From contig CP154954.1 in the NCBI GenBank assembly GCA_039621445.1, forward strand, positions 3,291,715-3,355,714: 64,000 bases of DNA, read 5' to 3'. Source of the DNA: Euglena gracilis. Its lineage: Eukaryota. The translations under genes were made by a program, and so were the position numbers. Below are positions 1 through 64,000 of the stretch, in pieces. Below the pieces are notes generated by a model. The model saw only the letters and a list, made by a program, of their open reading frames with translations. It was not told where the DNA came from and searched no databases. Position 1 is the stretch's first letter. Every line of letters starts with the position of its first letter.

Positions 1-1299
1 TGTGGATAATCCTAAACAAAAATTTGTCCTGAATTTTTCCACAGCAATTTTTCCTGTTTGAGTCCCCCCCCCCCTGGTATGGGGGACCCAGATCCAAATT
101 TCTGTTTTTTTTTGGCCCCACGGCGCTGGGAAACACGCGGTTTCAGGGAAACCGGCAGTGGATTCAAGGAGGATTCCCCCGAAATTGTTGGCATAGGGTT
201 AGGGTTGGGATTGCCCCGAAAACTGGTCCATTTACCCCCCCCCCCTATGCCCCTATGTCCAATGACCGACAACCTATGTCCTCTGACCGCGGGGGTGGTC
301 GTTGGACATAGGGTAGTGACCAAAAAGGTGCCCTCTGACCGGGGGGGTGGTCGTCGGACATGGGGTCACAAGAAAGTTGGTGGGCACCCGGGTCCCTACC
401 CACCCAAAAATGCCCAAATTTTCCCTTTCGGCGCTTTGCGCCGAAAATTTTGGGCAATTTTGACAAATTTTTGTCCAAAAAGTGTCAAAAATGGCATTTT
501 GGCCAAATTTTTGGCCAATTTTTGGGCAAAATTTTTCGTCCCGGTGCTTCACGCCGGGACCAAAAATTTGGTCAAACCTCCGAAAAGGTGTCCTCTGACC
601 GGGGGGGTCATTGGACATAGGGGGGTCGTTGGACATAGGGGGGGGGGGTAGGACGAAGGCCAGCAATTAGGTCCCATTTTCGGAAGATTTTTGAATACAT
701 GTCTTACCAAAAAGAACTCCCCTGAATTCGGTCCACTGGCTCCCATATGCGGCCTGACGTCCGCCTAAATTCCTAAAAATGTACATCCTTTGGGTATCTG
801 GTTGGAACCCTAGACCTAACACTAGACCCAACTTTCCCCGAAGGTCGGACACGGGTCCCTCCACACGACCCCCCCCCCCCGTTGATCACTCTGCTTGCCC
901 CCCCCGGGGGGGGGGGCAAATAGACCGAGGCTGCCATGTATTTGCATAATTATATACACACAGACTTACATATGTACACAGTTGCCCATACAACCACCTC
1001 CTTTAATACTCCTAAAATGATAACAGGGGAATGCCATAACTCGGATTTTTGCATCGAAGAAATGATTATCTTTGAAAAACCTGAAAAGTATCATTGCCAA
1101 CCACGCGACTTTTCTGTTTGTATCTCCCTTCGATGACGGTGGGATTAATGAATCATTTCTCACCCCCCCCAAAAAAAATTCAAAATGCAGCAGATTCAGT
1201 GGGGAAAGCCACACCATTCACCGTCCGTGCTTCGCATGGGCAGGCTTGAAGGGGGGACCATTCAGGGACTGGTCCGCCGGTTTGTTCCCAGCCTTGGTG

Positions 1300-1395
1300 G
1301 GGACACGCAACAGCAGGCCGTCCGCCACGCTGACCCGCTGCGCCGGGGAGTACCGCCGCTCCTTGGGCGGAGGCAATGAGTGTCCGCCGATCGCA
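1300..1395 (-). CDS. AC gene 1 probable exon: AIGGHSLPPPKERRYSPAQRVSVADGLLLRV (boundaries approximate)
   Basis: GC3-rich frame; AAGCCG/CGGCTT stem gives an in-frame join to the previous exon. Confidence 0.55.
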
Positions 1396-4300
1396 CGCAT
1401 TAAGCCGCATTCCATCAAACAAAAAAAAAGTTTGCGAAACGAAACCAGAGAACAGCAGCAGAATAAGCACCTGCCTAACACCCCCCTCCCCGAGGAAGCT
1501 GTTAACTCGACAGGTCGGCCAGTGCCAGGACCCTGGAAACTTCCTCTCGTGACTGGTTGGCCACTCCCACCTTCTGCGACAGTTTCCCGGGAGGGGGAGG
1601 GGTGGGCACCCTGAACATCGGCATTGCAACTTCAGAGGTTGGTCACTGATCTGACTTGGGAATGTGCACTGGATGAACAAAAACGTTGGACCCCATGCAG
1701 GTTGAGAGAGTAGTCCGGAGTTCAAATTGGGGGACCACAAGCCAGACTTGACACCGATTGGCCGGCTTCACAGGCTCCCTCTGCATGTCGACGCCAACTG
1801 TTCCAGGAAGGTCTGCGGCCTTGGGGGTCCGTGTCTCGACGCCTCCCGCCTCGCACAGCACCTCGTACACCGGAAGCACCTCTCTGGCAGGGCTGAGCAA
1901 ACGAACGCCTTTGTAGCACGACCCAGAAAACCAACTGCGCCAACTCCCCCTCCCTCACCATCCAAAGTTTGTGTGGTTTAGAATTTTATTGACCAACAGG
2001 GGAGGGGGGAGGGGGTTACTTCCACACTTCCAAAAGCCAGTCAGTCACTTCTTTTTTTATTGAAAAACCAGTCAGCTTTAAACCCCAAATACACCCCAGC
2101 CCTTTTCTGACCCACTTTCGCTCATTTTTGGCCTGTTTTGCATCTCTGAAAGCCAAAAAAAAATCACCATCCAGCCACCCGAAGGAAAGCTGAAAAACAT
2201 AATAAAAGATGGGAAAAAAACTCGTCCATACGGGAGAACCACTGGTCCCTGGGTGGCCTTGCCAGGCACCGTGACCTTCGCCAGCCTCCGGAAATGGAAG
2301 TCGTGCTGGCACGCCTCGTACGTGGAGTGGGAGACGCAGATGAACGTCCTCGGCAGGGCGTTTTCTTCTTTAAAAAAAAAAGATGACAATAATGAAGTCC
2401 TTTCCAAGCTCCTATGACAGATTCCAAATTTTAGCCCGCGGTCGGCTGCGGTCGGCCGCGGTCGGCTGCGGTCGGCTGCGGTCGGCAGCGGTCGGCAAAG
2501 TAGTTGGCTGTAGGTGGGGGGCAGGCCAACAAAAAATGAGCATATATCACAACCACACAATCCACTGTTGCCGACTTTTGGCCACTTTTCGCTGCTTTTG
2601 GCCAGTTTTTGACGCTTTTGGACTGTTTTTGGCCACTGTTGCCGACCTTTGGTCGATTTTTGCTGCCTTTGCCCATTATGTCCTGCCTTTTGCTTTCTTT
2701 TGGTCACTTTTGTTGCTTTTGCCCACTTTTTGCTGGGCTTTGGCTGCTTTTGGCCAGCTTTTGCTTTGCTTTGACCTCTTTTGACCACTTTTGGCCTCTT
2801 TAACCCACTTTTGACCACTTTTCTCTGCTGTTGGCCATTTTTACCCACTTCTGGCCACTTTAAACGTCTTTTTGTTGCTTTTGACATGAAGAGCAGTCAA
2901 ACGTGCCCTAAAAATGGCCTAAAAGTGGCAAAAAATGGTTAAAATGGCCAAAAGTTCCAAAAGCAGGCAAAAATAACAAAAAAAATGCCCAAAGTGGTCC
3001 AAAAAAGCCAAAAAAAATGGCCAAAAGAAAAATCTCAACATCTGCAATAAAAATGAGCCTAATTCCTCATTCTCACTGAAAAATTGACATCAATTAGCAA
3101 AAAAATTGCGCGGTCGACTGCGGTCGGCTGCGGTCGGCTGCGGTCGGCAACCCACCTATGACAGTCCTGAAACCCGCGGTCGGCCGCGGTTGGCTGCGGT
3201 CGGCTGCGGTCGGCTGCGGTCGGCATAGGTGCCTGGTTCTTTCCAAAAAAAATACATGGAGACTGGTGAAAATGGATTTTGGTGTGTGATTCCCCGCTGG
3301 GGATACTCGCCACATATGTCGCCACACAAAGTTTCGGACAACTTACAAGACTGTGTCCCAAAAAGGGGGTACCGCAGAGCCCCTACCCCCCCCCCCTTTG
3401 TCCAGGCCAATTTTTGGGCAAAATTTTTGGTCCCGGCGCTTCACGCCAGGACCAAAAATTTGGTCAAACCTCCGAAAAGGTGTCCTCTGACCGGTGGGGG
3501 GGGGGGGTGGTCATTGGACATAGGGGGGGGGGTAGTAGTGGCTCTGCGGTAAAGCGCAAAATGAGACTGGCTATGCTCCCATTCAGGCCGACCGGGGGGG
3601 AGGGGGGGGGGTGCTATATGGTGCCTGCCCCTGGCAGGCACACCCTCCGGGCGGTCCAGGGGGCCCATATATTTTTCATTGAAAATTACCTTTTCCGGGC
3701 CCTTCGGCGCCGGGGTCGGAGGGGGTGCCTGCTATGGGCAGGCACCCCCAAAAAACTCGACCCCCCCCCCCCCCCGGGGGGGGCGGGTGGGGTGCCTGCC
3801 CCTAGCACCCCCCCCCCCCCGGTGGGGTGGGCACCCGACTGAGCAAAAGCCTGCTCCCATAACCAGCCTCCTTTCATTCACATATTCACACGAGCACGGT
3901 CCTGGGATACCCATAATGCAACAATGTGCGATTGACAGGAAATTGTCTTGTGCAGAAACAAATTTTTCATTGGGTTGTTTTTCCAACTGCATTTCCTACT
4001 GTCTGGCAAGGAGAGGTAAGGTACGACATGGGACAAGTCTTTGAAGAGGCTCCAGCTGGAAGCACCCTGGCCCCAAACTTTTTATTGAGTGCCTCCAGGC
4101 GAGAGGACAGGTTGGGAGGCAGCGCCCTTCCTCAGGTAAGGAACATGCAATTTTTTACCGACCCCCGGGGGGTCACTCCACTCTTTGAAAAACCAGCCAG
4201 TCACTTTTTTCGGGAAACCAGTCAGTCACCACCCCCCTGGGGGGGGGGGGTCGACCACCCTGGAATCCAAAGGAAATATGACCAAAAACATGGAAAAAAA

Positions 4301-7300
4301 AGCCAAACACTTTGTCCGGCACCTTCGGCGCCGGGTCACTTTAGTGGTTTTTGCCGACCCCCCCCCCCCCGGGGGAGGGGGGTCCAGGCCAAAAACCAGT
4401 CCGTCACTCTGAAAAACCAGCCACCCACCCAGGGGGGGGGGGGGTCGGCCAGTGACCAAGTGATTCCATGGTAAGGAACCTTCTTCAGGCTGGAAGCCCT
4501 CACCACCACATGCCAGCATGCTGTTTTTCCCAACCAAGCCAGCACGCAGGCCTTGCCCGTTTATGTTACATCCTGGTGAGAAAGGACGGCAGAACCAACA
4601 GCGACACATAACGCTTAAATGATGAGTGATGATGTAGCAAAAGACAATGGCAGAATTTCAAAATTACAGCTCCTTTCAACACCTGAGTTTTGTTTGGTTG
4701 ATTGAATTTAAATTATTAATTAATTGAATTTTACGATCAAAAACCATACCCCCCCCCCCCGGGCAGTTCCAAGGCACAAATTCACCAGCACAAGGGAAAG
4801 TTAAAATTACAGGGATGGCATTCAATAGCACAGAGGGAACAACTGCCAACAAGGAAAAAAAATGCAGAATCAATGATGACGTTTGACCACTTGCAACACA
4901 TATTGAGAACTCTGAAGCCCAAATACATGCACTGTTTCCAACAAGTCCCCTCCCCGTACCCACCGATTCCTACAACCCTCGACCAGGGGTCACACCCCCC
5001 CCTGACCTGCAACCCCCTACTGGGGGGTGGTCGGTATTTAGTGGGGCAAAGGGTGGGTACAGCCACAAACAAAATCTCAAAAAATCTCCAACAAATAATC
5101 ATGGGTTTTTTTCCATTCTGACCCAGACTCAATTACATGGTTTATGGAGGGGGAGACGATTCTCGATTGCCAGATGGATTCAAATTGGCCATTTGCCACT
5201 ATTATTTTGGCTGCGGAGGTCACCGTCACACAGCGGGTGAGCAGTGGGCCAAGCGGGAGGGGGCTGGGCCACCCCGTCGCCCAGGCAGGTGTAGCTGACG
5301 CGGTAGCTGCAGCCACTCCCCAGGGCCGGAGCTGCTGGCCAGACGAGCGGGAAACAGTCCCAATGCAAACCGCGATTGGCGGCAAGAGTGGTATCCTGTC
5401 AGCTCGGGACAATCCCGTGATTGCATCCGCGGGTTGATCCTTGCATCTGCTCCGGGTTTCGGCAAAACTGTCATGTTTTTGAGGAACGCTCATGTCACTG
5501 CTCCCCGACAGCGGGTCCTCGGTGTCAGGGTCTCAACGTTCCGGCCAATCAGGCTGTTGTCAGGTTGCAATCCTGGGGGAGGCTGACTCTAGGGAGGTCC
5601 GGGGGGAGCATAATTAGAGGAACACGAACACCTGAGGCTCGCTCATGGGGTAGCAAGGGTGATGCCATTCCACGATACAACCATCGATGGAAATGGGGGT
5701 GGTTTGACAAACCGGGAATGGGCACAGAGGGCACCGAAGACAGGCACGCGACCGGCCCTGGCCGAAGTTGCCCACGAGGCACTCCCCGGTGTGGATGCCC
5801 GCGCGGAACTTCAGCACCGGCAGCCCGCGGTCCTTCCACGACCGGTGCAGGTCCATGACGCAAGCGGCAGGGGCCGGCAAAACGGGCAAACAGAAATGGG
5901 TCGGCGGGTGGGGGGGGCGTTTGTTCCGGAGATGGGTTTCTGGGCCAGCTTCTGGGCCCAGGGGTTTTTTTAAGACCGGGGGGGGGGGAGGGGGTCCCGG
6001 GGGACCCACAAAAAAAAATGTCCGAAAAATCGCGAAAAGTGCTAAAAATAGAATTTTTTCGGTGTGTGCGGCGCCGAAAAGTATATCCCACCCCCCTCCG
6101 GGGGGGACCCCCCGGGGGGGGGGCTCGGCCAGACCCACCCACCCTACCCCCCCCCTCCCCCCCGGGGGTCCAAACTTAAAAAAATCCCTGTCTGGGCCAC
6201 ACCGGGGGGCCACAACGTGACTGGGGTAGACCCCGCACCACCGTGCACCGCGCACCACACTGCACACCTGCCTTCCGCCACACCCCGCACGTGCGTTGCC
6301 TTCGCGGCACAGCCCCTGGGCGTCCTGCATCGCCAACGACGCCGCCACGGCGTCCCTCTCGTGGCTGTGGAGCCGGTCCGGTGCGTTCCACATCGCCATG
6401 GCACAGCACGGCGGTGGAGTCTGGCATGCCCCTCGGGAAACTGTCACCTGACAGGACCGGGAAAATGTCCGGGGTTGGGTCTTGAAGTTTGCCGGGACCA
6501 AGGACCCTTGGTCCTCAACTTCCTCCAAATTCCTGTCATGGACCAGGGACCCTGACAGGTTTTTGGCGTGACAATCTCCCTGGGGGTACGTGGCTGTGGA
6601 AGTGAACGCCACTGCACTGTGGCTGTTTGCTTCGTGCCATTCATCCCTTCTTCCGGCCTGGCGTGGTTTTGGCCTCTGGCCATTTTTGTCTGTGAACGTG
6701 GCGGTGACACGTACACAGGGCCGGGGGTCACACAGGCTGACAGGATCGTGAATGGATGGTCCGGTACAAAGAAGCATACGAGTGTTGTTGGCAAACGAAT
6801 AAAATGAATGTCGATAATTATGGAAATTGAGGGATCACTGTAAACATGAAATACATAACATTTAATGGATGGATCCCCTGAACAGACGCAACTTCAAAAC
6901 CACCCACTGCAACGCTGCCGATGCAGTCGCCAATGAACTTGTCAATGGTGCCGTTGCGTCCTACGATGTTGGACAGCTGAGTCCAGCCCGGAGAGGAAAG
7001 GAATGCCTCCGAAAGGTGAGCAGAAAAAAAGGCATCACACAATTTGTTACCAAACTCCCAGCAGGAGGCGCAAAATGAGTTGGCACCGAAAGTAGAGGAG
7101 AAAGGTGGCCCAGGGGGTTGTGACCATAGATTCACTTAGTGACCCAGGGGGGGGGGGCACCTTTTCTCGGCCCTGAACCCACAAAACCAATTTTTTCGAA
7201 AACCCACTCACCCACGACCCCCCCCCCGTGCTGACTGGGTGGTTTTTCTGGAGGTGAACGATTGTTTTTTTAGTGGTTTCATAACCTTTGACCAACCCCT

Positions 7301-10300
7301 GGAAATGGGGGGCATTTTTTTTCAACCCAGCATATTGCCATTTTAAAAAAAATTCGAGCAGCTCCGTGGCGGCATTGGGGACCCAGGGCACTGCACATGG
7401 CCTCGAAGTACTCCGTGCACACGGAAACCAGAACGGCGGGGAACTCGTTCTCACAGATGGTGGAGAAGCCCTCGATGTCCGCAAACATGATGGTCAGCAT
7501 CCTGGGGGCAGGCTGCCTCCCTTCTGCGCGGTTTTGAGTGTTACATGTCAATAGTTAAATCATTGAAACTGTTTGCGGACGGTGAAACACAAAATTGCAC
7601 ACACAAAAAAAATCACAAATTACAAGTGAAGAGTTGTTTCAAATAACTGACGTCATCCAAATTATATACATTATGAAAAAATAATAATTCTCAGCAGTAC
7701 ACTCATACTACAAAAGAAAATACCCTGTTTTTTTAGGTGAGTAACACCAGCCAGTTAAAGCAATTTTCCCTCCTGGATAATTTAGATTATTGCTCCCGCA
7801 CCACCATATTGGTCGCAGTTGAGGAGGATGCTGGACACTGGGTGAGCACGTTTGTTGGAGTGCAGGTTTCTTAACTGACTTGGGTGAACACTTTCTTTGC
7901 AGTCTTTGCGGAGCGAACTACACGTTGTGGGATTCATGATACATATGCGTATGCGACGAAATTATGTGCATACTGTCCCCCGTCTAAGGACCAGAAAAGA
8001 TGGGTACCCCCCACCCACTTGCCCGTGCGCACATTTGCTTACATGGTGAAGTCTGAAATGCAACAGTAATTAGATTGATAGGGTATACAATGAGTGTGTG
8101 GTACGTCGGTGGAACAGCCCACAGTGGGAAACCCTGTGCTCCACTCCTGCTGTTTGGTGGCTGGCCTGCGTGGGATGCATCTCATCGTTTGCCTTCATTT
8201 GGCCAGCGATCGAAGCCAGCCCCTGGACGACGACTTGGACTCGGTTCAATTTCCAGCACTCTCCTTACCAGGTCCGGGGGTGGTCCTTATTGAGGGCAGG
8301 CTGAACTTGACAACCCCAGGGGGGGAGGGCGGTCTCCCCAGGGTGCCCCGGGCTGCCTGCGCAGGCAGCCAATACCCCCCCCCTGGGGTCGTGCCTGCCT
8401 GGTCAAAAATGCCCAAAAATGGGCTTTCCTGGGCTTCCGGCACAAGGAGTGCCTTGCCTGAGTGCCCAGAAGGCATAAGGACCCCGAGGGGGTAGACCAG
8501 CTAGCTTTTACACCAGACACCAGGAAAAGCCACTACCTATCCCCCCCCCTGGGAACTGTCACCTGACAACTTTCTGTCATGACCCGTTGGCCGGTACTAA
8601 GGACCCTCACAGTTTCCTGGGCGGGATCCTGACAGTTCCCCCGGTAGGGCATTTCAGGGGAAAAGCATTGAAAAAAATGACCCTGACAGGTTGGCCGGTA
8701 CCGGGGACCCTGCCAACTTCCTATCATGACAAGTTGGCTGGTAACGAGGACCTTTGGGGGTCAATAAATTTAATAGCGCTTCATGCCGGTCAATGGAAAA
8801 AAGTTCAATGCCTTGGATCCAGGGACACTGGGGTTTCCACTGGCCAAATTTGGAACAGCTGCAGTCGAGCCGAACCCCTCTCCCCGGGTACTTCCAACCA
8901 TTATGCCAGAATCAGCGAACCAGAACAGAACAGAACAGCGATCCAAAAACTGGTGCCCAAAGCAATTTTAGTCATGTACCCCTCCAGAGGTGGAATCTGG
9001 GTGCTTTGGAGTGCCTGACCAGGATGGCTCCGGGGGGGGGGGGGGGTTGGCCTTGCCTTAGAAATCAGCTAGATTGGAGGGGGGGCTGTCCAGGAAAAGA
9101 TGGGAAGCCTTGAGGGGGGGGGGGGTCGGACCCCTCCCCTCCTACCTCGAAACTCACATGGACCTGGAAAACCTTCGGTTTCATGGACGGGCAAAGGGCA
9201 GGAAATTGGCCAAAATTGTTCAAAAACCCTCTGATTTTTCTTTGAAAATGAATGCAAAAATGCTCATTTTTGAAATTTGAATGTGTTTGAATTTCAAAGA
9301 GTGTGGGCCAAGAGACACCCCAGCAAAGAGAGGCAATTTTCCTGTTTTACACTTAGCGACTTTGGCTGGGTCCAGCCAGCATCTTCTATCCAGCCAGCAA
9401 GGACCACAAAAGTACCCAAATTAACGCCCATTGCTGGCCAATTAACTTTCAACCAAACAAGATGGAAAGAAAGGTAATTCTTCTGATGACAAGGCGTGTG
9501 TACGCCTGTGTGCACATATGTTATGTGCTGTGTGTGTTTTGTGTGTGTGTGTGTGTGTGCGTGTGGGTCGGTGGGTGGGTGGGGGGGGAGGGGGTGGGTG
9601 TAGTGTGTGCCAGAACCAAGGACCCTGTCATTTTCCCAGGCGGGGCTCCAACAGGTTCTCAGGCACATGACAATTTCCTCGGGGGGGGGGGGGTTGTCCT
9701 GTGTTGTTGGCGTGCAACGTGCTCTGCGACAGTTCAGAGACCCACAGAGCGCATGCTTTGCTGCAACAGGTCTATCTGCGATACTGCACTTCAACCGGGG
9801 GGGTGGGGGGCAGAAGAAAAGGAGAAAAGAGAAATTCAACAACTGACGTGGCACATCTCCCAATTTGTAACCCCGGGCTGCCCAGCACCTTCACCACGCC
9901 GTGCGGCACGAACTTCCCGAACGCCTGCAGGCCGCGCTCCATCTGGACGAAGGAGGCCTGGAAGCGGTGCAGCTCCCGGAACACGGTGGGCGGCGGGGCG
10001 GTGGTCGCGAACTGCAGCTGCGCGATGCGGTCCATCGGGGGCAGGGCCCGCCCCGTTGGCCTGATCAGCACCACCAATGAAACCGTGGAAACAGAAGCAA
10101 AAGGCAGACGCTCTGGCCTGCCCAGGGCGGCGGTCATTAAGCGAACGAAACAAAGAATGGAAATAAACAATCTGCTGGCCCAGGGCACTCAACTGAAAAC
10201 CCACCGGGAAAATGGGCAAAAAGGCTTTCTGTGAAGCTTCTGCTGAAAAAAACGAAAAAATGCGCAAAAAATGCGAAAAAATGCGCAAAAATGCGCATTT

Positions 10301-13300
10301 TTGGAAAATTTGAAAAAATGCGCAAAAAATGCGCAAAAATGCGAAAAAATGCGAAAAAATGCGAAAAAAATGCGAAACGCATTTCCCCCCCCCTGCTTCT
10401 TGGCGAATACAGGTTGACGCCGGGGGAAAAAAAAAGGTTTCTGGCATCCTTGGGCCATCGCCAAACCAGCCAAAAGATGAAAAACTGTGATTATCGGCTT
10501 TTTAAGTTTTGACCTCTTTCCGACCTCGGTCCGGCCCTTGGCCAGCCCTTTGGCCGAAGGGTGCTCCTTAAGGGGTCGTCCTGAACATGATAAAAATCCA
10601 GATAAAAACAAATAAGTAATAATCTTAAGGGTTGTCCCTTGAGGACCGCCCTGGGGCTGCCTGAGGCTACCTGTGGTGACCTCTGGCATCTCAGGAATGA
10701 CAGTCTGAGGGGGGGACCACTTCATGAACCGGTGTGGGGACAGGCCCTGCTTCCCCGTGCGAGCATGTAGAGCCGCGTCGCCAGCCACAACCCTACGCTG
10801 AGGGGAAGCAGGACGGCAACGGCGCTCACCACTCCGAGGATGACGAACGGCGGCGGAGGGTCGACCACGTTCACCCACACCCCTGTGCCCCGCACGGTGA
10901 ATAGCTCTTCGGGGGGGAAATTGAACGAGGTGCCCCCGGAGAAATGCTGCCCAGAAATAGAGATGGAAACACGAAATGCAACACGTGCTGGAAACACTTG
11001 AAACCCCTGTGAACAATCACAAACCAAATGTTGAAACACAGCAGTTCAGATACCTAACCACCTCTGACCAACTAGCTTCCCCGCTGTCCAAGAAACTGCA
11101 ACGCAATGTGCTGTTGGCACATGAGGTGTGTCAACGTCCTTAACGTCAACGTCTTGAGGGTTACTCAAAATATGTCATCATTCTGCTTGAACCCGGACCA
11201 AAACTCCATGGTCCAAACACCCCAGCTGTGACCCCCTTCTTGTCCGACACAGACTGGTCCACGTAGGCGTTGCTGGCGTCGATGCTGCCCATCACCGACG
11301 CCCGGCACTTCAGCATCAGCACCGTGCACTGCAGGGTGCGGCCGGGCCGGGGCCGGAAATGGAAACCATCTGATGGCATAAAACCCCCCAATTAAAAGCC
11401 CCCCCCCAAAAAACAACCCCCCCCAAATAGAAGCCCCCCCCCCCCCGGGTTTCCCACCAAAAAACCAAACAACAGCCCCCCCCCCACCCCCCGACGAAGC
11501 CGGCCGACAAAGTTGACGAAAAATTTTCCGAAAAATAGTGAAAAACTCGAAAAATCTCCACAAAAACAGGTCGACATCGGGAACAAAACTGATATCTGGT
11601 GTAATTGAAACATGGCCTATCCACACAAAACTCGAAAAAAAGCGGCTTGCAAATTGTTAACTTTGGACCCCATTCGATCCCCGGATCGGCCACCGGCCGA
11701 ATGTTTTTCCTTTAGTCAAAGGGTACCCAGTCAGAAGCCCTCCCCCCAGGTTTTCCGCAGAGTGACCAAACCTGGGGGGCTTCTAATTGGCGGGTTTCAC
11801 TTGGCAGCAATCATGCAAAATGAAATTTAGATGGAGAGCACAAGGCAGAAAATACATCTTTGCAGATTCAGCCGGGATTCAATCAGTGGGTCTTTTTTGG
11901 TGGGGGTCCAACTTTCGCCGGCGACGAGTCAAGAAATTGAACCGCCAGAAGCCACCCCTACACCCCTCTCCAGGCAACCAATTTCCGCTTTGCTGGTGTT
12001 TTGAGTGGGTTGGACAGTAAACGAGACATTGCCCCCTTGAGATTTTGTGGGTATTTTTTGAGGAAGAGTGTCCGGTTCGTTTTGCCCAATTGCTGTCTAC
12101 ATGTTCATAGACATGCATACACTTGATATTATATGTATGTGTGCATACATACTTATATGGTACAACTGTCTCCTGACAGGTCAACAAATGCCGACCCTGA
12201 CAAATTCTGAAAATGACTGGTCGACCATTTCCAACAGACTCCGAGCATACAATTTTTTACTGACCCCCGGGGGGGGGGAGGGGGGTCACTCCACCCTTTT
12301 AAAAACCAGTCAGTCACTCATTTTCAAAAAACCAGCCAGTCACTACCCCCCCGGGGGGGGGGGGGTCGGCCACTCAGAAAAACGGCCACTTTCCCGTCAC
12401 TTTAGGCCATTTTAGGCCAAAAAAAAATATTCCGGCGCCTTCGGCGCCGGGGTCACTCAAGCCACTTTTGCCCACTCCTGGCCGACCCCCTTAGATGCAC
12501 TTTGGCTTCTGTCTGGCCGACCCCCCGGGGGGGGGGGGGGGAGGGGGTCCGGGCCAAAAACCAGTCAGTCACTCTGAAAAAAACCAGTCACCAACCCCCC
12601 CCCCCGGGGGGATCGGTCAGTGCTTAAACAATTGCCTGATTCCGAGGCATGACAATTTGATCGGGGAGATGGATATGAAAACCCCTCCAAAAATAAGACC
12701 ACGGTCACTCAAGCCACTTTTGCCCACTCCTGGCCGACCCCCTTAGATGCACTTTGGCTTCTGTCTGGCCGACCCCCCCGGGGGGGGGAGGGGGTCCGGG
12801 CCAAAAACCAGTCAGTCACTCTGAAAAAAACCAGTCACCAACCCCCCCCCCCCCCGGGGGGTCGGTCAGTGCTTAAACAATTGCCTGATTCCGAGGCATG
12901 ACAATTTGATCGGGGAGATGGATATGAAAACCCCTCCAAAAATAAGACCACGTTCCAATAAACCCCCCCCGCTCCCAAAAAAATATTCCCTGGGTCGATT
13001 GGCAAAAACCCAAAAATAAGACCCTTCCCAACGTTAAAAGCAAAGAGCTGGAGACAGAGAAAACGTCCCTGGAAAAAAAATACCAAAAACCTGGAGTATG
13101 GGCACAAAAATGATGAAAATTGCCCGGGCCCGGAAAATAACAATACGCCCCCTGGAGGTTTCCAGCAACGGATGCAAAAATGAGCCCCGGGCCTTTTGGG
13201 GGGGGGGGGGGGGCATTGAAATACAGGACTTTGGAGGCGTCAGAAATTTTGGATAATGAGATGTTTGGCTCTCAGTTGAAGCCCGATATCCTTCATTATA

Positions 13301-16300
13301 ATTCTTTGCAGAAAGAAACAGACTGAGTCGGCCCAGCCAGCAACGATGGTCCGCTTTTTTTTGGACATTTGTTGCACGTACACACGTCCATACGACGGTG
13401 AGCTGCCCTGGCAAGCAGCACTTCCGTTGCGACCCCTCTCTGCCCCGCCACCGCCGGCTCCGCTAGGCCGTCCAGCCAGGCATCCGGCCATCCCCGGCCC
13501 GATCACCGGAGCTGTAGCCGGTGGCCACCCAGTACCGCTGGCCCGCCAGCACCATCTCCTGGTTCATCTCGAGGATGGCCGTCCATGATCGGCAGCAGAG
13601 GAAGTGCCTTTCTTTCCATTCAAGCACCCCCCAACCTCCAGGCCCCTGCCAGCCGGTACCGCAGACATTAATAATTTCTCAACAGGATAGTTTCTCGAGG
13701 GTGGGCGGTATATTTGTTAGGAAAGTAAATGGTTTTTTGTTTTGCAGGGCTTTTAACCCAAGACCCAAAAGCGATTCAATCAATACAGTGGAGACAGGGG
13801 TTTTTTAAGACCGGGTGGAGGGGGTACCCCATCCACCCACCTGAAGGGGGGCCGCCATGGGGGGACCCACTCAATTTCCCCCGAAAATGGCCCAAAAATC
13901 GCGGAAATGCCAAAAGCAGTACCTTTTTCAAAAAATTGCGGCCTTTGGCGCCGAAAAATATATCCCACCTCCCTCTGGGGGGACCCCTGGGGGGGGGCTC
14001 GCCACCCCGGGTCCAAGGCTTAAAAAAAACCCCTGAGTGGAGACCAGATATGCTGGATCTGAGCCCGAGGCTGAGCCAGCTGCAAACTGTCCAGCTGCAA
14101 ACTCTTCCCAGCCAGATGCCCTCAGCCACATCACCCATTCGTGACGGGGAAAAAAGTCCTTGTTGAAGACTCGGTGAAAGTGTGTGGCTGGATTCTTAGC
14201 ACGCCATGTGTGGTGAAGTCATTCCTTTTTTGCAGGGGTGGATGGACCCTGCGCTTGGGTGCTTTTGGGGGACGCGGGGGGGGACGCGGGGGGGACGCGG
14301 GGGGGAACCGTGGCCCAACCACCCCCACACGTTTTCTTTCGCATCACCTAAATTTGTATGTAATTTTCCTTTGGTCGACCAAAAAAACGTGCCCGGCCAA
14401 AGTCCGGGACGCGGGGGATGCGGGGGGGACGCGGGGGGGACGCGGGGGGAACACCCCCTTTGAAGTAAGGATGCGAGCCCTTCCCCTGCCTGGTACTTGT
14501 CGTACAGCTGCTGGCAGGCTAGGGCGATGAGGGCGTCGTTGCTCTGCAGCATGGAATCACTTAGTGACCCCAGAGGGGGGGGGGGTGGCTTTTCCCCGGG
14601 CCCAAACCCACACACGACCCCCCCGCCCCTCCCAGGGGTGGGATACACCTGGGTCGGGTTATTCCCCTGCTGAAGGCTGGACTGGATATTTTTTTTCAGC
14701 GGTTTCGATTTTGGCTGGATTTTGGGTGGGTGGTTGGTTGACCCTCGGGGGGGTGGGGGGGTCGTGTGTGGGTTCTCAAAAAAGTGGGCACCCACCCACC
14801 CTCAAAAACCGACCCCCCCCTGGGGTCGCGGTCACACAGGTTTTAAGTGAAGCCTTGCTCTGCAGGCAGGTCCACAGGCTGTAGGCGGAGATGTTCGGGG
14901 GGTGCAGCAGCGGGTTGATGTAGCGCGCGTCCACGTCGCTATGGCTGAAATACTTCCCGTGGGAGGCTGGGAGCGGCAGTGTCTCAGGGGGTCAAACCCC
15001 GCCCGGCCAAATGAAGCAAAAGAGGCCGCAACGCTGGACACCTTTCCAGCCAATAGAAACTGCAACTGCGACTGCAACTGCAAACATCTGCCTCTGGAAA
15101 TACCAAAAGAAACCTGTTGTGGTGATATCGCCCTTCTTTCTTGGCACATGGAAACAATCAAACAAAAAATTCTGCAGAAGTTGCTCCACCCCACTTCAGC
15201 AATGGCCTTTGGAAGGTCAATCACCCCAACCCACTGCGCCCAAAACATTTTGGCTTTTTAGAATCCCCCCCCCCCCGTGCCCACCGACCGAGTTCCTACA
15301 ACCCCCGACCAGGGGGCTCACAAGCACCATCTGTCTTGCAACCCCTGATGTGGGGGGGGGGGTCGGGTGAGGGGTTGGGCGACTTGGGCCATTCCTCAAT
15401 TATTTGTGCCAGCCCCACCCCCGTCTGTACCATACCCCCAACCCAAGCTGTTGCTGTGGGTACCGCCCCCACAGCATTGAATGCCGGCACTCTGTTGAAG
15501 GGGTATCTCTCGCACTCATTTAATTACAGCACGTTTAGGAATATGCTAACTCTGTGTTCTGCATATGTGTGTGTGTGTGTGTGCGGGTGCCAAAAAAAAC
15601 CCCTGTTTTCCCAGGTTACCCACAACCTTCAACCGGGTGGGGGGGGTCGTATGCACCCTGCAACTCCCGACCAGGGGGTGGCCAGTACTCAGAGGGGTGG
15701 TCGGTGGACAAGGGGGGGGATCAGGTAATGTTTGTTGCTGCACACACCTCCCCACATGGAGGCAATATGAACGCCCCCCATTAGAATCCCCTGGGGCTAA
15801 TATTCGGTCACAATGGGGGAGGGCTTCTATTTGGGTATCTTTGTTTGACTTCGGCCAAAAGGTGGCTGCGGGTGGTCCGGGGATCGAACGGCGTCCGAAA
15901 GGGGAAAATAAGGTCGAAAACGTGACTTTTGATGCTATGGGTGGATGGCGGATGGTCCAAGGATGCCAGATATCAATTTTTTTCTTAATTGTCCCCTGTC
16001 TGCAGAATTCCTCTTAATTTTGGCAGTGTTTGGTCGAAAGTGCTGGGCCGCCCAGTAGGGGGGAGGGCTGTCATTTGGTTTTGGGGGGGGGGGGGCGGAG
16101 GGCCTGTTTTTGGGAGATTTGGGGAGAGGGCTTCTATTTGAGGGGGGGGGGGGCACACTGGTGTGGGTGTCAGGGCTTGGTGGTCTTGCAGTGACGTTTA
16201 ATCTGACGCTTGGCTCACCGCCGAACCCAGAACACACTATCAGGAGGACCACCCAGAATTGAACGGCAACCTCCCAGTGGTTAGCGACAGTTCTTGAAGA

Positions 16301-19300
16301 TTTGTCATCCCCCCCAGTTATCAGCGGTTAACATTTCATGGAAATCAATGGTGGCAAACCATCGCCGGGCGCTATCATGTAGCCATGCGCCTGGCGGAAA
16401 AAGAGCGCCAGTCGGTCTCTGGCAAGCAACCCCCACTGGGCTGGCTCCCAGGGTGGTTGTCTCACCATTCAGGCCCGCAAAAACGGCCGGAAAGTTAAAA
16501 GAGTTTACACATGTGTGGCATCGAGCTAAAAAAAAGGGTGTGTCCTTTAATAAAACACCCGGTCACAACAGGAAGTATTTGTGCGCCAGCTAAGCACGGG
16601 TTTTTGAAAGGCTCCGGGGGGTCAACCGGCTGGCTGGAAAGCGTGCTGGAATACTACAGGTGCTGGCTGGCTGGCTGGCTGGCTGGGCTTTTTTGGTTAA
16701 GAGATTCTTGACCAAGGCCTGAATACCACGTGGTTTGAATTGAGGAGAGGAGGAGGTGAGCTGCCGGAGGCGCTTGGGCATCGGGGAACCCCTTCAGTTG
16801 GCTCCGCAGCTCATCGCTGATGGTCGCGGCCCCAATGTTGATGGTCAGCTGTATCCCCGTCCCGTTCTGGGCCGCGATTTGGGCCCAGGGACAGCCTTGG
16901 GGACACTCTTTGGAAACTAGTTCTGTTGGAAGGAACGGCTTTGCGTCGGGGTCATACCTGTACTTTGGAGCAGTTCCCAAACCCCTTCCAGGCACTTAGG
17001 TTGGGAGGGAGGGCTTGTGAAACCCGACACTGTGGTTGAAAAAGGATATATTGCGTGCTGACACACGGGATTCACATCACTGGATTGTGGTTTGGCACCC
17101 AGACACACTTCAAATCGACCTGGCTATATTTGAAAATGGGGCCAAATCAAGCACTTTGCGTGATTCGACGGCTGGATCTACCCCACTGACCACACAGCTC
17201 CAGTCTTTGTGGCTTGTTAGATACAAGACTCTACCCAAAGGAGGTAAACCTACAGGTTTTGGTGCCAAAGCTCTGACTCCCCCTCTTCCCAGAGACCCAA
17301 ACCATATGCCCGCGAAGAGACCCAGAAAAAACAATTCCAACCAAAAAATCTTTCTCGGACTGCACCTGGAAATACGGAGATGCATATCTTGGCGTCACGT
17401 TTTTTGAAAAATAGGACGGAGCTTCTTGTTAAACTCCCCCACCCACATATAAACTCCCAAGCCAACAAATCAGCGACTACAGAGGTCGGTGACAGGTGCC
17501 CATGGTGACAGGTCAGCGAGCACGGGGCTCAGGTGACAATTTTCCGAGATGACAATTTCAGGGGGGAGGGGTATTTAGGGGGAGGGGGTTGGTTCAGATC
17601 TTGTGGTTCGAGGGGAAACAATGTGAGAAAGAATCTCTGCAATCTAAACCCCACAAAACATAATAAGGTTGTTCAGACAATTGGTTAAAATATCGGGGGG
17701 GGGGACTGTTTGGGGGAGGGGCAGGGTTAGATTTTGCGTTGAAAATTGTCCCGCCCTCAGAATACCCACAAAAATCCAGCAGGCTGTTATTCGAGGGAGG
17801 CTATTATTTGGGGAGAGAGCAATTTTTGGGGGGGGTTCCTAATAGACTGGGGGGTGTACCTACCACCTCCACATACAGAGACCAAAAAAAAAGACCAGAG
17901 GCGAAAAACAGCGCCAGGCCAAAGAAGGGATAAAAGGCACCAAACAAACAGCCACAGCGCACACAAGGGGGGTACGTGATGGATCTAAATCTAAAGTAAG
18001 TGTGTCAAAAAAGGACGTACTTCGAATGCACTTTCGGGGAAGTCGGAGAGGGGAACCCATCCGGAAGGGAGGGTGGCACAAGGGAGCCCCTGTGCTCTGC
18101 CGGAGGACCAGCTCCACCTGCCCTGTGAACCGGTTCCACGCCATGGTGGTCAGCCAGCCGTCCACCCACTTCGCCAGCCTGGGTCGAGGCCCTACACTGA
18201 CTTTGCCCTGCCCGTCCGAAGAACACAAAAGCGGGCTTCGTTTCGTTTCTTGAGCGGCAATTAATCCACAGCATTCCGCGACAATTGTTCCCCAAACAAC
18301 GTGCACTCTGTTTAGCCAAACTGACAACAATTCCTGACAACAAATATCAATACCTTATTAGATCCGAACATAATTTCAAAACAGCCCTGATGGCATAATT
18401 ATTTCACCTCTCATTTCTTCCTCCTCCTCGTTCTCTGGCACTAAGGTTTTAGTTAGATCCACATTTCATCCCCATTTCCAGCTCTAAAAATTACGTAAGC
18501 CAAAAGAAAAATCAGTACAGAAAAACACAAAAGAAACACATATTATCTCAGGCGGTAGCAGATCATCAACATTTGGCAAAAATGAGGGGTAGGAGTGAAT
18601 TCTGCATCTATCATCAACATTTGGCAAAAATGAGGGGTAGGAGTGAATTCTGCATCCACGTAAACAAATCAGAATATCTCTGCAGCAAAAACTTGAGATA
18701 CCCTCTTGGCGGCCACCTTTTTTTTCATTTCATTTTCAGCCAATTTTCGGGTTTTTTTCGAAAACGAACCAAAGGTAATCAAGGAAAAGAAGACAATGAC
18801 AAAAAAAGGATTCCACCTCTGGAAGTGAGTACCTGACAAGTCAGCAAGCACAAACTGGAGCACAATTTTCTGGGAACAATTTTCTGGGTGGTGGATTTCC
18901 CGCATGACCCAAGGTGACAAGGCCCTGTGGGGGGGGGGTGATAACTTCCCAGATGGCGGGGGGGGGGGGGTAGTAAAATTAAAGGATGGTCCCGCCCCAT
19001 GTAATCCAGCCTGTGTGGCATTTGGGTCAGGGGAGGGCCTGTCAAAATAAGCAGCAGGCGCAACTTGTGATTGAATCAAATACCTCGGCTTTGCAGTAAT
19101 CTGATTCACCTGCGTAATGTTGCCTGGTAGGTCCCCTCACCAGCTGAAGTCAATCCAAAAAGATCCAGTACAGTCTTCAGGGCCATTCAGCTGAGGTATG
19201 GTGGAGACTACTGCTTCTCTTTCGTTCCTTGGGTCTGTTTTTCTTGGTTTCTTGGTTTCCTGGAAAGTTTTGGCAGAAAACTTTGCAGGGAGTCCATAAA

Positions 19301-22300
19301 AAAAACAGAAAATTTACAATACCAAAAGATTCTCCGAAACAAAAATACCAAAAAATGGTATTTCAACCATTTTCTTATGTCCAAAATGTTTGCAAAGGAA
19401 ACAACAGATATTCAGCTTGTGAGGTTGTGGGGTTTATTTCTTGGGTCGGTCATTGAAACTCCTGCGAAGGCTTTTGCTGGTATCCAGTCATTTTGTCAGA
19501 GATCTATTGTCTGGATGGGGATTGCAGGAATAAAGTTCCAAGCCCACTCCCAAGTGAAGGACAGAATTGTAAATGGCATGGGTAACAAAACTTTGTCAAA
19601 CTTCTGGCTGAGAAACAAACCGCAAAAGCCGTTGAAAAAGTCACAGAGGGGGCCCAGCCTAAAGTCGAACTCTTCTCATTGGCGGCCATCACCAATGGGG
19701 TGCTGTACAGTGTGCGCGTGCCGAAGCTGTTGTTGAGGAAATCCATATAGAACGCCACCCACGTCACCCAGAAGGTGGGGATAAAGAAACTGCGGGCAGG
19801 GGAAGCCAGAAGGATGCATCCAGAAAATGAATAAAAAAATACTTGTTGGCAAAAGCAATCCGCAGTGTTTGTCATCAGACCGTTTGTTACGCCAGGCCAA
19901 ATATCTCAACAATTTTGATTCCCATCAACCAGAAATCAGCACCTCCCACGGTTATTGACCCCCTGAGCTGTTGAGCACAACTTGACCCCCTCCCCAAAGT
20001 TGACTCCCACCTCTGTTGGGCCCAACTGGACCCCCCGAAAAAAAGTTGCAGAATCACAAATACATCGCGAGGAATATTTTCTTTGCAGGTATGTCTTCTT
20101 CGTGAGCTGATTCACAATCAGATGAGCACTTGACTTGGGTAAATTACACGAGCGGAGAGGTATGGGAATATAGACAAAATAATGTTTGTTCAACTGTGCG
20201 GCAATCCATCCATCCTCCTTCACATCCACAACTGCATCTTCTGCATTCTCTCACCTTTTGATTGACCTTGAATGAAATGAACTCCTTGCAAGAGACCGAA
20301 AATTTGTACATCACGTGTTAAAATCAAATGTTCAAATTAGAAACAAATGGAGGGAGGCTTCTCCGTCCCCCTGGGCCTCTGTGGGGTCCAGGTAGCTGCC
20401 GATCACGGACACCTGGGAGAAGAAGCGGTGGCCTTGCATCGTGGTGAAGGTCTGGCCAGTGAAAGGGGCTGCCTGCACCTCTAGCCGTTTCAGCACAGAA
20501 AGCTAAAGAAAGCACAGAGAGAAAGAAGGGGGTTGCTGAGCTCTTAACGCAGACCTCACCATGGTGGACAAAAACTCGCCTCTCTGACCCACGAATTCTG
20601 GACCTGTTTGGCCGCCCGAAGGGCATCGAGATGGTAGTGATGTCTTACAGAAAAAAACCCTATTTTTTAAAAAAAATGAGTTCTTAATGTGAGGAATGTT
20701 AAAGAAAATAAAAATATGTGGAGAGTACATTGCATAGTACAAAAAATGATTTCCAAAATCTGCCCCCCCCAACCTACTTACTGAAACCTACTGCCTACTA
20801 CCTATTACCTGCTACCCCAACTGGCAACACCTTTTCTCCTGCGCCAAGGTGGAAATGGGGTTTGTACTGAGGCTTTTTTGCCTGATTTTGTTCTACTTAC
20901 TGGCAAAAAAAATTTGTTTCAAAAAACTTCAAAAATGGACATTTGGGAGGGTCAGGGGGGACCATATAAGAAAAGCTCCCAGGGCAGGAATCGGTTCATA
21001 CCGGAACTTTGGATAACCCCAGCAGGCTTCTGTTTTTGCAGACCACCTCCCAGGGGGGGGGGATCGACTGCAGCTAGTTCAAATTTAGCTGGTGGAAATC
21101 CTAGTGGACACCCCCCGGAGGGGGGGGGGGCAGAATTTTACTGGTCCCCAAAACGAAAAAACCGTTTATTGATTCTAACGTTGCACCTGCACAAGTTACA
21201 CCCGTTTTACTGGACCCAAGTCAAAAAAAAACGCCTTTCTGCTAGCAATGAAGAACACTTTGAAAATAACTCCCCGCGCACAGGGTGTTTTTATTTATAA
21301 GCCTTTATTTAATTCTTATATTCTGTTATTATCATTGTGTGTATGTGTTTATTTTGTGCTTTTTATTATAAACATGTAGGTCGCGTGTGCCTTTTTATGC
21401 ACATAAATATGTCATATGCATATACATTCATGTGCACATATGTATACATGCATATATGTAATTATCTATTCTTGTAAACCCTCCCCCCAAATAATCCCCC
21501 CCCCAAAATAATACCCCTCCCAAATAATACCCCCCCTCGGGTCCGACTTTAGGTTAATACCTCCTCCCTGATTTCGGGCCAAAGGCCCGGATTTTGACCT
21601 GAAAATACAATCTCTGGCAACGAATTACGAAAAAAAATCGATTTTTCTGTATCGTCTGACCTCTTAAAAATAAATGGCAAATTCCAGAAGAAAATACAAA
21701 AAAATGAGCCCAAAGGGGGTCAAATGGCGCTTTTTTGGCTCCTACGGGACTTCGGAAGTTCTCAAAATTTTGGGGTGCTATGACCCCTTGGGCTGGGACT
21801 TGGGGCGAAAAAATAATACCCCGGGGGTATTATTTGGGGGGGGGGGGTATATGAAAATATGTGTGTACAAATTGAGCAGCCCCATACCTCTGGGCCCCTC
21901 CCCAGAGGCATGACCTGGGGTGGGGTCCCACTTGTATGGGGCATTTACGCGGGTGTCACCACTTTACCACCGTTTTGTGTAATCCTTGAGGTAATTCCTC
22001 GCAGTAGGCCTGGGGTTGGAGTTTGCATTCCCGTTTTGGGACAATTCCAGGCACAGTCAGGCCTAAAGTTAGCCCAAATTTAGCCTAAATTTAGGCTAAA
22101 TTTGGGCCCTGAAACTCCTATAACTAAGCTTACGGGAACCTTCCCTATCTCCAAACCTAACCCGAAACTTAATCCTAATTCTGACATCAAACATGTTTTG
22201 GTCCCCTAAATTTCACAAAAATCCTGCGGAACCTGGGAATCGGGGGTCCGTCCCTCTTGTAATTGGGTCTCCTGGGAGGGGTCCTAGAGGCATGGCGTTC

Positions 22301-24878
22301 CCACTTTTTTTATTTTTAAATTACTGGGTTTAAACCATTGCTGCACACTTGATTTATTGAGCTCAGCACCGCTTAAAAACGGCTAAAGCTCACGCAAATC
22401 CAGATGTTCCACATCTGAAACTGTTGTCTGGATCCAGTTGTGCAGAGTCAGGCTAACGTTTGTTAATGGACCTCCCCCACAGAGTATTTTCCAGCTGAAA
22501 TGGGAAAAGTCGGTCAAAGATGGCAAAAATCCAAAAATAAGATCCCCAAAAGACCCCCCCCCCTTGGCGGCACAAGCGGAAGGGAGGGTAAATTTTTTCC
22601 CAAAAAAAGCCTTAATTCCAGTCACAAAATGACGGAATTTCAAATATTTTCAGCTTTTTGAAATGCTTAGTCATGGTAAATATCAGCTTATACCAATTTA
22701 CACATGGCGCGAAGTGCCGAGGGAAAAATTTTTGGCGTTTTGGGAACCTAAAAAAATGTTGCTATTTCCTCTGTCTCGGTTCGGTCAAGAAAAAATACAA
22801 AGATAAGGCACCTCCAAAAAATAAGACCCCCTGGAGTTTTCCAGCAATAGACCCAAAAATAAGACCAAGGATTGGTGGTTATCCATAGTGGGTCATGTTT
22901 TTATCCTTAGTTATCTGCAACCATCGGTTTTAAGATAAGCACAAATCCCTGATAAGACCAGGGTCTTATTTTGGGGGTTTACCTGTAAATCAGTTTTCAT
23001 CGCACTGAGAACTGTCTTGAACTTGCCTTCGCACTTCAAAAATGGGAGTTCCATGAGCTCTGTGGGACAGAAGTGAGCAGGCCCAACCGCGGGATATCAA
23101 ATCGCGAGGGTCGCAGGTCGTCGCCGGACACCTGCTCCCTTGCACCTCCTTCAGCACACTGCAGTCCCCGCCAAAAAGCCACAGCCCCTTCTTTTTCTGT
23201 GTCCGCCGGGTGCCTTGCTCACAGAAGGGGTACCTTTTACAGCAGTGTTCCAGAATCTTCGGGACAAAAAGTTTGCAAGAGCTTCCAAGATACTCCTGAA
23301 GAATTCTGGCTCTGGGGTGCAAGGGGAGCCCAACCCCGCATTCGGTTCGCTGCAGGTGCCCAGCCGTAGCCCAGCACCCCGCTGCCCTGCACCATGAGAG
23401 CCACCTCCGTCATCTCCTTCTCGCCCTCCGTCAGCCGAGCGTCGAACCGTTCGATCGCCTGGCTCACCAAACAGGTTTAGGTTGGAAAGGTTGGCCAACC
23501 GAATTAAAAAAAAATATGTTCACCCGACGTTGCCCTGTGGATTTCACAGACTTACAGACTTACAAGCTGTTTTGACACCTCTCCCCTCAGAGAAACCAAA
23601 TCCGCATAGAGGCAAGAGGCAGGTCAAGGTTATGGGTCAACCTTTCTTTGAGGAATGCAAAAAAAAAAACTGAGAATGGGCTAGAGTGGTGTTCTTGTTC
23701 ACTGAAAGGTCAGAAAAAAAAACAGGAAAAAGAAGGGCTGGACCTGACGTTGAAAACTGAAATTCTTGAGAAGGGTGTTCCATTTTTAAAAACGTTTCAG
23801 CTGCTTTTGTAATTTCTGTAGTTTTGGCCATTTTGACCAAAACGGATCAAAATCAATGGTTTTAGGCCTGTTTGAGAATCTGAATTTTATTCTTGAAAAA
23901 GCCAATGATAAATAACATACAAAAGATTCAACACAGTAAATCTCTGTTCCAGTTTATAATTTCAGGGGCAAGTGTGTGAGTTTTCAGGTCCATGTATGAG
24001 ACGGGTGTCCAAGGCACAAGCAGGCAAGGGCATTTGCCTCCCTCTCCATGACTTGGATTGACAAATCAAGTCAATCCAAGGACCTACAATCACAAGGGAA
24101 TTTCTTAGGGGGAAGGTCCAGCCGTCCAGCTGGAAAAAGGTGCTGGCTGGACCCCCCCCCCTATGGGGTGGGGGGTCCAGATGGTTTGAACCCGGCTGCC
24201 GCACTGGACCTGGCTGGAACCCGAAAACAGGCAAAAAAAGCCCGAATCCAGCTGGCAGCTGGGATGCATTTTTCAGGCAATGAGCGCTTGAGGTGGGGGG
24301 GAAAAGCGTACCAAAATGGCCCTTTCTGGTACGTTTGACACTTTTTCAAAAAGTTTCGGCACTTCGGTCCGAAAAAAATTTTTAGGCTGCAAAAAAATTA
24401 TTCTCAACCCCCCCCCCCCCCGGAGGGTCCACAGACCAGCTGGGAGCAGGAAAAAAAGTGCTGGCTGGCTGGACCCACCCGGGGTAGGGAGGGGTCCGGC
24501 GTAAGAAATTACCTGCCAACAAATCAAAGAATTTTTTTCTTTGATTCAAAGAATGCAATAATAGACAATTTTACTATCTGAAATTGACACATTTTTCTGC
24601 CATTTCTTACAAACTCGGGCAATTTCGACCATTTTGCTGGTTCAGTGTGACAATTTGGTTGTTTATTCACATTCGATGCAAGGAAAACCGGTATCCAAAT
24701 TTGAATGTTGGATGTTCTTGACTGCCTCAACCTGCACATGAGCAACTGTTGGATATTTTGTACGATGACGTCCATTGAGTCCCGCGTGGTACCCCGCAGC
24801 AGGTCCACGGAGGACGTCATCAGGTCCATGAACACCACCCAGATGATTATGGCCGGGGCAAGCGACAATGCAAGTGTT
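1300..24878 (-). CDS. Multi-exon receptor-type class III adenylate cyclase, gene 1 (span of supported exons; 3' end off the left edge, 5' end probably further right)
   Basis: Spliced exons give TM (TLALSLAPAIIIWVVF), a sensor region, TM (FVILGVVSAVAVLLPLSVGLWL), HAMP (MDRIAQLQF...FRELHRFQASFVQMERGLQAFGKFVP) and a cyclase domain (TIMFADIEGFSTI, DKFIGDCIM, RAGIHTGECLVGNFG, SYTCLGDGVNLSSRLE). Resolved joins stay in frame using stem-defined splice sites. Confidence 0.92.
1773..1882 (-). CDS. AC gene 1 exon: EVLPVYEVLCEAGGVETRTPKAADLPGTVGVDMQREP
   Basis: Acceptor CTG-ccaga|; VYEV motif; paralog exon starts at 53725. Confidence 0.85.
2255..2348 (-). CDS. AC gene 1 exon: TFICVSHSTYEACQHDFHFRRLAKVTVPGKA
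   Basis: Cyclase C-terminal motif VxVxGK; 94 nt, same length as the paralog exon 54392-54485. Confidence 0.92.
2405..3235. mobile_element. hAT-like non-autonomous element with (GCGGTCGGCT)n subterminal repeats
   Basis: TIR CAAGCTCCTATG/CATAGGTGCCTG; flanks GTCCTTTC/GTTCTTTC; homologous to 58053-59857. Confidence 0.85.
3370..3551. mobile_element. MITE with TA-flanked inverted ends (Tc1/mariner-like)
   Basis: TACCGCAGAGCC...GGCTCTGCGGTA; interior shared with about 230-650 and 55765-56090. Confidence 0.6.
3584..3853. mobile_element. hAT-like MITE
   Basis: CAGGC...GCCTG ends; flanks CTCCCATT/CTCCCATA; same family as 26658-26961. Confidence 0.8.
4073..4113 (-). CDS. AC gene 1 micro-exon: NLSSRLEALNKKFG (catalytic Asn/Arg)
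   Basis: NxxSRLE motif; donor ggc-CAGGGTG pairs with CGCCCTG near 2354. Confidence 0.92.
4144..4470. mobile_element. hAT-like MITE (CCAGTCAGTCAC family)
   Basis: CATG...CATG ends; perfect TSD GTAAGGAA. Confidence 0.88.
5270..5314 (-). CDS. AC gene 1 micro-exon: GCSYRVSYTCLGDGV
   Basis: YTxLGD motif; same sequence as the exon at 57578-57622. Confidence 0.9.
5764..5862 (-). CDS. AC gene 1 exon: CVMDLHRSWKDRGLPVLKFRAGIHTGECLVGNF
   Basis: RxGIHTG...VGNF motif; donor CAGGGCCGG pairs with CCGGCCCTG. Confidence 0.93.
5959..6190. mobile_element. hAT-like MITE
   Basis: CAGGGGTTTTTTTAAG...CTTAAAAAAATCCCTG; perfect TSD TCTGGGCC. Confidence 0.9.
6322..6399 (-). CDS. AC gene 1 exon: MAMWNAPDRLHSHERDAVAASLAMQD
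   Basis: MAxWNAP motif; donor gcc-CAGGGGC. Confidence 0.9.
6920..6970 (-). CDS. AC gene 1 exon: NIVGRNGTIDKFIGDCI (substrate Lys, second Asp)
   Basis: DKFIGD motif. Confidence 0.92.
7390..7503 (-). CDS. AC gene 1 exon: RMLTIMFADIEGFSTICENEFPAVLVSVCTEYFEAMCS (first metal-binding Asp)
   Basis: Class III cyclase motif FADIEGFS. Confidence 0.93.
8172..8211 (-). CDS. AC gene 1 micro-exon: IAGQMKANDEMHP
   Basis: Acceptor CTG-gcttc|, donor |acg-CAG; bridges KVL to RMLTIMF in frame. Confidence 0.8.
9884..10036 (-). CDS. AC gene 1 exon: HAMP domain, MDRIAQLQF...GLQAFGKFVPHGVVKVL
   Basis: HAMP/signalling-helix pattern ending FGKFVP, typical just upstream of class III cyclases. Confidence 0.9.
10753..10848 (-). 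CDS. AC gene 1 exon: FVILGVVSAVAVLLPLSVGLWLATRLYMLARG (second TM helix)
   Basis: Hydrophobic helix; donor aag-CAGGGCCTGTCCC pairs with GGGGCGGGCCCTG near 10042. Confidence 0.85.
11228..11337 (-). CDS. AC gene 1 exon: TLQCTVLMLKCRASVMGSIDASNAYVDQSVSDKKGVT
   Basis: In-frame joins on both sides; GC3-rich. Confidence 0.82.
12246..12638. mobile_element. hAT-like MITE (CCAGTCAGTCAC family)
   Basis: CATACAATT...AATTGCCTG; flanks ACTCCGAG/ATTCCGAG. Confidence 0.82.
12451..12952. repeat. Tandem duplication, unit about 250 bp
   Basis: 12451-12702 repeated almost exactly at 12703-12952. Confidence 0.88.
13505..13590 (-). CDS. AC gene 1 exon: RSWTAILEMNQEMVLAGQRYWVATGYSSG
   Basis: Donor gat-CGGGCCGGGG pairs perfectly with CCCCGGCCCG near 11343. 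Confidence 0.85.
13795..14035. mobile_element. hAT-like MITE, same family as 5959-6190
   Basis: CAGGGGTTTTTTAAG...CTTAAAAAAAACCCCTG; perfect TSD AGTGGAGA. Confidence 0.9.
14492..14544 (-). CDS. AC gene 1 exon: SNDALIALACQQLYDKY
   Basis: Joins the previous exon across a duplicated CTGCAGAG; donor agg-CAGGGGAAG pairs with CTTCCTCTG. Confidence 0.85.
14545..14860 (-). mobile_element. MITE-derived nonconventional intron of AC gene 1
   Basis: CTGCAGAG duplicated at both junctions (plus-strand TTGCTCTGCAG at 14539-14549 and 14855-14865); inverted ends CAAGGCTTCACTTA...TAAGTGATTCCATG. Confidence 0.85.
14861..14968 (-). CDS. AC gene 1 exon: ASHGKYFSHSDVDARYINPLLHPPNISAYSLWTCLQ
   Basis: Acceptor CCG-ctccc|; GC3-rich. 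Confidence 0.85.
16371..16417 (-). CDS. AC gene 1 micro-exon: DRLALFFRQAHGYMIA
   Basis: In-frame joins PD|DR and IA|ASHG with paired intron ends. Confidence 0.8.
16780..16887 (-). CDS. AC gene 1 exon: WAQIAAQNGTGIQLTINIGAATISDELRSQLKGFPD
   Basis: Donor gcc-CAAGC pairs with GCTTG-ccaga before the next exon. Confidence 0.8.
18103..18180 (-). CDS. AC gene 1 exon: RLAKWVDGWLTTMAWNRFTGQVELVL (an exon upstream is probably still unidentified)
   Basis: GC3-rich frame; donor cgg-CAG. Confidence 0.7.
19660..19791 (-). CDS. AC gene 1 exon: SFFIPTFWVTWVAFYMDFLNNSFGTRTLYSTPLVMAANEKSSTL (3' boundary approximate)
   Basis: Acceptor CTG-cccgc|; in frame with the previous exon. Confidence 0.72.
20377..20466 (-). 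CDS. AC gene 1 exon: FTGQTFTTMQGHRFFSQVSVIGSYLDPTE (5' boundary uncertain)
   Basis: GC3-rich frame; donor gcc-CAGGGGGA pairs with TTCCCCTG near 19797. Confidence 0.72.
21474..21852. mobile_element. Non-autonomous element with pogo-like ends
   Basis: GTAAACCCTCCCCCCAAATAAT... and inverted ...ATTATTTGGGGGG...GTATA. Confidence 0.55.
23087..23119 (-). CDS. AC gene 1 micro-exon: DLRPSRFDIPR (3' boundary uncertain)
   Basis: In-frame join GY|DLRPSRFD across an 11-bp intron stem. Confidence 0.65.
23366..23464 (-). CDS. AC gene 1 exon: SQAIERFDARLTEGEKEMTEVALMVQGSGVLGY
   Basis: GC3-rich codons; donor TGGGCACCTGC pairs with GCAGGTGTCCG near 23125. Confidence 0.8.
24737..24878 (-). CDS. AC gene 1 exon: TLALSLAPAIIIWVVFMDLMTSSVDLLRGTTRDSMDVIVQNIQQLLM (first TM helix)
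   Basis: Acceptor CTG-ttatc|; donor stem CAGGTT pairs with AACCTG before the next exon. Confidence 0.8.
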
Positions 24879-25985
24879 GATAACAGGTGGGGTTCCACTT
24901 GCTGGACTTCTATTTGAATCACTTCACCGACCCGAAACTCAAATATCCAAATTTTCAGAAACAAAAACAGATTTTTAATACAGATTCTTACTTGCAGCAC
25001 CATTACAAAAAAATTCATTGGGGCTCGAAAATACTTTTCCATAAATATTATGTTCTAACATCATTTGACTGCCAAATGGTGGTTTTTAAATATAAAAAAA
25101 AATGAGTGATAATCAGTGATATCGTCTTTCCATTTCGGAAGCAGACAAGAAGTAGCATAATTTGAATGTAATGCCCCCTAGAGCTCGTGCTATTTTTTTA
25201 AAAAAACGGAGGGAATTTTTTTGAAAACACCATTCTTTTCTGAAAATAAACCTTTTTGACACATTACCTCGCAACCAACCCAATGCACCTTCACAACCAA
25301 AAATGCCCAAAATCTTTCTACACAAAAAAATTCAAAAAAATTTGGGTGCACTTTTGCATCCAAATAATGGCCCAAAGTGTTTCCCCTAAAACGTGATGGT
25401 CGATGGGATTATATTCAAAAAAAATTTGCAAATGTCATGAGCGCTTTTTTTTGAAAAAAAACCCAAAACCTTCTTTATTTTTGTTTTTGTTTTTTTGATC
25501 ACCACCTTTGCTGCCCCCCAAATAAGACTCTCACTGGCGGACGAGGATAGCCTGAAAATCGCACGTGCAACTCACTTGGGGCTACTACAAGTATATTTTT
25601 TTTTAAAAAATGGGGGCGAGAGCTGCTTCATACTGCTAGGTGATTTGGCTTCAGCAACAGAGCATCTGAAAACACGGCTCTCGAAAAGCTTTTCCTGTTG
25701 GTTAGGGTCGCAACGTCCCAGACAAGCTTTGGACAGGGGGTGACGGATGGGGCCCCTTTTCTCTCTGCCAGATCCAAACTGGGCGATCCAGGGAGGGATG
25801 CAAAATCCTCAGATTAGGACAAGATGCGACGTAGAAAATTCTGGAGCCCTACCAAGGTACAAGCGTCAGTGCAAATGTGAAAGAGATGCGAAACTCCATT
25901 CTGAAGAAAAAAAACCTGCGCAGGGTGGAAGACTTGGAATACAGGGGACATAATTATCCACTGCTCTCTGGGCCGCTTGGTATTT

Positions 25986-28790
<2,805 letters not shown>

Positions 28791-31700
28791 TTTGATATCA
28801 TACATTCAGAAAGCAATGACCTTTGACTGTTGTTCTCAAAATTGTGTCTTGTTGGGTTGATTACTATGTTGTTTTCCTGACCATTCATTCAATTTTGTCC
28901 AAGGGCAACCTCCTATCCTGCAAAGAAGTCAGCCTGTTTCAGTTGGTAGCGAAAACAGTGGCCACTTTGTGGCGGAAACCAAAATGTGCCAAAAATTTTG
29001 GCCACTTTGGGAAGGGGGGGGCCAGTATCGTCAGGTTAAAAAAATTCTTCAGCTTTCCTCTTTCCTGCGGCATTAATTCTCGACATCCAAGGTGGGGGGA
29101 GTAATGGTCTCAGGGGTTTGGTGAAACTAATGTAGATGTCCCGGAACCTGAAGGTGGTTAATTGGCGTTGCTCGTATTCAACTATTTTTTCCTGTGCATT
29201 TATCATTTGTCAAAATTGATACGGGTTTGAGGAACAGCACTGCGGAAACCAGGTGGTACAATTGGGTCCAAAAAGACCACCTCCCCCCACTTCCCCCCCA
29301 CGATCCACTCATTTTGGTGTGAGCATTGGCATTACTAGGGGAATTGGCAATGCCCCAAAGTGGAATGGAAAGAAATTGCGGAATGAAATCCCAGCAAGTG
29401 TTTTCCTTTTTTTTACCGTTTTGGCTAAATTCGCCAAATTCCCCAAAGGATTTTCGGAATTTTTCACCAGAAATTGCCCATTATTTCAAGAAATTTGTCG
29501 AACAAGAGCTTTGCCGAGACTGTCAAAATTTTCCACCTCCAAATTTTTTCATCCAATTTTCTTTAGCCCCAACTTCCCCGCCCTGTGTTGTCACCTGCCC
29601 ATGGCCAGTGACTGACGGGCATATACCATTTGGGGTGGTTGCATGAAAGGTGGAAACCTCCCACGTTTGTGGCTTAAACCATGAGGGGAAGATCAGCTGA
29701 AAAATGCACCCCAGCTGGATTTGGGCCTTGCCTGTTTGGGCCCCAGTCGGGTCCAGCCTGGCAGCAGGTTTGGAACCACCTCCCTGGCCCCCCCACTCCC
29801 TGGTCCGGCTGACCGCTCAGGCAGGGGTGCCCACGTCTACATGTGCGCCCCGTCCCCACCTTGACCGCCATTGCGATGCGTGGCCTGCCCAGGTAGGTTT
29901 TCGGCCTGTCTGTCTGGCCCAAACGGTTCTCACATCCGCAAATCCTTTGTTCTATTCTTTTGTTCTGCTTATTTTTTAACTAATCTTTTTTTCTTGCGCA
30001 TGCATAAGATTCCAATGTTCTTCTCGCGCAAATAGCTTAAGCTCTTTTAAGCTTTAAGAAGTGTCAAAAACTTTGACTTATGCGACAACTGGACATTTTT
30101 TGCCTGCAAATACGGGATATTCTGTGTCCAGCAGGAACACAATGAGAGACAAATGATGGTCGAAAATCTCAACGGGTAAAAATTTTCTCACCGTCATACT
30201 GGAGCCCCCCATCCATCCATCCATGTACGTACAGATGTATATACGCGCGCACACATGCAGGGTTTCTCCCATTTCCGTGCTGGCTGAGACCAAAGTGTAT
30301 CCATGATTTTTTGTGATTTTCCCTAATTTCGCATGGTTTTCCGTGAATTTTCCGTGACTTTCCTGTTTTCGAGGTTTTTCTTCTTCACTGACCGGGAGCA
30401 ATGAACCCTTCAGCAGAATCCTGTCACTGACTATCAAAAACACAACTGTTTCAGAGGTGCCTGGGCTGGAAAAAAAGGCGGGATTCTGAAGGGGAAAAAA
30501 ACAACAACACAAGAGCAAACAAACACACGTTCTGCACACCCCGTCAGTTTTTATCCGGCTGACTGTCTTACCAGAAAGCGCAAAGGGTTACACAAAAAAA
30601 GCCCCGGTATGGGCTTCTGCCGACACCATCAACTTCTCGTCTGTGCTAAACCAAATTAAACCCCAAAAAAATGATCGCACTTCATTACTCTTTCCTTCTG
30701 CATCTGAAGCTTGACAACTGCTGCGGAAAGGTACAGGAACAGATGGGATTTGCTGATCCCCATTCAATCCTCGGGTGAAATGCATGTTTCCGGTAAGAAG
30801 TGCCTGAAAAAAAAATCGATGCAGGATTAGGTTCAGCTGTTTGTTAATCCCAAAAGTAGCCTTTCCTCCAGGCAGAGGGGGGGAGTGACTTACTGTTGTT
30901 TGCAAAGGGACTTTTGCTCCCCGGCTCTGTGGGCTGGCTGGAAAAGGTGCTGGCCAGAAAAAAAGGTGCTAGCTGTACCCTCCCCCAGGGCTGGTTCAGA
31001 GAGAGGGGGGGGTCCAGCTGGCTGGAAACTGACCCTGAAAACAGGCAAAAAGCCCAAAAATTTGAGGCAAAAACCCCAAAAACACACAAAAATGCCATTT
31101 GGAGCCTCTTTTGACCATTTTTCAAAGTACCTCTTTGAGACATTTTTTTTGAAGTCTCTTTTTTTGGCCTTATTTTATTTTGGCCCAGCCCGGCTTCACT
31201 AGGCTGGCCCCAACTTTGCAACTTTGTTTCAGTGGACATCTGGGGGTGGGGGTCACAGCCTGGTTGGGAGCTGCTGGCCGGGAAAAAGTTGCCAGCCCTG
31301 GGGGTTGGGTCATCTCCCGTTTTTTTTTTTTAAACTGATTGCATATTTGTGTGTTTGGTTCATCTTGTTTGCAACCATGGAAACAAGTAGCGAAAAAGAC
31401 AGCAAATACAAAAACAGAAAACAATTCATCTCACGGAAACAACACACAAAAAATGGACACTTTTGAATTCAATTGCAATTAATTTTCGTAAATATCCAGA
31501 AATTTTTCCCTGCCTCTGCCTGTAAATTGTCTCCTGAGTGAGTGAGTGAAGGACTGTGGAGACAGGACTGTCACTAAGACGTCTGTTTGGTGGGCCTTCC
31601 AACGAAACACATTACATATGACCTTGTAATAATGCTTTGTGTTTAAGTTTTATGTTTGTAACAGAAGTTTAGGTATCTGGAAGTTGGGGAGCACGAAGAT

Positions 31701-32825
31701 TGGCACCAGCTTGAAGGAGGACAACGGGATTTCCTCAAGTGATCACACAAGCATGGAAACTCTTTGCCTTGTGTTTGGAAAGTTCAACTCAGAGGGGGGG
31801 GACCCTCAGGGACACTGCCAACGGAGGGGGCTTGTTCGTGTTGGCGAATCATTGGCTTTGCCACGTTGGCGGGACAAGGACAAGGACAAGAGACAGGCAG
31901 CCTTGTCAGCGATGATTACGCTGCTGCACCTCCGATCGGCTCTCGGATCCTCCCCAAGTCGCTTCATTTTGCACCTTCCCCGTCCGCACAAGGGTGGTTT
32001 GTGTGGCAGAAACCCAGGCCCAAAAGTTGAGGCTACCTTTCGTTTCTGAGCATTGTGGCCTGTATGTCATGGCAAACAACGCCAAAGACCCAAAGAAAGA
32101 GGGGGAACCCAGAGATGGTGCAAACCTGGGACCCCTACCCTCCACCCACCCAAACACCCCCTCCCAGAACTCATTCCCAGCCCTAACCCCATATACCCCA
32201 CCCTGAACCCCCGCCTCTGACTCATACTGTCTCCAGATTAAACCATTCTAAGCCTTTTTAAATGACTTTCACAGAGTTCTGTTATTTTGTAGTCAAACAC
32301 CAGCCCCACAAGCCACCAGACCAGCCGTTGATCAGAGCTGTGCGAGGCGCGGTCATCGCGGTTAGGCCGTGCAGCCAATGCAAACGTGCATACAAAAGTG
32401 GAACGTCCGAAGGACTTCGTTTGAGGTTCTGTTTTTTTCCCCTTGAAAATCAAAAACTTGTGTGTTATTCAAGGTGTTCAGAATAAAAGTTGAAAAAAAA
32501 AACACAAATCACAAAGCGACTGGATGGGAACGTGACTCCTCAGCCAACCTCAGAATTTAAGGTTGGTTGGCTGAAAATCATGATTCACAACATTCATTGA
32601 TTTCATTTGCAAAACTCAAAGATTGAGAAATATGGATTCATCACTCTCCTCTCGTAAGACTGATGAAACACACACACTTTCTAGTAAGGAAAAGTCAGAG
32701 GCACCAAAAAATATAGTTGTACCAACAAACACTTCCATGGCATCAGCATTTCTACTGTTGTTTGAACTTGGGAAGAGAACTGCCAACAGCTCACTGGGGA
32801 GTTCCAAGTAACGCAATCCTTGGGC

Positions 32826-33262
32826 CAGGTTTTTGCTTAAGGACCCCCCCGGGGGGGTACTGGCAGCCAATCGGCTAGACACTGGAAAAAAACGGACTAG
32901 CCAGACCCCCCTCCCCCGGGGGGGGGGGGGGGTCCAGGGGTCCCCCCAACTGGAAAAAAAAATTTCCTCCAGCACTTTGCACCAGAGGAAGAAATGAGGT
33001 TTTTAATAGGTTTTTGGCTGATTTTGTTCCAACAAATCCCCAAAATGGCCAAAAACGGGCAATTTTGGCCATTTTTGGGGGTCCCAAAAAAAATTTCGGC
33101 GTTTCACGCCGGTCACTTGGAAAAAAATTCCACAACCGAGCCCTGCTAGTAGACCCCCCCCCGGGGTGGTCTGCTAGAAATCCCACTAGCCAAATTTGAC
33201 TAGCTCCAGTCCAGCCCCCCGGGGGGGGGGGGGGGTAGTGCAATCCCTTAAGCAAAAGCCTG
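32826..33262. mobile_element. hAT-like MITE
   Basis: CAGGTTTTGCTTAAGG...CCTTAAGCAAAAGCCTG; perfect TSD CCTTGGGC. Confidence 0.9.
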
Positions 33263-34455
33263 CCTTGGGCTGCAGATCAAGGTTTTGTTATTGACCTATT
33301 TTGGAACTGGAAATTGGAAGTTTAATGAAAAAAAAAATAATTAATGAACAAACAACACTGGCACAAAAGAAAATCGGCCCCACGCTTCCATTTGGGGGGG
33401 GGGGGATTTATGCCTCCACAGCAGGGAAAAAAATTGGATGCTTCCAAGTGAGAATTAAATCTCCTCATTTCCCGGCAACTTTTCAAGTCGGATCGCCTCC
33501 GGTTCATCTTTGCCGATTTGGAACCGGGCTGTCCAAGCCGACTTCAACGCCGTCCAGTTTCCACGCCTCAAGCACGAAGGCCAAATCCGCCGGCAGCGCC
33601 GGAGCGGTCGCGGGGCGGCGCGGCGGTCGAGTCCCGGCGCCGCGGCCGCCGTTGCGGGCGAATCAGCAACGCCGACCCACCGGAGAGAAGGCAGCGTGCG
33701 CCGAGCGCCGCGGCGGGCGCTGCCCCGCAGTGAGCCACTGCCGGCGTAAACCAGGCCAGGCAGCCATGTGGGATGGTGGGATGGCTTCAAGAAAATTATG
33801 AAAAGCACGTTGTGGGGAAACAAAAGATCAATCGAGTTGTCGGAAAAGAAAGTTCACAGTGCAATACTGCAAACGAGGGGTGACAAGTTGGGCAGGACGG
33901 AAGGGGGTGACTATTTGCCGGGGTGACAATTTGGCGGGCACAGCCAGGGGTGACAATTGCCCGGGGGCGTCAGTTGCCCAGGGGCGTCAATTGCCCGGGG
34001 CGGCGCGGGTACTCTATAATACGTTGTGTTGAAATTTATAACCCCCCCTAAATCGTTCATATGGAGCCCCACTCCTTCAATATCCCTATCAACCCCTTGC
34101 CCTTGGGGGGGGGCACAAATTTATACATATGGGCCATATTTTATAATATACATAATAATGTATAGAATATATCTTATATATACGTATATGTCTTATGTCT
34201 ATATGAATCTGTCTATATGTATATGTCTATATGAATATATCTTGTATATTATGTATAGAATGTGTCTTATATATATTAATTTACATTATAATTACTCATA
34301 ACTATATAATTGGTTATATACTTAGTTATATAAATTTATTATCTTAATAAAGCTAATTCAACATATAATTTTAAATATAATTAATTGCATTGAATAATCA
34401 TGGTACAGATAATTATAATTATTATAATGTTAATAATATGTATATACATACATAT

Positions 34456-34935
34456 GGCAAGTGTTAAGTTTAGTTCCGGGTTCGGCACAGGGTACACGCC
34501 TGGGGTTGGCGGTTAGGGTTAGGGTTAAGGTCGGGACTGGCGGGCCTGAGGTCGTCGCGCGCGCGACGCAGCGCATCCTCCCTGCTGGCCCGGGCTGCGC
34601 GATCCCGAAAGACGGCAGACCGGCAGAAGGAAAGAAAGATAAAGCCCGCCGAAGAGTCGGCCCCCATAAGGGACTTCGCCCTCCCTTTGCCTTGGGAGTG
34701 AGTGACTCCAAAAGGGGCCGGTGCCGCGATTTGCGGTGTGGGCAGTCAAGGCAGTTGGGCCCACGTGCGCAGGGCAGGTTGCGCGGCGTCGCGTGCGTGC
34801 GGCGGACGACCTCAGGCTGGCCGGTCCTAACCCTAACCATGCGCCCTCCACTATCCCAGGTGTATACCCCGTGCCCAACCCGGTGTCAAGTTTAGTACCC
34901 CCCTAGGGGGGAGGGGACTAAACTTAACACTTGCC
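34456..34935. mobile_element. Foldback element with long inverted arms containing TTAGGG repeats
   Basis: Perfect 19-bp TIR GGCAAGTGTTAAGTTTAGT; imperfect arms over 100 bp; no TSD seen. Confidence 0.7.
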
Positions 34936-35591
34936 TTTTGTCAGAATTATAATTCTATTAATTAAGACATATAACGCACGTGCCAAAAAAAAAATACTTC
35001 CAATATTCAATATCAGTCTTCCTATAAAAAATTTTGGGAAGAAATCGCCATCAAAACATTTTAAATATTAACACTTTATTTAAATTTAATTTTTTGTTGT
35101 ATATTGTTTTTTTGTATATTGATATCACAAATTCTATGGACCATTAACAATGTGGTTTGATATAACAAATTTTAGGGACCATGAAGAATTCTTGTGTCCT
35201 GAAGTTCACCAAAAAAAAAGCTACTTGGGCTCTGGGTGCACCACAACGTGCCACCTTGGGGTCCGAAAAATGACTGTCTGAACCGTTCCTGCGACGTCAA
35301 GCCAGGCCCTGGAGGGGGGGCTCTGTCTTGGAGTGGCAAGCCCCCCGGAAATCCCTGGCAGGGGGCGGGGCGTTGCCAATGGAAAGGGGGTCAGCGGGCC
35401 GACAGCAAAGGAGCCGTCGGAGGTCAAAGCTCACGTGGCGATGGGTGGGAACCCGAAGCCAATGCCGCATTTGGAAAAACGAATGGAGCGGCTCGGGGGT
35501 TGAGTGAGTGGCAGGGAAAAAGTGTTGGTTGGGGGGGGGGGGGGGGGGGCAATGGAGTCCCAACAGGGGAGGGGGAGGTGGGGGTCCAGGC

Positions 35592-35924
35592 CCCACAATT
35601 TTTGACCGACCCCCGGAGGGGGGGGTCACTCCAATCTTCGAAAAACCACTCGTTGACTTTTTTTTTGAGAAACTGGTCAGTAACCTCCCCCCCCCCGGGC
35701 CACTCAGGAAAGCCAGCCACTTTCCAGTCACTTTAGGCCATTTTAGGCCAAATAAATTTCCCCGGCTGGCACCTGGGTCACCCAAGCCACTTTTGCCCAC
35801 CCCTGGCCGACTCCCTCTCCTGGGGGGGGGGGGGTCCGGGCCAAAAACCAGTCAGTCACTCTGAAAGAAAAAAAAACAGTGAGTCACCCTGGGGGGCAGG
35901 TGATTGTGGCTGAGTGATTGTGTG
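35592..35924. mobile_element. hAT-like MITE (CCAGTCAGTCAC family)
   Basis: CCCACAAT...ATTGTGTG; flanks GTCCAGGC/GTCCAGGA. Confidence 0.72.
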
Positions 35925-36417
35925 GTCCAGGATGGGCTCCCTTTGGCCATTTTGCAATCCCTCCAGTCCTAAAGTTTAGCAATCAACTGGGCTGAGGTGG
36001 CCGCAACCTTGTTTCTGCCGGCCCTCGTTGAAAGTCTGCAGCCCAGTTGGGAATTGTTGACAGGGAAAAAAAACTGCTGGTTGCTGGAAGCCCCCCCCCC
36101 AGGTTAGGATCTCCTCCGGCTTTGGACTTCCTGCTTATGAAGCAAGGGGCTCCAACTAAACCAACCAAAGGCGGGAGTCACGAGGTGCCCTCTTCAGAAT
36201 GATTTTACCTCCTGTTGAAACAAGATTCATCACACAATATCTGTTGTATGCCACCAACATTCATTTTACCTGTTCCCTTGCAACACAACCAAAACCAACC
36301 GAAAAGTCAATGCCCAAAAAGAGCAAAAGGTCCCTCTTATCGGGGTATGGGGGAGGCGAAACAGCCAGGACGTTGGATGATGCAGACAATCATCTTCATT
36401 TCATTTAGTATTTTCAG

Positions 36418-36712
<295 letters not shown>

Positions 36713-36852
36713 ACGAGCGGGGGGGGGTGGCCAGGGGGTGTCTGCCACCCTCTAGGCCCTGGGGGGGGGGGGGGGCGGAGAGTGTTAAGGATAGAAGTTC
36801 TTTCGGCCCGCACCTCCCCTTGACATTCAGGCCTCGACAAGGTGAGCCCCCC

Positions 36853-37299
36853 CATACATCTCTTTAAGGACCCCAGGGGGAGGTGCTGGGCTAGGGCTAG
36901 AAATTTGGGCTGGCTAGCCCGCCCCCCGGGGGGGGGGGGGGGGGCTGGGCCCCGGCTGGACCCGAACCGGGGCGAGCTGGACTGAAATCGGAAAAATGCC
37001 CAAAAATGACCTGCAGAACACAGTTTTGAAAAAAATGATGCATCTGAACCCCCCCCCAAATGCCCCAAACGCCCCCCAAACCCCATTTCTGGCCACTTTT
37101 GAACACAGTTTTTCAAAAAATATCGGCGCTTTGCGCCGAAAAATTTTGGGCTGGACCCCCAAAAAAGGGGCTGGCTAGCTGGGCTAGCAGCACCCCCCGG
37201 GGGGGGGGGGGTGCTGCTGCGGCTGGGCTGGGCCCAAATCAGGACTGGCTGCAGCCGCCCCCCCCGGGGGGGGTTCGCAAAACCTTAGAGAGATGTATG
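36853..37299. mobile_element. hAT-like MITE
   Basis: 17-bp TIR CATACATCTCTTTAAGG/CCTTAGAGAGATGTATG; same family as 51031-51769. Confidence 0.82.
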
Positions 37300-39974
37300 C
37301 CCCCCCCCCTCCGTCGCCTTTCCACCTCCAAAAACAGGCTGCGCGATTGGCGTCAGACATGTCGCCACCCGTTGCCAGCTGATCATGAACACTACCACAG
37401 AGGTGGGGCACGACCCTTGCTCGCAGTGCCAAAGTTGGCATCGCCAAGTAGGGATCGAGCAAGCAGAGCAAAAATTCACTTCGGTAGTGTCCTCTTCAAT
37501 CTTGTCAATAAAACACCTTTTCACACACGCACACACGCACTCTCTCTCACTCATACACACATGCTTGTACACTAGGTTGTGGGTCAACCCGCCCCCACAC
37601 CCAAATTGGCAAAAAAAAACCATTGGCCCAGCCCAGCTCCAGTAACGGCAGGGGCAGCAGGTTAAACAACCCAGGATCCCCTGGACCCTGGACCTGGGGG
37701 GTCACAAGAAAAACCCTTGGTCTGTTTGTGTTTGTGCGAAAATCCCACAAACCCCTAATTTTCATCATTCCTGACCTTTCTACCTTGTTGGCAGTTTCAA
37801 CGTGGAGGTTTTGGCCAAAATTTCTTTAAGGGTACTTTTGAAGTAAAATCCTTAAAAGCCACCCTTCCATCATCTTTTGGCATTTTTTTAAAAAAAAATC
37901 CCAGCATTTCGTGACGGAAAGCTTTGTCTCGACTGATGACAAGACTCCCTGGTGTGGGCCACCCCCCAACATCAGCCTCCCCTGGTTGCCCCCAACCCCC
38001 TCGGTGGGGTGCAACCTTGACAAGAAGCCACAGAGAAGCAAAGCAAAATCAGGGTTAAATAACCCCCAAAGGAAGCCCCCAGAATTAATGTAAAAAAAGG
38101 TTGTTCATGAAACAGTAACAACATCCCTTGGCTATTTATAAAATGTAACTCACCCCAAACTTGTGAAAATGCCCCAGAATGGATGATTTTTTGACTGTGT
38201 GTGTCTTCCTTCGACGCATTTTGATTTGTTGAAACTGTGCATTTTTGGGGATAATATTTGCTCACCCCTTTTCATTGTCAAAAATCCTGCTTTTGCAGGA
38301 ATGCTTTTGCAGAAGGTTCTTTCAAAAATTCAAAAACAGTGGACCCCAAAAGATAAAAGACCTTTGAGATTTTTAGCAAAAATACCAAAAAAAAGTGGGC
38401 CCAGGGTTTCACTTTGGTAGTCTTGACCTCCTCCCGCCGAATACAACCAACCTGGGTCTTGTATTTTAGGTCCGTTGCTGGAAATCTCTAGGTCTTATTC
38501 TTGTGTTTTTCTTGACCGACACGGCCCAAAAATCATCATTTTTCAAGTTTCAAACTCTTTCTTCTCCATTCTGTGCTTCACAGCATATGTTTAGTGCCAA
38601 ATACATTAATTTGACAAAAATTTGGTCTTTATCCTTGATGTGTCTAAAAGTTGGTTTTTGATAATTCTTCAGGGAAGCCGTCTCTGTCACTTTGCGGCAT
38701 TGGGGGAGAAGACTTATTTCTGGATCTTTGTTGCTCGGTCCGGGTCTTATTTTAGGGGTTTACCAAATACACAAGCACAGAGATGTGTGAATTGACAGTG
38801 TGTTGGCCAGGCCAAAAGAAACACCAAATCCCCTGTCCCTTGATCAAATGTAATCTTTTCGGCACGCGATGTTAGTTCAATAATTGTGTGAAGATGTGTA
38901 TAATTTAATTCACTTTTTTGCAATGTTTCAGAGTGGCTGTTCTTTTTGTAATTTGTTGGGACGATAAGCATACAATCTGACAATGGCTGAAAATGCCTTG
39001 CACACCTAAATTAATTTCTGCCACTTTGGATAATTTGTGGACACTTTGGTCGCGGTGGCCTGTTTCACACCACTTTTTTTTTCCGAGATTGTGACAAATA
39101 GCCGAAAATTGCTAAGAATCGGCCAAAAATAGCAAAAAAAAACCGGTCGAAAATGAGATACAAAAAAAAGCCAAAGGTGCCCAAAAGGCCCAAAATGGTC
39201 ATTCCCATACCCCAGCTGTATCCATTTTTTTTGCCGACCTGGGATCCATTCCCCTTGTCTAACGACCCCCAGTCAGAGATGAACATTAATGGTCGTTGGA
39301 CAAGGGGGTAATACACCACAAAACGTAAAAAAAATAATCTCCTTGGAATATAGCTTTTAAAAGGGCAATCAAGAAGCAGGAGCATTCGACAGGGGGGGGG
39401 GTACATATAAGGTTAAAATGCAGGGGCAGGCCAAATCTAAGTGAATCGAAGGCAGGTCCGAGGATAGGGAAGAGTGCAGAGAATAGAAAGCAGCATTTTC
39501 CAAGCATGATACAGAAGCAGGCCATGATCTGAAAGTTGGAGGGATGAGTAAAGGAAAACAGAATGTTGCCTTTTCAAAAATGACAATTGAAAAAAGAAAA
39601 TGAAGAAGCAAGTGGGACATTCATAAACCAATGAGATGGAGCATTCCAAAGTCTTCATAGTATACAAATACAGATACAAAATACAAATACAAATGCAAAT
39701 AAAAAATATAACAATGCTTTTGTAATAATATTCCAGTATAAAGCAGGATATACTACAAAATAATAATAGTATAATAATAAATTATAACTACAAACATAAA
39801 TACAAAATACAAAATACAAATACAGATAGATAAATTAAAAATAGTAAAATTATGGATATTGAAAATACAATTCTGTTAAATAAAAAACTAAATATAAATT
39901 TTCAAATAAAAACCTATAAAATATATAAAAGCAAAATAATAAATGTAAATACAACTACAAATAACAATGATGAA

Positions 39975-40244
39975 TACATACATACATAAATAAATGAATG
40001 AATGAATGAATGAATGAATGAATGAATGAATGAATGAATGAATGAATGAATGAATGAATGAATGAATGAATAAGAAACAAACAAACAAACAAACAAACAA
40101 ACAACGAATGAATGAATGAATGGATGAATGAATGAATGAACGAATGGATGGATGGATGGATGGATGGATGAATGAATGAATGAATGAATGAATGAAAGAA
40201 TGAATGAATGAATGAATGAATGCATGTATGAATGAATATACAAA

Positions 40245-40279
<35 letters not shown>

Positions 40280-40545
40280 AAAAAAAAAAAAAAAAAAAAA
40301 TGAATAAATAAATAAATAAATAAAAAAATAAATGAATAAATAAATAAATAAATGAATGAATGAATGAATGAATGAATGAATGAAAAAATAAATAAATAAG
40401 CAAATAAATAAAATAAATAAATAAATAAATAAACAAATAAATAAATGAATGAATAAATAAATATAATAAAATATACTAAAATATAATAAATAAACAAATA
40501 AATAAACAAATAAACAAATAAACAGATGAATGAATGAATATAAAT
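39975..40545. repeat. (AATG)n/(AAAT)n/(AAAC)n microsatellite in an AT-rich block
   Basis: Direct reading. Confidence 0.95.
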
Positions 40546-43500
40546 ATGAATAAAAATATAGATTTAAATATTTACATAATATAAATGTAAATATGAACAT
40601 CAATATAATGCAAATACAAAAATTAACATAAAATGCAAAATACAAAAAGTAAAGTGTGAACATATAGATTGTGATACAAATATAAACATTATTCAAATAT
40701 AATATATAATTCAAACACAATAGTGTACTGTACATCAAGTATGACTTTTATAATAACCTTCTAATATGACCATATGCCAATTCAATTAACTCAAAATAAA
40801 ACAAAACAAAATGAAATAATTGTATTCTCAAACATTAACACAATGGGACAACAAAAAAATGTCATTTGCAGAGCATCTTCCAGGTGGAGAAAAGCCGCAG
40901 ACAAAGCTCGGGGGGGGGGGAGGGGGGGGGGCAACATTCACCAGCCACATCGCAGCTGGTTGCAGTTACACTGGCGAACGGTCGTGTGTGGCGGGGGGGA
41001 CAAAAAAAGTCAAAAAGCAGCCCGCTTCAGTTCATTTTATTGTGTCTGGGGTGGAGGAAAAACAAAACAGAGGTAACCCAGATGAGCAATGGCATCCGCA
41101 TTGGTGTTCCCTTTCGGCGCTTCAAACGTGAACCTTCTGCCAAATTTCGACATTCCACTGTAAGCATTGGTTGGCATTGGCAGGCATTGACACCATTGTG
41201 CCCACTGAGCATTCATTGGCTTTGGAAGATTAGGCTCCTCCTAAAGGATGTGGTAACGTGGCGAACAAGAAAGTTGAGCAAAAGAGGACTGTGTAGTGGG
41301 GAGGAAAGAAGTCGGAGTTTGGGAGAACTCCGAGCAACGGACGTGGCAAGACTGGACCAGTCATTGTAAAAGGGGCCGCACACGGTTTGCAAAGTGAAAA
41401 CACTGGTCACACACTCATGGACTAAAAATTTGGCAGAAGACAAATTCTGAACACCAGCATTCCCTGCAAGTGTTTATACATGTATGTGTGCAAACATGCA
41501 TGTATGAATGCACGCCTGTAAATGTTTGCATGTATGCATGTGTGTACGCGCGCATGCATGTATGCATGTAAATGCATGCATTTACTTATGCCCAAAGAAG
41601 GAGGAAAGTAAAAAAGGGGGAAAGATCCCTGCAAGGGACACAGGATAATATGCTGCGGAAACTGGGGTTCTGCGGTGCCTTTCGATCCATTGCAGAGCCT
41701 GTAGGCCCCTAGTGACGGCAGTCAACCGAGGACAAAACAAGAACGACGTTCGCGTCTGGGCGTTGGTGTGTCCGTGCGTCTTTGTGTGTGTGAGCATGGA
41801 TGCATGTGCGGGTGCATCTTGTAATCAAATGATGCAGTGCAGCCGGTGAAAGACACAATTCAGAGGGAAACCAGTGCTATAGATGTGAAGGAGCCAATAC
41901 GCACTGCAAGTGCAGTTGAAATCTGGCTTCTGTTTCTGCGCACTTGTGGCTTGGTTGTTCTCTCCTCTAATGTTGACGATGCTGGACTTGTAATTAGTGC
42001 GCCACAGCGCTCACGCCGCGGGACCGAGATTTCCTTTCTGCGGCAGTGGAACAGATCTTTTGCCGCGGCGTTTGTGGCCCATAGCACAGAAACCGTCAGC
42101 CACATCACAACAATAAACAGGTTTTCTGGTGGTGCTGCCGAGGGCATAATATCTGCGGTGACGCCGGCGAACACAACAAGTAAAGCCAAAATGCAAAACA
42201 AAAATATTCTGCAGTGGTCTCAGGCAAGAAAAAATTTGCGGTAACAATAATGTGCGTCCCACCAGCGTTTGAAAAAAAAATACTGGAAAGGGACCAGAGA
42301 CAAAACGGTGACGATGGCTTTCTCATTTCCTGCCGCAGTGCCAGAAAGCAACTGTTTGGGTAACAGTAGGCCCTGTTCTATAATCAGCAGGGTATTGAAT
42401 ATGGGAGGGGAGGAAAGAAGAGAGAGAAGGCGAGGAGAGGGTGCGTCCTACGCCTGGCAAAGCGGTGAAACCCAAATCCTTGTCCCCCTGTGGTCCGTGG
42501 TCTGGCGTGGCGAGGGGCTCAGACGACCTGCCTTTTTCGAACCCAGGCTTGGCTGGGTCCTCCAAACCAAGGAGGAACCGGGGGGGGGGGGACTTCTTAC
42601 CCTGAAGGTTGTTCGCAAAGAGAATCAGGGATGGCACTGTCTCAGGGGAGGAGCCGCCGAGATGGGAAAAAAAGTGGTCCACCCTGTAGACCTGTGGCAC
42701 CATACAACTTTTTACTGACCCCGGGGGGGGGTCACTTCAACTCTTCCAAAAACGAGGCACTCAATTTTTTTGGAAAACCAGTCAGTCACTACCCCCCCCC
42801 CCGAGGGGGTCGGCCACTCTGGAATCCAAAGGTAATTAACCCAAAAACGGGAGAAGAAAGGCCAAAAAGAAATTCTCCGGCGCCTTCAGCGTCTGGTCAA
42901 TTCAGTGGTTTTTTCCCGACCACCTCAGGGGGGGGAGGGTGTCGGTACAGGCAAAAACCAGTCAGTCACTCTGAAAACTCCATTCACCTACCTCCCCCCC
43001 CCAGGGGGGGGGGGCAGTGACTAAATCTTTAGGCGGGGTCGGGTGGACTGGATTTTAACCCCGAGATTGGCACCAGAAAACCTGCAAATTTTGACCTGAA
43101 AATTTTGGGTGTCAGGCTTGACTTTATTTTTTTGGAGATTTTTGGCGGTGTTTTTGAAGAAGGATTCCGCTTCCTTTTTGGGGGTAAGCGGGAAAACGCT
43201 TCCCCCTGGACTGAAGGAATTAGCAAAACCTGCCAGCATTTTTCAATTTTGGCATCGGTTCCTCTGAGACTTTTGGGGGAAACGGTTCTCCACTTCCTCC
43301 ACCTCATGTCACAACAGTTAATCAGCTTCAGGCCGATATCAACCTCGTCAACAGAGGACATGGCCTCTTTACCCAACAAAAGCAAATGTCTCCAAAAGGA
43401 GAGCAAGTGTGACAATCATCCAATGTAGACCCCTGGACGAGGGAGACAGGATTCCGCTTCCTATTGCTGGGCCAGATGGTTTGTTGGCATGAGGGGAGCG

Positions 43501-46500
43501 GATTCGGCACTGGACGTTCCTGCCCCACACCAGTGGAGGCACTACCGTTTGGACATGGCGTCACCGCCCGTTCACTGCCGTCTGCCCTGGTGGCAGTCAA
43601 GCAGAGGTCTCCAGGTGCTGGACGTTGAGTGCCCAAACTGTGCCTGAAATGTGCCTAGACGCTGATTGTAAATGGTGGCATCGTGGATGCTTGTGGGAAT
43701 GGTTGGACCTTGTGTTTGCGTGGCCTAAATGCTGTGTGTTCTGAACTGATAGGGAAACGGCAGCAAAAAAAAAAAGAACCTCAAAACAAGGTTTTAACCT
43801 TGGCCCCCAAAGTTAACCAAAGTGTTAACTTTGATGGGGCCATTTTGGTGTGAGTTAATGGACAGTGTGTTTTGAGGCTATTTCTGAGGGAGAAAATCCC
43901 TCAGAAATAGCCTCGAGTTAGTTTGCAAGAGGCAGACACTGGATGCCCAACAGGAATGCGTGTCCACCAGGCGGGAAGCCGACTGGTCAGTGGACTTGTC
44001 TGGTTCAAAACGGGAGGTGGTGCTGGGTGGTATAAAGCTGGGCAGTGGGGCAGGTCCAGTTGAAGGGGCTGATGGATCAGGAAAAATAGAACCAATCTCC
44101 TCACACCCAGCATTTTTTTTCACACCCAGAAGCCATTTTCCAGGTCCATCCAGCATTGGGGCGGGGGGCACATTGCCAAAAGCAGGTTTTTTTTTAAAGA
44201 CCGGGAGGGGGGTCACGTACCCACCCACCCCCTGGGATTGGAAGTGTGCTGCCCGCCACCCCCCCCCCAGGGCAGAACGGGAAGACCTGGTGGGGGGATG
44301 GTCGACCCCCACCCACCACAGCATTTTTCCACCTGGCTCAGAGGGCGCTGGGAAACAATTTTTGGAGCGAAAATTGGTGCTCCCAGAAATACGGGAGGAG
44401 GCAGGGGGGGCCCCCGAGGGGGTCCCGGGGGACCCACTTTCCTTCCCCCGAAAATGGCCAGAAAATCACGAAAATTGAAAAAAAAACACTGTGATGACCT
44501 TAAAAAACCTTAAAAATTCTCCCTGTGATTTTTTTTCTTGCACCAAACAAAATAATGGCATGTCTGAAACCCCGCATAAAGCCAGTCAATGCAGAAGCGG
44601 TTGTGAACAAACAATGTGAAAACCGGATTGTTTGCCAAGGTTTCTGGCATAGTTCGGTTGGGCTCGGTTCACCAAAAGCTGTGACACACGGCCAGAATAA
44701 GCAAAACTTGCAACCACATCTTTCTTGATTTGAATTACTTGAGACATTCTTGGAGGAGTCAACCCAAATTGCTCAAAAGTGCAATTGCAGCAAAAGTTGC
44801 ATGAACAACAAAAAAATCCCGATTTGGGACAATTTACTACGCTGGAGCAGTTTCCCACACTTGCCACAGCATTTCAAGCAAAAAAAATCACCAAAATTTT
44901 AGGGATGAAAATTGTTAGTTTCTAGGAGGGGGTCAAAAAATGCAGGTCAAAAAAATGGGACCAAATTTTGGAACAGTCAAATTTTACTGACATTTTTTCC
45001 CTTGGAAATTTTTTTGGATTTTCAGTGGGATTTTTTTTTGCTTCCAAAATCTCTCAAAATTGAAATTTTGAGAAATGTTGATTTTGACAAAAGAAAAACT
45101 CAAAGATTTCAGGGTTAAATTTGGTAGTTTTGGGGGGGGGGTGGAAAATAACGAAGGTCAAAAAAGGTGGACCAAGTTTTGGCACAGTCAAATGTTACTG
45201 ACACTTTTCCTCTGTCAAATTTGTTGGATTTTCAATGGCATTTCTTTTGCTTCAAAAACCTCTCAAATTCAAAATTTTGAGAAAATATTGATTTTTTGGA
45301 AGGTGTGAAAAATGGGGGCTTGAGGGAGTTTAATGGCCATTTTTTGAGGAAAAAGTTCTAAAGTATTTTTTTGTCATCAAAAAGTGACGTTTTTAAGTTT
45401 TTCCAGACTTTTTTGTTGTGTTTTTTTTAAAAAAACACATATTTTAAAAATTGTTTTTTTAAAAAAAAGTTTTTTTTTAAAAAAACATGCTGTTTTAAAA
45501 AAACATTTTTTTTGTTTCAAAAAAACAAGCAGTCAACCTTGGTCACCTATGGTCAAGCCCCAAAATTTCCCCATTTGAGGCCATTTTAGGCCATTTAAGG
45601 CCAACAGGCAAGCAAATGTCCTGAATAGGGTCAGAAATTTAAAACAATTGCAATGAAAAAAAATGCCTTAAAAAACCTTAAAAATTTTTAAAATTCCTCA
45701 AAAAACCTTAAAAAACCTTAAAAAACCTTAAAAAACGCCTTAAAATTTTTTGAGAAATCTCGCCTTAAAAAAAATAATGCCTGGTCACCGTGAGCCTCCT
45801 GGGAGTATGGTAGGTGTTCAGTTCACCAGGATGTCCTGCCGAGAGCCATCGGCGGGCCCTGGAGGACGAAGACAGCCCTCCAGGGTCCACCTTCTGCGAC
45901 GTAACAGGTGGAGGTGGGCTTGAAACACGGCCCGGGAAGAGCAAATGGACAAAACCACACAGGAAAGGCCCACCTGCATGCGCTTTGGCTGTGGAAGCAG
46001 GAACGTGAGGGCAGGTTTTGAAACAGAATTCTCCACAGCTGGATATTTTGGCAGGTTTTGAAACAGAATTCTGCATCGCTGGATACTTTGGCAGGTTTCG
46101 ATGGATTTCACAGGTTTGGGGAGGGGGCTTTTAAAGGCTTTGTGGTCCAGTTTTCTTTTGATTGCGACAAAGCGTCCAGGCCCAATTGCAGCTTTCACTT
46201 GGCTTTGTTTTCTGTTTCTGGTACCAGAAGGGATAACACCTGCCTTCTCTCACTTGAAACCACCATCTTCCTTCCCCTCCTGGGTCCCCATCCAACGGTT
46301 TTCTCTCCCCGTGACCCCTTTTGGTGTGGCATATGCCTGCGAATACCAAAGATATCCTCTGGATGGATTGCCACGGGTGATGCCCAACGCCACCTCCGAG
46401 ATGTGTGGACTACTCTCCTCTGAATCTTTTTTCCAGATGCCTGATTTCCTCTGTGCTGCTCCCCTGACACAATCTTGTTCAAAACCTACCATCACCACAC

Positions 46501-49500
46501 CCCTCTGCAGTACACACCAAGCCGCTTCCGTCCCTGTCTGCTGCTACAGGAACTGCTCTGCAACCTCCACAGGATTCACATTGATTCCGGGACGCTTCAG
46601 GGTAATGTTGAAAAACACCGAGGTAGCAAGTTTCCGCTTCATTATGGACGACGAGGCAACTTCTCCAACCGCCTGTTTCTGTTGGTGTAGCTATGGTGTG
46701 GCTGGCAATCTCCTCCTCGCCCTATACCCTGCAATCCGAAGAGGCGGCTTTCCGCTTCCTCGGATCAAACCTTGGCATCTGAGGCTGGGTACTGCACCAC
46801 ATGTTCGTCTCAGGGGAAGGGGGAGCACTCTCTGAACCACTTGGACCCGCCTCATCCATGATGCTGCATCTCAGCTCGTTATTACACCCACAAAAGTACT
46901 TCAATCCCATCACGGTGAGGCCAGAAACCGTCCCCAATGGCCCTCCCTCTCCCGTTGAGTTTAGATGACGTTCCCCAGCCCACAATGCCCTGCCCACACT
47001 GCCACAACGACTCCACGCCTGGGGGGTGCAATGCATTCCCTCAGTAAGTGCATAGTTCGAGGGACCAAGCAAAGTGGTTGCAGTGGGTGCACCAAAAGCA
47101 TCCAGATGTCATTCTGTGTCCCGCGATACATTTGGGCCAGATCGCAACAACCTTGTTCACAACCAGCTCTCCCACGCAAACATTTCAAACCATCTTCCTC
47201 CCTCCCCCTGCATTCGTGCTTCATATCTCAAGGCCCCATCCGGACAGGGGCGTGTTCTAGCATCAACCGCATGAACGTGCTATCACAGCACAAACTTATC
47301 TGTTGACCACTCAACATTTCCCGAATGCCCATGCCACAGAGACTATTTTGAAATGAACATATGCTAGATGGAGGAAGTGGGTTCCGGCTTCATCTCACCC
47401 TCGTTTTAGTGCCCCTTAAGGCCACTCAGGCCTTAGAAGTCATGGTCATAAAAATTGAATCGTTAGGAAAATGTGTTTCCGCTTCCTCTTGGTCATTATA
47501 AAAAATTTGGGGGTGTTTGCGGTCAATCTTCTCCAATCCTCTTCCAGCTTCTCATTTCCGCTTTTTGACGTTCAATAGGGAAGCAGTTTTTGGCAATCTT
47601 GGTTTCCCTGCTCTTTCGGTTCTCGGGAGACCACCAGTTCGGGTCTCGGGAGACCCCCATTTCGGATCGTTTTGCTTTTCTTCAGTTTGGAGTGCAGTAG
47701 AACTAGGCAGTGACGAAGCGTGTTTTTCGCCTCATCTGAAAATTTCGGGTGCTGTTCGCCGATTTCTACTTTGGCTTAAAAAATTATGCCGCCTTTCGCT
47801 CATTTCGGCCTCTTATAGAAATTCATTATTCTAACCCAAACGATCGTCAGAAACTACCCAAAAAGGGGTTCTTCCAAAAAAAGGCTAAAAATTTGGGGGG
47901 TCGGACGAAGCGGTTTTCCGCTTCCTGCCCACTTCAAACCATCTAAAAAAATAATTGGTCAATTTCATCGTCCATCATTGCGAAAATCTCTTGGCTAGAC
48001 AGATGTTGGTGTGCCATCTTTTTGTCACGGTGCCCATCACACAATCATTACTTTATGCAGCATACGTTGCCCAAAAGGTACTGTTGGGGAGCAACAGGAG
48101 GCAGCCTGGGTGATTTGGAGGCCGGGGTGCGGTGGGGGCACTAAAGGAGAGGTATTGGCCTCCCTCGTGCTCTGAGAATGCTGGAAGGGAGATGGGTGTG
48201 CAAAATAGAATTTATTGGAACCAAAACATACAAATGCGGTACGTATTCATTACACTGAGAAAAATACATGCTGGGGGATGACCTGCCGAGCGGCACATCA
48301 ACCTAAAGCTGCTGCCAAAGAAGCGAAACGTTGCACAGTCGGTGTTGGGAACATGATGTGGTTGGCCGAAGCGAAAGGGAAACCCCAAGCAATCTTGGGA
48401 GTCGTCAGACCCAGCTAAAACATGCGTGAGAACGACATGCTGTTATTTACGCAGGCGGGGTTTATTCGGTGTGTGTACAACGGAGACCGAAAGATCTCCC
48501 ATGTGGGTCGCATTCACCCGCAGCCCTTTTAACAATACACCAGCACATCGTGAACTGCAAAATGGGGGAACCCACACATTTATCAGTCATATCAATCAGG
48601 CGTCCAACAGCAGCACTCAATCCCCTTCGCACCAAAATGAAACACGCGACACACACAGACAAACACACGCGAATGCACGCACCAAAGGGCGACAACGTCA
48701 GAGAAGGCCATCAGTGTCGCACCCTTGGGGTCTGAAACCAGGCCTCAGATCGCTTCCATGCTTCAGTGGAGTGGTGGACTGCGTGCCAACCATCGGCCTT
48801 CTTGTGTTTCCGGGGGCCCCGATTTTTCAGCCAAAATTTTCTTTGGGCGCCGTGGGGATTTCTTTGTGCGGGTGCCATGGTGGGTGGGGGATCGCCCCCC
48901 CCCCCAACTCCTGGGACCGACTCCTCCCCATGGCCAAGGGGGGCCCGTTGCACCACCCTGGTATAGGTCAGGTTTTGACTCACATGCATTGTTCATTCAA
49001 CGGTCCGCAGTAGCCCCCTGGGGGGCTCGATGAACCCAGTCCAAAGTTTGTCAAGCGGAAATCCTAGCAGCTGGCGAGTGGAAAACTTTGTCCAGTGATT
49101 TTTTTTTGGCCCAAAGCCCATTTTTGGGCTGTTGGGATTTTTTTTTACCAAGATCAGCCAAAACCGCATTAAAAGCCTCATTTCCAACTCAGAACGGGGG
49201 GGAAGAGCAAGCTGGCCCATTCCCCCATTTTTCGGGCCAGCAAAATCAGGCGCGGACAGCAGGTCGGAAAACCCTGGGCGAGAAGTTTCCCGCAACAACG
49301 CTTATTTTTTGAAAAGGGCTCCTCTGGAAATTGTCGGTTTTTTTTGAAAATTGGACGAGACAATTGCTCGGCCGGCCTTTCCGGCATCAAGTAGGGTGCT
49401 CAGGAAGTTCGCACTCCCTCGAGGAAAGGAAAAGGGAGGAAGGGACACCGAGGGCGAAGCACAAAGACATTGTGAGGCCCGCATGTGAGGCACGCATGGT

Positions 49501-50469
49501 GTGGGCGGGGGGATGCTTCGTGCAGGCCGTAGGAAAGAAAAATGGCCCGGGAAGTCGGGGTGGGGGGGAAACCGAAGGGGTGCTTTCGCCCAAGCTGCTT
49601 CTTTTGCGGCCACTTATTGACTCCCCGGAGTATCCCGGCGTCGCGGGAATAGCCATGCACATTGGCGAATGGGCTACATAGTCTGCATCGGCATACCTAC
49701 CGGCATACCTACCCCCCCCCCGGGAAACTGTCACCTGACAGGTTGGCCAGTACCGGGGACCCTGACAACTTCCTATACTGACAGGTTGGCCGGTAGCAGG
49801 GAACTTGACAGGTTTCCGGGCGGGACCCTGAAGGGTTCTCGGGAAGGACATTTTCCCGGGGGGGGGGGGGGTAGGTAGGTATTGTGGACGCTCAGATACA
49901 GAGTTTAATGTTCTGGAAATGGGGGAAATTGAAATTCTGCACAGCAGTGGACAAGAATGACCGAAATGATCAAAAATAAAAAAGGTCAAAATGGGAAAAA
50001 AAGGGGACTTGCTTCATTCCTGTGAGAAAAGGTTGAGGAGGGACCGATGCACACCAAATACAAAAAATATACACTGTTCATAATAAATTTTTTCTTGATG
50101 CACACGAACGAGAGGTCTGCTTTTACCTGATGGGTCGGTCGGAACTAAACCCCCCCCAAATAACCTGGCGGGGTCCCAACTCCTGGCGGGGGCCGAATAA
50201 CTTGGCGGGGGGAGGGGCAAAAAAGATAGTTCCAGTAACTTGGCGGGGTCCTTTTTTGGCAAAATTCCTTTACGGCGGTGAAAAGGTGGCCCAAATAACC
50301 TGGCGGGGGGACAGGGCCAAAAGTTGGCTCCAATAACCTGGCACCTCGCCAGGGTATTTGGGGGGGGGGGGAGTTAGGGACACTGACAATTTCCCAGACG
50401 ACACCTGGCAGGTTCTCGGGCGTTGACAGCTTCAAGCTGTCAGACAGGGACAAGATAAAGCCTGCTCCG

Positions 50470-50613
50470 TTACTTCTCTGTGAAGTAGAACACGCCGTCC
50501 CATGGCTGGCCAGCCTCCGTGCGCACCAGCTGGGCAGCCAGGGCGGCCCATGACTTGTCGGACGGGTCCAGCAGCGGGTGGGCCGCCAGCAGCTGCCGCG
50601 CCCGTTGGTGGTC
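50470..50613 (-). CDS. AC gene 2 last exon: DHQRARQLLAAHPLLDPSDKSWAALAAQLVRTEAGQPWDGVFYFTEK*
   Basis: WDG...K terminus typical of the cyclase C-terminal extension; stop at 50470. Confidence 0.88.
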   Translation of the reverse strand, partial: DHQRARQLLAAHPLLDPSDKSWAALAAQLVRTEAGQPWDGVFYFTEK

Positions 50614-53600
50614 CCCGGCAGCGTGCTGTGCTAATTTCACTTGCACCATATTTCCCTGCAGTCGCTTGTGAACCTCCATTTTGTCTGCCCCCCCCCCTCT
50701 GGTTTTGAGATCAGAAACCAGGGAATAAGGTGTTGGGTCCCTAAATCCTGAACCAGATTTTTCGTAATCTAACGGGATATTTTCTGCCTGGTTCAGGTCT
50801 AGGTTGGCTTGGACAACCTGTTTTCGGGGGGGGGGGACAGAGAATTTCTTCTGGTCCCCCTCCCCGTATGGGGTGGGGGGGAAACCCTTGGGCATTTCCC
50901 AGATTGGCTATTTCCGCCCAAACAAATTCCCCTGCACCAGCACAGGGTACACGGCGCATTCTGGACACCGGTACAGAGGACTGTGCCAACCTCGGCCCAT
51001 TTTGAACTATCGCCGGCCGCTGCTCGGGAGCATACATCTCCTTAAGGACCCTGGGGGTTGCTGGGCTATGGCTAGAAATTTGGGCTGGGGGGGCTGGACC
51101 ATACCATTGCTTAGCGACCCCCCCCAGGGGTGAGGGGAGGTCACTTTCCACTCTGACAGAACCAGTCAGTAACTTTCCCCCCAAAAAAACCAGTCAGTCA
51201 CTTTACCCCCCCCCCGGGGGGGATCAGCCACTTTTGAATGCACTCGTGTTGGCAAAGCAATATTGCCAAAAGGTCTCAAAAAACTCCAAAAAATTTCTGG
51301 CGCCAGGCCAGCCACTTTTTCATTTTTGGGCCTACCCTCCGGGGGGGGCTCTTGGCCAGAAAACCCATCAGTCATTCTGAAAAAAAAACCAGTCGGTCAC
51401 AACAACCCCCCCCGGGGGGGGGGGGGGGTAGGTGTTAAGCAATGGTATGGGCTGGACCCCGGCTGGACCTGAGCTGGGCCGGGCTGGGCCGAAATAGGAC
51501 AATTGCCCAAAAATGACCTGCGAAACACAGTTTTGAGAAAAAATGAGCATCTGGCTAACCCCCCTAAAACGCCCAAAACACCCCCAAAAAACACCATTCT
51601 GGGCCAATTTTTGAACACTTTTTTGCCAAAAAAAATTCGGCACTTCACATAGCAGGGCAAGCAGCACCCCCCCCCCCCGGAGGTGCTGTTGCCGCTGGGC
51701 TGGGCCAAAATTGGGGCTGGCTGCTGCAGACCCCCTTGGGAAGGGGGTCTGCAAAGCCTTAAAGAGATGCTCGGGACCCACCCTGTCAGTTTTTCGCGGG
51801 GGGGGGGGGGGAGTGATATTCTCTGTCTTTCCAGAGCTACCCATAGTTCTGCAAACAAGGTGTGACAAAAACATTTTTTTGCCTCCCCGCCGACATCCGA
51901 CAAATCTCTATTGTCGGATATGAGATGGAAATCTGGTTGAAGGAAAGAGTTTAAAATGCCCTGGAAGAATCACATCCAACTGCCCCCCCCCCCTTACAGA
52001 GCCCCTCAAATAAGATATAAACCTATTCATGGCCAAATTCCAGAATTCCACGAATTCAGGAAAATTGACGGGATGCAGATTCCACAAAACACACAGAAAC
52101 ACACAACATGCTTCATTTGCGTATTCTTTTCTTCTGGCATTTTTTCCCCTCATCCATTGCAAAAAAAATAATAAAAAAAAGACAAAGGATGTGGCCTCAT
52201 GCAAGAGGGAGGGAATTGCCCAGGGGAAAGAAGGGGCAGGTGCACAAATGGTTTCTAATTGTTTTGCTTCTTTCCTGCGTTGGCGTGTCCAATATCAACG
52301 CGCAACAGGAAATACAACATGAGGCGTCCCTGGTCTTCCGACCCTGAGGTCCAAAATTTCCGGCAGAAGCACCACTGCCACTGAGCATTGGCAAAGCTGG
52401 CTGTGAGTAGCGGGGGAGTACAGCACAGCGGGCTATTCGCCAGCCACCACAGCGGTGTACGCCTCCTCGTACCGGACGGCGGACCGCAGCAGTGCACTGC
52501 GGTCCACCCGTCTCCAGTGGTACGGCACCTGCCTGGGGGCAGGCCGGAGGCACCCCCCTGCTGCGCAAAGGTGGGCAGGGAGGGGTGACGACGACAGCTT
52601 GTATGGGAATCTCGGAGGAGAGGGGGGGGACCCGTCCTACCTCCAGTTTTCGGTCGCCAAAGATTTCGGCCGTTTTTTTGGGGGGGGGGGGGGGCAAAGA
52701 ATAAAGTTTTTGAAATTTCTCAAAAATGGTGGGAAATCAAAAGAAATGTCAAAGACCTAAATTGAAAACCTTAAAATGCCCTATCTAACAGTATTTTGAT
52801 TTCCCCGCAACTCCCCGCCTGGCCGGAGTTACGGCCATTTTTTCCCCAAAGTTTCATATTGAGCCTCAAGAGGGACCCCCCCCCCTACCACCTTACCCTC
52901 CCCCCCAGGGGGGTGACCAGTGGGCCAATGATGGGGTGGTGTCCAGACAGGACCCAGAAGAACAAATCTCAGGCCGCACCTGAGAACTGCTTCCTGGCCC
53001 CATACCCAAAGACCTGGAAACCCAAAGTCCAAGAGGGTGGGGAGGGAAACTGTGTGGGGGTTATCTCTGGCCGTGGACAGGAGTGTAGACTTCCAGGCTC
53101 CTGCCTGGCATGGCACTTGAGGCCAGGCATTGTGGTCGCTCCTTGAAAAATGCCTGCGGATGTGCATCGTGCATGATTGCATGTGGTTGGGAAAGACAGT
53201 TTCCCTCCCTGGGCAGGCAACAGTGTTGAAAGTCATCGAAGGATTCAAAAGAGTAGGGAGGTGATACCATTTGGATGCGCACACCCAGCTAACAGATCAA
53301 CCAACATCCAGATGAGCTTTTGATGAGCTTCTGATCCTCCCCGCCTTTTCAGACATTATGCTCACGTGGCAGGCGGTGTGATTTTTTTTAGATGTTGGAG
53401 TAAAACACGATTCTTCCCTCCCTGGGCATGAACCGAGGTCATCATGAAGCAATGTTGAAATTGTTGTTTTAAGGTGACATATCCCAAATTTGAACAAATG
53501 TGTGAATGGCTGAGAAGGCTGAAGCTAAAAGGAATGTGATCAGGGGATGGCAAAGCGAGCATTGAAATCCCTGGGTGGTGACTTGACAGGCTTGTAAATC

Positions 53601-56600
53601 TCCCTTGGGTGCTCCATTTCCTCCACGTCCATGCTGACCGCCCCGGGAAGCTCGGACGCTGTTGGGCTTTGTGCCGCGGCGTACCCCATGTACGTGCATA
53701 GCACCTCGTACACGGAAAGAACCTCCCTGGCAGGGGCCAAACAAAACGGAAAATAAAATCTTGAACTGCCCCGGGTTTAGTGTATTTAATATATCAATTC
53801 ATAATTAACACATTATGTGTATTCCTATCCAATTAATTCATGCACTATTATGTGTTTAATATAATTAATATTTTAATAATAAGGACCCAAAGGGGAGGGA
53901 GGGGTTGGTACTCACCACCCGCCCCATAGGGGGTGCCCCTGGGTCTCGGAAGGGGCAACCAGTTTAGGTTTCAATTTTGGGTCAAAGTTTCTAAAAAACT
54001 CTCCAGGGGTTCCTCCCCGAGGGTTGGCATTAAAGATGAGAGGCCTCTGCACAACAAAACCTTGCATGAAGTCCCCGAGAAAGGGTTGGCTTCCAACTGT
54101 ATAGCACGTCAACAATGCCAAATTGAGAAGCAGCAAATGGAATGCCAAAGCCCTCTGCGTCAGAAAGAATGAAGATGATTCGAAGGTACAAGAAAAATGG
54201 CTTGGCCGCTTGAAAAAGGCATACAAATTCGAGCCCTTCAAAATCATCAGAAACTGGAGTTAGCCTGACCTTATATGACTGCCACTGGAAGGTTAAGGCC
54301 TTGTGGGGACGATGGCTCAGCGGGCCTGATAGCTGTTTGTACCGAGGTAAATTGGGTGGGGAGAACTCTGTCGGAGTCTCGGCTCCTGGGCAGCCTTGCC
54401 AGGCACCGTCACCTTTGCCAGCTGCCTGAAATGGAAATCCTCTGGACACGCCTCAAACGTGGACTGGGAGACACAAATGTAGGTCACCGGCAGGCTGCCC
54501 CTCCACATTCACTTGGGAGAGTGTCGCCCCCCCCGCCACCTCCACCATCCCCGACCCCCCCCCCCCAGCACTGACATGAAGAACAGGGTGTCCAAGTGAC
54601 AACCCAGTTCCAGACAAAGACCCCGCCTCCTGACCTCCATTTCCGGACGCTGCACCTGACCTCGTGAGTGACCCCAGGGAGGGGGAGCTCACAGGACCCC
54701 CCCATAGGAGTCCCAGGGCTCGAATTGGGCCAGTCTGGGTGTCGAACCGGGTGCCAAAATCGAAACTCCAAAAACGCCCCAAAAAGCTGCCAATTATGCA
54801 AAAAAAAATGGTGATGAATTTTTTTCATCCAAATGCTGCCCTGCCCGATTTTGGCCCATTTTTGGCCCATTTCTGCACCAGAAAAAAAAAATCCATTACC
54901 GTCCAGCCGCCCAAAGGGTGGCTGGAAAATAATTTAAAACCCTCGTTGATGGGGAGGGGAGGGGGTCCGGGACCGGAAAAAAATCGGCTTGGGGAGGATG
55001 AGGTTCACTTCAGCTTGAGCGGCGCCCTGAAGCGGATATTCTGGGATAATAATAAAAAAGGAAAACCCTGAGATTTGAGCATTGGCAATGCGCACCCCCC
55101 CCACAGAAGGTGGTTCCTGACAAGTGGGCACAAACCGAGGTAAAACCCTCGAGAATGCGAGGGCTGGATCAGGCAAAAACGCTCGGGCGAGATGACAATG
55201 TCACAGGCTGGAAAACGACAACCTTTCCTGGGTGTTTTGCCCTCGTGTTTTCAAACAATTTTTTGGATGATAAAAACACATGGATTGCACTTGGTTGTCG
55301 ATGCCAAATTTTCGGAAAAGCTGTAGAATGTGTAGAATGTGTGTTCCCAACTTCCCAAAACAGCAAGTCAACCTACAAAGAGCAAAAAAAAAAATCAGGC
55401 TAAATTACCATCTTCAACCGCATCAAAACTGACTGCATGGAAAATGCACTTTGTCCTTGAAAACTTTTCCTGGTTTTTTTTCCTGTTTTACCTTCAATGG
55501 GCTTTTTCTTGCCCCATGTGGAAGTGCAGAAATCAGAGAAATGAGCCACGTATTTACCCCCTTCCCCCATGCCTGCAAAAATGTTCTTCACCCTGAAAAA
55601 TACAAAAAAATCATAACCTTAGTCAAGGGAAATAAATGAGCGATGCACAGCAGAGTGGGGAGAGAAACAGAAGGCCAGAAACCACCAGTGCATTCCACCC
55701 CGCATCATCGGATACTATCCCGAACACCTCAACTTGTAAACATCAAGCTTGGCTTCCGATGAAGAAACTACCCCCCCCCCTTTGTTCAACGACCGGTGGG
55801 TGGTCGTTGGACATGGGGCTGGGACCAAAAGGGTGCCCTCCAACCAGGGGGGGGTGCATGGTACCCCACGGCCCCCAAAAAGGCCAAATTTTCCTTTCGG
55901 AGCTTTGTGCCGAAATTCTTTGGGCGATTTTGACCAATTTCTGCCAAAAAGTGCCAAAAAAAAAGGCAATCTGGTCAATTTTTGGCCTATTTTGGGTTCA
56001 AAAAATTTCGGCCCAGTGCTGGGTGCCAGGCCAAAAAATCTGGAAAAGTATCTGAAAAGGTGTCCTCTGACCGGGGGGGGGGGGTACATTCCAGCTCTTG
56101 GTTTTTAGACCTGCTGGCTGCTTGGAATTGCTCAACCCATCTTTATTTGAGTTGGGGGTATGGGGCAGCCTGAGCCCGAATTTCTTGTTCAGCCCTTCCA
56201 GACGGGAGGAAAGGTTGCCGGCCAGCGCCCTTCTTGGGCAACACCCTGATGTTCAGGAACATGGGTGAATGTGCCAGGAGGAAATATCTTTAAAATTCAC
56301 ATGGCGACTATGGCACTATGTTTGACCAGAACAGAAGCTTCCCGTGAATGAGGCATCACAAATATTTTGATGCCGTTTTACTGGGCAATTTGCCACCTGA
56401 AAGGTGAAGATTTGTCTTGGGTGGTGGTAAAAAAACAGCCAATGTTCGTCTCCCACCAGGGGGGTGGCCGTTAGACGGGGGGGGGGGGGCTAAATCAGCA
56501 AAGAGAATATATAAGGGGTATATGGCCATTTTGGGCGGTTTTTGCCCAATTTTGGCATCGTATTTGGCCATATTTTTGGCCAACTTTAAGCAAAATCTCG

Positions 56601-57622
56601 GTCGTTTGTCGCAATCTTGCACACTTACATCAATTGTAGTCATTTTACCCATGTCCGTTTGGGGGGGGGGGGCATTCAGTCCTTTTTCGCGCCCTTTTTG
56701 TGTTTTCAGTGGTTGTCACACCAAAAATTTACAAAACAAGCTTCTGTGAAACAAATTATATCAACGATTTGTCCAACGCTGATCGAACCGACATCGCACA
56801 CAAAACGATCGCATCTGACTGGGGGAGGTTGTTGAACAATCCCAGTCGTTGGACAAGGGGGGCACATCATGCCTCACTTCGGGCTCCCCAAAATTGATCG
56901 AATTGGGGGGGAAATTGACCGGGAGTGACTTTGTAGCACTTCTTTTTCTTGGGGGGGGGATTTGTTACATCTCGAAACATTTCTTTTGGTTTGAAAAATG
57001 TGCAGTATTTCTGTTTCCTCTATTGGGGCAGGGGATAAGTCAAAATTTTTGCACTCAGGACAAAACGGGTCGAAACTAGGCCAATTGGTAAAATTCAGTT
57101 TGAAAATAAAAGTTTTGTGTGTGCAAATTTCCTTGCTGCCATTCGCCTTTTCCGGATGAGGCAGATGGACCGCCTAAATTTTAAACCAAAATATGCTACA
57201 TCATTTTTATGGGAAAATGGAAAAATATAAAGGAAAAAAAAACGCAGCTTCAGTAAGGCTGCTTTTGTCCAGTCACCCTTTGGTGACTAGGCATTGAAAT
57301 TCATCGGTGGGCATGGGTACAGGGTTGAAAAAAACCTGCTAGTTGGACGACGTACAACCGGCCTTGGGGGAGGGGAACCATCCCTTCGACAGGTCTGTCA
57401 GCAAGCCACCGAGCCAAGGTCCAGTTCCAATTTTTGGAAAAGAATATCCAGAAAAAGGCCTTTGACCACAAAAATATATAAAATCAAAAATGCATCCTTC
57501 GCTGAAACTAACAGCGCAGTCACCCATTCAAAAACGTTCCAAAAATCTGCCAAGGATGTGCAAGGAGGGGGCTGGCCCACCCCGTCGCCCAGGCAGGTGT
57601 AGCTGACGCGGTAGCTGCAGCC
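50470..57622 (-). CDS. Multi-exon class III adenylate cyclase, gene 2 (3' part; upstream exons beyond the right edge)
   Basis: Exons paralogous to gene 1 with the same intron positions; ends WDGVFYFTEK-stop. Confidence 0.9.
51031..51769. mobile_element. hAT-like MITE carrying a nested MITE
   Basis: CATACATCTCCTTAAGG...CCTTAAAGAGATG; flanks CTCGGGAG/CTCGGGAC. Confidence 0.8.
51100..51449. mobile_element. Nested hAT-like MITE
   Basis: CATACCATTGCTTA...TAAGCAATGGTATG; perfect TSD GGCTGGAC. Confidence 0.9.
52439..52534 (-). CDS. AC gene 2 exon: RQVPYHWRRVDRSALLRSAVRYEEAYTAVVAG (5' boundary approximate)
   Basis: GC3-rich; donor gaa-TAGCCCGCTGTGCT pairs with AGCACAGCACGCTG near 50619. Confidence 0.8.
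53610..53725 (-). CDS. AC gene 2 exon: EVLSVYEVLCTYMGYAAAQSPTASELPGAVSMDVEEME (3' boundary approximate)
   Basis: Paralog of 1773-1882; acceptor CTG-ccagg|. Confidence 0.85.
54392..54485 (-). CDS. AC gene 2 exon: TYICVSQSTFEACPEDFHFRQLAKVTVPGKA
   Basis: Paralog of 2255-2348. Confidence 0.92.
56176..56216 (-). CDS. AC gene 2 micro-exon: NLSSRLEGLNKKFG
   Basis: Donor gct-CAGGCTGCCCC pairs perfectly with GGGGCAGCCTG near 54491. Confidence 0.9.
57578..57622 (-). CDS. AC gene 2 micro-exon: GCSYRVSYTCLGDGV
   Basis: Acceptor CTG-gggcc|, donor |ggc-CAG. Confidence 0.88.
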
Positions 57623-58052
57623 GGCCCCAGGGCCCGAGAGAGGATTCTGCCGGCAGATGGCCGGTAGAGGGGGGGGGGGGGTTGAAGTTCAGAATATTCC
57701 ACATACCTCGAATGTTGCACATGTGAAACTGCATGAACGCATGCACAGGATAATGGAACCCTCACACTCATAACCCCCCCCCCACTCACACCTCCCCTGG
57801 GCTGACCAGGGGAGGTGTGAGCCATGAAGAAAATGAAAAACCCGGGGACGCCATTTTTGCCGAAACCCACTAAAACCTGATTGTTCTGGCAGTTTTTACA
57901 TGACTGAACATGATCAAAAAACGCAATTCTGACAAAATCTGGAGGGGGTTGGGATTGCTTTGGGGGTTTGGCAAACCCTTGACTTATAAAATACGGCTTT
58001 CCGCTGACCAGATGTCTTTTGAAGCCAGGGGGTTGTAGGTGGGGGCTACAGG

Positions 58053-59857
58053 CAAGCACCTATGACAGATTCCAAATTTTAGCCCGCGGTCGGCTGCGGT
58101 CGGTCGCGGTCGGTCGCGGTCGGCTACGGTCAGCTGCGGTCGGCTGCAGTCGGCTGCGGTCGGCTGCGGTCGGCAAAATAGTCGGCCGTAGGTGGGGGCA
58201 GGCCAACAAAAAATGAGCATATATCACTTTCTTTTGGTCACTTTTGTTGTTTTTGCCCACTTTTTGCTGTGTTTTGGCTGCTTTTGGCCAGCTTTTGCTT
58301 TTCTTTGACCTCCTTTGACCACTTTTGGCCTCTTTTGCCCACTTTTCTCTGCTTTTAGCCATTTTTACCTACTTCCGGCCACTTTCAGGCCACTTTAAAC
58401 GTCTTTTTGTTGCTTTTGACATCAAGAGCAGCCAAATGTGACCTAAAATATGGCCTAAAAGTGGCCAAAAATGGTTAAAATGGCCAAAAGTGGGCAAAAG
58501 AGGCCAAAGAAAGGCTGTTTTGGCCACTGTTTTTGCGACTCCAGAAGCTGCACGCGCAAAATGTTCAAAAAATGATTAAAATGGACCAAAAAGTTACCAA
58601 AAACAGGCAAAACAACAAAAAAAATGCCCAAAGTGGTCCAAAAAAGCTAAAAATGGCACAAAATGGCCCTGCTTTTGGCCATTTTTGGTCACTTTAGCAG
58701 CTTTTGTTCACTTTTGGCAACAAACTGGCACAAAATGCTCAAAATGATCAAATTGGACCAAAAAGAGACCAAAAAAATGGTCAAAAATAACAAAAAAAAA
58801 GGTCGAAAATGGCTTTAAATGGTCAAAAATGGCCCAAAATGGCCCAAGAGCAGGCCAAAATGGCCAAAAATTGCAAAAGTGGGCAAAAAGTGGCCCAAAA
58901 AGATCAAAATAGGTCAAAAATGGGTGAATTATGGTGACTGATGGGCCAAAAGGGGACAAAAGCGATCTAAAACGGCCAAAGGTGGCCAAAAGTGGCCAAA
59001 AGTGACAACAAAATGGGTGAATTATGGTGACTGATGGGCCAAAAGGTGACAAAAGCGACCTAAAACGGCCAAAGGTGGCCAAAAGTGGCCAAAAGTGACA
59101 ACATGATCCAGATGAGCCAGAAAAATCTCAAAATCTGGGATAAAAATGAGCCTAATTCCTCGTTCAGGGGGGGGGATTGATATCGGAGGCCTTCGGAAAA
59201 ATTGCGGAAAAATTGCGGAAAAATTGCAGAAATTGCGGAAAAATTGCGGAAAAATTGATATCGGGTATACACATTTCTGCTTGGGGGGACTTAGAAAATT
59301 TTCAATTGTGAGGTTCAGAACACCGCAACACCCATGTCGATGCAGGCGAGCACAAATCAAGACGCTTGATGTTCTTTGCACAGGTGGGACGACCCAATCC
59401 TGTGACCAGTGGTGCACCTGTGAGAAAAATTGGTAAACTGGGGGGGGGACAACAAAACACAATAGCACACCTGTTGATCCATTTGAAGAATGGCTTGAAC
59501 TCATTGCATCTTCCATCTTCGGTGGTGGGGAAAAAATTCCTCAAAAAAAATGGTGAAAAATTGCGGAAAAATTGCGGAAATTGCAGAAAAATTGCGGAAA
59601 ATTGCGGAAAATTGCGGAAATTGCGGAAAATTGCGGAAATTGCGGAAAAATTGCGGATATCAATTCCCCCCCCCCTGCTCATTCTCACTGAAAAATTGGC
59701 ATCGATTAGAAAAAAAGTTGTGCGGTTGGCTGCGGTCAGCTGCGGTCGGCTGCGGTCAGCAACCCACCTATGACAGTCCTGAAACCTGCGGTGTGCCGTG
59801 GTCAGCTGTGGTCGGCTGTGGTCGGCTGCGGTCAGCTGTGGTCGGCATAGGTGCTTG
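58053..59857. mobile_element. hAT-like non-autonomous element, longer relative of 2405-3235
   Basis: TIR CAAGCACCTATG/CATAGGTGCTTG; perfect TSD GCTACAGG. Confidence 0.9.
59165..59677. mobile_element. Nested element with (AAATTGCGG)n repeats
   Basis: CAGGGGG...ATTGATATC and GATATCAATT...CCCCCTG ends; absent from the homologous site near 3065. Confidence 0.82.
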
Positions 59858-60114
59858 GCTACAGGTAATGGATTGCTCGACGGAAAGCAGTGTTTTCAAA
59901 AACAAAAATAAAACAGCGAGAAAATAAAAGCAAATATACATTTTTGAGCGATGTATCGGGTATTTTGAATACAATATGACGGCACTGTATTATAATTCAT
60001 GTTCTGTGAGCAACGCTATCAGAATACTGAATTTGTATGACATCGCCGATGCAATGATGATGACATAATACCCAAAATTTTGTATATTTCTTGTAAACAT
60101 GGAAACATACCTAT

Positions 60115-60949
60115 ACGTATGTATGCCTTGTATGTACGTTTACAGGTATATATGCACGTATGCATGCATGCATGCATGTCTGTATGTATGTATGTATGTG
60201 TGTATGTATGTATGTATGTATGCATATATGTATGTATGTGTGTGTACGTACGTACGTACGTACGTACGTACGTACGTACGTACGTACGTACGTACGTATG
60301 TATGTATGTATGTATGTATGTATGTATGTATGTATGTATGTATGTACGTACGTACGTACGTACGTACGTACGTATGTATGTATGTATGTATGTATGTATG
60401 TATGTATGTATGTATGTATGTATGTATGTATGTATGTATGTATGTATGTATGTAGGTATGTATGTATGTATGTATGTATGTATGTATGTATGTATGTATG
60501 AATGTATGTATGTATGAATGTATGTATGTATGTATGTATGTATGTATGTATGTATGTATGTATGTATGTATGTATGTATGTATGTATGTATGTATGTACG
60601 TATGTATGATGTATGTATGTATGTATGTAGTATGTATGATGTATGTATGTATGTATGTATGTATGTATGTATGTATGTATGTATGTCAATGTTTGTATGT
60701 ATGTATGTATGTATGTAGTATGTATGGTGTATGTATGGATGTATGTAATGTATGTATGTATGCTGCTATGTATGTATGATGTAGTATGTATGTATGTAGG
60801 TAGTATGTATGTATGCATGTATGTATGTAGTATGTATGTTCCTGTATGTATGTATGTATGTATGATGTATGTATGTATGTATGTATGTATGTTATGGTAT
60901 GTATGTATGTATGTATGTATGTATGTATTTATGTATGTATGTATGTATG

Positions 60950-60981
<32 letters not shown>

Positions 60982-61176
60982 TGTATGTATGTATGTATGT
61001 ATGTATGTATGTATGTATGTATGTATGTATTATGTATGTATGGATGGATGTATGTATGTATGTATGTAGTATGTATGTTTATATGTATTGTATGTATGTT
61101 ATGTATGTATGTATGTATGTATGAATGCATGTATGTATGTATGTATGGTGTATGTAGTAGTATGGTACGGCCTTTG

Positions 61177-61208
<32 letters not shown>

Positions 61209-61991
61209 TGTATGTATGTATGTATGTATGTACGTATGTATGTATGTATGTACGTACGTACGTACGTACGTACGTACGTACGTACGTACGTATGTATGTA
61301 TGGATGTATGTATGTATGTATGTATGTATGTATGTATGTATGTATGTATGTATGTATGTATGTATGTATGTATGTATGTATGTATGTATGTATGTATGCA
61401 TGCATGCATGCATGCATGTATGTATGTATGTGTGTAGGTAGGTAGGTAGGCAGGCAGGCAGGTAGGTAGGTAGGTAGGTAGGTAGGTAGGTAGGTAGGTA
61501 GGTAGGTAGGTAGGTAGGTAGGTAGGTGGGAAGGTGGGGGGGAGGGAGGCAGGGAGGGAGGTGGGGGGGTAGGAGGGGGGGTGGGTGGGGGGGGGGTGGG
61601 TGGGTGGGTGGTGGGTGGGAGGGCGGGCGGGCGGTGCGGGCGGGGGGTGGGTGGGTGGGTGGGTGGGTGGGTGGGTGGGTGGGTGGGTGGGTGGGTGGGT
61701 AGTTAGGTAGGTAGGTAGGTAGGTAGGTAGGTAGGTAGGTAGGTAGGTAGGTAGGTAGGTGGGTAGGTAGGTAGGTGGGTGGGTGGGTGGGTGGGTGGGT
61801 GGGTGGGTGGGTGGGTGGGTAGGTAGGTAGGTAGGTAGGTAGGCAGGCAGGTAGGCATGTGTGTATGTATGTATGTATGTATGTATGTATGTATGTATGT
61901 ATGTATGTATGTATGTATGTATGTATGTATGTATGTATGTATGTATGTATGTATGTATGTATGTATGTATGTATGTATGTATGTATGTATG

Positions 61992-62020
<29 letters not shown>
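60115..62020. repeat. Compound microsatellite (TATG)n/(TACG)n/(TAGG)n/(TGGG)n
   Basis: Direct reading. Confidence 0.95.
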
Positions 62021-62023
<3 letters not shown>

Positions 62024-62335
62024 CCCCCCCCAAAAAATAAGACCCCCCCCAAAAATAAGACCCCCCCCAAAAATAAGACCCCCCCTGGGCCGATCCAGCA
62101 AAAATCCAAAAATAAGACCCCCCCAAAATTAAGACCCCCCCTGACGGACACAAGAAAAGAGCCAAAAATACAGTCTCCCCTTCTTGAAAAACATGCAACA
62201 AACGGTTGAGTTGGAATACATTTCTCGAAACGACATGCACCAGTAGCACAGCTTCACTGTGTGCATGGCCCCCGGGGTCAGGGTCTTTGGCCTCTTTTTA
62301 TTTTGTCCCAATGCATGGCCATCCTCGGAGTGTGT

Positions 62336-63993
62336 TTAGTGTGCCGTGATGGTTGCTCCCCGCAATTTGGGTTCCACTTCGATGGCGAAGATCTTACGAT
62401 AGTTGTTCTTGAAGATGAAATTGTGTTCGGTGTCAAGGTATTGAACAACTGATGTTGTCCCCTCGGGGATCCTTGCAAATTGCGTCTTCGCCGACACGTC
62501 CTTCTTTGCACACTCTGTGAAATGTGCCCTTGCAGAATCCCCAATAAACAGCCGCTGTTTGTTGCCCAGGAACGCATCCCACTCTGCATAAATGAGGTTC
62601 ATCAAATCTCCATCCACAACACCTTTTTGTTGGAAGTAAGCGCCGGGACCTTTTTTGTGGTTTGTGGTGTAAAATATCAAACACTGTTTTTTCCCCATTG
62701 GAAACCGAAAACCGGAAGAGCACAATCAAGCACAGCCCCGAAAAACAGACACATCAGGGTGGTACATCGCTGTCTCCTCAGTTGAAATATTCCCCAGACC
62801 TTTGAAAATGACAATTGGCTTTGGCTGCACCACTTCAGTGCCATCCAGGCTGAGAATAACCAAGGGCAGGTACGTGAAGAAGCGCTTGGAATCTTCTGAA
62901 GCGTTCGTTCCAAATGCAATGGTGTCCTCCGTGGACATGCCCTCCTTCAACACCATTGACCGCACAAACTCGCCGTTGAAGCTAACAGGTGCCTCATCAA
63001 AGTTGCCAGCAATCCGTTGCTCGATACACTTTCCCCAGTGATTTAGGCTTCTGTGCATGCTTTCCATACCCAGAAAAACATAATTCAATCAAACAACGTG
63101 CAATACTAACTAATGCGAACACGTCGCTACGTTGACCCCCAGGTTTGCTCGTTATCAAACGAGCAAACCTGGGGGTCTTTTTTTGGGCGCAAATCATTTT
63201 TGGTGTATTATTGCTGCCTAAAAAAAATCCAACTTATATGAACAACGGATTGGACCCCAACAATTTGGAATTGGAAGAATTGGTGCAGTGCTTGTACAAA
63301 GGTGTGGAAAGACGCCAAGCGGTCCATCAAGGTTGCCTTGTCCACCTTCATCGTCGGCTTCTCGCGCTGAAATTTCAGGTGATGTCGACGAACGAACAGC
63401 TCCTGCCAACGGTCGCCCAGCTTTGCCGTGATTCCCAGTTGAGTTCGGATGCAAGCAACCTGGTTCCACAATGCAGCAGGTCGCACCACTCCTTTGGAGG
63501 ACTCGGCGTCATACCATGCCATCACCTTGTCCTCCAGTTCCTGGTGTGCAGGTTTCTTTCCAGGCTTGCCAATACTTTTTCGACTCTGCAGAGACTTGTT
63601 CTTTTTGCGCAAATCTTGTAGCAGCTTCAAAATGCTGTCTTTCTTTTCCACATACTCTCTTACTTGTTTACTGCCTGAACTTTGTGACAAATTGAAAAAC
63701 TTTGCTGTGGCATGCTTGCTCTTTGACACGTTTTCAAAGTGGTAGACAATGCAAGCTTGTGTGAGCAAAGTCGGCCTTTCTCGCTTCTTTTTGTCTTTGG
63801 TTTGCTTGTCGACAACTTGCTTGATAATCCGCAAGACGGCTTCTTTGGCATCTTCCTTTGGTTTGGGATCCCCTGCTCCACTTACTTCAGCAAGGGCGTC
63901 GTCCGCAACTGGGGTCCCTTCTTCAGCATTTGCAATCTCAATGATTAAGTCATCCATGGCTGGGGCCTTTTCTTCTTCTCTGACAACTTCCAA
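62336..63993 (-). CDS. pogo/Tigger-like DDE transposase (CENP-B-type HTH plus DDE_1 domain); exons about 63993-63256, 63004-62744, 62638-62336
   Basis: HTH region (HQELEDKVMAWY...WQELFVRRHHLK); spliced joins QIVG|NFDEAP and HPDVSV|YFQQKG; triad NFDE, GDSARAH, QYLD with 34 residues between the last two Asp. C-terminus may be truncated or further spliced. Confidence 0.88.
62639..62743 (-). other. Nonconventional intron 2 of the transposase
   Basis: ttt-CGGGGCT...GGTCCCG-gcgct; removal gives PDVSVYFQQKG in frame. Confidence 0.75.
63005..63255 (-). other. Nonconventional intron 1 of the transposase
   Basis: gtc-CAATCCGTTGTTC...GAGCAACGGATTG-ctggc; 13-bp terminal stem; removal gives IVGNFDE in frame. 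Confidence 0.85.
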
Positions 63994-64000
63994 CTCTGAG

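Follow-up and report, generated by a model that had tools for sequence, protein, structure and literature searches.

The window analyzed here is a 64,000-nt stretch of Euglena gracilis DNA (contig CP154954.1), and the locus of interest lies in an adenylate cyclase gene on its minus strand that is near-identical to EukProt EG_transcript_7248. Exons of the gene were located by homology, using tblastn of the transcript-derived protein P0001. An earlier note on this DNA had placed 316 nt between the exons encoding ...SLWTCLQ and SNDALIA..., and tblastn together with junction mapping found this arrangement on the minus strand, with the 316 nt occupying positions 14550–14865. P0001 itself reads unbroken across the junction (SLWTCLQSNDALIA). 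The features of the interval are as follows.

14866–14969, minus strand: upstream exon, ...ASHGKYFSHSDVDARYINPLLHPPNISAYSLWTC followed by the first duplication copy (tblastn of P0001 and junction mapping; spliced contig of X15 on 14855–14969)
14858–14865, minus strand: 5' copy of the putative 8-bp target-site duplication, CTGCAGAG, exonic or intronic according to the register
14550–14857, minus strand: presumed MITE body, 308 nt, 60% G+C, CAAGGC...TCCATG (repeat scan, hairpin fold, removal from RNA)
14844–14857, minus strand: left terminal inverted repeat, CAAGGCTTCACTTA (inverted-repeat scan)
14550–14563, minus strand: right terminal inverted repeat, TAAGTGATTCCATG, sharing its final 13 nt with the element at 4144–4470 (right end)
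14542–14549, minus strand: 3' copy of the putative 8-bp target-site duplication, CTGCAGAG
14491–14541, minus strand: remainder of the downstream exon, ...NDALIALACQQLYDKYQ (tblastn and junction mapping; RNA joints 14538→14855 and 13589→14491)

A 308-nt element (14550–14857) and one copy of the 8-nt duplication make up the whole of the 316-nt intron, with no other sequence in it. The duplication is perfect and is found at both junctions, just as the earlier note had it, and the pairing of the intron ends that was described there (11 of 14 positions) was recovered as CAAGGCTTCACTTA with TAAGTGATTCCATG. These 14-nt inverted repeats are imperfect and adjoin the 8-bp duplication exactly; taken with two flanking bases, the arms measure 16 nt and are 81% complementary. 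The predicted fold of the element is a single long hairpin that closes at the junctions (−164 kcal/mol, z = −6.1, 100 shuffles). By chance, the 8-bp duplication is lengthened to an exact direct repeat of 11 nt, CTGCAGAGCAA (on the plus strand TTGCTCTGCAG, at 14539–14549 and 14855–14865, spacing 316), and because of this repeat there are 12 equivalent splice registers. The coordinates 14550–14865 refer to the register used here, and the 5+3 register gives 14545–14860. The duplicated 8-mer encodes L-Q-S and is conserved in paralogues. The insert, on the other hand, is small and non-coding, and reading frames through it meet stops.

Removal of the insert from RNA was found to be precise. RNA-seq across the junction came out as the earlier note had expected, with the exons joined exactly in three runs, and together with P0001 these runs bear out its claim of precise splicing. 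The joint 14538→14855, which skips 316 nt and has 11 ambiguous letters, was seen in five reads of X21, two reads of X24 and one spliced contig of X15, and the spliced frame is TGC CTG CAG AGC AAC GAC. With the insert retained, a stop would follow after 27 codons and the frame would shift, since 316 is not divisible by three. Among the 4137 X1 DNA contigs compared, neither a joint skipping 316 nt nor an empty site was seen. One X1 contig (14832–15014) extends 34 nt across the exon/insert junction and has the variant 14869 G>A, which is also present in RNA, while a second (14582–14713) covers the insert interior. The insert occurs in two or more allelic forms, and X1 has SNPs within it at positions 14656 and 14683. 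The RNA reads derive mostly from a variant allele rather than from the window's own (in X21, 5 of 6 reads have 14500 T>C).

The window contains five more elements with CA...TG termini, and in each of them the duplication is exactly 8 bp long. They are listed here with a partial copy of the terminus.

4144–4470, plus strand: 327-nt element flanked by GTAAGGAA at 4136–4143 and 4471–4478, lying within a different intron of this cyclase gene
5959–6190, plus strand: 232-nt element, CAGGGGTTTTTTTA...TAAAAAAATCCCTG (13/14), 8-bp duplication TCTGGGCC, inside intron 19
7125–7183, plus strand: partial copy of the terminus, 79% over 63 nt, inside intron 17
13795–14035, plus strand: 241-nt element, CAGGGGTTTTTTAA...AAAAAAAACCCCTG (12/14), 8-bp duplication AGTGGAGA, inside intron 11
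32826–33262, plus strand: 437-nt element, CAGGTTTTTGCTTA...TAAGCAAAAGCCTG (13/14), 8-bp duplication CCTTGGGC
51100–51449, plus strand: 350-nt element, CATACCATTGCTTA...TAAGCAATGGTATG (14/14), 8-bp duplication GGCTGGAC, located in a second cyclase gene, within an intron

The elements have a common layout, in which a 14-nt inverted repeat with TTA at its end precedes GACC..GGGG modules; one arm of the element at 4144–4470 has TTG in place of TTA. That the intron shares a terminus with this element, as previously noted, was confirmed by the 13-nt sequence AAGTGATTCCATG, which occurs twice in the window (14550–14562, minus strand; 4458–4470, plus strand). The resemblance reported to a repeat at about 7131–7230 held for the terminal part (7125–7183, with 2 mismatches in 14 at the terminus) and failed for the rest of that region, and a left end for the copy at 7125–7183 was sought in the window and not found. 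Within the window it is the right terminus alone that recurs: no close second copy of the left terminus was detected there, and its 3-mismatch hits are at the chance level. The element at 13795–14035 is high-copy in DNA reads. A scan for inverted ends with a perfect 8-bp direct repeat directly outside them gave 26 hits in the window, whereas 30 dinucleotide shuffles averaged 0.7, and 5 of the 26, the intron included, have CA...TG termini. When inverted repeats only were scanned for, the 973 hits were mainly long palindromes and tandem arrays, which left the histogram of flank-repeat lengths uninterpretable and the displaced-window control of the 8-bp scan likewise uninformative.

MITEs of the hAT type make 8-bp duplications and have termini beginning with CAG or TAG. 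The elements described here are similar in that all six have duplications of exactly 8 bp and three have CAGG...CCTG termini. However, the ends of the intron are CAAGG and CCATG, and a search of 19 ORFs in the window for a transposase returned no Pfam family. The reading frames of the flanking exons likewise had no Pfam match, and the translated insert and read-through ORF had no match among proteins in the near length range of a database that seems to hold few genomic ORFs of this organism. No second full-length copy of the 308-nt element was seen in the window. Its interior matches the other elements in short G/C-rich modules only (22–73 nt, E 2e-4 to 8e-3), apart from one diffuse match of 127 nt at 61% identity. 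The summed X1 DNA word depth in the insert was 22337 and 5191, compared with ~70–100 in adjacent single-copy bins; this depth, 50–250 times the single-copy level, may reflect modules rather than whole copies. Metagenome loci were also compared with seven elements and a relative at 42701–43014. Matches to the 16-nt terminus, at least 118 loci, were attributed to chance, and among those listed none extends past the pattern.

None of the 12 registers gives GT-AG or GC-AG borders, which places the intron in the euglenid nonconventional class, as are all 19 of the 19 mapped introns of the cyclase gene. Like other members of the class, it has ends that pair in a stable stem joining the splice sites, can slide along a direct junction repeat and is removed precisely. 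The remaining 18 introns of the gene slide by 0–5 nt only, whereas the junction repeat here is 8 (11) nt. A published code, N3-CDG/CH'G-N5-6 with a purine next, is followed by 61.2% of E. agilis nonconventional introns, and splicing of a reporter intron was lost when CAG or CTG was altered by single changes (Nomura et al. 2025, PMC12501133). Of the 19 mapped introns in the cyclase gene, the code N3-CDG/CH'G-N5-6|R describes 10. It describes the 316-nt intron in 0 of 12 registers, there being no CDG at +4 to +6 combined with CH'G 5–6 nt ahead of the exon. The 5+3 register has the borders GAG-CAA...ATG-CTGCA|G, off by one base per side, with the helix starting at +4/−6 and G as the next exon base. 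A fit by way of the palindromic CTGCAG of the duplication was rejected, the implied cuts being 8–14 nt too long for an RNA skip of exactly 316. By analogy with the published code, the cuts would probably fall 3 nt ahead of the helix and 5 nt past its end. Nonconventional introns leave as full-length circular RNA, later than conventional introns (Guminska et al., cited in PMC11282704).

We consider it very likely that a 308-nt MITE inserted in a coding exon, duplicated 8 bp there and is now spliced as a nonconventional intron. A non-autonomous DNA transposon, of a group whose terminal inverted repeats (14 nt, CA...TG) are flanked by 8-bp target-site duplications, would have entered codons CTG-CAG-AG(C) of the cyclase exon, where the empty site would have read ...TGCCTGCAGAGCAACGAC..., and its insertion would have duplicated CTGCAGAG. 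In the pre-mRNA, the inverted ends would pair and the element would fold as a long hairpin, bringing the duplicate copies side by side. A nonconventional (non-GT-AG) removal system would then excise the element with exactly one 8-nt copy and so restore the frame TGC CTG CAG AGC AAC GAC.

An 8-nt junction repeat could also arise without transposition, as the filled-in overhang of a staggered double-strand break that was repaired with filler DNA from a repeat-rich region. Such repair was proposed for the 8-nt junction repeat of E. agilis gapC (Milanowski et al. 2016, PMC4770533), and it would suit both the lack of a full-length sister copy of the insert in the window and the generic high-copy modules of its interior. 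We nevertheless regard it as unlikely here, because the inverted repeats at the insert ends adjoin the duplication exactly, a 13-nt end is identical to the end of another 8-bp-flanked element, and five more elements in the window combine CA...TG inverted termini with exactly 8-bp duplications. Inverted ends, a shared terminus and 8-bp duplications are the signature of a transposase and not of random filler, and they point to insertion by transposition.

The age of the insertion was addressed with one paralogue, P0003 (53/53 residues identical to P0004), whose contig, DNA or RNA, has the exon uninterrupted at this position and intron-like flanks at neighbouring intron positions. The intact duplication and this one paralogue contig suggest that the intron was gained here, after the split from the paralogue, rather than lost there. 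The earlier claim of a recent intron gain by transposon insertion is supported, but "recent" can be taken in a relative sense only, as at least two allelic forms carry the insert. An insertion ancestral to the paralogues, MITE-derived but not recent and lost precisely from the other copy, would be compatible with the single paralogue compared and with SNPs lying inside the insert in two or more allelic forms (14656, 14683 in X1). It is highly improbable, however, in that the duplication is still perfect even though drift would be unconstrained at 3 + 5 of its 16 positions from the moment they became intronic, and just 24 of 80 such positions are alike in the 10 code-fitting introns of the gene. 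We also give very little credence to an older nonconventional intron at the same position whose sequence later took in a MITE or gave way to one, for although MITEs do occur inside other introns of the gene (4144–4470, 5959–6190, 13795–14035) and all its other mapped introns are nonconventional, the element plus one 8-bp copy accounts for everything (316 = 308 + 8, nothing intronic outside the inverted repeats), the duplicated 8-mer codes for L-Q-S and is conserved in paralogues, and the P0003 contig is without an intron at the position.

An origin of euglenid nonconventional introns from MITEs was proposed in 2014, and the locus is strong supporting evidence for this published idea rather than a new idea. 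The earlier note had left out both that the nonconventional class is known and that its MITE origin is already a published hypothesis. The closest case is gapC intron 4 of E. agilis ACOI 323, which is nonconventional, missing in relatives and bordered by eight-nucleotide direct junction repeats (Milanowski et al. 2016, PMC4770533). It is likewise a gained nonconventional intron with an 8-nt junction repeat, but its authors favoured break repair, with no transposon family named in the accessible text of the paper, whereas the intron described here has inverted-repeat ends common to other 8-bp-flanked elements. The introners of Micromonas, dinoflagellates and others are transposon-derived spliceosomal introns (review PMC11282704), and they too are non-autonomous DNA elements with inverted ends and a target-site duplication whose insertion into an exon creates an intron. 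Introners, however, carry or recruit GT/GC-AG sites and are removed by the spliceosome, while the present intron lacks these sites and is of the structure-dependent euglenid type.

A further reading, which we put forward tentatively, is that the two spacers of the splicing code, 3 nt ahead of the paired CAG and 5 nt beyond the paired CTG, are the parts of an 8-bp target-site duplication. Free elements have the form TSD8-CAGGGG...CCCCTG-TSD8, and ordinary introns of the gene have the form N3-CAGGGG...CCCCTG-N5. Cuts 3 nt and 5 nt outside the helix would remove the element and one duplication copy, so that an exon insertion would be harmless at once, in either orientation. The 316-nt intron would be one such element, observed while its duplication is still intact. 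On the same tentative footing, nonconventional splicing could be a system of precise excision at the RNA level for one group of 8-bp-duplicating MITEs (hAT-like?) with CAG...CTG termini, and most nonconventional introns could be decayed insertions of such MITEs. A leftover duplication was looked for in the 10 code-fitting introns of the cyclase gene, and the 24 of 80 positions found alike are not above composition. The link between the 3-nt and 5-nt spacers and an 8-bp duplication is possibly new: 3 + 5 = 8 was not met in the portion of the literature searched, and the terms hAT, 8 bp, 8-bp and 8 nt are absent from the available text of the review PMC11282704. Similarly, a search of openly available article text found no paper that pairs a nonconventional intron of euglenids with free copies of a transposon. 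If true, the link would explain the spacer lengths of the code, which have so far been purely empirical.

Nonconventional introns make up 71.8% of E. agilis introns (PMC12501133), and in 2025 their origin and abundance were still called unclear, with MITE-like elements merely suggested. A transposon origin of the rule-breaking introns of Euglena has long been suspected, and the locus is a concrete example in its favour; the question of a MITE origin can now be tested genome-wide by means of the element termini. The locus also allows an intron and its presumed parent elements to be compared directly: terminal layout and 8-bp duplication are common to both, and the intron is spliced.

The window is eukaryotic nuclear DNA, and the exon preceding the 316-nt insert, used as a protein query, retrieved the transcript-derived proteins EukProt EG_transcript_7248, EG_transcript_1461 and EG_transcript_9244 as well as GGOE01048912. 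The prefix EG presumably stands for Euglena gracilis. Every protein retrieved with this exon contains an adenylate/guanylate cyclase domain (PF00211). When P0001 (EG_transcript_7248, 591 aa) was mapped to the window, 20 exons were placed on the minus strand from 24829 to 5761 with a within-exon identity of ~90–100%, and matches to paralogues extend the gene to ~1757. The insert is intron 10 of this map, and the mapping bears out the earlier note's claim that 316 nt separate the exons ...SLWTCLQ and SNDALIA.... GT-AG and GC-AG borders were absent at all 19 mapped introns in any register, and no conventional introns were seen in this gene; RNA confirmation was obtained for three of the 19 junctions. 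A second adenylate cyclase gene, a paralogue of the first, is represented by its 3′ part at 57622–50473 on the minus strand (42–100% identity per exon to the paralogue sequences P0004/P0002), and the two genes are arranged in tandem in the same orientation.

Removal of the insert from RNA was followed by comparing two raw-read RNA runs (X21 and X24), a contig set with spliced cDNA (X15), and a DNA contig set (X1) over positions 13400–17000. A joint from 14538 to 14855, skipping 316 nt with 11 ambiguous letters, was found in 5 reads of X21 (27 mapped there), 2 reads of X24 (23 mapped there), and one X15 contig that also omits intron 11 and continues into the adjoining exons in both directions. 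None of the 4137 X1 DNA contigs placed on the same interval has this joint. The proposed RNA-seq check across the junction gave exact removal in all three RNA datasets and none in DNA. One X1 contig (14832–15014) crosses the boundary between exon and insert by 34 nt; a second (14582–14713) lies wholly within the insert. In most RNA reads, and also in X1, the bases at 14500, 14502 and 14869 are not those of the window; the change at 14500 turns D into G, the residue found in P0001. Because 14869A is present in the junction-bridging X1 contig, the expressed allele carries the insert in its DNA. The splicing evidence is therefore for the commonly expressed variant allele and not separately for the window's own. 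Were the insert kept in RNA, translation would stop after 27 codons and the reading frame would shift. Together with differences at 16390, 16407, 13572 and 13580, these exon positions, at which the window departs from most RNA reads and X1 DNA, indicate that the assembled sequence comes from an allele, haplotype or strain different from the one usually sequenced.

The insert is bordered by an 11-nt direct repeat, CTGCAGAGCAA, so 12 splice registers yield identical mRNA. Read as a transposon, it comprises an 8-bp duplication CTGCAGAG, a 308-nt body running from CAAGGCTTCACTTA to TAAGTGATTCCATG with ends matching at 11/14 positions, and a second CTGCAGAG; the 316 nt equal the element plus one duplication copy exactly. 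The repeat is three bases (CAA) longer than 8 because the element start chances to equal the bases after the target. The duplicated 8-mer belongs to the coding sequence, where it encodes L-Q-S, and is conserved in P0002 and P0004. Both the junction repeat and the inverted pairing of the intron ends had been read from the sequence alone and hold, the exact repeat being 11 nt. The proposed identity with the right terminus of a free element was likewise confirmed, as the 13-mer AAGTGATTCCATG is present in just two places in the 64 kb, at the end of intron 10 and as the right terminus of the 327-nt element at 4144–4470, which is bordered on either side by GTAAGGAA. A suggested likeness of the interior to the repeat at about 7131–7230 stood in part: a further, incomplete copy of this terminus, the third, was found at 7125–7183 in intron 17 (79% over 63 nt), but a left end was sought for this copy and not found. 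X1 word depth in the insert reached 22337 and 5191 versus ~70–100 in single-copy bins, which shows that the interior is made of high-copy sequence, although depth is no proof of whole copies.

To find similar elements, the window was scanned for exact 8-bp direct repeats abutting a 14-nt inverted repeat with at least 10/14 matches. The scan returned 26 matches, whereas 30 dinucleotide-shuffled sequences gave 0.7 on average and never more than 2; 15 were in tandem arrays, 6 were weak and lacked CA...TG ends, and 5 had CA...TG ends. With the element at 4144–4470, six have a flank repeat of exactly 8 bp.

Elements in the window with an 8-bp flank repeat (matches between 14-nt ends)
4144–4470: element spotted by eye, 9/14
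5959–6190: CA...TG element, 13/14
13795–14035: CA...TG element, 12/14
14550–14857, minus strand: CA...TG element, intron 10 itself, 11/14
32826–33262: CA...TG element, 13/14
51100–51449: CA...TG element, 14/14

Their common layout is a 14-nt end CA...TTA (TTG on one arm of 4144–4470) followed by GACC..GGGG modules. Some appear clearly related along their length, judging from alignments of 4144–4470 with 42701–43014 (75% over 318 nt) and with 51100–51449 (63% over 310 nt). The interior of intron 10 shares only short modules with the other elements plus one diffuse match (127 nt, 61% identity), so what assigns it to the group is its termini, the length of its duplication, its size and its layout, not a sister copy. 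Another element-like pair of termini (26658–26961, 13/14) lies inside the simple-sequence tract at 26000–28900, and its flanks are therefore uninformative. Read on the plus strand, the six duplications (4136–4143, 5951–5958, 13787–13794, 14542–14549, 32818–32825 and 51092–51099) share G as their fifth base, and in 5/6 the sixth is a purine; in this small sample of unstandardised orientation, the bias may reflect target preference or chance.

The paralogue check also agrees with insertion into an exon. The ORF P0003, taken from an assembly of public reads, is identical to the paralogue P0004 over the full exon pair (SSHGKYF...CLQSDDAL...SKY; 53/53 residues) without interruption at the intron 10 site, and its flanks on both sides are unrelated sequence starting at the positions that introns 9 and 11 have in the window's gene. 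The paralogue therefore has the neighbouring introns and not intron 10, the contig being either DNA or partly spliced RNA. Polymorphisms within the insert in X1, at 14656 and 14683, define at least two allelic forms that carry it. The insert would thus postdate the split from the paralogue and predate the divergence of the alleles.

Intron 10 is a euglenid nonconventional intron: 0/12 registers are GT-AG or GC-AG, and the RNA of the insert folds as one long hairpin closing at the junctions (−164 kcal/mol, z = −6.1). Nomura et al. 2025 (PMC12501133) set out by knock-ins a splicing code for this class, 5′-N3-CDG ... CH'G-N5-6|purine, and place 38.8% of E. agilis nonconventional introns outside it. 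The code is fitted by 10/19 introns of the cyclase gene, with a purine next in 9 of those 10, and by intron 10 in none of its 12 registers. In the register that leaves the first 5 nt of the duplication upstream and the last 3 downstream, intron 10 reads GAG-CAA ... ATG-CTGCA|G, with a helix from +4/−6 as the code demands and a purine as next exon base; the motif's third pair is an A-A mismatch.

The analysis shows pairing of the inverted ends, exact removal of the insert and borders that are not spliceosomal. In the probable mechanism, the terminal helix would guide the nonconventional machinery, which would cut 3 nt before the helix and 5 nt after it, the spacing given by the code. With a helix starting at the element's first base and an 8-bp duplication, such cuts would take out the element together with 8 nt (3 + 5) and hence precisely one copy of the duplication, irrespective of target sequence and in either orientation. 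Ordinary introns of the cyclase gene have the form N3-CAGGGG...CCCCTG-N5 and free elements TSD8-CAGGGG...CCCCTG-TSD8, a resemblance consistent with an origin of the ordinary introns by decay of such elements. A remaining duplication was not detectable in any of the 10 code-fitting introns (24/80 positions alike), as expected for old insertions. Within the window, this general claim is supported by the one intact case and not beyond it. The elements at 5959–6190, 13795–14035 and 32826–33262 have CAGG...CCTG termini with exact 8-bp duplications, and these terminal bases equal the CAG/CTG motif seen in nonconventional introns of the ordinary kind. By the published code, the two that lie within cyclase introns should be excisable from pre-mRNA in either orientation.

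The observation stands, and the evidence supports the earlier note's reading of it as intron gain by transposon insertion into an exon. MITE-like insertions were proposed as a source of nonconventional introns by Milanowski et al. 2014, Mol Biol Evol (PMC3935182), who remarked that euglenids had by then yielded no identified transposon. A strain-specific E. agilis gapC intron with eight-nucleotide junction repeats was later described, with double-strand break repair as the suggested origin (Milanowski et al. 2016, PMC4770533). In a 2024 review (PMC11282704), Nomura et al. 2025, and a December 2025 diplonemid study (PMC12621601), a MITE origin is still only a suggestion. The open literature, outside subscription journals and supplements, yielded no paper pairing such an intron with free element copies and no link of the 3-/5-nt spacers to an 8-bp duplication. 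Since its class is known and the origin hypothesis is already published, the finding is confirmatory rather than surprising; intron 10 is an unusually clean case that offers a direct handle on an open question.

Several other features were noted. A block at 38000–42000 has a G+C of 0.36 versus ~0.5 elsewhere, and a Pfam search of its ORFs found no family. At 26000–28900 and 60000–62300 there are long tracts of simple sequence, (GCGT)n-like and (TATG/CATG)n-like, with a marked strand skew (GC skew 0.38 and 0.76). Intron 12 contains a tandemly duplicated 249-nt unit (12451–12952, 96% match) holding modules related to 4144–4470. Lastly, an 11-nt unit, GGGGGACGCGG, forms short arrays at 14267–14306 and 14406–14450 in intron 11; its X1 word depth of 80,000–134,000 versus ~80 indicates that the motif is very abundant in the genome.
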